A stretch of DNA of 64,000 bases from Pachysolen tannophilus NRRL Y-2460 (lineage: Eukaryota), in contig KV454012.1 in NCBI GenBank assembly GCA_001661245.1, positions 1,012,848-1,076,847 on the forward strand, read 5' to 3'. Of the stretch, positions 1 to 64,000 are shown one piece after another (position 1 is the stretch's first letter; every line of letters starts with the position of its first letter). The translations under genes were made by a program, and so were the position numbers. The notes beneath the pieces are model-generated. The model searched no databases, was not told the origin of the DNA, and was given only the letters and a program-made list of their open reading frames with translations.

Positions 1-1880
1 AAGCTGAAATTAAACATTATGCTTCTGTTTTCTTATTATCTACTTTAGCTATTCCCCCTGAAGATGGTAGTGGGTCATCAAATGTTGATTTTGTAAGAAG
101 TAAAAATTTTAAATTGACATCATTATTGAATTTACCAAAAATTCCAACTCGTGATTCATTGATTCAATCTATTTTAAATAGAGGTATTTTAAACATTGTT
201 GATCCATCATTAGCAAAATTATATTCACTTTTGGAAAAATCTTTCCATCCATTAACTCTTGCTAAAGAAATTCAACCTTCATTTGAAATTATTGAAGCTA
301 ATGTTGATTTGAAAAAATATGCAAAACCTTTATCAGAAGTTACTTTAACTAAATTATTTCAACAAGTATCAGAAATTTATGAAAGTATTAAATTAGATTT
401 TTTGGTAGAATTAGCAACTTTTAAAAGTGAATTTCAGAAAACACCAATTGAAATTGAAAACTTTTTGGTTAATGCTGGTCAAAAAGGTTTATTATCTGTT
501 AAGATTGATCATGATGCTAAAGTAGTTTCATTTAGAACTGATCCATTTGAAGAAAAATTATTTGGTACAAGTAACTTACAACCTATACCTGCCGAATTAG
601 TTCATTCATTATTAGCTAATTTAGCTCAAACATTAGTTATAACCAATAGTAGAATTGATCCATCAATTGCTTTAGCTAAAGAAGTTGCAAGAAAACGTGC
701 TTTAGAATTAGCAAATAAGGAATTTGATGCTGAAAGTAAGGAAGTTCTTTCTCGTTTCAATATTTTGGAAGAACGTCAACGTAAATTGGATGAAGCTAGA
801 CGTATCAAGGAAGAAGAAGAAATTAGATTAAGACAAGAGAAACTGATAGCTGAGAAGAGAGCAGAACAAGAACGTATTGAACAAGAAGCTATTAGAAGAA
901 GAAAGGAAAAATTATTGCGTGAACAAGAAGCAATTAAAGAAAAGGAAAAGAAGAAGATTGCAGAAGAAATTAATGCTAAAGGTATTATTAAAATTGATGT
1001 TGATAAATTGGAAGATCTTGATGCTGATAAGTTACGTTTGATGCAAGTTGAACAATTAACCAAGGATAAGAAAGATTTGGAAACCAAATTAAGATCTTTG
1101 GCCAAGAAGATGGATCATACCGAGAGAGCTTATAGAAGATATGAGTTACCATTATTGGCTAAAGATGCCGAGTTACAAAAGGAGAAAGATAAAGAAATTT
1201 ATGAAGAGACAAAGACTAAGATCATTGCTCAAGCCAAGAAAGAGCATGAATCTGCTATTAAATTACGTGATCGTCTTCAAAAAGTTGTTCCAGATTTCGA
1301 AAAGTTTAGAGCAGAAGTTGGTCTGCAAAAACATGAACAATATCTTGCTAAAGTTGCTGAGCTTAAGGCTAAATTAGAAGCTGCAAGACAAGAGCGTATT
1401 TCACAAGTTATAGCTGAAAGGAAAGCTTTTATGGAGGAAGAACTTAGAAATAAGAAAGAAGCTGAAAGAAGAGCTGCTGAAGAAGAAGAAATCTTAAAAC
1501 AAAAAGCTGAAGAGCGCCGCAAGAGAGAAGAAGCCATTGAAAAACAAAGAGAAATTGAACAATTGGCCTTACAGAAGAATAATAGCACGAAAAGAGTTGC
1601 ATCTCCTAGTGCTAGTGCTAGTACTGGTGCTGGTGCCGCCGAAGCTATCCCATCTGACAGACCATTAAGCTTTGCCGAAAAGATGAGACTTAAGAGAGAA
1701 CAACAACAAAGAGAAGGTTCTAACGCAAGCAATACAAGCTCTCCACGTGCCCCAGCCTCCTCACTTTCTCCAGCCTCTGCATCATCAAAAGTGGCATCTC
1801 CATCTCCAGCTCCTGCAAAGAAAGAATTGACATTTTCAGAGAAGATGAAATTGAAGAGAGCACAGGAAAAGAGATTGTAG
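1..1880 (+). CDS. RPG1: eIF3 subunit a, 5'-truncated by the window edge
   Basis: Frame is open from base 3. PCI-domain end (FHPLTL...VKIDH) followed by a long charged coiled coil with DHTERAYR, as in Tif32/Rpg1. Confidence 0.93.
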   Translation, partial: AEIKHYASVFLLSTLAIPPEDGSGSSNVDFVRSKNFKLTSLLNLPKIPTRDSLIQSILNRGILNIVDPSLAKLYSLLEKSFHPLTLAKEIQPSFEIIEANVDLKKYAKPLSEVTLTKLFQQVSEIYESIKLDFLVELATFKSEFQKTPIEIENFLVNAGQKGLLSVKIDHDAKVVSFRTDPFEEKLFGTSNLQPIPAELVHSLLANLAQTLVITNSRIDPSIALAKEVARKRALELANKEFDAESKEVLSRFNILEERQRKLDEARRIKEEEEIRLRQEKLIAEKRAEQERIEQEAIRRRKEKLLREQEAIKEKEKKKIAEEINAKGIIKIDVDKLEDLDADKLRLMQVEQLTKDKKDLETKLRSLAKKMDHTERAYRRYELPLLAKDAELQKEKDKEIYEETKTKIIAQAKKEHESAIKLRDRLQKVVPDFEKFRAEVGLQKHEQYLAKVAELKAKLEAARQERISQVIAERKAFMEEELRNKKEAERRAAEEEEILKQKAEERRKREEAIEKQREIEQLALQKNNSTKRVASPSASASTGAGAAEAIPSDRPLSFAEKMRLKREQQQREGSNASNTSSPRAPASSLSPASASSKVASPSPAPAKKELTFSEKMKLKRAQEKRL

Positions 1881-2493
1881 TATTTCCCCAAAATTATATA
1901 TAAATATATATAAATATTGTTTATTTTTTTTTTTTTTCTCAACTTTCTTCCACTTATACAGGTTGTCTTATAGCATGATTAACTTGAATAATATGTCATA
2001 TTTTAACTGTTTTTAAACCACAAGAAATGGTGTATCTTGGAAGTATCTTAAAAGTATCTTTAATGGTTTTGGCGACACATGACACATAATAGGATATGAC
2101 ATGTGACGTGATTTTTCTCTTTGACACTTGTCACTTGACACCTAACACCTGACATCTGACACACACACGCCACTTGATATGGTGAAATTGGGACACCTGT
2201 CGTTTGTGGCTTTATTTTTGTCACTTTTGTCGCTTTTTCTCCAAATTTTTTTTTTTTTTTTTTTGGAAATTTTTCACTGTTTTGATTTTTTTCTTTCTTT
2301 TTTGAATCAAGAATTAATTGTATTGAGAATTTGATAAGAACAGCGTAGCCGTATTGATAAAATATTTGAAGAGGTTTTTTTTCATTTTATTTTTTTTTTT
2401 TTTCTTTCTTTCTTTGTTTTGCTGTGTTTAATTTGGCAATTGATAATATAGTTTGAAACAGAGTCGAATAGTAATAAAGAAATTAATTTGATC

Positions 2494-3162
2494 ATGTCTA
2501 CATTTTTCGATGAAATGAAGATGTCTTTTAAAGATGTTCCAATTTTAGAAAATGATAAAATTGCTACATCTGAATTTCTTTGTGCTGCTGAATCATTGAT
2601 TCATTTATTTGGTGAGTGAAAGAGAATAAAAAGAAAAGAAAAAAAAGAAATTCTTGGTGTATACTAACTTATTTTTTTTTTAGATTTATTTGGTTCTTCA
2701 GCGTTTGCTGTTGTTCAAAAAGATATGACTGGTAATGTTGAAAAAATTAGAAAAAGATTATTATCAAGTCCTGGTGATTCATCAACTTTACAAGATTTAA
2801 TATTAAGTGAAGCTTCAAGTAAATCTAAAAGTGCAACACAAGGTCTTTTATGGTTAACACGAGGATTACAATTTACAGCTCAAGCAATGAGAGAAACTGT
2901 TGAAAATGAAAATGAAGAATTAACAAAATCTTTTACAAATTCTTATAATAAAACATTAATAAAATATCATAGTATGTTAGTTAGACCTGTTTTCAAATTA
3001 GCAATGAAAGCATGTCCATATAGAAAAGATTTTTTCTTAAAATTAGGTTCAGATCAAAATAAAGTTGGTATTCAAATTAGAGAATGGTTAGAAGCTTTAG
3101 AAAAAATTGTTAAATTAATTTTAGATTTTTTCTCAAGTGGTAATTATGATAAAGGTTTATGA
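2494..3162 (+). CDS. Glycolipid transfer protein (GLTP/HET-C2 family), 2 exons
   Basis: Exons 2494-2611 and 2684-3162. Intron GTGAGT...TACTAAC(2662-2668)...TAG. Spliced protein reads MSTFFDEM...FLCAAESLIHLF/DLFGSSAFAVVQKDMTGN...LLWLTRGL...H...ACPYR, the GLTP motifs. Confidence 0.9.
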
Positions 3163-4368
3163 AAAATACTTTAAATGAAAAAAAAAAAAAAAATCAAATC
3201 ATTAAGGACAGTTTATTATATTTTTTAAAAAATTTAATTCAATTCTTATCTCTGTATCTGTCTAATTTTATTTATATATATATATATATATATGTATAGT
3301 TTGTTTTCTATTAAATAAAGACCTAATTAAAGGTGTATGCGTTTTTTCAAATTACTACTATATTTAAAAAGAAAAGAAAAAAAAACCCCATAAAAGGTTC
3401 AAGTCAAAGTCAAAGTCAAAGTATAGCTAAAGCTAGGTCCAGCCATTAAAATAACTAAAGCTTAGTTTTATTTTTTCTTTTTTAATTCAATCGTGATTTT
3501 GTCGATTTGAGGTCGGGATATTCTATATTTCGAACAACCGTAATAACATGCAAAAACACGCGTAAACTTTTTTAAAATATTGAAAATCTTTAATTTCTAA
3601 TAATGAAATATATAAAATAAAATGAAATATAATATATATTGCTTTGAACTTGGCAAAATTAATTGATACTTTTTAAAGACAAGAATTAACCCAAAAAGGT
3701 TAATTTTTTTTTTTAATTTTAAGACATTTAACATTTCTATTTAATTTATTATTATCCCTTCTAATATTGGAAAGAAATGATTTATTATTGAAAAAGAAAA
3801 GAAAATTTATTTAATAATCTAAAGCTTTCTAAAAAAAAATTATAGAATACTAAATAAAGAAAAAAAGAAAATGAAAAAGTCTCATTTAGAGAAACCCCGA
3901 AGACGAAAATCAAAATGAAAGTAAAGAGAATTGTTAAAAAAAAATGAAATAAATAATATATATATAAAATAAAATAAAAATGAAAAAAAAAAAAATTATT
4001 ATTTTTATAATTACAATATTAAAAGTGTAAAAATGTAATGATGAAAATAAATTATCATTTAAAACTTCATGATCTTAATGTTTATTGTATTTTTTTTCTA
4101 TTTTTTTTTTTGAAATTTTCTAAATTTTGAACAATTATTGTAGTAGTATTAGCAGTATTAGTATTAGTAGTAGTAGTAATTATCAACACTTTAACGATTA
4201 TTCTTATTATTATTATTATTATTATTATATTATACGAAGAAGAAGAAGAAAAAAAATATTGAAAAAAAAATTTAACAATTATGTTTTTTTTTTTAAAGTA
4301 AACCTTTTTTTTTNTTTTTTTTTTTTTTTTTTTCTAAAAAAAAAATTATTAGAATCGCATTCTTTAAA

Positions 4369-4412
<44 letters not shown>

Positions 4413-4476
4413 GTAATAATAGTATTCATATAATAATATTTCTTTTCCTTTAAAGTCGCAGTAATTAAAAAAACAC

Positions 4477-6476
4477 TTATAACAAAGATAAGGCAATAGC
4501 AACAAAAGTACCAAAGATTGATAAACTTGCAACTGCAGAGTTACCTGCAGCCAGAGCAGTTGATGAAGATGAAGATGAAGATGAACTTGAATCTGAACTT
4601 GAACCAGTAGAAGTACTCAGTCCTGAAGTAGCAGTACCTGTAGTTGAAGTTGAACTTGAAGCAGCAGAACAAACATACTTGTCACCTTCAATGACACCAT
4701 CACTATCTAAATCGTTAAATTCAGTACAATCCAAGTCACCATCAGTTTCAACAATGAATCCACCTCTAACAGTTTTTAAAGCTGGTAATGAAGCATTTGA
4801 AAAAGAACCTTCAAATTCAACAGCACCACCAACGGTTTCTAAATCATCAAATCCATCAATTGTATCTAAATCTGTATTGTTAACAATAACAAAACCTCCA
4901 GCAATAGAAGTTAATTTTGAAAAATCAAGTTCTGTTAATTTTTCATTATTTTCAATTGTTAAAGTACCACCAATAGTTTCAACAGAATTAACTTTAATTG
5001 ATTCCATAACTGAACTAATAAAACCTAATGAAGCATTAACAGTAGTTAAGTTACTAAGAGAAACAGAAGCAATATCACGGAAAGTAATATTATTTGCCCA
5101 AATTAAATCATCAAATTTAACATCAACATCTTCTGAATTATAAGAAATATCTAATGCAGATGAAATTGTTTCAATTGAAGATTCAATAGTATCCAAATTC
5201 TTATTATTGTTAATATTAAAAGTTTCAACATTTGTAGCATCAAATCCATCTAAACTTGATAAATAAGTATCAGAAATATAAATTGATTCAGCATCTGTAA
5301 TACCAGTAGTTAAAGAAATTGAACTTAAAGCTGGTAAAGTAACAAAATAAACTGCACCAACTGAACTTAATTCAGCAAATGACAGAGTTGATAAAATAGT
5401 TAAATCCACAAGACTTAAAGTACCAGTAATGGTAGTAATAGAATCGGCAGTAAGAGAAGTTAAACTAGTAGCATTGTAAACAGTCAAATCACCATAAATA
5501 GCTTTAATGTTTGAAATTGAAGCAGTTGCAATATCACCACCAATGGTAAGGTCACCTTTAATGGCATCACATGAAGCCAAGTCATCCAACTCTGATTGAG
5601 CAGTAGCAGTATAAGATGTCAAGGTACAACCAGAAGCAACAGAAACAGAAGTTGTGGATGTAATAGTAGCATCTATAAAATTAAATAGAATAGAATTAAA
5701 AGAAGAAAATTTGTTAGTATAAAATTTCAAAATAGAAATTCACAAAAGTAGTTCGGGGCATATCAATTTGGAGGGCAAAAGAAAAAAAAAAAAGAACAGT
5801 AGTAGTCGTGTAACGCAAAACCAATTACCTCTCCTGCGCCTTAAATTTAATTTATTTATAAAATTTCTTTTTTTTCTTTGATTCTTTCTCTCGGGAAAAA
5901 AAAAAAAACTAATTTTAGAAATAAATTAAATTTAAAATTGAAAAAAAATTTTTTTTTTTTTCAAAATCGTCGAAGAAGGGGGAAAAGAGCGCGAACGAAT
6001 CAAATCTGTAAACAAAATCTGTACTATTTTTGTATGGGCGTTAAAAAATGAATAATAATAATAAAAATAAATCATAAGAGAATCAATGAAATGATCTATG
6101 GTGATTGATATATATTGATTGATCCATTTTAATGTAAAAATCATCATGAACAGTTTTATTTATATTTATGATGAATAAATGAATGATTGATTGATTTAAT
6201 TAATAGTAAATATTTTTTCTTTTTTTTTTAAAAAATTCTTTGTATGCCAGATCTCTTGTTTATTTAATTAAATTTTCTCTCTTTAAACGCCCTCTAAAAT
6301 TACAAATCAATAATACCCATATTGAAAAATCCAATATACAATTTTCTTTTTGTTTTGCCTCCACCAACTGAAATTTATTAAATTTACTTACTTAATGATG
6401 AAGTTATCTCAGTAACATCAGCAAGAACTGTTGAAACCAAGGCAGCAGCCAAAAACAATGATTTCTTGAATTGCAT
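4477..6476 (-). CDS. ECM33: GPI-anchored cell-wall protein, Ecm33/Pst1/Sps2 family, 2 exons
   Basis: Exon 1 (6476-6392) encodes a signal peptide MQFKKSLFLAAALVSTVLA. 719-nt intron GTAAGT(6391)...TACTAAC(5719-5713)...TAG(5673). Exon 2 has receptor-L-like repeats, a Ser/Thr tail and a hydrophobic GPI signal. Confidence 0.92.
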
Positions 6477-7768
6477 GTTTTCCTATAGTTTTTTTTTATG
6501 ATAAAAAAATAAAAGCGAAAGTGAATAGAAATAAACACAGCAATTAAATTGAAGTTATTTAAATTTAAAATAAATGGAAAATAAAATAAACAGGAGACTT
6601 CAATTTAATATATAAAAAGAAAGGAAGGGGGAAAAGTTATTTAAAAAAAAAAAAAAGAGATTAGAAAGAGTTGATTGAGAAAAGTGGTTACCGAAGAAGA
6701 ATATTAATCGAGGTATACATATACAATTCACTCACTTACATACTTAGTTATTTACTTATTTACACTCACCCACACACTCAATTCACACTTACTTACGCAT
6801 AAAATACGTACATACATACATAAATATGTTATGATTAACTGAAAATAGTAATTAAAACTATGTTGTGCCGGTAACAATATTTATTTTCATTTAACCTAAA
6901 AAGGCTTTTTCCGGGGGTGTTTTCTTTACAACAGTGGGTGAATTCCGGGAATTATAAAATTATAGATGAAAAAAAAAAAAAAGAAAACAAAATAAAAAAA
7001 AAAAGACGCACTGAAAATCGGAATTGCAGCTTACCGCGAGTTAACAACCTCAATACAAATTCAAATTAAACTTTTGACTTTTGAAAAAATTAAAATTGAA
7101 AGCTGAAACTGTATTTCTCGCTCTGCACATAACGTTGTTGTTGTGTTTAAGCTCCAGCCCCCTTATGATACAGAAACCTACACTTTACATTTTACACAAA
7201 CACAAAAAATTGAGTTTATTTTGTTGTTTGTTTAATCTGTATAGCCTACTAATATTTTTTTTACAGCAAAAAAAAAAAAAGAAAAAACATTACATATTAT
7301 ACACTTTTTCGGTTTTTTGTAAATAGTGTAACCCTGGATTGGCGTTCTTTTACAAGGCGCCCTTCCCCCAAAGGGTATGCTCACGGTACTATTCTAAAAA
7401 AATTTTATAACTAAGGCAACTCGTTATTTTTAAAATTTCTTTAGATTTTTAAAATTTCTTCTTTTGCCCGCCGGGAATTTTTTCCGGTATTCTGTCTCTG
7501 TTCTAAAAAAAAATTCATCTCTGCCTTCGAGAGCGGGAACTTTTCCCTTCTCTTTCTTTCTCTTTCTCTTTTGTTATTTTATTGTTTCTCCCCGCAAAAG
7601 AGGTGGGTGGGATTCCAACTTACTGACCAGCTGGAGAGAAAGACTAGTTTAGTTAAATTCTAGATTTTAAAATAGTAAAAAAGTTTCAAGAATAGATATT
7701 TCAATTCAACTATATTATTCTTTTTGGTTTTTTTTGGTTTTTGTTAATTTTATAATTTTTTAAATAAA

Positions 7769-8476
7769 ATGTCATCTACATTGGTTTCTTCAGAAGATGA
7801 ATTTTCACAAAATTTAATTAATTTATTAAATTTAACTGTTCCAATACCAAAATATAATGATGATTATTCAAGAGATTTAAAACAAGTTTCATCATTAGGT
7901 ATAACACTTGCAAAAATACCTAATTTAAATAATTTTCAATTTCAAAAAAATTCAAATGAAATATCAAATAATAATCAAGAAAGACAAATTGAAGTTTTTT
8001 TCAAATCAATAAAACCTCCTTTAAAATTTACACATAAATTAAATTGTACTGGTTCAAGTACTATTTATAAATTAAAAGAAGATTTAATAAATAATTTAGA
8101 TTTATTAAAATTAAATTCAATTTCAATATCTTGTTTAAAATTTTTAATAAAGGGTAAAGTTATTAATGATAATGTTTTTTTAAAAGATCTTATTAATTTT
8201 ACAAATGATGAAAAAAAAATTCCTGAAATTTCATTTATGGTAATTGTAGGGAATAATAGTACAGTTTCTTCTCGTGATACAACTCCAATACCAATGAATC
8301 TTGAAGATCCACCAATAATATCATTACAACAAGAACCTAATACTAGTAATATAAATAATTTAAGTGAAGAATTATGGCTGAAAATAGGTAATCAAGTTGC
8401 AAGTATGTATAATACAAAGGATACATCTAAAATCATGGAAAGATTGAAAAAAGGTTGGAATTCAATTCAAAATTAG
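7769..8476 (+). CDS. MDY2: Get5/Mdy2 ubiquitin-like GET pathway protein
   Basis: N-terminal Get4-binding-like segment (EFSQNL...PKYNDDYSRDLKQVSSLG), UBL domain (KSIKPP...KFLIKGKVI), C-terminal ERLKKGW. Confidence 0.8.
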   Translation: MSSTLVSSEDEFSQNLINLLNLTVPIPKYNDDYSRDLKQVSSLGITLAKIPNLNNFQFQKNSNEISNNNQERQIEVFFKSIKPPLKFTHKLNCTGSSTIYKLKEDLINNLDLLKLNSISISCLKFLIKGKVINDNVFLKDLINFTNDEKKIPEISFMVIVGNNSTVSSRDTTPIPMNLEDPPIISLQQEPNTSNINNLSEELWLKIGNQVASMYNTKDTSKIMERLKKGWNSIQN

Positions 8477-8591
8477 TATAATAATTGTATATGGGATTAA
8501 TTTAATTCAATTAATAAATCATGTGTATCAAAGATACAGATACACACACAAAAAAAAAATCTTTTACTAAATATAATATCTAGCTTATTAT

Positions 8592-9446
8592 TTATTGTCT
8601 TGATTTAATAATATCAACAAATTCAGGTTTCAATGAAGCACCTCCAACTAAGAAACCATCAACATCTGCTTTATCTTTGAATTGAGAAACATTCTTACCA
8701 TTGGCTGAACCACCGTACAAGATTCTAACAGCATTGGCTTGATCTGCACCAATAGTAGTCTTTAAATATTCTCTGATTTGGTGTTGAATATCTTGTGCAT
8801 CTTCAGCAGTAGCAGCTAAACCAGTACCAATGGCCCAAACTGGTTCATAAGCGATAACAATATTACTCCAATCAGAAACAACATCACTAACAGCCTTTAA
8901 TTGTCTTTTACAAACATCTAAAGTAGTACCAGCTTTTTTCTCTTCTAAAGTTTCACCAATACAAAGAATAACTTTAACACCACTATCTAAGGCAAATTTA
9001 GTCTTTGATGCAATAAATTGATCAGTTTCTTTAAAAATAGTACGTCTTTCAGAATGACCTAAAATAACCCAAGGAACATTCAAATCTTTAAGTGATTCAA
9101 CTGAAATTTCACCTGTATAAGCACCAGACAGCTTATCAAATGCATTCTGAGCAGCAATTGATATAGTTTTCAGCTTAACATTTTCAACAGCCAATGATAA
9201 GTATGGTGCAGGTGGAGCAAGAACAACTTCAACATTTGATGGTAAATCGGCAGAATTTAAATTATCAATAATTGCCTTAATAGAAGCTTTGCTTCCATTC
9301 ATCTTGAAATTACCACCAACGAAAAAAGTACGATTTTGAGTCTGAAATCATGTTAGCATTTCATTAATACTCCTTTTTTTTGATTGATTTTTTTTTTTGG
9401 GGCCCAAATTATATGAACCATATATATAGATAGATATACTTACCAT
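8592..9446 (-). CDS. TPI1: Triosephosphate isomerase; exon 1 is the ATG only
   Basis: ATG 9446-9444, intron 9443-9342 (GTAAGT...TGCTAAC...CAG), then [21 protein letters not shown] and [10 protein letters not shown]. Confidence 0.97.
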
Positions 9447-9722
9447 TTTTTCTTTTCTTCTTCTTTTTTTAAATGCTTAATTTTAATATTCTTCTTATTA
9501 TATAAATTAAAATTTATACAAATTAATGAAAAAAACTTTTTAAATTAAATTAAATTATATAATTTCTTTATTATTTGGAAATCAATTTACTTTTAAACCC
9601 CTTCAATCATTAAAGTGGTCTTCTAGATTCCATCCATCAGATGGTGTGTTCGCTCTAACATTGCGGAATCGCTTTATTAATTTTTTTTTTCACCAGCTTG
9701 TGATTATTTGACCTTTGCTGTC

Positions 9723-9730
9723 ATCACGTG
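9723..9730 (+). promoter_or_regulatory. Cbf1/bHLH-type site upstream of TPI1
   Basis: ATCACGTG matches RTCACGTG, about 280 nt upstream of the TPI1 ATG. Confidence 0.4.
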
Positions 9731-9926
9731 AGACAAGATGGAATTTAAACCATTTTTACTATTACTTCAGACAACTTCCAACAACAACGACAACAATAAT
9801 TAAAGAAGAAGAGGTTAAAAGACAAAAAAAGGTAAGAAGTCAGCCTACTATATAATATAATCAATATGGTGTTGGGGAAGGATGTTTTTTAACTTTTTTT
9901 TTTTTTTTTTTTCTTTTTTGTATGTC

Positions 9927-10888
9927 TTAATGGTGCGATTTCTTAAACATTTCTCTTATTTGTTTCTCCTTTTCACGTTGTGATCTTATTGCTTCCTTTT
10001 CAGCATTTACAATTTCTAATATTTTTTTATCATCCAATTTTGCTTTATAAGTATTAAAATTGACTTCATCTGCAAATTCTTTTTCCACATCTTTTTGATT
10101 AATTTGATCATCTGGTAAATCATCCCATTTCCTTAATTTTGTTTGTAAATTATAATTTTCTTTATCTTTATTTTTTGCCATTACAATATATTGACAATGT
10201 GGTAAATTTCTTAAACTTTCAAATTCTTCAACTGACCAACGATACCATTTCATTAAAAAAACTCTCATCCAAATTCCATGTGTAATCAATACTAATACAG
10301 AGGGAAAATCATCATTTTTAAATTGTCTAAATAATGATTCATTAAATGAAGCAACTCTATCATAACAATCAGCTCCACTTTCACCATATGGAATTCTATA
10401 AAAAAAATGTCCATAATGAGCTCTTTCTTTCCATATTTTTTCCATTTCTAATGAAGAACCTTGAAAATTTCCAAAATCTTGTTCTCTCATTCTTGGTTCT
10501 TCTCTTATATGATATTTAATACCTAATTCTTCAAATTTACCACCTTCTATCACACCTTCTAAAGTTTGACGAGCTCGAAAATATGGTGAAGTATAAAAAA
10601 GTACAGTATCATCATCTTTTAATATCGTTGAAACTAACCTATTACCTGCCAGTAAAGCTTCCAGACAACCTTTTTTAGTTAATGAAATTTTATGATTTGG
10701 AGTATGACAATTAACAGATTTATCTCTATTACTCTCAGATTCACCATGTCTTAGCAATAATATCAACTAGAAAAAATAAAGAAAAGAAAAAAAATAATTT
10801 TTTTTTCAGTTTAGTTAGAAATCATAAATCAAAGGTTATCATTATAACTTTATCAAAAATGTTTTATACCTACCCTCGGTCTAGCCAT
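9927..10888 (-). CDS. DET1: Histidine phosphatase (phosphoglycerate mutase family), 2 exons
   Basis: Exon 1 (10888-10874) encodes MARPR. Intron 10873-10767 (GTAGGT...TTCTAAC...TAG). Exon 2 reads LILLLRHGESESN...REQDFGNFQ...GESGAD...THG. Confidence 0.9.
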
Positions 10889-11518
10889 TATTATTAGTAC
10901 CTCTTTTTTATTTTTTATTTTTTATTTTTTATTTTTTTATTTTTTTATTTCTTTCTTTTATTATTGATCTTATTTAATTTTAAGCTTAAAATGATCTAAA
11001 TTTCAAAATAAAAAAATAAAAAAATAAATGTACTATTCTACTTTGATCCACCTATATTTAATATTTATCAATTATTCTTAGTTAAGAAAAGATCTCGTTT
11101 CTACTTCTTTGCTATAATAATAATAGATAAAAAATGTCCATCAATGGGCAAAGCCGCTCCAACTGTGCACAACTAACTAAATCACCGTCTAAATCATTAC
11201 GTCAGCCACACCTTTTTGTGTCTCTCTTTTTTTTTTTTTTTTCTTCTTTTTTTTTTTTCGTAGTGCGTTGTTTCAATACAAAATTGATATTTCGCTCACG
11301 TCCATACATGGACAAATATACTTGGACATAAACCTCACCAGGGATCCTAACCTTTGAATTGATATATCTATATTATATATATTGACTAAACTAATTCATT
11401 CAATTGGAAAACAAAAATGGGACAAAGAAATTGTATAAATATATATATATATATATATATAACTAAATGAATAATAAAAACATAAAACTACTAAAAAAAA
11501 AAAAAAGAACCAAAGTGA

Positions 11519-13288
11519 TTAATTTTTTTCCTTTTCTTCACTCTTGACCAAGCTATCAGGTTTTAAAGTTGGGAATAATAAAACTTCTCTAATAGTATTT
11601 GAATTGGTCAAGAACATAGCTAATCTATCAATACCACAACCCCAACCAGCAGTTGGTGGTAATCCGTACTCTAAAGCGTTACAGAAGGTTTCATCGATCA
11701 ATTGGGCCTCATCATCACCTTGAGCTTTTTGTTTTGCTTGTTCTTCAAATCTTTGTCTTTGATCAAATGGATCATTTAATTCTGTATATGCGTTACAAAC
11801 TTCTTTTGTAGCAACAAAGACTTCGAATCTTTCACATAAACCTGGGATTTTTCTATCATATTTGGCTAATGGAGACATCATTTGAGGATGACCAAAGATA
11901 AAAGTTGGATTTATACACATATCTTCTAATTCTCCTACAAGTTTATCCAACATTCTAGCATTTGTTAAAGGAGGTGGACAATCCAATTTATGTTTGATTA
12001 AAATTGATTTCAAAAATTGACCAGTTTCAGCAGTATGTAATTGATCACCAGGTGGGAATTTTACATTAAAAACTTTTTCTAATTCTTCAATCATATTAAT
12101 TCTTTTCCATGGTCTAGTAAAATTTAAAATAAGTTCTTTACCATCAGGTCCATCTGGATGATATTTAATCTCATAAGAACCAGTAATTTCTTTAACCATT
12201 TCTGAAAATAAAACTTCAGTCATATCCATCAAATCATAAACATCTGCATAAGCTTGATAAAATTCACAAGTTGTAAATTCTGGATTATGTGTCATATCAA
12301 TACCTTCATTTCTAAATTGTCTACCAATTTCATATACTCTATCCATACCACCAACAACCAACTCTTTTAAGAACAATTCAGGTGCAACTCTCATAAACAT
12401 ATCCATATTTAAATCATTATGATGAGTAATAAATGGTTTTGCAGTGGCACCACCAGCAATAACATTCATCATTGGAGTTTCAACTTCAATAAAATCTCTT
12501 GTATCTAAAAATCTTCTAATATATGAAATAATCTTTGATCTTACAATAAAGCGATCTCTTGTAGAATTGTTTACAATCAAATCAAGATATCTTTTCCTAT
12601 AACGAGCTTCTTGATCTTTAAAACCATAATGTTCAGTTGGTAACATATGTAAACATGGAGTTAATAATTTGACTTCTCTAGCAAAGACAGAAACTTCACC
12701 TTCACCACCTTTATTTGGGTTAGTTCTACCAGGGTAACCTCTAACACCAATAATATCACCTCTTCTTAATAATTCATGCATTTTAGCATAATCACCATCA
12801 GCATCTTGAGCTTGTGCCATAACTTGAAGAATAACACCATCACCATGTAAAACATAAAATTTTAATTTTGAACCAGATTCTCTCTTGGTATGGATTCTTC
12901 CAGCAATGAAAACTTCAGTATCTTCTAAAGTTTCTCCTTTTTGTAAATAAGAATATTTTTTAGAAAATTGATCTAATCTAATTGAAACTGGAAATTTATG
13001 AGGATAAGGATTTGTTTCAGAATGAGGTTTTCTTAACTCATCAATTTGTCTTGATCTAATTTCAAAATACTGGTTTGGAGTTAAATCAGCTAAATCATCT
13101 TTCTTTTTAGAAACTTTTGGAGCAGTAGCTTGACTCTTAGAAGCCTTTTCAGCTTTTTTAGCTTCTTGAAGTCTCTGTTTTTGTCTTTTTTTCAATTCTG
13201 ATTTGGAAACATATTCCCCTGTTGGTTCATCCAAATATGTTTTTTGAACTTGTTCTGCAAGTTGATCAACCTGTGCGTCTTCTGGCAT
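11519..13288 (-). CDS. KRS1: Cytosolic lysyl-tRNA synthetase
   Basis: [12 protein letters not shown]-fold, [15 protein letters not shown] and [15 protein letters not shown] class II motifs. Confidence 0.98.
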
Positions 13289-13338
13289 TTTCCTTCACTA
13301 AAAATTTGATTTATTTAGTTTAAATAATTTTATCAATT

Positions 13339-13346
13339 TGAGTCAT
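13339..13346 (-). promoter_or_regulatory. Gcn4-type site upstream of KRS1
   Basis: ATGACTCA on the minus strand about 50 nt upstream of the KRS1 ATG. S. cerevisiae KRS1 is under general amino-acid control. Confidence 0.5.
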
Positions 13347-13612
13347 CGCTTTTTCTATTTTTCTATTTTTCTCTTTTTCTCTTTTTTTTTTTTTTGTCGT
13401 TCAACTTCTTTCTTCTTCAGTTTGGGGACGGTGAAAAAAAAAAAAAAAAAAAATTTTTTTTTTATAAAAAAATTATCTTCTCCAATTTTGAAAACTTTTA
13501 CTACCTAATCTTCTCCGTTAAGGAAACGAGTTACAAAAAAAAAAAAAAAAATTTTTAAAACTATTACATTATTTTTAGCGACACCGGAAAAATTTTAGGG
13601 TGACATCTGTTG

Positions 13613-13649
<37 letters not shown>

Positions 13650-13880
13650 ACAGGGGCTGCAGCCGGATTTAAAAAATAAAATTTTAAAAAAGAACAAACG
13701 GTCGTGCAGTTACAATTAGTAACGTACACGACAAACAAACAAAAAACGAAAAAATTACATAGACAGCAAAATGGGAAAAATTTTTCAAAAAAATCATATA
13801 TGGAGGACGGGTAGGATATCAATAGTCATTTCAAATATAATATCACGAAGAAGAAGAAGAAGATAATAGTAATAACAATA

Positions 13881-15043
13881 ATGTCAAAAGTGTAAGTATA
13901 TAAGATTGTAAGATAGTTTGGATTGATTGATTTTAAGACTGGTTTACTAATAAATATTTTATAAATTATGATTTCATAATTTTTGATTTTTTTTTTTTTC
14001 TCTTATTTAGAAATATTGAATTAGAAGCAAGTGTTGCATTAAAAATTGTGAAAAATTCTTCTGATCATTACCCACATTCAGTTAGTGGTCCATTATTTGG
14101 TATTGATTTAGAAGAAGATTCCAATACCAAGAAGGTAGTGATCTCTCATGTTTTTTCATTTCCAAATAATAATAGTAATAGTAATGATCACCATCATCAA
14201 GAAGGTTATTCATTTAAATTAAAATCTAATTTAAGATTTCAAAATGAAGTATTGGATCTGTTTAAAGAAACTGGATTAGGTGTTAAGTTTGTTGGTTTGT
14301 ATTTGTCAAGTATTGGAGGTAGATATTTAACTCAACAAGTTGTTGATTCAATGATGCAACAACAAGCTTTAAAAAATGAAAATGATGATAATTCTAAAGT
14401 TTTATTATTGGTTCATGATCCTTCAAAGACTAAAAATGGTGTATTATCATTAAGAATTTTTAAATTGAGTGAAGTTTTTGTGAAAACTTGTCGTAATGGT
14501 AAAAAATTTCAAACAACAAATTTGATTGAAAATGGATTAACTTTTAAAAATGTTTTAGAAGAATTACCATTAACAATTCATAATTCACATTTAGTTAATT
14601 TAAAAATATTATCATCAAGTGATGAATCAAAAGGAGAAGAAAATTTTGAATCTTTAAAATTATCAAGTACTATACCAACTGTAGAAACAACAATAGAAAG
14701 TTTATTTGATTCTATTGATGATTTCAATTATGATCAAAATAATTTCAATTATTATCAACGTTCTTTATCTAGAGAATTAGCCAAGATTAATCAATGGAAA
14801 CAAAAGAGAAAGTTGGAAAATTTAAATAAATTAAAGCAAAACCCAAATACACCAGAATCAGAATTATTATCATTGGATGAATCAGAATGGTCAAAACATT
14901 TCAAATTACCTTCTGAACCTTCAAGGTATGAGAATTTGATCATTAGTGGGCTATTAAACAATTTCTGTAATGAATTAGAAGTCAGCAGTGCTAACGAGTT
15001 GATAAAGAGTTTTAGTGTTGCTAAAGGATTAGATATCAATTAA
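13881..15043 (+). CDS. eIF3 subunit h (MPN domain), 2 exons
   Basis: Exon 1 (13881-13891), intron 13892-14010 (GTAAGT...TACTAAT...TAG). Spliced protein MSKVNIELEASVALKIVK...GPLFGID...VHDPSKT..G.LSLR...ELPLTIHNSHLV...YYQRSLSRE...FKLPSEPSR. Confidence 0.88.
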
Positions 15044-15143
15044 TAATAATAATAATCTAAATTTATTATATATATATATATATATATAGCTACAAATTTT
15101 TTTAAATAAAAAAAAAAAAAAAACACATTTGAATAAAAGCTAT

Positions 15144-16085
15144 TTATTTTTTTCTTACTGCCAATTGCATATTTCCTCTTCTTTTCATTTCTAAAGCAGT
15201 TTTGTAAGGAGGAGCAGTAGGCATTTGTACTGGATCCAAACTTAATCTTTCTAAATTTTTATCTAATGTATAAGTTGCATCTGAATCATAACTTGATAAA
15301 TCACCACAAGCAATAAATGGAGCAATTATTCTTTCTTCCAAGGGAAATGATAAATCATTTTTATTTAATTGTGCTCGCCCTATTCCACTATTTTGGAAAA
15401 ATTCTTCTGTTGATTTATCTAATTCTAAAGTTGGTTTCCAACCAAGTCTTGGTTTATATCCAATACAAACTATAAAACTTTCTAAAGAAGTTCCTCTAGA
15501 AGATCTAGGTTTTGCACATACAACTTTTTCAAATAAAAACCCCAACTGACTATACATCAAATCTATATCTCTTCCTCTAAAAATTTTAGCAACAAATGTA
15601 CCACCTTCTTTTAATATACAACATGTTAATTGTAAAGCACTTAAAATTAATTGTGCTTGTATATACTCATCAAGATCATGTAACCCTGTCACATCAGGTG
15701 CACCATCCGAACATACAAAATCTGCTTTTTCACCTCCAAATACTGACAATATCTTATTCATAGTACGTGGATGAGTAATATCAGCTTGTATAGTTGTAAC
15801 ACCTTCAATAGGAGACATTGGTTGTAAATCTACAGCAACAAGTTTTGGTTCAATATAACTTTCCAACTTAGTATCTTCCAACTTTGCCTTTTGATATATT
15901 TCCCTCGATAATACCTGGGACCATGAACCTGGAGCAGCACATAAATCAACAACTCTTCTAACACCTTTAAACAATTGAAATTGCTCATTTAATTGTAATA
16001 ACTTAAACGCTGACCTTGCTCTCCATCCTTCCTCTTTGGCCTTCCTGTAATACAAGTCTCTCTTATCTTTACTACTCTTACCCAT
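15144..16085 (-). CDS. TRM7: tRNA 2'-O-methyltransferase (FtsJ family)
   Basis: True start [29 protein letters not shown] at 16085. [11 protein letters not shown] and [11 protein letters not shown] motifs. Confidence 0.96.
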
Positions 16086-16675
16086 ATCCAAACCTTCAAA
16101 ACCTTCTATTAACACAAACACAAACACAAACACACACACTCTCTTTCTCTTTATCTCCACAAAACAAAACTTGTACTCTAACAATCAATCAATCACTATA
16201 GTACTACTATACCTTTAATATATACTTTTTAAAAAATTTTTTAGCTCTAAGATTATAGGTCGTTCATTTTTCACCCAAAAATTCCGAATTCGGAAATAAA
16301 AAAATAAAAAAAATAAAAAAATAAAATAAAAAACGGTGTCTGTCTGCCATTTTGTTTTCCTAATCACTATTTACGTGTCATTACCAACAGTAGTGTACTG
16401 AAAACACAAAATCCCCCTTTTTTTTTAATCTGTCATTTCAATTTCCATTTTCGATCCTCAAATTTTCTTTACGTGTCAAAAACAAAAGGTAGTGTTTGTT
16501 AACACAATATCTGCCAATTTTTTTGGTTTTTACCGGAATCTATTACGTGTCAATTGTTTTCTCTGTTTTTTTTTTTTTTTTTTTTTTTTTTCACATTTTT
16601 TTTCACTGGGTCAACAAAAGCGTGCGAAAGCTCTCTTTGCGGTGGAAAACTAAGTTATATTAATTATATTAATTA

Positions 16676-16711
<36 letters not shown>

Positions 16712-16751
16712 ATAAAGTGGTTAGTGGTGAAGTGAATTTTCATTTGGAGAT

Positions 16752-17774
16752 ATGTTGGGACGCTCAGTGATGTTTCAAGTGCGTGGTTTGCCGGTGATGT
16801 CGATGAATTCGACTAGATCGAAGAGGATTAGTTTAAATTTAAATTCTTGTTGGTTTTCATCTAGTTCATTGTGTTTAAATAATACCAATATTGAAAAAGA
16901 GAAAAAACATAAAAATGATTTGGCCAATAATCTTACAGCGAGACTTTTAAAGAATGATGGTTATAATCCGATGCAATTATCTGATGAAAAAATAGTTTCT
17001 GATATTAATAAACCTCTTACAATAAATGTAGAACTGAATTATTATGCTCCATTAAAAAATGAAGTTAAATATGGAGATTTAAAATGTGAAGTTACTATGA
17101 GAGCTTTTGATAGTAGAAATTTGGAATTTTTTAGTGATTTTGCTTTAAGAGCTGGTTATTATCTTGGTTTAGCAATAACAGGTCCAAAACCATTACCTGT
17201 TAGAAGAGAAAGATGGACAGTTATAAGATCACCTTTTGTACATGCAAAATCAAAGGAAAATTTCGAAAGAAGAACACATGCTAGGCTTTTAAGAGTTTGG
17301 GATTCAAATCCTGAAACTATTGATTTATGGTTACAATATTTGAATAAACATTCAGTAAGAGGAGTTGGTTTAAAACTGCATATGTATGTTCAAGAAGAAA
17401 TTGATTATTCTAAAAAAATGGATTCATTCGATGCAATTCAAGATGAAAATATAAATTCTCCAAATATAAGTCATTTCTCAAATACTTCAAATCCAATGGT
17501 AGCTGATAGAGTCAAAGAATTGTTAAATGAACCACATTTTAAAAGACATTTTAATAAAGACCCAGTTGAAAATGGAAATGAAAATACACAAAAAACAATG
17601 GAAGAAAAAATTGAACCGGTAGTTGAAGATAAAAAAGTTGAAACTAAACAAGAAGCAAAATCAGTACTGGAACCCCTGGAAAAGGTGAAGGATAACCAAG
17701 AGCATCAAGATGCTAAAGATGCCAAAGATGCTAAACATTCTAAAGATGCTAAAGACCCTACAAATGATAACTAA
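16752..17774 (+). CDS. RSM10: Mitochondrial ribosomal protein uS10m
   Basis: [31 protein letters not shown]10 motif and an Arg/Ser-rich presequence. Confidence 0.95.
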
Positions 17775-17857
17775 AGAATAGACGTTAACTTGTAAATATA
17801 CATTCATTTATCTATGTCCTATTTCCTTCTTTTTTTTTTTTTTTTTTGTAGCGTTTC

Positions 17858-18654
17858 TCATCCGTACATTTCCCAATCTTCTTCTTCTTCTTCTTGTTCT
17901 TGTTCGCTATCATCAGAAATTTCAATTTTTTTCTTTTCTGTAACATCGACCCTACATAATGGACAAGTCTTATTTAATTTTAACCATGGCCCAATACAAT
18001 CCAAATCAAAAATATGCATATCATTACAAGGTAATCTAACAATTAAAGGATAAGGATCAGAATGATAATCATTTGTACAAATTGGACAAGTTTCTGTCTT
18101 TTTAATTTTCTTAATTGGAACTCTTTCTAAAGTATCTAAAAATGATTCTCCTACACCTCTTTCTACAGATTTTGCAAATTGTGTATCAAGATCATCATCA
18201 TCAATTGATGATAACAATTGTGTAATCAATGATGCAGCCAATGGATTGCGTTGTAAAGATGCCGCTAAAGCATTGTCCTCATCATTCGCAAAATTCTCCA
18301 GTTGCAGAGATGTCAGGGAAATTATATTGGGCAGATCTGTATTTTCTTCCTGTTGTTGTCTTAAAGCAGCAAGTAATGCTTGAAATTGATGATGATGTTC
18401 TGAACCACCACTCCTATCATTGTTTCGATTCCCATTATTTAAAAAAGTCTCCACAGTCTCAGCTAGAGTAGGGAAATGACGACGAGTGTCACCACTGTTA
18501 CCATCTCTCGTTGTATTTGAATTATTTGACGTTAAATTATGATCAGCTAATATATGGATGGCAAAATATGTTAGTTAATATGAATTAAAAAGATATTTCA
18601 TAAATCAAATTTTTTTTTCATTTTTTTTTTCCACTTACCATGATATGTCGACAT
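17858..18654 (-). CDS. RING-H2 protein, YBR062C-like, 2 exons
   Basis: Exon 1 (18654-18639) encodes MSTYH. Intron 18638-18547 (GTAAGT...AACTAAC...TAG). CPIC...LPC..H.FDLDCIGPWL....TCPLCR. Confidence 0.88.
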
Positions 18655-19024
18655 TCTTCATTACAAGAAACTTAATCTAAAAAGACAATTTCAAGATTAC
18701 TTTTCGTTTTAATAACTTTTAACATTCAACTACTAATCCTACAGTTTCTTTAAATCAATTGTATGTGAGTGCTCTGCTTTCTATATCTTAGCTAGTTTAA
18801 TCAGATTTAGCACGACTTTTAAATTGATATAGATTTAGTTGATGATGAAGATATATTATAATTAATCAGTAATCAATGCAAGTAGATATAGATTCAGCAA
18901 GGTTATTCTTTATGTTGCCTGTAATCGTTGGTATCGAAATACCCCTTTGTTAAACAAACGAGCAAACGAAATAAAAAGAATAAAGAAAAAGAAAAAGAAA
19001 CAAAAAACCTAGAAGAACAATATT

Positions 19025-19771
19025 TTAAACCAAGATTCCGTAATATTCAGCTCTACCAACATTCAAATATTCCCATTGCACAATAAACCTATCTGAAATT
19101 GGCTTTAAAAGTTTCCCACTAAGACTTAGTTTCTTGACTCTAGCCAAGCTTTCAATATACACTATTTTTGAATTACTCAACCCAAAAATTTTAAACAAAA
19201 AAAGTATGTAACCTAATGGTACTGATGTTCCTGGTCCATTCAATAAGAGTATATCTGGTAATTTATTTTGCAATTTCTTGTTTAACAATATCTTGAATGT
19301 GGCTATTATGGATTGTAAAGTGTGTAAAATTGAAAGAAATAATGATTCACCAACATTTCTAGCCCTAGGTACAATTGTATATTCTGAATTATTTGAAGCA
19401 GTATCATTATTTTTAGTAATAATATCTTGAAATTCTTGAATCTTTAAAATTGAAGTCTTATCACCTGAAGATATAACATAATCTTTTTTAAATTCATTCA
19501 AGATGGAATTATCAAATTGAGATAAGATTCTAATCATTTCACCTGTATGTCCACCAGATCCAAGTAAAATCATTAGTTTTTTATTAGTTGGATCTTTTAA
19601 CAAAGCAGTAGCAGAAGGTGAAGAGCGCTTAGTCATATCACCATTACCATTTCCATCGCCATTCTCATTCGAATCATGGAATTTGGTTGCTGGTAAGACG
19701 TGAATTATCCTTAATATTATTATAGTGCATATAAATAGTAGCGCCGATGCAGAGATTGCACACAATGACAT
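19025..19771 (-). CDS. ALG14: UDP-GlcNAc transferase subunit
   Basis: LGSGGHTGEM, PRARNVGES, NGPGT and YIESLARV..LSLSG motifs. Confidence 0.95.
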   Translation of the reverse strand: MSLCAISASALLFICTIIILRIIHVLPATKFHDSNENGDGNGNGDMTKRSSPSATALLKDPTNKKLMILLGSGGHTGEMIRILSQFDNSILNEFKKDYVISSGDKTSILKIQEFQDIITKNNDTASNNSEYTIVPRARNVGESLFLSILHTLQSIIATFKILLNKKLQNKLPDILLLNGPGTSVPLGYILFLFKIFGLSNSKIVYIESLARVKKLSLSGKLLKPISDRFIVQWEYLNVGRAEYYGILV

Positions 19772-20193
19772 CCTCTTGTCTTTTTTCTCTTTTGTTATAA
19801 CAAGATGTTGCTCTTATAGATTACCAAAGAAATGACCATAGAGAATTAAACCTCAAATAAAACAGATATAACTTCCGCTGTCAGTATTTTTAAAAATTGA
19901 AAATATTTATGTTAAACTTTTAATGATTAATTGATAATTAAAAGATTACTTAAAAAGAAATTACGTGCTTTGTTTCGAATTTTCAATTTAAAGTATCATT
20001 TTTGAATTTTGAAAAGTTTTTAAGAGAAGTTATATTGAATTGAAATTTTTAACTACAGATATTCAATGCTATTAGTATCAACATTATACTGATACTGTTA
20101 AGATATAATAAGATTTAAAAGATATATACATTGAAGAAGAAGAAAGATCAAAAAAAAAAAGTCATCACATTATTTCTAAATAATTTTTTTTAA

Positions 20194-21162
20194 TTAATTT
20201 TTCTTTAATTTATCCTTTTCTGCTAAAACAATCATTTGTTTCTTAACAACAGCACTCAACTTGTTATGTTCCAAATTAGTATTTCCTAAACTTCTGTATT
20301 TACCCCAACTAATTCTGATTGGTACTTTATCTATCACCAATAAACAGGGCCTATTATAAGATTCCAACTTATTTTTAGTTAAGATTGAAGTATATATTTT
20401 ATTAGCAGTTGCAATAGCGTTTGACCTTGATTGAAAGATTATAAATCCACATTTTGCTTTATGATTTATAACCATTGATTGTATTCTTGAATCATATTCA
20501 ATTTCGAAAAAATTTTTAATTCCAAATTCTGGTAAATCATCATTTATTCCAAATATGAAAAAAGATTTAATTGATTCATCTTTGGGTAATTTAGATAAAG
20601 TTCCATTAAAGGGTAATTTTGATATAAGTTTTGAAACATCTGTTTTTGAAAGAATATTATTATCTCTATTATCTTTAAAATTTTTCTTATTCTTGGACAG
20701 TGTAGTAGATATTTTTTGTAACAATATCCTTGCCTTTTCTCTTTTTGCATCATCATCTTCATCTTCTTCTTCTCGTTGTTGTTCAGTTTCATACATCCTA
20801 TCACGTTGATCTGCCATATATGCTTTTGTCAAAGAATTAACACCTTGTTTTGTTGAAATTGAATCTTCAATTGTTTTCACCCCAGCTAATTTTAAAACCG
20901 AATCTCTTAACTCCAAATTAATCCCATAAGTTAAATCTAACATACAAGATTGACAACAATTTTTAGCCTTTGCACAACTTAAACAAATTATTGTCTTTTT
21001 AAATTTACCATTTTTAACTGGAGCCCATCTATAAATTGTAAAAGGTCTTGTACATAATTTACACTCTTCTCCATTTATTTCCCTAACCATTTCAACATAA
21101 GGATTCGGCCCAAGACATGTTTCACAAACCGCCGGCACTTCCTGACTTTCACTAGAACTCAT
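20194..21162 (-). CDS. ECM2: Pre-mRNA splicing factor Slt11/Ecm2 (RBM22-like)
   Basis: PAVCETCLGPNPYVEM...CKLCTRPFT...C..C...KNCCQSCMLDL zinc fingers plus a degenerate RRM. Confidence 0.92.
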   Translation of the reverse strand: MSSSESQEVPAVCETCLGPNPYVEMVREINGEECKLCTRPFTIYRWAPVKNGKFKKTIICLSCAKAKNCCQSCMLDLTYGINLELRDSVLKLAGVKTIEDSISTKQGVNSLTKAYMADQRDRMYETEQQREEEDEDDDAKREKARILLQKISTTLSKNKKNFKDNRDNNILSKTDVSKLISKLPFNGTLSKLPKDESIKSFFIFGINDDLPEFGIKNFFEIEYDSRIQSMVINHKAKCGFIIFQSRSNAIATANKIYTSILTKNKLESYNRPCLLVIDKVPIRISWGKYRSLGNTNLEHNKLSAVVKKQMIVLAEKDKLKKN

Positions 21163-21488
21163 TTGAATGAAAATATTTCCTATTAATTAAAATATCAAAT
21201 ATTTATTTAATAAATGATTAAATTTTATATGGCAAATTTCTGCTTACATATTAAAAGCATATAAACCAAGTTGAGCCAGTCTAATTTTCTATGTAAATTT
21301 TTTACACTACTGATTTCAAAGTTAATCAAGTTGATCAAGTTTATATAATTAGATTCTACAGTTTTGAAAGTTTAAATTGGAAATGGGAAAATTGAAATTA
21401 ATGCTATATAAGTAAGTAAACTTTGAAGTTTCCCTAGAATAAGAAAAAAAAAAGAGACTCAAAAAATGTAATTTATGTACTTCAATTT

Positions 21489-21746
21489 CTGTTTTCTTTA
21501 GTTAGTAAAAATCTATAAATTGATTTCTATCATGTTGATCCATCCACACCTTCCAAGAGAAAATCTTCTAAATATTTTTTGATTTATCAGGGTTAAAAAG
21601 CTCTATAAATGTTTTGTTCCACATAAAAGTTCAGTTGAAGAAATTCAATAGTTGTATTTAATTCATCACTAAAAAAAAATATTCAAATAATTTCTCTTGA
21701 ATTATAATCGGTGGAAACCACAAAAGAAGAAGAAAAAAAAACATAC
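21489..21746 (-). other. Spliceosomal intron hosting a snoRNA (non-coding host transcript or ECM2 leader)
   Basis: GTATGT at 21746, TACTAAC at 21507-21501, CAG ending at 21489. The flanking exons have only short ORFs. Confidence 0.8.
21587..21669 (-). ncRNA. SNR47: Box C/D snoRNA, snR47/U36 family (dual guide)
   Basis: C box GTGATGA (21669-21663). Guide TTGAATTTCTTCA precedes D' CTGA (21634-21631) and is complementary to LSU rRNA UGAAGAAAUUCAA. Guide GAGCTTTTTAAC precedes D CTGA (21590-21587) and is complementary to SSU rRNA GUUAAAAAGCUC. It lies beside NRG1, as S. cerevisiae SNR47 does. Confidence 0.9.
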
Positions 21747-22631
21747 CCAATTCAATTTCAATTTCAATTTCAAATTCTCTTAATTGATTGATTGAGGAAA
21801 CCCCATCAACTCAATCATTTCATTCTTAAAAAAAATTCAAATGAAAACTATATTAACGAAATAAAACAAATAAAATAAATAAAAGAAAATTTTACTATTA
21901 TTTATACACAGCAAAAAAAGAGTGAAAAAAGAAAAAAAAATTTTTTTTGTATGGAAAATTACCCTATCGATTGAGATATGGTATTAAAGTGGTAGAAGAT
22001 TTCTATATTAATTTCTAGGTATTCAAAGAATCAATTAAAATACAAATTGTACACGGAAACCAAAAAAAAAAAAAAAAAAAAAAAAAAGCGATAAACTAAT
22101 TGATATTAGGTATTAGATCATACCTACTGGTAATAGTACCAACTTTTGTGAAACTAACTTTGTCTTATTGACTAAATACTATTTCATTTAAATTAAATAA
22201 AATTATTATTATTTATAGTCGTGTGCCGAAGTCCCAATTTTATCAATTTTTAATTTGATTTTCTTCTTCTTCTTCTTCTTTATGTCCACAAACGGCAATC
22301 GGAAAAGAATTCGGAAAACGTTGCCAAGTTTTTCTGCCTATTCATAGAAGGAATCACGCAGACCCTTAATACAGAAATCGAGTTCTTTTTTCTTAATTTT
22401 CTTAATTTTTTTAATTTTTTTTTTGCAGCTTTATAATAAACCTTTCGAATCCGGATTTATCTGAAAAACCCTAGATCTGATACCATAAAATCAGCCATTT
22501 GCTTGGTATAAGAAAGCATGATGGTTAAGTGATTTTTTACAAAAAATGAATAAATTGCAACATTCTTTTTAGTACACAGCCTAAACCTAAATAATAATAA
22601 TAAAAAAAAAGTAGAAAGAAGTTATAGAAAA

Positions 22632-22668
<37 letters not shown>

Positions 22669-22710
22669 CCAAAAAAATTCCATATGATGAAAAGATAATT
22701 ATAATTATAA

Positions 22711-23793
22711 TTATACTTTTGAGCGAATAGACCTATTTTTTTTCCTTTCATTTTTCGTTAAATGAGTCCTGTAATGTTGCATGCAATTGTCATGTCTTGA
22801 AAACCTCGCGCCACATCCATTTTGAGGACAAACATGGTTCCTTTCACCTGTATGAATTCTGATATGTCTTGCTAAATGACCTGATGTAGTGAAAACTTTA
22901 GAACAAGTTTGACACTGATACTTACGAATCATCCCTGTTTGCTCTCTCTTTGGTGAAAACCTCTTTGTAGAACTTGGTGCTTGAACTTGTGCTTGTGCTG
23001 GTGCTTGTACCTGGGCTTGTGCTTGTGGTGCTGGTGCTGGTACAGATACTGCGACTGGAACTGGGACTGGTACTGGCATTGGTGCCAGTACCAGTAGTGA
23101 AGAGGGCAGACTGAATGATATACGTGGACTTATAGTGGTCGTTTTAATGATAGTGGGGCCAGTTGTTCCAGCAGTTGGCATTAAATGCAGAGGACCACGA
23201 TCAGGGATAGAGGCAGCAACTGGTGAAGAAACAAAATTTGAGTTGGAATGAGAATTGGAATTGGAGTGAGAATGAGAATGGGAGTTGGAACGTGTAGTTT
23301 CACGAGGGGTGGAGTAAATGAAAGATGGTTGTGATGAAGATCTCGAAAGTGGGATACTCTGATTTTCTAATGGTTGATGATGATACATAACTGGTTGATT
23401 TCTTACAAACGATCCGTATGTTGGACTTATTCCTTCCACGGGTTCCAAAATGACTGTTGGAATTAATGCTGGTAATTTATTTGTATCATTTGAATTAAAA
23501 GTATTTGATACCACTGGTTGATGACATCTTTGGACTTGTCCCGGCTCCTTGAAGTGTACTTCTTCGAGAAGAGATCTCAAAGGTGGTAACGACTGATGAT
23601 GATGCTCGTGTTGTTGCTGGTGCTGCTGCTGGTATGGGTACTGCTGCTGTTGGTGGTGTTGTTGTTGTTGTTGGTACTGCTGCTGGTATTGTTGCTGTGG
23701 GAAACGTTGTGGTGCACAATAATGTTCGTTATTGAGGTATTTATTATCAATATGGCTGAAATGGCCATAACCCGGACTTATATTCGTAGCCAT
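22711..23793 (-). CDS. NRG1: C2H2 zinc-finger repressor, Nrg1/Nrg2
   Basis: RKYQCQTCSKVFTTSGHLARHIRIHTGERNHVCP..GC..RFSRHDNCMQHYRTH, plus a Gln-rich N-terminus with LPPLRSL. Confidence 0.9.
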   Translation of the reverse strand: MATNISPGYGHFSHIDNKYLNNEHYCAPQRFPQQQYQQQYQQQQQHHQQQQYPYQQQHQQQHEHHHQSLPPLRSLLEEVHFKEPGQVQRCHQPVVSNTFNSNDTNKLPALIPTVILEPVEGISPTYGSFVRNQPVMYHHQPLENQSIPLSRSSSQPSFIYSTPRETTRSNSHSHSHSNSNSHSNSNFVSSPVAASIPDRGPLHLMPTAGTTGPTIIKTTTISPRISFSLPSSLLVLAPMPVPVPVPVAVSVPAPAPQAQAQVQAPAQAQVQAPSSTKRFSPKREQTGMIRKYQCQTCSKVFTTSGHLARHIRIHTGERNHVCPQNGCGARFSRHDNCMQHYRTHLTKNERKKNRSIRSKV

Positions 23794-25237
23794 TATATAT
23801 AGATGTATTAATTTTTTTTTTTTTTTCCCTTTTCAAAACTGGAAAAGATAAATTTTAAAATTTAAAGAGTTTTAATCATTTATATTTATAGATCTCGCCA
23901 AAATTAAGAAAAACAAAAGAAAGAAAAAAAAAAAAAAAAAAAGAAGTTATTCAAGAGGATGAAGATATCTTTCAACTTTTTAAAGCCCATGATAGCCTTT
24001 TTCTCTCAACTAGACATTGCTTTTTCTAAAGAAAATAAAACGCTATATAACTCGCTTTAACTGCATATACCTGCATATATACGTAATTTGAGGCAGATTC
24101 AAGCTTTTTTCTTTTTTTCTTTTTTTTTTTCTATTCTTCACCAATTATACCGAATGCGTTGTGGGTAAAAAATAGTACTCAATAGTAAGTAAGTACTTAA
24201 GGAAAAAAAAAATCTTATATCTTATTCCGCCTTTCAATTTTTCAAATAAGGAGGTGTTTCTCGTTTTTCGTCTCTCGTCTTGTCTTTAATTTTTTCTTTA
24301 TTTCTTCAGCATATGCCAAAGTCATTTGATAAGATGATGACCAAATGAGATATTTTACAAAAAAAATTCCTAGTAGCAAACTAAGTAAAATAAAATATTA
24401 TTATTTTTACATGATATTCATGTTTCTGCTTGCTCCCTGAGTTGTAAAAGTACTAATGAAAATTCTATTGTTTTTTTAATCAACAAAATTGAAGAAGCAT
24501 TTTTTTTGTACAGCCTCTCTTTAACAATATCTTCCATGCTTGTGATAGTTTTTTAAAATTTTCAAAAAAAAAATAATTTTTCCCTGCTTGGTTGAACTTT
24601 CAAATTAGGAAGTAAATCCTATAAGGTTAACGCATTGCATAACTTCAAAATGTGAAAATTTAGTGGTTTATCATGATTGATCAAGGGACGCATGAGGAAT
24701 AAGACGGAAGATTTCAAATGATTTATTTTTTTAGCTAATTATGATAATAGCTAGATATTATAATTATTTTAGTTATAATATAAAAAAACTTTTGAATTTC
24801 TTTAGAAAATTATCAATAAATAATTAACTATATGTTGTAAAATAGGAATATATTATTTCATTTGCAAGCAAAATCAATAAATCAGAAATGCTTAAAACTT
24901 TCTGTTTTTGTTTTGGCTCTTTGGATCACGTTTAGCGCCTGTAAAGAAAGAGGATGTGTTATTACACTTACTAAGCCTTCAATCCATATCCACGACTGCT
25001 CTTCTTTAGTAGGCTTATTATGTATATTTATATACATATGTATATAAATATAAATATATAAATATATATAAATATAACTGTGCTTTTACATATTCGGACT
25101 TAATATCGTTTTTCGCTATTGAATGTACGTAATCGTTCAGGGTGTACATACATTTTATTTTAAACTAGGTATTTGACCCGAAATATGTAATATGCAGGAA
25201 TTGAATTGAAAAAACCTCTCTTAAAAGGTTATTCTAA

Positions 25238-25275
<38 letters not shown>

Positions 25276-25284
25276 AATTTCTTG

Positions 25285-26634
25285 TTAATTTGAGGGTAGT
25301 TTTTCATCTATTGTTAATATAGCTCTTCTTTTCCAACGTCTTGTTCTAGTATATTTTGTTATACTATCTTCTGGACTTGGATATTTCCAATAATTATCGT
25401 AATATAACCAACCATCACCTACTTTAGTTCTACTAAAATTTCGATCAACCATCCAATTTGGTTGTAACCATTTCCAAGTATAAATAATGGTTGATGGATC
25501 TGGACTTTGAGGAAATTCAAAAGTAGTTGGAGATTTACATGATATTAAATTTTCACTTGTAAAATTTGCACGATCATAAGGAAATAAATATGTTGACCAA
25601 CCAATTCCAATCCATCTTCTTTGATTTTCTAAAATTTCAAATTCAACTATTTTTGAATTTTTTTCAATAGAAATTATTTTAAAATCCAATTTTTTTTCAA
25701 AATTATTTATATCTTGTGATTTTTTTGATTGTAAATCATAATGATTTTGTTGTGAAGTATAAAGATTAATATCTAATCCTGATAATAAACAAATAATTTT
25801 TCTAGTATAAATACTTCTCCATAAAAGACTTCTTGTAGCAATAGCCCAATCTGAATGGAAAGTTAAACAAAAAACTGTTATTAATATAACCATACTTTTA
25901 AGGCTTATCAGATAATATAAGAGTAACCAATATAATGGTGTTAAAAGTAAAATCAAAAAAATTACTCTTATTAAATCCAGTTTTGTATAATTTTTCAAAA
26001 AATGTGCTGATGATACCAAGATTTCAAATCTAGTAGATATATTTGATAAAGTGTACAAGATTTCCTCAATTGTGGGCACATCATCATAATCATTATTATT
26101 ATTATTATTATTGTTATTTTGAAAATCCTGATCTTCTGAATCCTCTAAATCCGAACTCTCTTGTTTTTCCTCTTTTAAAACCTGTACCAAGTCATCGCTA
26201 TCCTCATCATCATTATCATCATCAGTTTCATTTCCAGTTTCAATTCCACTGCTTGGTAATCGATAATCATAATTTTTACTTTTAGTTTCAATTAATATCG
26301 ATTGTACTGACCAAGTAATACAAGAAAATATGAAAACAATTAATAATGGTAATAAATAAATACTGAAAAATTCCCATTTAACAATAACTAATACAATTGC
26401 TGTCATACATAAAAAATTATAATATGGATCATCATTTGTCCAAGTAATAAAAGATAAAATATTATCCAAGACAAGTAAGTATGGGAAACTATGACTCAAA
26501 GTTGTTGTAATTATAGGAGATGTACTAGATAATAATGGCATTTTTGAATTTAAATCGTTAATGTATGTAGGTGTAAATTTTGCTCTATGTGTATGTCTGG
26601 TATCAATGGCTATTTGTGAGCCACTTTTGGACAT
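25285..26634 (-). CDS. PEX32: Pex23-family peroxin with a dysferlin domain (Pex32-like)
   Basis: Hydrophobic hairpins (FPYLLVLDNILSFITWTNDD), ENQRRWIGIGW, GWLYYDNYW and TRTRRWKRR. Subfamily assignment is tentative. Confidence 0.7.
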   Translation of the reverse strand: MSKSGSQIAIDTRHTHRAKFTPTYINDLNSKMPLLSSTSPIITTTLSHSFPYLLVLDNILSFITWTNDDPYYNFLCMTAIVLVIVKWEFFSIYLLPLLIVFIFSCITWSVQSILIETKSKNYDYRLPSSGIETGNETDDDNDDEDSDDLVQVLKEEKQESSDLEDSEDQDFQNNNNNNNNNDYDDVPTIEEILYTLSNISTRFEILVSSAHFLKNYTKLDLIRVIFLILLLTPLYWLLLYYLISLKSMVILITVFCLTFHSDWAIATRSLLWRSIYTRKIICLLSGLDINLYTSQQNHYDLQSKKSQDINNFEKKLDFKIISIEKNSKIVEFEILENQRRWIGIGWSTYLFPYDRANFTSENLISCKSPTTFEFPQSPDPSTIIYTWKWLQPNWMVDRNFSRTKVGDGWLYYDNYWKYPSPEDSITKYTRTRRWKRRAILTIDEKLPSN

Positions 26635-27016
26635 AATACAACAAAAAAAAAAAATTAAAAAAAATTACTCCCACCTTATTTCAAAATTATTTCAATTCTT
26701 CAAGATTTATTTTTTTTGTTTCAAGATCTTACTCCAAATAAAAAAAACACCAACAACCAATAATGATTAATTTTAAAGTAAAATAATGAGCTAATCTATA
26801 TAGTAAAAGTAGTATAAAACAATTTATAATTTATTAAAAGAAAAAATTAAGAAAAACCAAAACCAAGGTCGTGCGCATAAACACAAAAAAAATTCTCAAT
26901 GGCAAAATTATTTAGTTCAAATTGAACAGCTTTTTAAGTAAAGTAAAGAAGAATAATTGATTTTTTAAAAAAGAAACAAAAGGAAAACCAAGATAAATTT
27001 AATAAATTAATAAAAA

Positions 27017-27495
27017 ATGTCTTCAAATGAGGATCAATCACAACAGATACAGCTGCAACAACAACAACAACCGTCTGATGCTCTGAAAACAGATGATACA
27101 AAAGTTTTCAAGACTTTAGAAGAAGACGATGAATTTGAAGATTTCCCAGCAGAAGGTATGTTTTATCTTTTTTTTTATATATAAAAAATACTACTATTAT
27201 TAATACTAGATTTACTAACAAACAATAATTTGGGAATCAATTTTTTTTTTTTGGATTTAGATTGGAAAGATGATCAAACAATAGGCGCTGAAAAACGAGA
27301 CCATTTATGGGATGAAAGTTGGGATGATAACGATAACGATGATGACTTTACCCAAAGATTGAAGTAAGTATTACTTCAAGTAATATATATATATATAGTT
27401 ATACAAAAAAAATTACAATTTACTAACAAATACCTCTAATTTTTCTTTTTCTTTTGCTTTTATATAGAGATGAGTTGAAAAAACATGCTAAATAG
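27017..27495 (+). CDS. SEM1: Sem1/DSS1 proteasome lid subunit, 3 exons (absent from ORF track)
   Basis: Exons 27017-27155, 27261-27363 and 27468-27495. Introns GTATGT and GTAAGT...TACTAAC...TAG. 89 aa with LEEDDEFEDFPAEDW...LWDESWDD...DDFTQRLKDEL. Confidence 0.95.
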
Positions 27496-27828
27496 ATGAA
27501 TAAAAACGTAATGCTATCACAACCATACCTTGTAGTCTTTGTCTTTTGTCTTCTTGTCTTTGTCTTTTGTATTTATATTTGCTTGCTTAGAAAAGGGGCG
27601 GTAATTTTGTTTTTATATTTTTTTTTTTTTTTTTAATTTTTTTTTAATTTTTTATTGTAAGTAAAAAAAATGTAAACAAAAGTTTTCTTTTTAACATTGA
27701 TATTTGTTACAACTCATAAAAAGGCAATATTTATTAAGTCATCGAGCCCACATAGAAATAGAGATCGGTCAACAGTAGGAGATTGCTGAATATATTAGAA
27801 GGGCCAGTCTATATTTTAGGGGGTTAAT

Positions 27829-30800
27829 ATGTCGAGTGATAGCCGTAGTATGAAGAGTATTAGTGATGGAAAGATAAATACTCGAAAAAGGTCATTACAT
27901 TCTCCATCAACAAATCGGTATAATAATCATGATGGTGATGGCGGGAATCATAATGAGAGTTTGTTGTTTTCTTCAGTGTCAACACCAAAATTGAATAAGT
28001 CTAATGGTAATGGTGGGTTTTCAATTCCATGGAATTTTGCTCTGACGCTGTCACTGAAACTGTCGCTGAAACTGTCGCTGAAACTGACGCTGAAACTGAC
28101 GCTGAAACTGACTGTGAAACTGACAGTGGCGCGTTCTACATTGGCGCTGGGACAAGTTGGTCAACTGAGTTTGATGCCACTGCCTTCAGCTTCAATTAGA
28201 AATAATACAAAGAAGAAAGTGGCGTTGACAAGAAGTGCAGGGTTATTAAACTTGTCAATAGAAAATGAAAATGAAACAAATAGTGGTGGTAATGATAGTA
28301 ATAATAATAAGGATGATGACGATGACGATGACGAGGATGAGGATGAGGATAATGATAACGACTTTAATGCAAATGGCGTTACAAAATCTTTCAATGACTT
28401 GAATTTTGATTCAGAAGATATGATGATTGTGGAAAACCTGTCAGAGATAAAGGAAAATATTGAAAATATTGAAAATGTACCTTATACAAATAGATTAAAA
28501 AGATCATTAACAAGTTCATCTTCTTCTTCATCATCACCTCAAACTGCACCAATCTCATCATCTTCACCTTTTGTTAATCATAATCATAATCATCTTGGAA
28601 TTGTTGAAAAACAAACATCAATGGAAAGTCCTTTCAGCAATTTTACACAACCTTTACATTTTTTACAACAAAAAATAAAAAAATTAATGGAGATTTAATA
28701 CCTCCTCCACCTCCAACATCAAATAGTAAAACTTCTTCATCACCAAATGACTCACCTTCAAAACCAGCAAGACAAAAACCAAAATATGATTCCTCATCAA
28801 GTTCAATTGTTGCATCACATATTTTTAAATCAAATAATCCACAATATAGTAGTAGTACTCCATTAACAGATTCTACTAAAAGAAATAATTTTATAACTCC
28901 AAATTCTTTTAAATCTGTTAAACCATTACAAACTGCATTCATGTCATCAGGATTATTAAGTAAGAAAACAGCTAGTGTCAACTCTTCTTCTTCATCTTTA
29001 ATGCCGGAAACTCCATGTAAAAGACCGTCACACATGTTAGTGGATCCAAATGGTTCATTTGCACATCATTCAAGTGGTGTTGGTGCAAGTGGTGGTACAA
29101 ATGGTACTGGTAACCTATCCAGTTTAGCAACTTCAGTAATTAATGCTCAAGATTCATCACCTGCTACAACTCAATATCATACACCAAGTGAAAGTAATAC
29201 ACCAACAAGTACAAATAATATTGGAAGTGGTAATTCTAGTAGGCATAATAGAACTGGAAGTGGTAAATTTAGTATTTCAAGCAGTGGAAGGAAAACTTCT
29301 AAAAGTGATAGAACTGTTAATACTTCAGATTTACAAAGTTGTATATTAAGATTTACCAACGAATTTGATGATTTTTACGATTATGAAAGTGGGAATAGAA
29401 ATCCACAAAGCTCAGATGTCACTAACAGAGGAAGTATATTTGAAGAAGTATCTAAAGATTTTGATATTAAGGATTTGGATGTTGATTATGGTATGGATAT
29501 TCCTGCAACCCCAACAAAATTAGGTATTACTACGGGAAATTCACAAGATTCTCCTTCTAGAAGATTAATTAGCTCCAGAAAATATCAAGGAGATAACCAT
29601 AATACTGAGGACAATAATAATAATAATAATAATGAAAATAATAATAATAAGTTACCTTTGTCAATGAAAAAAGTAACTATTTCACATATAGTAACAGATA
29701 TTAAAAACTTGCAATCCAATATGAATTTTAGACGTCCACAATCTTCAATAACTCCAAAGACACCCAGTGAACCTCAGTTTACAACGACTACTAGTTCTGC
29801 TGGTTCTACAACAAATATTTATGATAATTCGTTATTTTCCGCGGCAAGCTACAATTCCACAATGGATACTTCATATCAATTTCAACAACCTACTCCACAT
29901 CACAAACATGTTCCATCTTCTAATCCATCGTTAGTAGATGAACACTTAACTGCAAAATTTAAAAATGTACAATTAATTGGTTCTGGTGAATTTTCATTAG
30001 TTTTTTCAATGGAGTTTGAAGAAGTTAAATATGCAGTAAAAAGAACAAAACATCCATTATCAGGTCCAAAGACAAGATTGAGGAAATTAGAAGAAGTTGA
30101 AATTTTGAAAAAATTACAAGAAAATGAAATTAATGATTTTGAAGGGCATGAATATATTTTAAATTTCATCAATTGTTGGGAATTTAATTCAAATTTGTAT
30201 ATAATAACAGAATTTTGTGAAAATGGTTCATTAGATAAATTTTTAATTGAAAATGGGAAAATTTCAAAATTAGATGAATGGAGAGTTTGGAAAATTTTAA
30301 TAGAAATTTTAATTGGTTTAAAATTTATACATAGCAATGACATATTACATCTTGATTTAAAACCTGCTAATATTTTTATAACTTTTGAAGGTTCATTAAA
30401 AATTGGTGATTTTGGATTAGCAACAAAATTACCTATTCCACAATTTTTTGAAAGAGAAGGTGATAGAGAATACATTGCACCTGAAATCATATCGCATCAG
30501 CAATATGATAAACCAGCAGATATATTCAGTGTTGGGTTAATAATGGTTGAAATTGCAGCCAACATTATATTACCAGATAATGGACTGTCATGGCAAAAAT
30601 TACGAAGCGGAGATTTATCAGATGCAGGTAAATTAAGTTCGAGTGATTTAACAAATTATACTACAGGTACATCGTCATCTTTATTTAATCAAAATAGTTG
30701 TACTACAAGTGATCCATCTTCGTATTCATCATATTCTGATCCACTGGATCATTTTAAAAATACAAATAATAATTTGTTATCTGTTAAACCCAATAAGAAT

Positions 30801-31202
30801 GTCAATAGTGCTCCAACATGGACTCCTCCTTTCCTTATTGATGGTAAAGGCACATTAGACAGTTTAGTACATTGGATGATTCATCCAAATCCAGATTATA
30901 GACCATCTGCTGAACAAATCTTGAACACTTTTGAGTGTCAATTAGTCGAGATAAGAAGGAAATGTGGATCTGTTATTTACGAAGGTGATTTTGGTCCGGA
31001 ACCAGATGAAAATGATTTGATTAATGAAAACGCAATAGCTAAACCAAAGATCCTCGATATCAGTTGTACAAAATACGTTCTCTCAAATTCTAGTGTGAAG
31101 AGAAATAATAACAAAAACAACAACAATTTTGAAATCAAGGTTGGTGATTCGAAATCAAATGATACTTTGAAAAAAGATGGTATCGATATGTTGCTCGACT
31201 AA
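27829..31202 (+). CDS. SWE1: Wee1-family kinase, split by a -1 frame break at 28608-28698
   Basis: ORF 27829-28698 overlaps a frame open from 28608 that contains FKSVKPLQTAFMSSGLLSK and the kinase domain (IGSGEFS, HLDLKPANI, KIGDFG, EGDREYIAPE, WQKLRSGDLSD). Confidence 0.88.
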
Positions 31203-31603
31203 TTTTTAACCCATTTTTTCTTTCCAGATTATGGATCTATTATGTATATTTTTTATTATTTTTTTTTTTTCTTTCTTTACTTCTTTATACATCTTTTATT
31301 TTTCTTTTTTTTTTTGTTTGTTTGACCTATCTACGTTGTAATATTAGGACAAGAAGTTGGAATTAATCAATAAACAAAATTAAATATAATCAATCATCTT
31401 ATCATCAACAAGTTTTGATAGTAAATTTTGATAGCAAATTACAAATACCAAAAAACACAGTCGTGTGTTAACACCAAAAATGAAGGTTTGAGGTTAGAAA
31501 ACCGGGGAATAAATGGATTTATAATAAACCATTTATTTATAAGTAATTTATTGTTTAATTGAAGTAAAAATTTGATCCATCAGAGTCTGTAGTTGAATCA
31601 TCT

Positions 31604-32305
31604 ATGAAAGCTATGTTACCGGGAATATTAGGTAAATCGGTTTTGAGATCGATTGGTTTAAGTAATGGTTATGGCCGCCGTTGTATTTCGACTACTTTGT
31701 TGAAATTTAAGCCTGCGGTAAGTTCATCATCTATGGCATTGGCTGGTGGTACTGAGCAATCAGTTCCTCCTCAAGGTTACCGTGTTTCAAGACCTAAGAC
31801 ATGGGAGGAATCAAGCGAGTCTGCTCTTTCGAAAGCTACAAAATGGTATTTATTGGCAGAGATGTTTAGAGGAATGTACATTGTTTTGGAAATGTTTTTC
31901 AGAGCACCTTATACTATTTATTATCCTTTTGAAAAAGGTCCACTTTCTCCCAGGTTTAGAGGTGAACATGCCTTAAGAAGGTATCCTTCTGGTGATGAGA
32001 GATGTATTGCATGCAAGCTCTGTGAAGCTGTTTGCCCTGCACAAGCAATCACAATTGAAGCTGAAGAAAGAGCAGATGGAGCTAGAAGAACATACAAATA
32101 CGATATCGATATGACCAAATGCATTTACTGCGGTTACTGTCAAGAATCTTGTCCCGTTGATGCCATTGTTGAAACTCCAAACTCTGAATACGCTACAGAG
32201 ACAAGAGAAGAACTTATCTATAATAAGGAGAAATTGTTGGCCAATGGTGATAAATGGGAACAAGAAATCCAATACACCCTTGAAGCAGACACTCCTTATA
32301 GATAA
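31604..32305 (+). CDS. Complex I 23-kDa TYKY subunit (NDUFS8/NuoI)
   Basis: [21 protein letters not shown] and two 4Fe-4S motifs, [12 protein letters not shown] and [12 protein letters not shown]. Confidence 0.97.
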
Positions 32306-32389
32306 AGCTCATCTCAAGACTTGATCTAGCTTTTCAAATTCTTATTCCTCCTCCCAAGATATTACCAAGATAGTTACTTAGTTACTCAT

Positions 32390-32438
32390 TTTTATTTATT
32401 ATTTATTTATTTACTTATTTATTTATTTATTTATTTAT
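32390..32438. repeat. (TTTA)n microsatellite
   Basis: About 12 near-perfect TTTA units 3' of the TYKY gene. Confidence 0.8.
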
Positions 32439-33032
32439 TCTCCTACTATTTATTCACTTAGTTATTATTATTTACCACTATTTATCTATATAGGTTACTG
32501 AATAACATGGCTTTAAACCCAAAAAAAAAACACCTTGCCATCTCTATACCTTAATGTATTTTTAAGCTTCTTCTTATTCTTCTGCTTCATGTTCTCCTGA
32601 GAGATACTTCCCAGTTTGGAAAAATTACAAAAAGGTGAAAAAGAAAAAACCAGCTGCCCAAAAAAATAAAAACGAAAAAAATTAGTGATATTCAAATAAA
32701 AAGAAGATAAGACAGTTTGATTTATCTATATAGGGTGATTTGAGTTAGTGATTAGATCTGTTAGGTCTTATTAGGGTACAGATATATATTGTTGGAAATT
32801 CATGTTAAAAAAAATTGCGACTATCACGCTTTAAATCAGTTAAAACACAGGGTTTAAATTAATAGTATATTTTTAGAAACTATCAAAGTTCAAATTAACA
32901 AAACAAGTTTCATACACTTGAATAACCATAAGTTTTCACTTATTTCTAATATAGGTTTTGGATTATATTTATTACGGTGGATATTGGTTCAAAGACGGAG
33001 AAAATAAGGGGAGAGAAGAAATATCAAGTGAG

Positions 33033-34346
33033 ATGAAAATGGATTCGGTGAATAATAGTGATGAAATTACAACATCACTAAGTAATACACAACAGCGCGA
33101 CGGTAACAACATTTTTCTTCGAGCATCTCCTAAAAAACCAAGGAATATGAAGAATTTGTCTTTGGATTTGTCAAACTCTTTACAAGGACAGATGAATGTT
33201 GATAAAAATCCAATCACAGATAACATTAATAATGGTACTATCAGTACTGGTAGTACTGGTAGTACCATTAGTAATAATAATAATAATAGTAACACGACTC
33301 AGCAAACTACAGATAGTACGACTCAGGGTACAGCGGCAACGGTGCCTGTTGCTGGTGTTACATCCAAGCCATTGTTGCCCACGTCAATCACAAATTCAGA
33401 AACTAATTTTAATTTACCGTTTAGGCACCCGTCGTTATCAAAACCTGCGAAAGCAGCTGCAGGTTCATGTTTGAAACGAACCACCACATTAGCATTGACG
33501 ATGCCAGAATTTTCAGTTTCCAAAACAGAGAGAAAACCAATGCAACGTAGGACAAGCACGCCAGTGACCACGTCTTCATCTTTTAATACCTCTGCTTCTT
33601 CTATGCTTCCAACAACACCGGTAACTTTTTATTCTTCTTCTATGGAAAATAATTTATCCAAGGAAGAATATCATGAGCAAACAATAGTTCAATCATTTAA
33701 TAATATTAATATAGGAGATATATCAGATGAAGAATTTCATATAAGAGGAGCTTATCCAAATGGTCCTTCATGTGTTTTGGAACCAAATTTATTTTTATAC
33801 TCGGAACCATCATTGGAACAAATTTTACAATTTGATGTAGTGATAAATGTTGCAAAGGAAATTAGAGATTATTCAAATGAAATACCAACAACACTGGGAG
33901 ATAAGAAATTGGCATATTATTTTGTGCCCTGGACTCATACTTCGAAATTATGTCCTGATCTTCCTCATTTAACAAGTATTATCGAAGATAGTTTAGAACA
34001 AAATAAAAAAATTTTAATACATTGCCAATGTGGTGTGTCACGCTCTGCTTCCTTGGTGGTGGCATATTTCATGAAGGCAAACCATCTCAATTTAAATGAT
34101 GCATATAACGAAGTCAAATCCCGAGCTCCTTCAATATCACCAAACATGTCATTAATCTTCCAACTAATGGAATGGGATGAAGTCCTCCACAAGAGAAAAT
34201 CATCGGTAACAAGTTATAATAGCAACCTCACTTCCCCAGCATCAAGCAGCTTGGGAAATAGCGAATTTAACGGCAGTAGTAGTGCAATATCTCTGCTCTT
34301 AAACAATAATACAAGAAGTATTGAAGCAATTCATTCCCCAATATAG
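33033..34346 (+). CDS. MSG5: Dual-specificity MAPK phosphatase, Msg5/Sdp1/Cpp1-like
   Basis: AYPNGP, FLYSEP, VINVAKE, HCQCGVSRSAS and ISPNMSLIFQL. First in-frame ATG is at 33033. Confidence 0.88.
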   Translation: MKMDSVNNSDEITTSLSNTQQRDGNNIFLRASPKKPRNMKNLSLDLSNSLQGQMNVDKNPITDNINNGTISTGSTGSTISNNNNNSNTTQQTTDSTTQGTAATVPVAGVTSKPLLPTSITNSETNFNLPFRHPSLSKPAKAAAGSCLKRTTTLALTMPEFSVSKTERKPMQRRTSTPVTTSSSFNTSASSMLPTTPVTFYSSSMENNLSKEEYHEQTIVQSFNNINIGDISDEEFHIRGAYPNGPSCVLEPNLFLYSEPSLEQILQFDVVINVAKEIRDYSNEIPTTLGDKKLAYYFVPWTHTSKLCPDLPHLTSIIEDSLEQNKKILIHCQCGVSRSASLVVAYFMKANHLNLNDAYNEVKSRAPSISPNMSLIFQLMEWDEVLHKRKSSVTSYNSNLTSPASSSLGNSEFNGSSSAISLLLNNNTRSIEAIHSPI

Positions 34347-34956
34347 AACATCAACCCCGAGCTTGAGCTGGGCTTGGCTCTCATACATGTGCCAGGAACA
34401 TTACTATAATTGCTAGAAATCGCTAACATCTCTTTCTGAAATTGCTTAAATCGCTGAAATTGTTTTGTTGACCTGTGTCTCATATATTTGTACAGTAACG
34501 GTATATCATGATATTCTTTTTCTTTTTTTTTCTTTTTTTTTTTTTTTTTTTTTTGCTAGAACGAGGTCCCACCATCAAGAGCATTTGGAGATTACTCTCC
34601 TCTTATTCACCAACCCAACCTCCTTTATTAATTCTCATATTTTCATATAGATGAACCTCAATACAGCTAATTAGCGGGAAATTATTGGTAGTGCACTAAA
34701 TATCACTAAAATTGTACTAGTTGAAAACTTCAACAAAAAAATAAACGTCTTTTAATAATAGTTAGTAAATAAATATAAACCGTAATCATTTTGTCTTTTT
34801 TTTAATAATTAAATAATCATTATAACTGTGTCATCCATTTGAATATTTGGTTTCATTTGGTGGTTTATTGACCTATATTTGGTTTCTATATGATTAGGTC
34901 TGGGTTTGTTTTGAGTTGAAAAAAAAAAAAAAAGAAAAAGTAGTTAATCGAATTTT

Positions 34957-34999
<43 letters not shown>

Positions 35000-35027
35000 A
35001 GAAAAAGTTTTAAGATAATCAATCATA

Positions 35028-38000
35028 ATGACGGGTGAGGTTAATAGATCCAATTCCTCGATGTTTAGGCAAGGTTTGAATTCTGGTTCGGGATCTGGAT
35101 CTGGTTCTGGCACGGGATCTGGCTCGGGAGTGCATAATGATGGATACCAGCACCCAGAAAAGGTGGTGGTACCTGTGAAGAAATCGTCAATATTTGGACA
35201 ATCTTCAGCATCTTCTGTTCCTAAGCCATCGCCATCCGTATCTATATTTGTCCACAATAATAATAGTAATAATAACAATAGTAATAGTAACTCAGGTGGT
35301 GGTAGTGATATAAATAAGATAAGGAGGATACCAGTTCCTCAAATTTATTCAAAAAGTGAGAAACCTGTGGAACCAGTGGTGAAAAAGGCAAATGGTGATT
35401 CTTCACTAGAGAAAAAGGGGTTGCCCTTACCAGTAACTAATGGTGTACATATACATTCGAAGCAGAAATTAGATGATTCCAAGAAAAAAAAAGAGGTAGA
35501 AACAAAAGATTCTACCGTTAAAGAAAAAGAAGAAGAACAAGGTGAGAGGATTGGAAAAAAAGAAAAATCCAATTTAGTGAAAACTAGCTCACCTACCTTG
35601 GAAAATAGTAATACTAGCGAAAAGAAGGCTATTGACAGTATAGAGGGAAATCTTAGTCCAGTCAATACTTCTGCCAATATAAAGAAGAAAGAAACTATAG
35701 ATCAAGCAGTTAAAGTTTCAACAGAGAATTCTGATATACAAGTAAGTGATCTATCAAATATGGATACTAAGATTAATGATTCACTTCTTCAAGATAAATT
35801 CGATAAAAAGATTGATCATGAAAGTGATGATCTTACAAGGATTAACTCTTCAGAACAAAATGCCGATGCTGAAATTGTTAAAAAAGAAGAAAAAGAAGAA
35901 AAAGAACAAGATATAGCCGATTCAGAATATGAAACTGATACAGCAGAAACTTTACCAATGCCATCTCATAAAGGAAGAAGATTAATAAGAAAGTTGGAAT
36001 ATGATAACAGACTTCAAAAATTAAAGTCTAAATCTCATAATAATTCGGAAGAGGAAGATTATTTGAACAAAGACGAAGGTTTAAATTTGAAAAAAAGGAA
36101 AAAATCTTTTGACTCAGAGGGTCAAAACGTTTCTAGATCAGTATCTCCTTCTTTCCAAAATAAGAGAAAAATATCTAAAACGATTAAAGATGCTCTTGGA
36201 AGAACAAGATTACAAAAATGTTGTATTAAGGGAAAGTATGAAGAAGCTAAACAATTAATCCAAGACGGTGCCAATGTAAATGTAACAGATCATGCTGGAA
36301 ATACACCATTACATGAAGCAGCATTAAATGGACATTTTAACATTGCAAAATTATTGGTCCAAAATGGAGCAAAGGTTAACATTCAATCAGGACCTGATGA
36401 TTTAGATACACCATTAATCGATGCATGTTCTCATTGTCATTTAGATATAGTTAAATTATTATTAGCCAATGATGCTGATCCAAGGTTTGTTAATACTATG
36501 GGACAAACTGCTTTAGACTCTGTTGATGAAGATGAGGAAGATGCTCAGGAGATAATCAGGTTGCTAAAAGATGCTCACAAAAAATTTGAATCAAACGATA
36601 ATTCTAATTCTAACTATAGGAAACTGCCACTAACACATAATAACAGCTCCAGAAGTGATGCCACATGGATAGATTTAACGACAAGAGAAGGTAGAGATGA
36701 GATTTACCATCGTGCAGCTGATGGTGACGATGCATTTATTGGTAATTATCTAGCAAATGGTGGGAAACCTCATCCAAAAGCTTTGACTTTAGCTGCAAAA
36801 CATGGACATAGTAGCGTTGTTAGTTTGTTATTAGCCTTTGGTGCCAATATTGAGAAAGCAGATGAAAATGGAGAGACAGCTTTATTTCAAACTGTTGGAA
36901 GAGGTCATTTTGAAACCGTTCAGTTGTTGTTGAACAACGGTGCTAATCCAAAAAAAGTCAATACAAATGGTATAAGCGTTTTAGATAAGGCCAAAGACCC
37001 AAGTTCTGTGAATGACCCAAAGGAAATTGCTTTGTTGGAAAAAGCTATAGAAGACTACAAGAGCTCTGGTAAACCTGAAGTTAACGATGAGCGCAGAAAT
37101 TTTGAAGAAAAGAAAACTAAACGCAAACGTTCTAAGCATAAAGAGAACGTCAATAACAGCAGCTATGATCTCAATGATGATTACGATGAAGAAAAAGAGT
37201 TTAAAAAAGAAAGAAAATTAAAGAGAAAATTGGAATTAGAAAGAGAGGCTGAAGAACTTATGAATTCTGATCATCGTACTGGAAGAAGACAAGAAATTTC
37301 CCATAAGCGCCATGATGAAGATGAAGAAATTAGGAAGAAGAAAAAAAGAGACAAAGAAAAGAAATTGCGTGATTCTAATGGTATTGAAAAGGAATCCCAT
37401 TCTTTAAAAGATAGAAATGAAGAATTTAAGAGTAAGCTGTCACTGAAAGGTGAATCTAATTCAAGTTCAAAGGAACCAGAGCCAGTTACATCGGAAACTT
37501 CTCTTCGTCAACGTACCCACACACCTCCTGTGGCTCAAGTTACTTTAACTCCAGAAGAAATTGAAGCTAAAAAGGCAAAAGAACGTGAATTAGAAAAACA
37601 ACGTCAATTATACGAACAGCAAAGAAAAGCTAGAAGACAAGTAAGAGCTGCAGAAATTCTTAGTAGTATTGAAGAAGATAAGAAGAGAAGAGAACAAGAG
37701 TTGAAGAAGCTTGAGTTATTGGAGCAAGAAAGGGCTAAAATTGCAAAAGAAAAAGCCGAAGAAAAGGCAAAGTTGATTGAAGAGAGAAAAAAGATTGAAT
37801 TACAGAAGGAAGAAATTAGCCAGAGATTGTTTATTCGTGAACAATATCCTTATGGTCTAAAAATTGCCAAATTTAATGAAGAACGTTCCATAGAAGATGC
37901 ATTATTATACTTACCTTTGTATGTTGTTGAGAATCATGATGAAAAGCTCGTAACAGACTTACAGGTTATATTATTATTAGGTATCGAAAATTTTTATGAT

Positions 38001-38480
38001 AAGTACCAGAATTTAACGAAAACACCGGTTACTAATCCTGACAAGACCAAACTATGGAATTTTTATTTCCCAATCATTGGATATGACCGTTCAAAACAAT
38101 ATTCTAATCATGATTTTGAAAAAATTCGCCAAGAAGGTTTATCGAAATTTTTATCATTAGATGTCAATTGGATACGTTTAGCAGAAGTTGAAAAAATAAT
38201 CAATAAAGACTTTAAATTAATCACCAAAGCCATTGAAATCAAAGGATATTGTGAAATTGAATTTCTTCATGTACCTGTGGTCTCAAATACATTAACCAAC
38301 GGCTCGACAACAAATTCTTATTCCAACAACTCTCATGTTCAAACTAATTCTCTGTCTCAAATTTATCATGACGAACTTCAAACAGAGAGAGAAATTATTA
38401 ATGAAAACATTCCAAGAAAATTTAGAAATCGTGACTCTGTTTTAAGAGCTATTAATGCTGCTGAGAAAGGCCTATGGTAA
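35028..38480 (+). CDS. HOS4: Ankyrin-repeat Set3 complex subunit
   Basis: DALGRTRLQ...GNTPLHEAALNGH...DTPLIDA ankyrins, coiled coil, C-terminal YPYGL...YLPLY...DLQV. Syntenic with MSG5/SDP1. Confidence 0.85.
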   Translation: MTGEVNRSNSSMFRQGLNSGSGSGSGSGTGSGSGVHNDGYQHPEKVVVPVKKSSIFGQSSASSVPKPSPSVSIFVHNNNSNNNNSNSNSGGGSDINKIRRIPVPQIYSKSEKPVEPVVKKANGDSSLEKKGLPLPVTNGVHIHSKQKLDDSKKKKEVETKDSTVKEKEEEQGERIGKKEKSNLVKTSSPTLENSNTSEKKAIDSIEGNLSPVNTSANIKKKETIDQAVKVSTENSDIQVSDLSNMDTKINDSLLQDKFDKKIDHESDDLTRINSSEQNADAEIVKKEEKEEKEQDIADSEYETDTAETLPMPSHKGRRLIRKLEYDNRLQKLKSKSHNNSEEEDYLNKDEGLNLKKRKKSFDSEGQNVSRSVSPSFQNKRKISKTIKDALGRTRLQKCCIKGKYEEAKQLIQDGANVNVTDHAGNTPLHEAALNGHFNIAKLLVQNGAKVNIQSGPDDLDTPLIDACSHCHLDIVKLLLANDADPRFVNTMGQTALDSVDEDEEDAQEIIRLLKDAHKKFESNDNSNSNYRKLPLTHNNSSRSDATWIDLTTREGRDEIYHRAADGDDAFIGNYLANGGKPHPKALTLAAKHGHSSVVSLLLAFGANIEKADENGETALFQTVGRGHFETVQLLLNNGANPKKVNTNGISVLDKAKDPSSVNDPKEIALLEKAIEDYKSSGKPEVNDERRNFEEKKTKRKRSKHKENVNNSSYDLNDDYDEEKEFKKERKLKRKLELEREAEELMNSDHRTGRRQEISHKRHDEDEEIRKKKKRDKEKKLRDSNGIEKESHSLKDRNEEFKSKLSLKGESNSSSKEPEPVTSETSLRQRTHTPPVAQVTLTPEEIEAKKAKERELEKQRQLYEQQRKARRQVRAAEILSSIEEDKKRREQELKKLELLEQERAKIAKEKAEEKAKLIEERKKIELQKEEISQRLFIREQYPYGLKIAKFNEERSIEDALLYLPLYVVENHDEKLVTDLQVILLLGIENFYDKYQNLTKTPVTNPDKTKLWNFYFPIIGYDRSKQYSNHDFEKIRQEGLSKFLSLDVNWIRLAEVEKIINKDFKLITKAIEIKGYCEIEFLHVPVVSNTLTNGSTTNSYSNNSHVQTNSLSQIYHDELQTEREIINENIPRKFRNRDSVLRAINAAEKGLW

Positions 38481-38881
38481 ACGACTTTCTGCTCCTTTCA
38501 TCCTGTATTTTCTATACTTATTATTTGTATTTTTATTGATTATTTTTGGTGTTAACTATTTTTTTATTCTTTTAAGGTTAATTTTATACACTTTTTTTGG
38601 GTTTTCAAGGTTCGTTTTTTCCCCTGTTTTTTCTTTTTTTTATCTCTTGTTAATAACTTGTATTATAATTAATATTACGGTGTATTTAGTGAATATCTAT
38701 CACCATATACGATGAAGTATTTAATCAACTATTTGAAGTTTGTTTGTAAATACGCTCCGAGATGAGAAGGAGAAAAATAAAAATAAAAAAATAAAAAATT
38801 TTTTTGTAAGTAACAATTTAAAGTTATCTTTATATAATTTAAATGTTCTCTAACTGATAATGAAAGGATCATTATAGAAGA

Positions 38882-39762
38882 ATGTCTGAATATAAGAAGT
38901 ATGTTTTCGGTTCTGAAAAATTTGTGAAATTTGTGAAATTAAATGATAGAGAGTTTACTAACGCTTTAACTAATTTTGTAGAGTTTCAAGGGCAGAGCTT
39001 TTTGATAAAGATTCTTCATCAAGTGAGTCTGAAGAGGAATTAACATTACCGGCTATTGAATTTGAGTTCACTGGACCATTAGTGACGGGTACTTCTGGAA
39101 CCGTGGGGAATAGTGGAAATGAGGCAAGTAATGAGCTTCAAGAGGTGTTTGATTTTCAGGGAAATGATAATGAGGATGAACAAGAATTTGAGTTTCCATT
39201 ATTTGCAACATTTGGTGGAGAAAAAGAGATCAACAACAACAATGTGATTACTGATGAAAAAAGAGGTAGGTCTGAATCAAAACTTTTAAAAATTTCTTTA
39301 AGGGAACCATCAGTTGAAAAAATTGTACAGACAAGACCTAAACAATACTATTTTAGTGAATATTCTAACACAGAGAGAAAACAATTTGAAGCTGTGGCAA
39401 TAACGGGAGAAGAAATCAAGGATCAAAGTTTGATAAGCTTTCCAGATTCACATTCATGGAGAGTAATAGATTTGAATTCTTATAATGACAAAATAGAAAA
39501 GGAGATTTTAAAAGCACAAAGGAAAAAAACACTGAAACGACCTGGAAAGAAAAAAAGAATGAATATTATAAAATGTAGAGAAAGAAAAGCTGAACGATCC
39601 AAAATACAAAAAGAATTGGAGAAAAAAGAGAAAGCTAGGTTAATGAAGAAAATGTACCATAAGAGAGGTGGAAAGAAAAATAAGAAAAAGACTTCAGCGT
39701 TAAATTCTAATCAAAAAGCTACTAGTACTACTACAAATAAACCCAAATATAGAACTGAATAA
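38882..39762 (+). CDS. YNL050C-like protein, 2 exons
   Basis: Exon 1 (38882-38898), intron 38899-38981 (GTATGT...TACTAAC...TAG). VSRAELF...EFEFPLF...RPKQYYF...KRPGKKKR and a basic tail ending KYRTE. Confidence 0.85.
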
Positions 39763-39826
39763 CTAGTTAATGTACATTAATAATAATAATCATAATAAAA
39801 AATAAAAAAAAAAGAAAAAAGAGAAT

Positions 39827-41074
39827 TCACCTTCTGGTATTATCTTTATCCAAAGCGTTAACGCTATTTAGCATCATTCTAGCTTCAATCCCATCTTCTT
39901 TCATAGTTTCTGAAAAATCACTGCTTAAAATATTGTGCTTGATTGAATTTCTAATACTAGTACCGTAAGTTCTCAATGATTTAGCAACTGGTCCTCCGCG
40001 ATTTAAAGTTTCTTTTAATTTCGATTCAAAACCTGTAGCTATATCTCTCCAAAATGCAGATAAAAAGCTTTGTAAGTCCAAAATCTTGGAGACTTCTTCC
40101 AACATTGTACCTGGTGAATTATTAGTATTGGAATCATTATTCTGGTTGCTATTAGAGCTTGATATTGAAACATTATTTGTATTTACTGACCAACTTAGTT
40201 GTGACATCTTTGTGGAAATTTTAGAAATAATTAACCCTTTATTTGTTACATCTTTAAATGCGTTTTCGAAATTTCTTGGACTAGTTAAAGTCTTGGATAA
40301 TATATTCAAAGATATTGAAACTTGATCATTTAAAAACTGTTGAACAGAATTACATAAACCTTCTGGTGATATTATTGAATATGCAATTAATATATTAGCA
40401 ATAATACCTTGATCTGTTGTAGGTTTGAAATTTTTAAAATTTAAACGGCAAACATCTTGAAATTTCAATTTATGTGTTTGTAAAATAGAATCATAATCTC
40501 TAACTATTTTCAAACTTTTCAAATATGGAGAATCATTTAAATGTTTTTTTAATGAATTATAATGATTACAAGCTTTAACTAAATCTCTAAATGGTGACTG
40601 ACCAATCATTTCATTATTACTTGCCTCTTCCAAATTTTGAATTAAATGAATAAAGTATGTGGCACTTCTCAATAACGTTGATGTTGTATGTATTCTCTTT
40701 AAAGCACCATGTAATTCCATTGCTTCTGTATATGGTTTTACAATATCTTTATCTAATTTTGAAAAAGATTTATTCACTTGAGTTAATGATGGATTCAACA
40801 ATTGAAAATGCATTTGTACATCATCCAACTTGTTCACTTCTTTCATCAATATCTCATAGTTATCACCTGCTAATGTCACTACTCGCTTATCCACTTCATT
40901 TAAATCATAACCTAATCTTTTTGAAGGTGTTGTTAAATCCAATTCATTGTCATAATTTGTATTTGTTGCCAATATCAACTCATTTGCAAATTCCATTGCA
41001 TTAAAATCATTTTCTAAAAAAGCTTCAAAATCAGTCAATTCATTCAAATCATCACTTCCCTTCTCTAAAGACAT
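39827..41074 (-). CDS. COG5: COG complex subunit 5
   Basis: DFEAFLENDFNAMEFANELILATN...LDLTTPSKRLGYDLNEVD and C-terminal NRGGPVAKSL. Confidence 0.9.
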   Translation of the reverse strand: MSLEKGSDDLNELTDFEAFLENDFNAMEFANELILATNTNYDNELDLTTPSKRLGYDLNEVDKRVVTLAGDNYEILMKEVNKLDDVQMHFQLLNPSLTQVNKSFSKLDKDIVKPYTEAMELHGALKRIHTTSTLLRSATYFIHLIQNLEEASNNEMIGQSPFRDLVKACNHYNSLKKHLNDSPYLKSLKIVRDYDSILQTHKLKFQDVCRLNFKNFKPTTDQGIIANILIAYSIISPEGLCNSVQQFLNDQVSISLNILSKTLTSPRNFENAFKDVTNKGLIISKISTKMSQLSWSVNTNNVSISSSNSNQNNDSNTNNSPGTMLEEVSKILDLQSFLSAFWRDIATGFESKLKETLNRGGPVAKSLRTYGTSIRNSIKHNILSSDFSETMKEDGIEARMMLNSVNALDKDNTRR

Positions 41075-41309
41075 TATCACTCCCTTAAGAAGAAGAAGAA
41101 AAAAAATATATATATTTTTTAAATTAATTGATTAATAGTTTAAATTATATAAATATAAAAACTATACAAATTTTTTACATCTTTTAAATTATTTAAAACC
41201 GGTCGTGAGTGTCTCTACACTAATTACAATGATGTTAAATAACAAATTACAAATCATAATTTAGTAAAAGAAAGAAGATAGATTAGAGATTAGATGGTAA
41301 AAGTGGTTT

Positions 41310-42437
41310 CTATGATATTTTAATGATTGATCTTCTCAAGTTTGATTGTAATTTTTGTACTTTATATTGGATATTTGCACCTTTTTCAATTCTATCATTT
41401 AAGTATTGTAAGAACTGATTAATACTTCCACCAACACCAAAATAAATATCTTTTGCAGCTACAATTGCTAAAGTTTCCAAATTATTTAAATTTTTAACTT
41501 CTATCTTGTTGAGTTGTTTTATTAGATTAAGAATTTCTATTATTAATTCTCCAACTATTGGTAAAATAGTTGGAGAATAAATAGTTTCAGAAGAAATTAT
41601 CAAATTTGACCTTTGAGGTTGAATTAACTGATTATTAATGATTATATTCATAAATTCCCTATTCCATGATCCTAATATTAATTTTAATTCAATCTTATTA
41701 TCTATTAGTGATTGTATAAAATTTTCAATTAATTTTTCTGTAATTTGTAATTCATCTTCTATTATTGGAACATCATCTATTGATTTTTGTAAATCAATTA
41801 ATTTTTCTTTTGTTAAAGTTGTTGACCAATTAATAATTAAATTAGGTAATGTAACTAATCTTAAAACTGAAAGATTATAATCAGAAAGTATAAATGAAAT
41901 ATTTCTATTAATTTTTTGTTCAATTTGTTTTTTGAAGAAAAAACAAGAAGGAAGAGCTGTACCACAACCTAATTCAATAAAATTAAAATTATTATTTTCA
42001 TTTATTAATTTTGAATTAGATAATAAATCCACCACATCAAATGAACATTCCCAACTTTTTAATCCACCTTCATAAACTTGATTTTTCAAATCTTCATTTG
42101 TATCACCCATTAATATTTTCACTTCATCTGGATCCATCATTGTATTATTACCTTCTTCAACCATTAACTGATGTTTAACATCAAAAAGCTCTCTTCTGAA
42201 AACAACATTCCCCAGTCCAGTTAAAGTCCTTGTAAATGTAAATCTATTACCAATTAAAGTTTTTAATAATTCTTCAATATTGACTAATTTTGGGTGATGA
42301 GATGAACTTATTTTTAAATTATCTAATGGATTTGTAAAAATTGAATTTTCTTTAAAATTTTCATTTTTTAAAAATCCATTTTTTACGTCTTCATCATCAC
42401 TAAGATCTTCTGATGAGAACCCAAATGCAAAAGACAT
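41310..42437 (-). CDS. HPM1: Histidine methyltransferase of Rpl3
   Basis: MSFAFGF, RRELFDVKHQLM, VYEGGLKSWECS.D, ELGCGTALP, SETIYS and AAKDIYFGVGG. Confidence 0.93.
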   Translation of the reverse strand: MSFAFGFSSEDLSDDEDVKNGFLKNENFKENSIFTNPLDNLKISSSHHPKLVNIEELLKTLIGNRFTFTRTLTGLGNVVFRRELFDVKHQLMVEEGNNTMMDPDEVKILMGDTNEDLKNQVYEGGLKSWECSFDVVDLLSNSKLINENNNFNFIELGCGTALPSCFFFKKQIEQKINRNISFILSDYNLSVLRLVTLPNLIINWSTTLTKEKLIDLQKSIDDVPIIEDELQITEKLIENFIQSLIDNKIELKLILGSWNREFMNIIINNQLIQPQRSNLIISSETIYSPTILPIVGELIIEILNLIKQLNKIEVKNLNNLETLAIVAAKDIYFGVGGSINQFLQYLNDRIEKGANIQYKVQKLQSNLRRSIIKIS

Positions 42438-42778
42438 CTCCAACAATAACTAGTAATTTAAATGATATATATATATATATATATTTATATAGGAAAAAGT
42501 GAAAAATAGTGAAAAATAGTGAAAATTTACTAAAAATGGATGTTTTGAATAAAAGTTTCTCACAACCAGCTAGATAATAGAGATAATAATAATAGATAAT
42601 TTAAAATTATTACTTTTAAAGTTGAAATAAAACTCTTCCAAACGTAAAATGTAAAGTAAATATTAATAACAAATCATAAAAAAATATTACTGAAAAATGC
42701 TTCTTCCTTTGAAAAAAAAAATAAAATAAAAAGATAGAAAAAATTTAAAATAATATATGAAAAAAAAGACAAAAACAA

Positions 42779-42819
<41 letters not shown>

Positions 42820-42923
42820 GAAAGAGATAAGATTTCAATATGGAGCTTTATAAATTTTTTAAACAATAAATAAATAATTTCTAATCAAAAATTCTTCTTC
42901 ATCAATATTTTTTCTTTTTTTTT

Positions 42924-43774
42924 NNNNNNNNNNNNNNNNNNNNNNNNNNNNNNNNNNNNNNNNNNNNNNNNNNNNNNNNNNNNNNNNNNNNNNNNNNNNN
43001 NNNNNNNNNNNNNNNNNNNNNNNNNNNNNNNNNNNNNNNNNNNNNNNNNNNNNNNNNNNNNNNNNNNNNNNNNNNNNNNNNNNNNNNNNNNNNNNNNNNN
43101 NNNNNNNNNNNNNNNNNNNNNNNNNNNNNNNNNNNNNNNNNNNNNNNNNNNNNNNNNNNNNNNNNNNNNNNNNNNNNNNNNNNNNNNNNNNNNNNNNNNN
43201 NNNNNNNNNNNNNNNNNNNNNNNNNNNNNNNNNNNNNNNNNNNNNNNNNNNNNNNNNNNNNNNNNNNNNNNNNNNNNNNNNNNNNNNNNNNNNNNNNNNN
43301 NNNNNNNNNNNNNNNNNNNNNNNNNNNNNNNNNNNNNNNNNNNNNNNNNNNNNNNNNNNNNNNNNNNNNNNNNNNNNNNNNNNNNNNNNNNNNNNNNNNN
43401 NNNNNNNNNNNNNNNNNNNNNNNNNNNNNNNNNNNNNNNNNNNNNNNNNNNNNNNNNNNNNNNNNNNNNNNNNNNNNNNNNNNNNNNNNNNNNNNNNNNN
43501 NNNNNNNNNNNNNNNNNNNNNNNNNNNNNNNNNNNNNNNNNNNNNNNNNNNNNNNNNNNNNNNNNNNNNNNNNNNNNNNNNNNNNNNNNNNNNNNNNNNN
43601 NNNNNNNNNNNNNNNNNNNNNNNNNNNNNNNNNNNNNNNNNNNNNNNNNNNNNNNNNNNNNNNNNNNNNNNNNNNNNNNNNNNNNNNNNNNNNNNNNNNN
43701 NNNNNNNNNNNNNNNNNNNNNNNNNNNNNNNNNNNNNNNNNNNNNNNNNNNNNNNNNNNNNNNNNNNNNNNNNN
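42924..43774. other. Assembly gap (N run)
   Basis: Run of n adjoining a poly-T. It hides most of COX5. Confidence 1.
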
Positions 43775-43915
43775 TAATTCCTTCTGGTCAACATCTGGTA
43801 AAGATTCCCATCTTTTCTCTAAATGTGCAACTGTTGCATTAGATAAAGCTGAAACATTTCTAATACCAATAGCTCTTTGTAAAGTTGGAATAGATCTAAC
43901 TGATTGTCTCAACAT
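43775..43915 (-). CDS. COX5: Cytochrome c oxidase subunit V, 5' part only
   Basis: MLRQSVRSI...ALSNATVAHLEKRWESLPDVDQKEL, then the gap. Syntenic with HOS4/HPM1/COG5. Confidence 0.85.
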
Positions 43916-44605
43916 TCTTCTTTTTATCTATAAATCAAATAATCTGTTAGTTATTTCCTTTAAATTTTTTTTCTTTTTTTTTCTTTTTCAAAAAAAAATA
44001 TATATATATATATATAATATAATATAATATATATATATTTATTAGTAGTATATTAGACCAATCGAATATTATTATTATGGTGCTACTTTTTTCCCTGTTT
44101 TTTTTTTTTTGGTTTTTTTGTTTGGTGAAAAATTTAGTTAGCGCGAAAAAAAAAGAGAGAAAAAACAGAAAAAAAAAGAACGTTTTGAGCACTGCACACA
44201 CGATCTTTTGTTATTTTTCACATCTTTTTTTTCTTTGTTAACAGCGATGATGCGTTTAGCCTTTTAAAAAAATAAAAATTAAAAAAACATGAATTGGAAT
44301 TTTTTTTTAAAAATCTGAAGAATTTAATTGGCTATTGCAAATTTGTGCACTTTGCACACTACTGATGTACAATAGATGCACTACTAAAAATGGATGAAGA
44401 TTAACAAATAACAAGTAACATAATAATAACAAGGGGAAACCCATAGAACAATTGTTTAAGACTATAATGATGGAGTAGAATATAACCTAAAATGGTGTAA
44501 CTGTACTTGATATGGATTCATCATTGTCAATGTAGTAAGCGCCATTAGCCAATGTGTGTAAAAATTGAAACCAACTTGTAATTTAAAATAGCCGCCCATA
44601 GAACC

Positions 44606-44639
<34 letters not shown>

Positions 44640-45282
44640 GGTTCTGGTATATTAAGTCACTTCATTACAGAGTTGATATAATATTTGCTCAAGCCTACCA
44701 AACTTAGAAATTTGCTCAACTTCAAAAGTGATAAACAACCCAATTCACCAAAAAAAGAAAAGAAATCTTGGATTTGAGATTAAGATTGGGATCAGCAATA
44801 ATAATTTCGATTTAAAATTCTAATATAATCAACATATTTGGAATATACTTACATTTTCGTTTCTAGTTATCTGGTAAACTTCTTTTTTTTTTTATTTTGT
44901 TTTGTGTTTTTTTTTTTTGACTAATAATAAATAATAAGTTAAAAAGTTTGTCTTAAAACAAAATATATATATAAAGAGAGAAATTTAGCGCTGTAACTAG
45001 TAATTAATAGTAGCAGCGAAAAAAAAAGAAAAAATTCAACTTTTTTTTTTTCTCTCTCTCTTTTTAAGTGAGCCGATTTTTAACAACCAGTCAAAAATAA
45101 AAGATTTCAAAAAAGAAAAAAAAAATTTTTAATTATGGGTGAAAACTTGATCTTTTATACACTTCTTTTTTCAATCTAGTTAAAAAATTATATATATATA
45201 TGTATGTATATATATTATATAGATAGATAAAGGTGAAAGATATAACAAACATTCAACAACGGAATAACGACAAAAAGATTAA

Positions 45283-45327
<45 letters not shown>

Positions 45328-45531
45328 AAGAAAGGAAAAATAAAATAATTTTAGAAAAAGTTCGTAAAAAAAAAAAAAAATAAAAAATAATAATAGTAGG
45401 TTTTGAAGAAAGAAAAAAAAAACACACACCCACGCAAACACACTCAATCACTAACTCACACAGACTTACTTATTTTCAGTGAAATCTCTTTCTGCTGTTT
45501 TTTTTTTTTTATATATATTATTTTTTTTGTT

Positions 45532-48450
45532 TCAATTTGAGATCTTCTCTCTTAATTGACCCAAAAATTCTTTAAAGCTTGATGTGGATTGAACCCTATC
45601 TTCAACCAAATCATTTAATGCCCAGATTCTTAAGGCCAATAATTCTCTAAATGATGGATCGTTTTGATAAGATGAACTTTCATGAGAAGATTGACCTCTT
45701 ATAACGTATAAATTTTTAAATACAATTGTATCTTTACCTTCTCTAATTTTGTTTACAATATTTCTAACCCTCATATTAAATTCGGATTCTAAAACTGGTA
45801 ATTCTCTTTTACCAATTGGAATTTCAGATACATCATTAAGACCAAATAAATCATTGACCAATTGTGGTACTGCATCACCACCAACCCATAAAAATAATTC
45901 TGAAGAATTATTTATCAAATATAAACCATACTTTGCTAACCATTCTGAAGCAGCATTTATTGGTTCAGGTAAAACAATTTCACCAGTTGATATAGCTAAA
46001 GGTTGTTCTTCTTCTTGTTGTTGTTGTTCTTCATCTACTTCAGCAACCTCTGGTAAACCACATTCATCAGCCATATCATGTAATGAATAAACAGTTGGAT
46101 AGATGTATTGAACTAATTGAGGTAAAGGTATAGAACCCAACAAATTTAAAGCATTGGCTCTATGATCACTTGGTACTCTCCCTGTTCTTAATGCAATATG
46201 TTTTGTTAAAGCATGTAATAATAATGGTAACATTCTTAAATTGGTACAAAGTTGTAAAGGTGATGAAGATCCAATATTTCCTCCAACTAATTCCTTTTTA
46301 AAAGTAGCCAAGATTTCAACCATACTTTTAGTCAAGAAATCTCTAGCATCATTTAAAGATGATGAAAATGTTTTCTCAATTGCTCTATGGGTAAAATAAT
46401 TGGCAATTGCAAGTTGATCTGCACTAGCATATATATCTTTTAATTCTTTAGAAACAGGTAAAGCAACAGTAATTACTCTAATTCTTCTTTCACCAAACAG
46501 AGTAGTATGTAAAACAGCTGCTTGGATACACGCTACTGGTCTTATCATATTCTCATCAATTGCTACTTCAATAACATATGATTGATCTCTTGGGAAAGTT
46601 GGGAAAGAACATAAATCAGAAGATCTATTGAAAAAATTACCATAAAAAGATGACATTCTTAATCCTGAAGAACCTCTAACTCTTAAAACTGCTTCTAATT
46701 CTATATCCATAGATAAATGATTTGAAATTTCTTTTGAAAGTTTTGTAACATCTTCCAATTTTGTTGCAGTCCAAGCAGGATAAAAATGTGTTTGACCCGC
46801 TGTATAACGTGGTAAATTGCTTAACGTAGCAACATCTTGATAAGTTGATGCAGCTAAAAACATATCAATTGTAACTTGTGATTTATTACAATCAATTGCA
46901 AATGATTTATAAAAAGAATCATTTGGAGTTAATAATGCACTAGCTTCTTTTGGTTTTCCAAAGAAACTTTCTTCATCTCTTATAGATAATTTTCCAACAC
47001 CTTCAGATGGTAAAGATGAACTAAATACAATAACTTTACCTCCAATTGATTGAATTAAATGACGAGATGCTTTTAAAGCTGGTCCCAAGGCAAAACCTTC
47101 ACTTGTAGTATTTATGAAAAAATTTGCAAAATTATTTAACAATTTTTCAATATTATTATGGCAAAGTTTTAAATCCACAAGTAAATTATCAGGTGAAGGA
47201 ATAAATACATCTTCCAAATCGGAAATAACCAACATTGAAGCATCTTTATCTGTTTCATCTGCAGGAATATTGAAAAAATATAAACTAGAATCAACACCCA
47301 TAAATGCTACTTTTGTTCTACCATCTTTATTTGGAATACGATCAAGTGTTTCTAAAATTGTTCTAGTGACAGTACCTAATAATCCATTTTGCATAGATTT
47401 AATGCTAACATCCAAGACAAAAACATAAATTAATGGTTGTGGAGTTCTAACTAAATAAGCTGGAGGAGCAATAAATTCAACAACAGAATGATTTAATTCT
47501 GGTCTTTCCATTCTATTTTTTTCCACTTTTGTAGTTTGATCATAATCAAATGCACTTGGAACATCATTTTGTAAATTACAAAAATTACATCTCCATCTTC
47601 TTCCATTTTCTGTGAATTGAATAAACTTATTAATATAAGCTCTACAACGACGACATCTTGAAATTATACAATCATCAGAAACTGCAACTTTTTCATCTTC
47701 ATCTCTTAAAGCATTATATGGTCTTAATACCAAGGCAAATGGTAATTTTGATTTTTTCAACAACGAACCATTATTTGGAATAACGTTTAATGTAGACCTT
47801 AAATATTCATAAGGAGCATTTGCTTCAGAATTCGGATTTACAGTTGTACCTGGCGGAATAACAATTGGAGGTGGTGGTAATACCAATTCTTGAATAGGAG
47901 GTGGCAAATCTCTCAACAAATCAGTTTGATATAATTGATTCAAAGGAAGAGCTGGAGTTCCATTTGGTGAAACAAGATTTGAAGCTCCAAAAGATTGTTG
48001 AGGAACTTGTTGTTGTCCATAAGCACCACCACCATAAGCTGGTTGAATTGGAACATTTTGATATGGTACTTGAGGTTGTTGTACATAACTTGGATGAGTT
48101 TGTTGACCATATGCTGGTACTGCATTCCCCATAGCACCAACACCAGAGTTCTGAGCACCATTAAGATTCAAACTATTCATTCCTTGTGCTAAAACTGATG
48201 CATCATCAGTACCATATTGACCTGCTCCATATGGCGGTTGAGCCGGAATAAATTGTTGTGGTTGACCCCCACTAGGCAACAGCTGTTGCTGTAATTGCAG
48301 CAGCTGTTGCTGCTGCTGCGGTACACCAACTCCTGGCACACCAACCCCTGGTGCAACACCATAAGGCAATTGTGAAGAAACACCCAATGGTTGATCTGCA
48401 GCAACTTGATATTGCGCCGATGGGTACGCTCTTCTACTCTTATGTGACAT
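45532..48450 (-). CDS. SEC24: COPII cargo adaptor
   Basis: RRAYP start, [10 protein letters not shown]...WRCNFC zinc finger, vWA trunk, [14 protein letters not shown] and LVEDR. Confidence 0.96.
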
Positions 48451-48784
48451 AATCAAGCTTATTCAATCTATACAATCGATTGCACTAACGTAATTGATTC
48501 GATTACCCAAAACTTGTTTCCAAACCGCTTTTACCCAATCTAGCTGATTGTAAACTTATTATTTTATCTCTTGTTGATTGTTATTCTTTTTTGGATCTTA
48601 AACCAAAAATTCCTGAATAATTTTCTTTGATGTGTTGTTTTACAGAAATTGGTGATACACAACAACGGAAAAAAAAAGAAAAAAAAAGTGTTACGTAACC
48701 AAAAACTACGCTTTTGATATTTCAAGCACTACTGTGTGTTTTACTGTGTGTTCTACTATTTGTCTATATTCTAGTCTAAGTATT

Positions 48785-50974
48785 CTAACCGTATATAATG
48801 CCAATTGCGTCTAGCCATTGGCCTAGTCTGCCGTAGAGGCCTATGATGGATGAGCCTGAAGGTGGGTGTAACTGTCCCATGCTTCCACCACTTGTATTTC
48901 CGAGCATGTCGCTTGTTCTACCTGTGTTTAAGACAATTTGAATTGCATCGACCCAACCACCAGATCTTATATTGAAAGAAGCGATGTATTCGTTGTCGTG
49001 TAGTTCAAAGTCTGTATAGTGGTGTTTAGCGTTACCTAGCTTAACAATTTTAGAAGGCTTGGAGTTTGGAGTGTTTGAACTAGTGTTTGATTTTGTATTT
49101 TGTAATTTTAAAATATTGGAGATCTTGGTCTTGTAATCTCTTGGAGGAATTGGAGGAGGCAGATCCAGTTCCCCAATTTTTTCTGAAAATTCATGGTTTT
49201 CCTCAACTTGAGTAAGGAAAAATTCTAAACCATCTAATGCGGCACCATGGTGGATTCTAACTTTTGTCACTTTATATCCAGCAATGATAGCCAATGGAGT
49301 TTCATTACTTCTATCAGTAGCACCAAAAACACAAGATTTGAAACCACGAATTATGGAACCATTATCTAGAGTTATTGGAATAGAAGAACCTTGTTGCTTG
49401 ATGAAATTGGATAAATCATCAATATCTAATTGACCACCACCATTTGCCAAGACACTAACTTTTAATTTCTTATTTCTATAATTTTCAGGTAATAAATTTT
49501 GAAATTCTTCATAACTTAAAATTGCTTCTGTTACAGGACCTGGTCCTCTAAGACAACGTGGTAAATACTCGATATGTGCTCTTGACCAATCTTCAACGTG
49601 TAATTCTATAAGAAATACACCAGATAATGATTCAAGCATTACTGCATTAGTTGAAGTTGGATATACAGATGGCTTTAACGCTAATCTTTTCCTTTGCAGT
49701 AAATCTTGTATCATTTTGGGCTTGAATGATAAATCTAAAAAATCTGGTGGTAAGGCAAATGAATCATGGTATAAAAACCTAATGATATCTAATCGATGCC
49801 ATGTACATTCATCTTTAGGTAAAATAGGAGACCATTCACCTTTACCAGTTCTAATACATTTTCTTTCTTTAGTTAAAAAAGTTCTATTAAAAGTAACATA
49901 ATCTCTCATCATTACACCATTTATTTGATGAGGACATCCAAGTAAATGACCAATTTCATGCATAAAAGCACCTAATGTAACATTAAGACATTCCCAACTT
50001 GAAGAACATTCATTACAATCATTTGCAACTTCTTTTCTACTAGGTTCCGTAGTATCAGTGAAACATTTAGTCAATTCTTCAAAATTTGCAGGCCAAGACC
50101 ATACTCCATGAGATCCAAATATTGCTAGTTTAATATCATCATCACCTCCACCTAATGCTGCATGGGTCAAAATTAAATTTGAATTCGGATCCCAATGAGT
50201 ATCTAAAAATAATACAGCAGCTTGAGCAGCTCTACCACTAGTCGCAGCTCCTGAAAACGGTCCTCCATATTTTTTTAAAGCATTCATGGCAATCCCAAAT
50301 AAGCCACCTGTATTACTACCGTTTGGATTTTGTTGTGCTAAATTCGGATCACGTAGCTCTTTTAACGTCAATTCAGATTTCAAAATATGAATCTTAATAT
50401 CACTTCTAACTACTTTCAGTTGCTCTTCTATTTTACTAATTGTAGATTTCATAGATTCTTCCTCAAATCTAAAACATCTTTGACCAAACCCATTTGTAAA
50501 CATTTGTTGTTGAGTAAACAGTTGCATTAACCTTCCTCCCATTCTTAACTTCTTAATTGCCAAATCCAAAGAATTGCCCTCTTCTTTAATTTTAAAAGAA
50601 GGTGAATCAAATTGCAAAGGTGAATCTTTCGCAACCAAAATACATAAATGAACTGGAGGATTGTTTAATAAAGGAACATAATTAATATCTAATAAAACCG
50701 ATTCTCCAGAATAAGATGACTTCTCAACTGATGGAACACCATCTATAAACTTCCCTTTACAAACTTCAACACCTAAAGAATTTTCTCCTGGATTGACATG
50801 AATTAATGCCTTAAAATACCCATCATTGACTTCATAATATTGTGGTGGAAATGACTGTTGGTTCTGATGATATACTCTAACAAGACCAGATTTTGTCTTC
50901 TCACATTTCCCAAACAAAATATAAACTGGTACATGAATATCAGCTAATGGCCTATTATATAATGTAATCGTCAT
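48785..50974 (-). CDS. Putative zinc metallopeptidase with a C-terminal jacalin-like domain (YIL108W-like)
   Basis: HAALGGG, FGSHG and MHEIGHLLGCPH (HEXXH) motifs. C-terminal RSGGWVDAIQ and GLYG...W.DAIG. Confidence 0.88.
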   Translation of the reverse strand: MTITLYNRPLADIHVPVYILFGKCEKTKSGLVRVYHQNQQSFPPQYYEVNDGYFKALIHVNPGENSLGVEVCKGKFIDGVPSVEKSSYSGESVLLDINYVPLLNNPPVHLCILVAKDSPLQFDSPSFKIKEEGNSLDLAIKKLRMGGRLMQLFTQQQMFTNGFGQRCFRFEEESMKSTISKIEEQLKVVRSDIKIHILKSELTLKELRDPNLAQQNPNGSNTGGLFGIAMNALKKYGGPFSGAATSGRAAQAAVLFLDTHWDPNSNLILTHAALGGGDDDIKLAIFGSHGVWSWPANFEELTKCFTDTTEPSRKEVANDCNECSSSWECLNVTLGAFMHEIGHLLGCPHQINGVMMRDYVTFNRTFLTKERKCIRTGKGEWSPILPKDECTWHRLDIIRFLYHDSFALPPDFLDLSFKPKMIQDLLQRKRLALKPSVYPTSTNAVMLESLSGVFLIELHVEDWSRAHIEYLPRCLRGPGPVTEAILSYEEFQNLLPENYRNKKLKVSVLANGGGQLDIDDLSNFIKQQGSSIPITLDNGSIIRGFKSCVFGATDRSNETPLAIIAGYKVTKVRIHHGAALDGLEFFLTQVEENHEFSEKIGELDLPPPIPPRDYKTKISNILKLQNTKSNTSSNTPNSKPSKIVKLGNAKHHYTDFELHDNEYIASFNIRSGGWVDAIQIVLNTGRTSDMLGNTSGGSMGQLHPPSGSSIIGLYGRLGQWLDAIGIIYG

Positions 50975-51010
50975 ACCCCTTCCTGTTCAATGGTTCTAAC
51001 TTATGACTGT

Positions 51011-51050
<40 letters not shown>

Positions 51051-51392
51051 ACATATATGAAAAGATTGATAGATCTCTCCCACTTTTAAATAGTTTTGTA
51101 TGAAATTTCCATTTAATGAGGCTTGCCCATCGCATATTAAAGGCGTACAGCCTTAAAAAATCGTACTAAATTAAAGAATTTGATATGATATTACATTTAA
51201 AATAAAGCTGAATCAATTTTAACTGTAGCATAGACACATCTATTTATATATCATGAGGTATATAAACACTAAACTCCATCCAGTGGTGGCATAACATAAA
51301 AACAAAACGAAAACAAAAAAACGAAGAAAAAAAAAATACATATATATATATATTAAAAAAATGCATTAAATCAATAAATAATTATCTAAAGG

Positions 51393-53774
51393 TTATTTTC
51401 TGTTGGATTGTAATTTGGCTAACCGTTCACTCAATTTATCAACCTGCAAAACATTTGAGTTATTAGCACTAGCACCGGGACCTCCACCTCTTGCCCTTTG
51501 CAGAGCATCTGCGTAATTTGAAGGTTGTAAATTTGTGTTATTGCCGGTATTGGTACTATCTTTGAAATAATGACCACTTGGTCCTGTGGTAGGGACAACG
51601 CTATATTGTCTTTCTTTGAATGAAATATTGACTTGTTCAACTTTCTTCTTATTCGATAAACTATCTTCTTCCACTTTATTGAACCAATCAGTAGTCTCGT
51701 CATATTCGTATAAACACCATTCTACACCATATGGTTTAGGTTCTAAACAATAGACGGTATGTAATGGAACATCCAAATCACCAATTACAGACTTGTTCAA
51801 GTTTAAAAAATATCCTAACAACACTCTAGAAACAACACGATGAGTAATTATTAAAACATGATCAGTAGTTCTTTCAACTTCCGTTATAACTGGTCTTAAT
51901 CTGTTAATAACATCTAAATAAGATTCACCACCTACACCTGGGTAACGGTAAGTCATTTTATTCTCCAATCTCAATTTAAACTCTAAAGGATATTTTTCTT
52001 GAATCTCTGCATAAGTCATTCCATCGCACCTACCTGCACTTAATTCATCTAACATTCTCATTTCCTTCACAAAAAATTCATTTTCTGGGAAATATTCAGC
52101 CGTTCCAATAGCTCTTTTCATCATTGACGTCCAAACAGTAAATATTGGATCATCTGGTGGCTTTACCTCTTCAGTAGATTCACGATTTTTTATCTTAATT
52201 TCTAATCTAGATTTAAAATTTTCTAATTGAGATCTTCTGAAATCCTGTTTCTTATAACTTATAAATCTCGCTAGGGCTTTAGAGAATTGTATTCCTCTTT
52301 CTGTCAATGGAGCATCCCCTCCAATTCTACCCAAGACATTATCCTTTGATTCACCATGTCTTGTAATCCAAATCTGTCTTTCTGCTAGATTGAAATTCAA
52401 CAAGAAATATACAGTTTGAGATGCTAAAAACCCTTCAACGTTATAAGTGACAACTTTTTTACCCACATCGATCATCTTTATATAACTAAATGATTTAATT
52501 TTCTCTTCATCTTCACCTATGGTTTGATAACCTCTTTCATAATTTTTCAATCTTCCAACAAAATCCCTTAATGCTTCATCTGGATCCATATCTCTATAAT
52601 CTGGACCAGATAATTTCAAACGAATATTTTCATTAACAATATTAGGATCGGAACATATACTTTCTAAAAACAAAACTTTTAATTGAGAATTACTTCTTTC
52701 TAAAATTCTATTCAAAACTTTTTTTCTTCTCGCCTTTGTGGAATTTGTTGCATCAAAAATTCCAACTGATAAGTCTCCATCTATAACACAGGTTAATAAT
52801 TCGTCCAATGTATCCATTGCCCATTTCTCTCTCAATGCAGTTGTTAACAAATTATCTGGAGAGAAAAAACTTGCCTTATGTTTTGTTTCATGGTGTTCCA
52901 ATGCAGATGGAGAAGTTTCACCACTATTCCCGCTAGCAGGACTATCTGGTAACGGATTACTCTCTGGGCCCATATCTGCATTATCTCTCCTTCTAGTATT
53001 TCCAACGTTGAAAACTTGACAATTATGTTGTAACCAATTCAAATATCTTGTCAACTTATTAGTAATATATGATTTCCCACGAGCGGGAAGTCCAACCATT
53101 ACAATCACTAATTTTGATGCTATATCTCTTCTTGAGATTGTTCCATCAGGTGAAACTTTTGACCTTGTTTGACCTGGAATGTCCAAAGTTGTTGCTAATT
53201 TATAATCATGTTTCTGTTGTTGTTGTTTTTGTCTTACCAATCCATCTATATCCAATTCCAAATCCAAGTTTGGAATATCTTTGTTCTTCAGTGTGTTTTC
53301 ACGTGTTTGCCTTGTCACGCTACTATCAGAGCTAACACCTCCTTCTTCTTCATCATCTTCTTTAGATTTCTTCCAATCATTTGGAAACAAAGTAGCATGT
53401 TGCGTAGGTGAAGTCACTGTAGAAACAACAGGTGTATCATTCAATGGTCTTTTCTTAAAAGCAGGTAAATTATCTTTACCCTTCAATAAATTAAGACTAA
53501 CCGCCGACCCTCCAGCATAATAATTTGGATTTTTAAAATGAACATGTTGATCCGATACATCTTCTTCTGAAGAAGTTACAGCTATCTCATTTTCTGGATA
53601 ATTCTCATAATAGAAATTAGATGGAGTCTCATTAAAAGATACTTTAGCCGCCGTTTTATCAAAGTCTGACACAGTATGATTTGGTAAACTCCGATTCTGC
53701 TCAACGTTTCTTAAAGCTGGTGAATTGTTATCTGATCCTCTAATAGAAGTGTTTGGAGATAAATCAGAATCCAT
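51393..53774 (-). CDS. PFK26: 6-phosphofructo-2-kinase
   Basis: TTLDIPGQTRSK, MVGLPARGKS, FDATNST, RHGES and GGESYLDV. Confidence 0.93.
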   Translation of the reverse strand: MDSDLSPNTSIRGSDNNSPALRNVEQNRSLPNHTVSDFDKTAAKVSFNETPSNFYYENYPENEIAVTSSEEDVSDQHVHFKNPNYYAGGSAVSLNLLKGKDNLPAFKKRPLNDTPVVSTVTSPTQHATLFPNDWKKSKEDDEEEGGVSSDSSVTRQTRENTLKNKDIPNLDLELDIDGLVRQKQQQQKHDYKLATTLDIPGQTRSKVSPDGTISRRDIASKLVIVMVGLPARGKSYITNKLTRYLNWLQHNCQVFNVGNTRRRDNADMGPESNPLPDSPASGNSGETSPSALEHHETKHKASFFSPDNLLTTALREKWAMDTLDELLTCVIDGDLSVGIFDATNSTKARRKKVLNRILERSNSQLKVLFLESICSDPNIVNENIRLKLSGPDYRDMDPDEALRDFVGRLKNYERGYQTIGEDEEKIKSFSYIKMIDVGKKVVTYNVEGFLASQTVYFLLNFNLAERQIWITRHGESKDNVLGRIGGDAPLTERGIQFSKALARFISYKKQDFRRSQLENFKSRLEIKIKNRESTEEVKPPDDPIFTVWTSMMKRAIGTAEYFPENEFFVKEMRMLDELSAGRCDGMTYAEIQEKYPLEFKLRLENKMTYRYPGVGGESYLDVINRLRPVITEVERTTDHVLIITHRVVSRVLLGYFLNLNKSVIGDLDVPLHTVYCLEPKPYGVEWCLYEYDETTDWFNKVEEDSLSNKKKVEQVNISFKERQYSVVPTTGPSGHYFKDSTNTGNNTNLQPSNYADALQRARGGGPGASANNSNVLQVDKLSERLAKLQSNRK

Positions 53775-54664
53775 ACTTGAGTTCCACTTTAAAATTTTAT
53801 ATAGCTATCATTTGACAACAGTTTTCCCAACAAAAGAAAAATAAAAAAACTAATTCAAATTCAAATTCAAATTAAATTAAATTAAATTAAAATAATACTA
53901 ATAATAATAAAAAAAAAATAGAAAAAAATTATATTTCTCTATTTTATTATTAACTCTGCGATTTAATAAACGTGTACGAGATAAAGATCTAACTTAAGTT
54001 AAAGTTAGGTTAAATTTAAGTTAAACAAAACAAATAAAAATAATCAACACCTCGAATCCAATTATTAATTTTATCACAATAAAAATTATTAAAAAATAAA
54101 ATAAAATAAAACAAAAAAATTAGAAAACTCAATCAATTTCTCTTCATCAACTAATTTTAAATCAAATCAGTAGATTTTTTAATATATAATAAGATGATAA
54201 ATTATTAAATATAATTTAACGCTATTACAAAAATGTATTCTTATTACCATACATTACATACACCTTGTGATGCGCTCGCTCTTCTGTTTTCGTGCCTTTT
54301 CGGTGGGTTTTTTTTTCGGTTTTCTCTGCTCTTCGCGCGCGGAAAAAATATAGTCCGCCGGGGCCCTCATTTTTCCCCAGCCGTTCGCTGTTCGTTGTTT
54401 GCTATTTGCTGTTCGCTGTTCGCTTACTCCCCGCCTTCAATATGACCGCCAATATGACCGTCAAAATGACCGCGGTCAAATTAATTACATAGGTAGGTAA
54501 GTAATTAAATACATTGAGGAAATCATTAAAAGATTGACATTGACTTGACTTCAAAATAAAATAGTGGAACAAAGAAAAAAGATAATACAACAACTATAAC
54601 CACATTTAAAAAAAAAAAAAAAAATAAAAAGAAAAGAAAACTAAAAAAAATAAAATAATTACTT

Positions 54665-54982
54665 NNNNNNNNNNNNNNNNNNNNNNNNNNNNNNNNNNNN
54701 NNNNNNNNNNNNNNNNNNNNNNNNNNNNNNNNNNNNNNNNNNNNNNNNNNNNNNNNNNNNNNNNNNNNNNNNNNNNNNNNNNNNNNNNNNNNNNNNNNNN
54801 NNNNNNNNNNNNNNNNNNNNNNNNNNNNNNNNNNNNNNNNNNNNNNNNNNNNNNNNNNNNNNNNNNNNNNNNNNNNNNNNNNNNNNNNNNNNNNNNNNNN
54901 NNNNNNNNNNNNNNNNNNNNNNNNNNNNNNNNNNNNNNNNNNNNNNNNNNNNNNNNNNNNNNNNNNNNNNNNNNNNNNNNNN
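54665..54982. other. Assembly gap (N run)
   Basis: Run of n between A-rich flanks. Confidence 1.
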
Positions 54983-55059
54983 AAGAAAAAAGAAAAGAAA
55001 AAAAAAAAAAAAAGGAAAACAACTTCATAGATTGTCAAATTAGAAGTAGCTTCTCCGAA

Positions 55060-57261
55060 TTACTCTTCATCGCTCGAATCACCATGAATGCTTGGGGTTA
55101 CCGAAAGCCCACGTAATGTGACATCTCTGTCTTCGTCGGTGTTGTCTTCGTCATCTTCGTCCTCGTCTTCGTCTTCGTTGTTGCCGATGCCGATGCCGAT
55201 GCCATTACCGACACCGATGCCGACATTGCTACCATTTTCTCTTTCTCCAGGTAAGTTCCAACTAAAATAATCATTTGTGGAGTTATTTTCTTGTAAGGTA
55301 CCTAAATCACCTGGAGTCATTGGGTTATTTAACGAGTTTGATCGATCTCTTGGAGAGCCCGGTGCTGAAAGTGGTCTTGAAATCTTGATATTATGATCCA
55401 TTTCAAATGGATTATCTGCCTTAGTATTACTAAATTGGTCCGGATATGCTCTTTTCAAGGCTAAAGCCCTTGCTTTAACATATTCCAATCCCATTCTTTT
55501 CCAATCCAACAAATCACTTAATCTTTCAACCCGATTTCTTTGATTAATTCTTTGTCTTCTAGATTTCTTTGTGAATTCAAGCATATAATTTGTCAACTGT
55601 TCAATGCTTTCATCAACAGATTTCATTCTTCTATCAACAACATAGATACCATAATCTGCAGGGTTTTCAATTAAATCTTCCATGTAACAACCAAAACCAG
55701 ACAAATTTGTAGTTACAGATGGACATCCCATAACTGTACATTCCGCAGGAGTATAACCCCAAGGTTCATAGTAACTCGGGAAAATACCACAATGACAACC
55801 ACGAACAAATTCATCATAATCTAAACCTAAGATTGGATTATTTGAATTTAAAAATTCAGGATGGAAAATTATTTTCACTCTATCTGCCTTTTGATTAAAT
55901 AATTGAACATTTCTTATTTGATTCAAAATAGGATCATTTGCATCATCAACCATATTATGAGTAACAATTGGAGGAAGTGTATCTCTTTTAAGTGCAAACA
56001 TTCTTCTTTTCAATATAACTCTATCACTTGGTTTTACTAAATCATCAATCTCTGGTAATTTAACTTTTTGACTAGATTGACAATTAATTGGATTTTGACA
56101 AAATTCAAATAATCTCTTCCCCATTAAACTTTGAACATCTTTTATAGTTGTTTCCAATTGTTTTATAACAGCTTGACCTTTTAAAGTCTCCACAGTATAT
56201 GATTTTGTTGCAGCAGGCATGATAATAAATGCAACCACAGTCATTTTCGATCCACTTTCTTTTAATCTATGATTTAATCTTGCCAAGGCCTCAATAAATA
56301 AATCTGCACCTTTATTTCTATATTCATAACGACCTGCAATGAAAAAATATAAAGTATTACTCAATTTAAAATCCAATTGACCATAAAAATGACCACGAAT
56401 AAATTCATTAATTTTTTCCTTCTTTTCAGCATGTAAATTTTGAAATTCATGAACTGCTTGAAATTTTACTACATTTAATCCATTTGGCAAAACACCATCA
56501 GGTTTCCTTTTTAACAAATGTTCCGATTCATAAGCGGTAATATGTGAAACCGTTGTGAAAACATCTGCTGAATGAACAGCAGCTCTTTCAATACAATATC
56601 TATGATATATACCTCTTTTACCTGCTTCTTTATCAACATCAAATTTATCCAAATTATTATAAAAATCAACTGAACCTGCACAAAGATACCTACCAAGTAA
56701 AGTAGCATGTGTAGTGAAAATTGTAGTAACATCAATTTGTCTTTTCCTACATAAAGGTAAACAAACACCAGCTAACCATTCATGACAATGACATATCATT
56801 GCATGTTCTTGATCATGATAACTTAATTCTCCCAAGAACCATGCTACCAAATATCCCAATATAATCGCGTTATTTGTTTCAAAATCGTGATCAGGAGTTG
56901 GAATTCCAGAAATATTCCATAAATCAGCTTTCCATTCGTTTAAATGATGTAACGCCGAATTTAAATCAAATAACAACACTCTTGGAGCACCATCAATTAA
57001 CCACCGCCCATAAAGATATTTAATTCCTCTAGCGCCCATAGAATCCAAAGTTAATTTTAACTTTGGATCATGAACAGCTAATTCTTCAACTTCAACATTT
57101 GCAGAATCATAACTTAATGGACCTATAAGAGTATATCTGTCCTTATACTCTGCAACGGTAATTGGTGCCTTGGATTTTAAAACTGAATAAATACCACCAA
57201 CACGATTAGCAACCTCGGTCGCAACTTCGAAAAGTAAATGATTCTTTATATCTCTAGTCAT
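55060..57261 (-). CDS. GSY1: Glycogen synthase (Gsy1/Gsy2 family)
   Basis: [43 protein letters not shown] and the phosphosite region [10 protein letters not shown]...MTPGDL. Confidence 0.96.
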
Positions 57262-57894
57262 CAATATACCTTCCTTTCCAGATTACCTTTTTTTTAAAAA
57301 AAGAAAAAAAAAAACCCTCCCCCCAATTCTCTTTTATTTACTTTTGATAATAAAAGTATGAAATATTATTGTTAACCTCTAAATGAAGCCCAAAATTGTA
57401 TAACTCAAGGAATGCTTAATATTTTTTTTTTTTTAAAATGAGAGAAAACCCAAAGGCACGATTTTTTTTTCTTTTTAAAAAAGAAATAAAAAAAATATTA
57501 AATTTTTTAAATCAAATTTAATCTTTAAAAAAATGGCTTCCAATAGATCTAAATTCTCAGAATAGTATTATAATTAAATTCAAGCATTAAATAAATGATA
57601 CCTATATTTTTTGTTATTGTGTTGTTGTATATTGCTTTTACAGCTGTTTTTCTTCTTTTTTTTCTTTTTGATTTTTAATGACTGTTTTTCTCTTTTTTAA
57701 TATAAAGAAAGAGATGCACTCCACAGTGGGCGGGACGTTTTGTAGTGAACTGATAAGGATTCTCGGAAAGGAAAAGGCAGATTAATCTTTTTTTGCCCGC
57801 TCGCCCCCCGCTTCACTTCTTTCCTCTTCCTTTAACTTCCAGCGCCTTTTTCTTTTTCTCTGTTTATTTTCCCCGTGTATTTCCCAGTATATTT

Positions 57895-58010
57895 CCCCTC
57901 CGGCTGCTTGACTTGCAGGTGGATGGTCCCTTAGATTTTGTGTCAACTTGTGTGCATTGACTTATTATGACGACTTGGCCTATGCCTCAACGTCAGCCGT
58001 GGAAAAGGGG
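57895..58010. promoter_or_regulatory. STRE-like elements upstream of glycogen synthase
   Basis: CCCCT (57895-57899) and AGGGG (58006-58010) in a GC-enriched island. STRE control of GSY2 is known in S. cerevisiae. Confidence 0.4.
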
Positions 58011-58769
58011 CGCAAAAAAAAAATTATTTAAATTAACAAAATTTCGGAAGCATTGAGACCGCAATAGAAAAAAAGAGTTCAATACCACATAAAAGAAGAG
58101 TTAGCGGTTAGTTTATAAGTGATTAAAGTAAAAGTTTTTTTAATTAATTAATTTTTTCAATGAGAAATTATGAATCTTGAATGAAAGAAGATTTACTAGA
58201 AAAAAAAAAAAAAAATTTTTTTTCTCTCTTTTCTTTTAATATGTAGGCTTCGGCGGCTTTGCTTATCGAGTACTTTTTTTTTTTTTTTTTAATTTTGGAT
58301 ACAAACTTCAAGTTCAAGTTCAAGTTCAAGTTCAAAGTTATGTTTTAAACTGGCAAGAATATAAATTCTAAAAATTATTCATTTTGACTGGTTTAGTCTC
58401 GGGACCAAGATTATTTTTTACTTTGTGTTTTTTTTCTTTTGCAATTTCGTTTAACTATTTTTCACTCCTCAAGACAGAGATGCATATTGTCTGCACCTAA
58501 AGAGGAAATTATTTTTATTTTGCCCTTTTTATCTTACAAAACATGGAGTAGATAGATGTAGGTGAGTGCAAGATGATGTCTGTGAAGAAGATATTGTTTT
58601 TTTTTATTTTCTATAGTTAAAACAAAAGTTCAAGAGGTTTGAAACTTGTTATATTTGTAACAGTTCTAGTTGCTGTAGTTCTTGTAGATTGTATAAATGG
58701 AATTGTTAAACCATGATTTTTTTTTTTTTATTTGGCTTTTCATTTATATAGATTTATGGTGTAACTAAA

Positions 58770-59372
58770 ATGCTTTCAGTTGAACTTGGTAAAAACATTG
58801 ATATATTACCTATTTTCCCATTACAAGAAAGAATTCAAGAGTTAGAAGAGTGTCATTGTGATTCTTGTAAAATTAATAGAAAATTATCCAGTTATTCTTC
58901 AAAGGTAAGAAAGAACATGAACATATATATATATATATATATTCTTTTTTCCCCAGGTTTAATTTAAAATTAATTTACTAATAACATTTTCTAGTTTTTC
59001 TTTTTGGGATTCTTGGTTCTTCCTTTATGGTTAATTAATGTCTTGGGTTTATTAACAAATTTATTTTTTTCAAATAAATTTAAACTGTCGCCTTTACTAT
59101 TGGAAATTAGGAAAAAAAATTTAGACTTAACTTTTGAAGATTCGTTTGGTAATCAAGGATTAGATTCAACATTAACAGAATTATCACCACCACCACCACC
59201 ACCATCTTACAGTAACTCTAGTGATAATTTTATTGTTGACAGAATTACCCATAACCATTTTAATTTGAAAAAAAAAATTAATACATGGGGGTTACGCTCA
59301 TTAGTTGCAATTTCTAGTTACATTTTAACATTTATAATGATTTATCTTATTGCTGAAAAATCAGTTTATTAA
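58770..59372 (+). CDS. Unknown 170-aa membrane protein, 2 exons
   Basis: A phase-0 intron at 58905-58994 (GTAAGA...TACTAAT...TAG) joins two ORF-track fragments. The product has CHCDSC and two hydrophobic segments. Confidence 0.65.
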
Positions 59373-59428
59373 ATTATCCAGCCTCCATCCCATATAAGAA
59401 TATATATATAAATAAATAAATTTTCATT

Positions 59429-60912
59429 TTATCCCATAATTGAAGCAATTGTCCCCGATATGGCAAATAAGCAACTTACCAATACACCAATATATAAACA
59501 TATTTTATTAAAACGACTTAATTTATTTTTAAATATTTTTAAATAAAATAATAATGGTAAAGTAACACATACTGTAAAACAAATTGCTGAACCTAAAAAT
59601 GCCATTATTTTACCAAAACTTGTAAAAATCATAGAAATTATTAAAAAAAAGATATAGACAAATAGTCTACTTAATAATTTTTTAATAAATCTTGAATTTT
59701 CATTTTTTGAAAAATCAATATTTAAAATAGATTTTTCAAATGTTGATATAAGAGGTCTTGTTACAATTGGTAATTTAGCAATTGGAAGTAACCCCATTAA
59801 TAAACAAATAATAGTAGGGATCCAAGAAGGATAACCTTGTTGTAACATTATATTTTTAGTAATTTCATCTTCAACATTTGAACCAAACATTAAAAATCCA
59901 GTTAAACCAATAAATAAATCAATAAACCAAGTAAATGTAAAAGTAATAATCATTGAAAATTGAGCTTCTTTCAGTGGACGTTTCATATCACTAATTATTT
60001 CAGGTAATACAACATGACCACCATAATTTGCCATAAATATTGATATTGAAATTAATAAATCATTAATATTTTTAGGCCATAAATAATTTTTATTAAAAAT
60101 TGGAGATAAAAGTGAACCTGGTGAATTTTTTTTGAAAAAACCAGCACAAAATATTATAATTACAACACCACTTGTACAAATAATACCAATAAATGAAAAA
60201 ATTGAAAGAATATTTAATGGAAGAAAACTTAAACCAAAAACCAAACAAAGAATTATTAATTTAAAAATAAAAGGATCAACATTTATGAAAAAAGTATGGA
60301 AACTATCACTAAATAATAATATTAATGCTAATGAAGCACCAATAAGATCAAATGCAAAAGTTATAAAAATTGCAAAATTTAATTTATCACCAATTAAATA
60401 TTTACCTAATTCATTATAAGTATTAAATTTGTTATTTTCAATATAACATTTACTCAATAATATAGCACTATATTGTGTTGATAAACAACACAAGATTAAA
60501 AAAAAATTCCTAATATCCATCCAGATAATTTAAATGCAAATGGTAATGATAATAAACCTATACCTATTATAACATTAATTGAATTAAAAATTGTTTGAGA
60601 AGCTGTAGATTTACCTTTAATTGTTGAATCAGTTAAGATAATCCCACTTCGATTACTCCTAGATGAAGTTAACTCCAACAACCCAGAAGTTTCATTAATA
60701 ACTTCAACTTCAGAATCTTCATTGATCTCATCAGTATCCAGTATCCGTCGCCGCCTTTCAAAATTATACTCATCGTTATCTTTATACCTCGCATTATTAT
60801 TACTAGTTTGATTCTCAATACCTACAGGTAAAGAAGCAAAACTATTTGAACCTTTAGAACTCAACTCCTCGGCGCTTACCGCCTTCAAGCCATCATCTGG
60901 CTCAATCTCCAT
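59429..60912 (-). CDS. AVT1: Vacuolar amino-acid transporter, Avt1-like, with a frame break at a T9 run
   Basis: [23 protein letters not shown]...GWILG continues in the -1 frame as LILCC...DLIG...YGGH..P...FLGS. Break at 60498-60506. Confidence 0.8.
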
Positions 60913-61431
60913 TACAACTATAATTCCTATATTATTTCTATTTTTTAACAATATAATAATAATAATAATAATAATAGTATTTATTATATGTTGTTCCTAC
61001 AATAAACGTTATCTGTTGTCGTCTGTCTGTCACTAAAAGACTAAAAGACATCACTTAATTAACGTCAAACGACAAGGTTTAAACAGCAAATATACATTAC
61101 ATATATACATTTACACTGATAAAAGAATTAAATTAAATTTATTAAAAGCAAATAAATAAACAAAATTAATTACTATATAACATAATCATTATATGATTAT
61201 TCATTCACCCTATAACTCAATATCTAATTACCTAACTATCTTTATTACTCACTACTTCTTCTTCTCTTTTTAATTACGGTCAAACATAAAGCAATATCCT
61301 AATTAAGAAATAAAACTTTTTAATGAAAAAAAAAAAAGAAAAAGAAAAAAGAAAAAAGTTAAAAAAAACCCTAAAAAAGAAGTAAATTAATTTAATCATC
61401 ATTTAAATTATTTAATATTTAAAATTTTATT

Positions 61432-61476
<45 letters not shown>

Positions 61477-61992
61477 GTGTATGATTATTAAATTTAAATC
61501 ATCAGTTTTTTTGATTTGATTTTTCATTATTTCAGTTAGTTTCATATAATATCCATATATACATATAATTATAATATGTATTTTTAGATAAAGTAAGTTG
61601 AATAATATATAAAAAAAAAACCTCTTTTGTTTTCCTTGGCGCTTTGAAAATTTGGTTAAGCTAACTTTTATTTAAATGATTTTTTAGATTTAAAAATAAA
61701 GATTAAATAAGTAAAGATTGCCAATACAGGGTTAGGTTGTTGTTTTCTTTTTTTTTTTTGTTTTTTTTTTCTTTTTTGTTTTCTTGTTTTGTTTTGTTTT
61801 GTCTTGTGTTAAGAAACATTTTCACTTCTATTGAAGTTGAATTTCAAATAATAGTTTGTTGAGAGAAAGAGAACCGCTAATAGTTTTTTTTAAGAGGTAA
61901 CAAGTGTGAATTAATCATTTGTTTATCGGCGCTTAATTATTTAATAGTTGAAAGTGGGGGAAAAAGAAACCCAAAAATTACGAGAAAAAAAA

Positions 61993-62024
<32 letters not shown>

Positions 62025-62138
62025 GATACCAATAGCGCTTAATCTATTGTTAAATAGCAGAGGGAAAGTTGATGTTTTTGGGTTTTTCCTGAAAAAAAAT
62101 AAAAAGAAAGAAAAGATTTATAAGAAACAGTAGCGAAT

Positions 62139-64000
62139 ATGGTTTTAGTTAATGGAGTCAAGTACGCATGTGAAAGATGTATTAGGGGACATAGAGTTAC
62201 AACATGTACACATACAGATCAGCCGTTGATGATGATTAAGCCAAAGGGGAGACCAAGTACAACTTGTGAACATTGTAAAGCTGCAAGGAAAAATAAAAAT
62301 CAACATGCAAGTTGTAACTGTGGTAAGAGGACAAATCCTTCTCAACTGGAACATGATGAAGAGTGTAATTGTAGGAAAATGGAGTTGTGTACCTGTCAAT
62401 CTAAAAAGAAGAAACTGCCAACTTTGAAGAAGAAAGATCTGCTGCAACAACAGTTTCAGTTACAGCAGCAGCAACAACAACAACAACAACATCCGAATAA
62501 AAACCAAGGTCAAAGTGCGGGGCAATTCAATACCTCTATTGATAACGATTTTTCTCTATTCCAAAGATCAAATCTTCATAATTTAGATAATAATGATACA
62601 AATAACTCTAGTGAAAGTTTCCATATTCAACAACCTTTACCAACTTCATCATTTGATATGAGTCTTTCTGGTTCTTTATCAAGTGATATGTCAAATTTAG
62701 CAACACATTCAAGTAGTGTTGCTTCAAATTTAAACAATTTGAATGATAACGCTTCTATTTATAATCAAAATATTAAACAGGTTGGTATGGAAATTTTACA
62801 TAATTTTAGACCCAATACACCTCAAACTAGGGCTAGAGTTGGTGAAGTTAGTGTCCCAATAGATGAATACGTTGCTCCTTTACAACAAATGAATAATAAT
62901 TTGAGTACTTTATTTGGTAATGAGCAGGATAAAAAAACTACTCATGGTACTAATAATAATAATATTAATAATATTAATAATAATAATAACAATAATAATA
63001 ACAATAGTAATAGCAACGTTGAAGAGGATTTCAGAAATGACGATATATCAAATGGTAATACTAGCAATAATGTTATTAGTGATGATATGGGAAGGGCAGA
63101 TAGTGGTATGTCTAATGGTGTATTATCAGACTTGCCAGTTCCATTCCCTGGGTCCGGGTTGTTGGATTTATTTTCTTCTGAAAATAAAAATGAATATGTT
63201 AACGGTAATAATATTAATAATAATAATAATAATAATAACATGAACATTAATTCCAGCAATTTTAACCAACAACAGCAACAAAGGCAATATACAAATCATA
63301 TGAATGCATCCAGTACAAGCATAAACACAACTGCATCTAATAGAAATTCTAACTACAATTTACAATCACCTCAACTATCAGAACTTTCCCCTTCAAACAC
63401 AGGAAATAATGATTCTCATGGTCCTGAAGGAATATTCCCATTGTTTTCATTAGTTGGACCTTCTACAAATTCACCTACTTCTGAAGCTGATTCAAGTAGA
63501 TCATCATTAACCCATAGTAGGGAATCATCCAATAGTATTATAGGCTACCATTTAAATCATCAATCTTCAAGTAATCATTTACAACATTATTACCAACAGT
63601 TACCTGCTCAACATGCACCACATAATATCAATAATAGTAATTTGAATAGCACTAACAGTATAAATAGTAGTAGTGGTTCAGGAGGACTACATCATGTTCA
63701 TGGTCATTATCAAAATCATTTTTCACCTTATCCGGCACCAAAGAGATCAGGAAGTTTCTTATCTATTGCAAGTAGTACCACTTCTACAAATGATTTATTA
63801 TCAAATTCTTCGAGACCTCCATTATACAGTGTGAATAGTACTGATTCTTTAGCAAGTTTACAACATCAACAAACTTTAACAAAGAGCAATACAAATACCA
63901 CCGCGTATAATGGGGCGATCTCAAATAATAATATGAATTCATCTGCTGCTACTAATGCTGCTGCAAATAATTTTCTTACTAACATTAGCGATAACAGCGG
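62139..64000 (+). CDS. HAA1: Copper-fist transcription factor Haa1/Ace1, 3'-truncated (absent from ORF track)
   Basis: MVLVNGVKYACERCIRGHRVTTCTHTDQPLMMIKPKGRPSTTCEHCK and the Haa1-type TRARVGEVSVPIDEY. The frame appears open to the window end. Confidence 0.9.
   Translation, partial: MVLVNGVKYACERCIRGHRVTTCTHTDQPLMMIKPKGRPSTTCEHCKAARKNKNQHASCNCGKRTNPSQLEHDEECNCRKMELCTCQSKKKKLPTLKKKDLLQQQFQLQQQQQQQQQHPNKNQGQSAGQFNTSIDNDFSLFQRSNLHNLDNNDTNNSSESFHIQQPLPTSSFDMSLSGSLSSDMSNLATHSSSVASNLNNLNDNASIYNQNIKQVGMEILHNFRPNTPQTRARVGEVSVPIDEYVAPLQQMNNNLSTLFGNEQDKKTTHGTNNNNINNINNNNNNNNNNSNSNVEEDFRNDDISNGNTSNNVISDDMGRADSGMSNGVLSDLPVPFPGSGLLDLFSSENKNEYVNGNNINNNNNNNNMNINSSNFNQQQQQRQYTNHMNASSTSINTTASNRNSNYNLQSPQLSELSPSNTGNNDSHGPEGIFPLFSLVGPSTNSPTSEADSSRSSLTHSRESSNSIIGYHLNHQSSSNHLQHYYQQLPAQHAPHNINNSNLNSTNSINSSSGSGGLHHVHGHYQNHFSPYPAPKRSGSFLSIASSTTSTNDLLSNSSRPPLYSVNSTDSLASLQHQQTLTKSNTNTTAYNGAISNNNMNSSAATNAAANNFLTNISDNS

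What the first reader, a model, noticed from the sequence alone, without database searches (positions are those of the whole stretch)
9129..17378. Non-standard genetic code: CUG appears to encode alanine
Seen: in-frame CTG codons at RSM10 17034 (NVE-x-NYYAPLK) and 17376 (GVGLK-x-HMY), TPI1 9131-9129 (FDK-x-SGA) and DET1 10664/10652 (GC-x-EAL-x-AG). Recalled orthologues have Ala at several of these positions: S. cerevisiae Rsm10 NVEAVYYAPLK, Tpi1 KASGA, fungal Rsm10 GVGMKAN. Elsewhere CTG sits in Ala/Pro/Gln low-complexity tracts (NRG1, SEC24, SEM1). Established: CUG-Ala occurs in the Pachysolen/Nakazawaea/Peterozyma clade. Inference: this genome uses that code and the ORF track is wrong at every CTG.
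Basis: partly seen in the sequence, partly recalled or inferred. Interest (0 to 1): 0.8.

Follow-up and report, generated by a model that had tools for sequence, protein, structure and literature searches.

The report
Known CUG-to-alanine code of Pachysolen

Summary
All five cited CTG codons are in frame at the stated coordinates. The recalled orthologue residues are confirmed for S. cerevisiae Tpi1 and Rsm10 and for Neurospora uS10m.

A 99%-identical database protein is named Pachysolen tannophilus NRRL Y-2460. NCBI table 26 is that species' nuclear code, CTG=Ala. Public copies of four window proteins differ from the standard translation at 13 of 13 CTG codons, always with Ala.

An independent column test used 7 alignable CTG sites. 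Ala scored +3.4 nats, Leu -4.2 and Ser -10.2. None of 20,000 resamples of true Leu or Ser codon sites reached the observed margins.

- RSM10 aa95 is Leu or Met in the nearest relatives.
- Both DET1 sites lie in variable columns.
- One PEX24 site sits in an I/L/V/F column.
- The strongest site is metallopeptidase aa152, with Ala in 106 of 119 orthologues.

The decoding tRNA is not in the window and could not be examined. Published proteomics found Ala at 97.2% of 907 CUG positions (PMC4937558).

The parts
17034..17036 (+). CTG codon, RSM10 (uS10m) aa95
   Evidence: In frame. Orthologue column: Ala 56, Leu 54, Met 6, Ile 3 of 119. The nearest relatives with the same ...NYYAPLK context have Leu or Met, and Ala occurs in the VEAVY group. 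The public copy has Ala.
17376..17378 (+). CTG codon, RSM10 aa209
   Evidence: Orthologue column: Cys 56, Val 38, Ala 25, Leu 0 of 119. Four of the five closest relatives have Ala. The public copy has Ala.
17667..17678 (+). Two CTG codons, RSM10 aa306 and aa309, in a lineage-specific C-terminal tail
   Evidence: The columns are gaps in 117 of 119 orthologues, so they are uninformative. The public copy has Ala at both.
9129..9131 (-). CTG codon, TPI1 aa73 of the 251-aa open frame
   Evidence: Aligned to Ala of S. cerevisiae TIM (K-A-SGAFTGE) in the PDB alignments. All five alignments shown are variants of one yeast protein.
9171..9173 (-). CTG codon, TPI1 aa59
   Evidence: Aligned to Lys of S. 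cerevisiae TIM, at a surface-variable position.
10650..10664 (-). Two CTG codons, DET1-like histidine phosphatase aa35 (10664-10662) and aa39 (10652-10650)
   Evidence: Both columns are variable. At aa35: Glu 25, Gln 20, gap 15, Ala 5, Leu 4 of 119. At aa39: Gln 21, Glu 19, gap 15, Leu 12, Ala 11 of 119. The public record PACTADRAFT_48750 has Ala at both.
50519..50521 (-). CTG codon, PF12044 metallopeptidase aa152. This is the most informative site in the window.
   Evidence: Orthologue column: Ala 106, Ser 8, Thr 2, Met 1, Leu 1, Gly 1 of 119. It is flanked by near-invariant Met, Gln, Phe/Tyr and Thr. The public copy has Ala.
25909..25911 (-). CTG codon, PEX24-family peroxin aa242. This is a counter-example.
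   Evidence: Orthologue column: Ile 28, Leu 22, Val 13, Phe 9, Ala 0 of 79, in a predicted membrane stretch. The alignment is gappy and only 30-40% identical. The public copy has Ala.
25978..25980 (-). CTG codon, PEX24-family peroxin aa219
   Evidence: Variable column: Pro 21, Gln 11, Arg 8, Ser 6, Ala 4, Leu 0 of 79.
46498..46500 (-). CTG codon, SEC24 aa651
   Evidence: Aligned to Asn in S. cerevisiae Sec24 and Ser in human SEC24B. The table-26 translation of the whole ORF is an exact database entry and the table-1 translation is not.
48280..48303 (-). Three CTG codons (SEC24 aa50, 51, 57) in a CAG-rich Gln tract
   Evidence: The local codons read CAG CAG CAG CAA CAG CTG CTG CAA TTA CAG CAA CAG CTG.
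30585..30587 (+). CTG codon, Wee1/Swe1-type kinase aa660 of the extended frame
   Evidence: Aligned to Glu of human Myt1 (LPHGGEGWQQLRQG).
23088..23192 (-).
   Evidence: The region is not alignable and was not tested against orthologues.
27053..27085 (+). Two CTG codons in SEM1 exon 1 (aa13 and aa23)
   Evidence: contexts SQQIQ[CTG]QQQQQ and QPSDA[CTG]KTDDT.

Best explanation
The window is nuclear DNA of Pachysolen tannophilus NRRL Y-2460. In this yeast CUG is decoded as alanine (NCBI table 26). According to the published work, an alanine tRNA acquired the anticodon CAG. Alanyl-tRNA synthetase recognises the acceptor stem (G3:U70, A73) and not the anticodon, so this tRNA is still charged with Ala and inserts Ala at CUG. 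The ancestral Leu-tRNA(CAG) is absent. Every in-frame CTG in the window therefore encodes Ala, and a standard-code translation is wrong at each one. Three points are shown here: the organism's identity, the agreement of public protein records with Ala at CTG, and a preference for Ala over Leu and Ser at alignable CTG columns. The tRNA mechanism and the peptide evidence are taken from the literature and were not tested here.
For: 1. Identity. The DET1-like query hits 'PACTADRAFT_48750 [Pachysolen tannophilus NRRL Y-2460]' at 99% identity. The only differences are L to A at the two CTG codons. The own-copy hits of the other queries lie on a contig of the same length, 2,193,613 bp.

2. Public copies have Ala at 13 of 13 CTG codons: metallopeptidase 5 of 5, RSM10 4 of 4, DET1 2 of 2, PEX24 2 of 2. 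In the exact look-up, 3 of 8 table-26 translations are database entries (SEC24, 41313-42437(-), 20197-21162(-)). Neither of the 2 table-1 translations is.

3. Independent column test on four orthologue alignments. Of 13 CTG sites, 6 were dropped for weighted gaps of 0.3 or more and 7 were kept. Summed log-odds are Ala +3.44, Leu -4.15, Met -5.19 and Ser -10.16. The same scoring returns the standard residue for 53 of 59 codons. The other five misses have 1 to 4 sites each, so CTG is the only codon with more than 4 sites that departs.

4. Resampling 7 sites 20,000 times. True Leu codons give Ala-minus-Leu of -17.0 +/- 4.7, and 0 samples reach the observed +7.59. For true Ser codons, 0 samples reach the observed Ala-minus-Ser of +13.60. 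Ala stays ahead of Leu when any single site is left out (+3.05 to +10.62) and for pseudocount weights from 0.05 to 0.3.

5. Conserved columns. In 39 columns with orthologue Leu of 0.8 or more, the window uses CTG 0 times. In 21 columns with Ala of 0.8 or more, it uses CTG once.

6. The five sites with PDB alignments only align to Ala, Lys, Asn/Ser, Glu and a gap, never to Leu.

7. Literature. PMC4937558 (abstract and Results section read) reports 907 fully supported CUG positions, 97.2% read as Ala, and a tRNA(CAG) with G3:U70 and A73 and no extended variable loop. PMC5951914 (passages) and PMC11182611 (passages) define the Ala clade, order Alaninales. The taxonomy lookup lists Pachysolen under Alaninales.
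Against: - The Ala in the public records reflects the annotators' choice of table 26. It is not independent biological evidence.
- Only 7 CTG sites were alignable. Most of the margin comes from two of them: metallopeptidase aa152 (+4.34) and RSM10 aa209 (+4.53).
- Two sites point the other way. PEX24 aa242 is Ile/Leu/Val/Phe with 0 Ala of 79. RSM10 aa95 is Leu or Met in all the closest relatives shown.
- Against genuine GCN Ala codons, the observed Ala-minus-Leu score lies in the lowest 1% (0.0096 of 20,000; expected +21.0 +/- 5.3). CTG sites are therefore much less Ala-conserved than ordinary Ala codons.
- No tRNA gene lies in the window and no genome is held. The decoding tRNA and the absence of a Leu-tRNA(CAG) were not examined here.
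- In the exact look-up, 5 of 8 table-26 translations were not found. Differing gene models are the presumed reason, which was not checked.
- The amino-acid background frequencies in the scoring were my own approximate values, not computed from data.
Confidence: 0.97

Rival explanations
1. The code is standard. CTG is an ordinary but rare Leu codon in a very AT-rich genome (28.6% G+C), and the Ala matches are coincidence.
For: CTG rarity alone is expected at this base composition. Two CTG sites sit in hydrophobic or Leu-rich columns: RSM10 aa95 with Leu 54 of 119, and PEX24 aa242 with Leu 22 and Ile 28 of 79.
Against: None of 20,000 resamples of 7 real Leu-codon sites reach the observed Ala-minus-Leu score, and only 0.035% exceed zero. 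CTG is used in 0 of 39 strongly Leu-conserved columns. Metallopeptidase aa152 is Ala in 106 and Leu in 1 of 119 orthologues. The organism is the one in which proteomics showed Ala at CUG.
Confidence: 0.01
2. CUG is read as serine, as in the Candida (Ser1) or Ascoidea/Saccharomycopsis (Ser2) clades.
For: The reassignment to Ser is the commoner one among budding yeasts (PMC5951914 abstract). SEC24 aa651 aligns to Ser in human SEC24B. Ser is the second residue at metallopeptidase aa152, in 8 of 119 orthologues.
Against: The summed score for Ser is -10.2 against +3.4 for Ala. None of 20,000 resamples of 7 real Ser-codon sites reach the observed Ala-minus-Ser margin. Mean orthologue Ser frequency at CTG sites is 0.02, against 0.29 at real Ser codons. 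The organism belongs to the Ala clade.
Confidence: 0.005
3. Decoding is ambiguous: CUG is read as Ala and, at a substantial rate, as Leu, as described for Ascoidea asiatica with Ser and Leu. The CTGs at hydrophobic columns would then still be served by Leu.
For: CTG sites score between typical Leu and typical Ala codons. Two of seven alignable sites are hydrophobic columns. Stochastic CUG decoding exists in another yeast (PMC6041473, abstract in the search listing only).
Against: Published spectra give Ala at 97.2% of 907 positions, with deviations no more frequent than at AUG (PMC4937558 Results). The intermediate score is equally explained by CTG codons sitting at poorly conserved positions.
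Confidence: 0.015

Closest known systems
NCBI genetic code table 26, the Pachysolen tannophilus nuclear code (CUG=Ala); order Alaninales (Pachysolen, Nakazawaea, Peterozyma)
   Same: It is the same organism, shown by the named 99% hit. CTG is read as Ala in the public records at 13 of 13 sites. The window's alignable CTG columns prefer Ala.
   Different: Nothing differs. This is the described case itself. The tRNA and the peptides were not re-examined here.
CUG=Ser in the Candida/Debaryomyces clade (NCBI table 12, Ser1 clade, order Serinales)
   Same: The same codon is reassigned in a related lineage of class Pichiomycetes. In both cases a non-Leu tRNA carrying anticodon CAG captured the codon (PMC4937558).
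   Different: The residue is Ser, not Ala. The window's CTG columns reject Ser. The Candida tRNA is partly mischarged with Leu, whereas the Pachysolen tRNA is reported as unambiguous.
CUG=Ser with residual Leu in Ascoidea and Saccharomycopsis (Ser2 clade)
   Same: It is a third, independent reassignment of CUG in budding yeasts (PMC5951914 abstract).
   Different: The residue is different and, in A. asiatica, decoding is stochastic. No evidence for dual decoding was found or testable here.

Membership tests
CUG-Ala yeasts (NCBI table 26, Alaninales) | In-frame CTG codons align with Ala, not Leu or Ser, at conserved orthologue columns | tested here: met
   On 7 alignable sites the scores are Ala +3.4, Leu -4.2 and Ser -10.2 nats. 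None of 20,000 Leu or Ser resamples reach the observed margins. The best single site has Ala in 106 of 119 orthologues. Support is moderate: 2 of the 7 sites are hydrophobic columns.
CUG-Ala yeasts (NCBI table 26, Alaninales) | The organism belongs to the Pachysolen/Nakazawaea/Peterozyma lineage | tested here: met
   The 99% hit is named Pachysolen tannophilus NRRL Y-2460 and differs only at CTG codons. The lineage is confirmed by the taxonomy lookup.
CUG-Ala yeasts (NCBI table 26, Alaninales) | A tRNA with anticodon CAG carries Ala identity elements (G3:U70, A73, short variable loop) | not testable with these tools
   ARAGORN finds 0 tRNA genes in the window and no whole genome is held. The feature is reported for this species in PMC4937558.
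CUG-Ala yeasts (NCBI table 26, Alaninales) | No Leu-type tRNA(CAG) is present in the genome | not testable with these tools
   No genome is held.
CUG-Ala yeasts (NCBI table 26, Alaninales) | Peptides carry Ala at CUG-encoded positions | not testable with these tools
   This rests on the literature only: 97.2% of 907 fully supported positions (PMC4937558 Results).
CUG-Ser yeasts (NCBI table 12) | In-frame CTG codons align with Ser or small polar columns | tested here: not met
   Ser scores -10.2 nats. Mean orthologue Ser frequency at CTG sites is 0.02, against 0.29 at real Ser codons.
Standard code (CUG=Leu) | CTG is used at conserved Leu columns like the other Leu codons | tested here: not met
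   CTG is used in 0 of 39 columns with orthologue Leu of 0.8 or more. Mean orthologue Leu frequency is 0.16 at CTG sites, against 0.48 at the other Leu codons.

The most novel reading that the evidence does not exclude
The CTG codons here are not a random sample of Ala positions. They score far below ordinary GCN codons for Ala conservation (lowest 1%). They tend to sit where relatives carry residues one base change away from CTG. Examples are Leu/Met at RSM10 aa95, Ile/Leu/Val at PEX24 aa242, Pro/Gln/Arg at PEX24 aa219, Gln at the DET1 sites, and CAG-rich Gln tracts in SEC24 and SEM1.

The boldest reading is that some CTGs at hydrophobic columns are survivors of the ancestral Leu-CUG set. They would have been carried through the reassignment as tolerated Leu-to-Ala replacements. 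The codon would then never have been fully purged, which bears on the dispute between tRNA-loss and ambiguous-intermediate models. The more modest reading is recent TTG, CAG or CCG to CTG point mutations at tolerant sites.
Probability: 0.1. Interest if true: 0.4.

Novelty: already known. Interest (0 to 1): 0.1.

Why it matters
It has no bearing on new biology. The CUG-Ala code of Pachysolen tannophilus has been in print since 2016, has its own NCBI table (26), and is a diagnostic character of the order Alaninales.

It does matter in practice for this scan. Every standard-code or table-11 translation of this genome is wrong at each CTG, which is about 0.35% of codons in 24 ORFs of this window. 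Protein-level searches and folds of windows from this genome should use table 26.

It also shows that a reader can recover the reassignment from 64 kb of raw sequence. However, only about half of the CTG sites examined in the four alignments were alignable, and only two of the seven alignable sites carry most of the signal.

Tried and rejected
- Whole-genome access for a tRNA(CAG) search: no genome is held. ARAGORN finds no tRNA in the window.
- Earlier notes of this scan on this genome: none exist.
- DET1 sites as evidence: both columns are variable and uninformative.
- RSM10 aa95 as clean Ala evidence: rejected. The column is split, Ala 56 and Leu 54 of 119, and the nearest relatives have Leu or Met.
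- Six of 13 CTG sites in the four aligned proteins fall in gappy, lineage-specific columns and were dropped from scoring. They are metallopeptidase aa186, 426, 603 and 605, and RSM10 aa306 and 309.
- PDB alignments mostly returned redundant copies of one yeast protein. They added one residue per site for TPI1, SEC24 and the kinase, and a gap for the dual-specificity phosphatase aa288.
- Exact look-up of table-26 translations failed for 5 of 8 ORFs. Differing public gene models are the likely cause, which I did not check.
- ORF 27829-28695(+) holds 17 of the 58 in-frame CTGs listed. It has no Pfam match and is not in the protein collection under either code, so I excluded it from all codon statistics as a doubtful gene.

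Full report
**What is in the sequence**

The window is 64,000 bases with 28.6% G+C. It has three N runs: 4314, 42924-43774 and 54665-54982. It carries typical budding-yeast genes, recognised by Pfam:
- triosephosphate isomerase
- a DET1-like histidine phosphatase
- lysyl-tRNA synthetase
- an FtsJ/Trm7 methyltransferase
- mitochondrial uS10 (RSM10)
- ALG14
- a PEX24-family peroxin
- a Wee1-type kinase
- SEC24
- a PF12044 metallopeptidase
- 6-phosphofructo-2-kinase
- glycogen synthase
- others

In the 27 ORF pieces I listed there are 58 in-frame CTGs. Of these, 17 lie in one doubtful low-complexity ORF. In 24 better-supported ORFs CTG is 38 of 10,993 codons.

PDB alignments confirm the recalled residues.
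- S. cerevisiae TIM has Ala opposite TPI1 aa73 and Lys opposite the second TPI1 CTG, aa59.
- S. cerevisiae uS10m has Ala opposite RSM10 aa95 and Cys opposite aa209.
- Neurospora uS10m has Ala at both RSM10 sites.

**Whose genome this is**

The DET1-like query returned a 99% hit named 'PACTADRAFT_48750 [Pachysolen tannophilus NRRL Y-2460]'. Its only differences from my standard-code translation are Leu to Ala at the two CTG codons.

The window's own copies of three other proteins show the same pattern, and at least the first two lie on a contig of the same length (2,193,613 bp):
- metallopeptidase: the five differences are exactly the five CTGs, all Ala
- RSM10: four of four
- PEX24-family protein: two of two, plus one D/N difference next to a gap in the public gene model

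In an exact look-up, the table-26 translations of SEC24, ORF 41313-42437(-) and ORF 20197-21162(-) are database entries. The table-1 translation of SEC24 is not. Five other table-26 translations and one further table-1 translation were not found. Differing gene models are the presumed reason.

Table 26 is labelled 'Pachysolen tannophilus nuclei: CTG=A' by the translate tool. The taxonomy lookup places the species in the order Alaninales.

The public records show how annotators read the genome. They are not independent evidence of decoding.

**Independent test on the window**

I aligned four window proteins with their database relatives, leaving out the window's own copies.
- Metallopeptidase: 119 sequences, from the best 120 listed of 1,350 hits.
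- RSM10: 119 sequences, from the best 120 listed of 162 hits.
- DET1: 119 sequences, from the best 120 listed of 1,124 hits.
- PEX24: 79 sequences, from the first 80 of 150 listed representatives.

Results at the informative CTG sites:

| Site | Orthologue column |
|---|---|
| Metallopeptidase aa152 | Ala 106, Ser 8, Thr 2, Met 1, Leu 1, Gly 1, between near-invariant neighbours |
| RSM10 aa209 | Cys 56, Val 38, Ala 25, Leu 0 |
| RSM10 aa95 | Ala 56, Leu 54, Met 6, Ile 3 |
| DET1 aa35 and aa39 | variable, mostly Glu/Gln |
| PEX24 aa219 | variable: Pro 21, Gln 11, Arg 8 |
| PEX24 aa242 | Ile 28, Leu 22, Val 13, Phe 9, Ala 0 |

At RSM10 aa95 the alignment rows show a split. All the closest relatives, which share the query's ...NYYAPLK context, have Leu or Met. 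Ala belongs to the VEAVY group that includes Saccharomyces.

Six further CTG sites fall in gappy, lineage-specific columns and were dropped.

**Scoring**

I used position-weighted column frequencies with a 10% background pseudocount. The background values are my own approximations. I summed log-odds per candidate residue over the 7 alignable CTG sites. The results were Ala +3.44, Leu -4.15, Met -5.19 and Ser -10.16.

The same procedure returns the standard residue for 53 of 59 codons. The five other misses have 1 to 4 sites each.

Resampling 7 sites 20,000 times gave the following:
- Real Leu codons give Ala-minus-Leu of -17.0 +/- 4.7. None reach the observed +7.59.
- For real Ser codons, none reach the observed Ala-minus-Ser of +13.60.
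- Real Ala codons give +21.0 +/- 5.3. The observed value lies at their lowest 1%.

CTG is thus clearly not a Leu or Ser codon here. However, CTG sites are much less Ala-conserved than ordinary GCN codons.

Ala stays ahead of Leu when any one site is removed and across pseudocount weights from 0.05 to 0.3. In 39 strongly Leu-conserved columns the window never uses CTG. In 21 strongly Ala-conserved columns it uses CTG once.

Sites with PDB alignments only add Ala and Lys (TPI1), Asn/Ser (SEC24 aa651), Glu (kinase aa660) and a gap (phosphatase aa288). None aligns to Leu.

**Mechanism**

The mechanism comes from the literature and was not tested here. Muhlhausen et al. 2016 (PMC4937558; abstract and Results section read) report the following:
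- The Pachysolen tRNA(CAG) is an anticodon-mutated Ala tRNA with G3:U70 and A73.
- It has no extended variable loop.
- LC-MS/MS on strain NRRL Y-2460 covered 907 fully supported CUG positions, and 97.2% read as Ala.
- Deviations were no more frequent than at AUG.

Krassowski et al. 2018 (PMC5951914; passages read) extend the Ala clade to Nakazawaea and Peterozyma. Groenewald et al. 2023 (PMC11182611; passages read) make CUG-Ala a diagnostic character of Alaninales.

The window holds no tRNA gene and no genome is available. I could not look at the tRNA myself.

**Verdict**

The practical consequence is that windows from this genome should be translated with table 26.

One mildly interesting residue remains. 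CTG sites sit mostly at poorly conserved columns, or at columns whose usual residues are one base change from CTG. These are Leu/Met, Ile/Leu/Val, Pro/Gln/Arg and CAG-rich Gln tracts. This fits new CTGs arising by point mutation at tolerant sites. It leaves a small chance that some are survivors of the ancestral Leu-CUG set.

Noticed in passing
window 27829-28695 (+), repeat core 28042-28122: An ORF of 289 codons holds 17 in-frame CTGs. Thirteen of them lie in a 12-base tandem pattern (CTG AAA CTG WCG). This reads LKLS/LKLT under the standard code and AKAS/AKAT under table 26. The ORF has no Pfam match and is not in the protein collection under either code. Its last 90 bases overlap the open upstream frame of the Wee1-type kinase (open from 28608) next to an A-run. 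A frameshift, a single longer gene or a spurious ORF are all possible.
   Followed up: partly
window 9303-9347 (-) and 10766-10800 (-): TPI1 and the DET1-like gene both lack an in-frame ATG at the start of their conserved open frames. The TPI1 frame opens with ...[11 protein letters not shown]. The public DET1 protein begins MARPR and then joins LILLLRHGE, and MARPR is seen in another frame just upstream. Both genes therefore seem to have a very short first exon followed by a 5' intron.
   Followed up: partly
window 27017-27500 (+): A SEM1/DSS1-like small acidic gene appears to be split by two introns. The signals are GTATGT at 27156 with TACTAAC at 27213, and GTAAGT at 27364 with TACTAAC at 27421.
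   Followed up: no
window 48280-48320 (-): The SEC24 N-terminal Gln tract uses CAG for 6 of 9 Gln codons. Across 24 ORFs CAG is 64 of 435 Gln codons. The three CTGs of the tract sit among these CAGs, which is compatible with CAG-to-CTG point changes.
   Followed up: partly
window 25288-26634 (-) and 16752-17771 (+): The public gene models differ from the longest ORFs. The PEX24-family protein is 357 aa in the database against a 449-codon ORF and is matched in two stretches. RSM10 starts at the second ATG, giving 334 aa against 340.
   Followed up: no
window 42924-43774 and 54665-54982: N runs of 851 and 318 bases are present, either masked or assembly gaps. The first interrupts ORFs called at 42859-43915(-). 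The second lies just upstream of the glycogen synthase gene.
   Followed up: no
P0242 and P0243: Two unnamed assembled proteins are 69-70% identical to the DET1-like protein. That is much closer than any named relative (61% or less), so they may come from other members of the Ala clade. They carry Gln and Leu at the two CTG columns.
   Followed up: no
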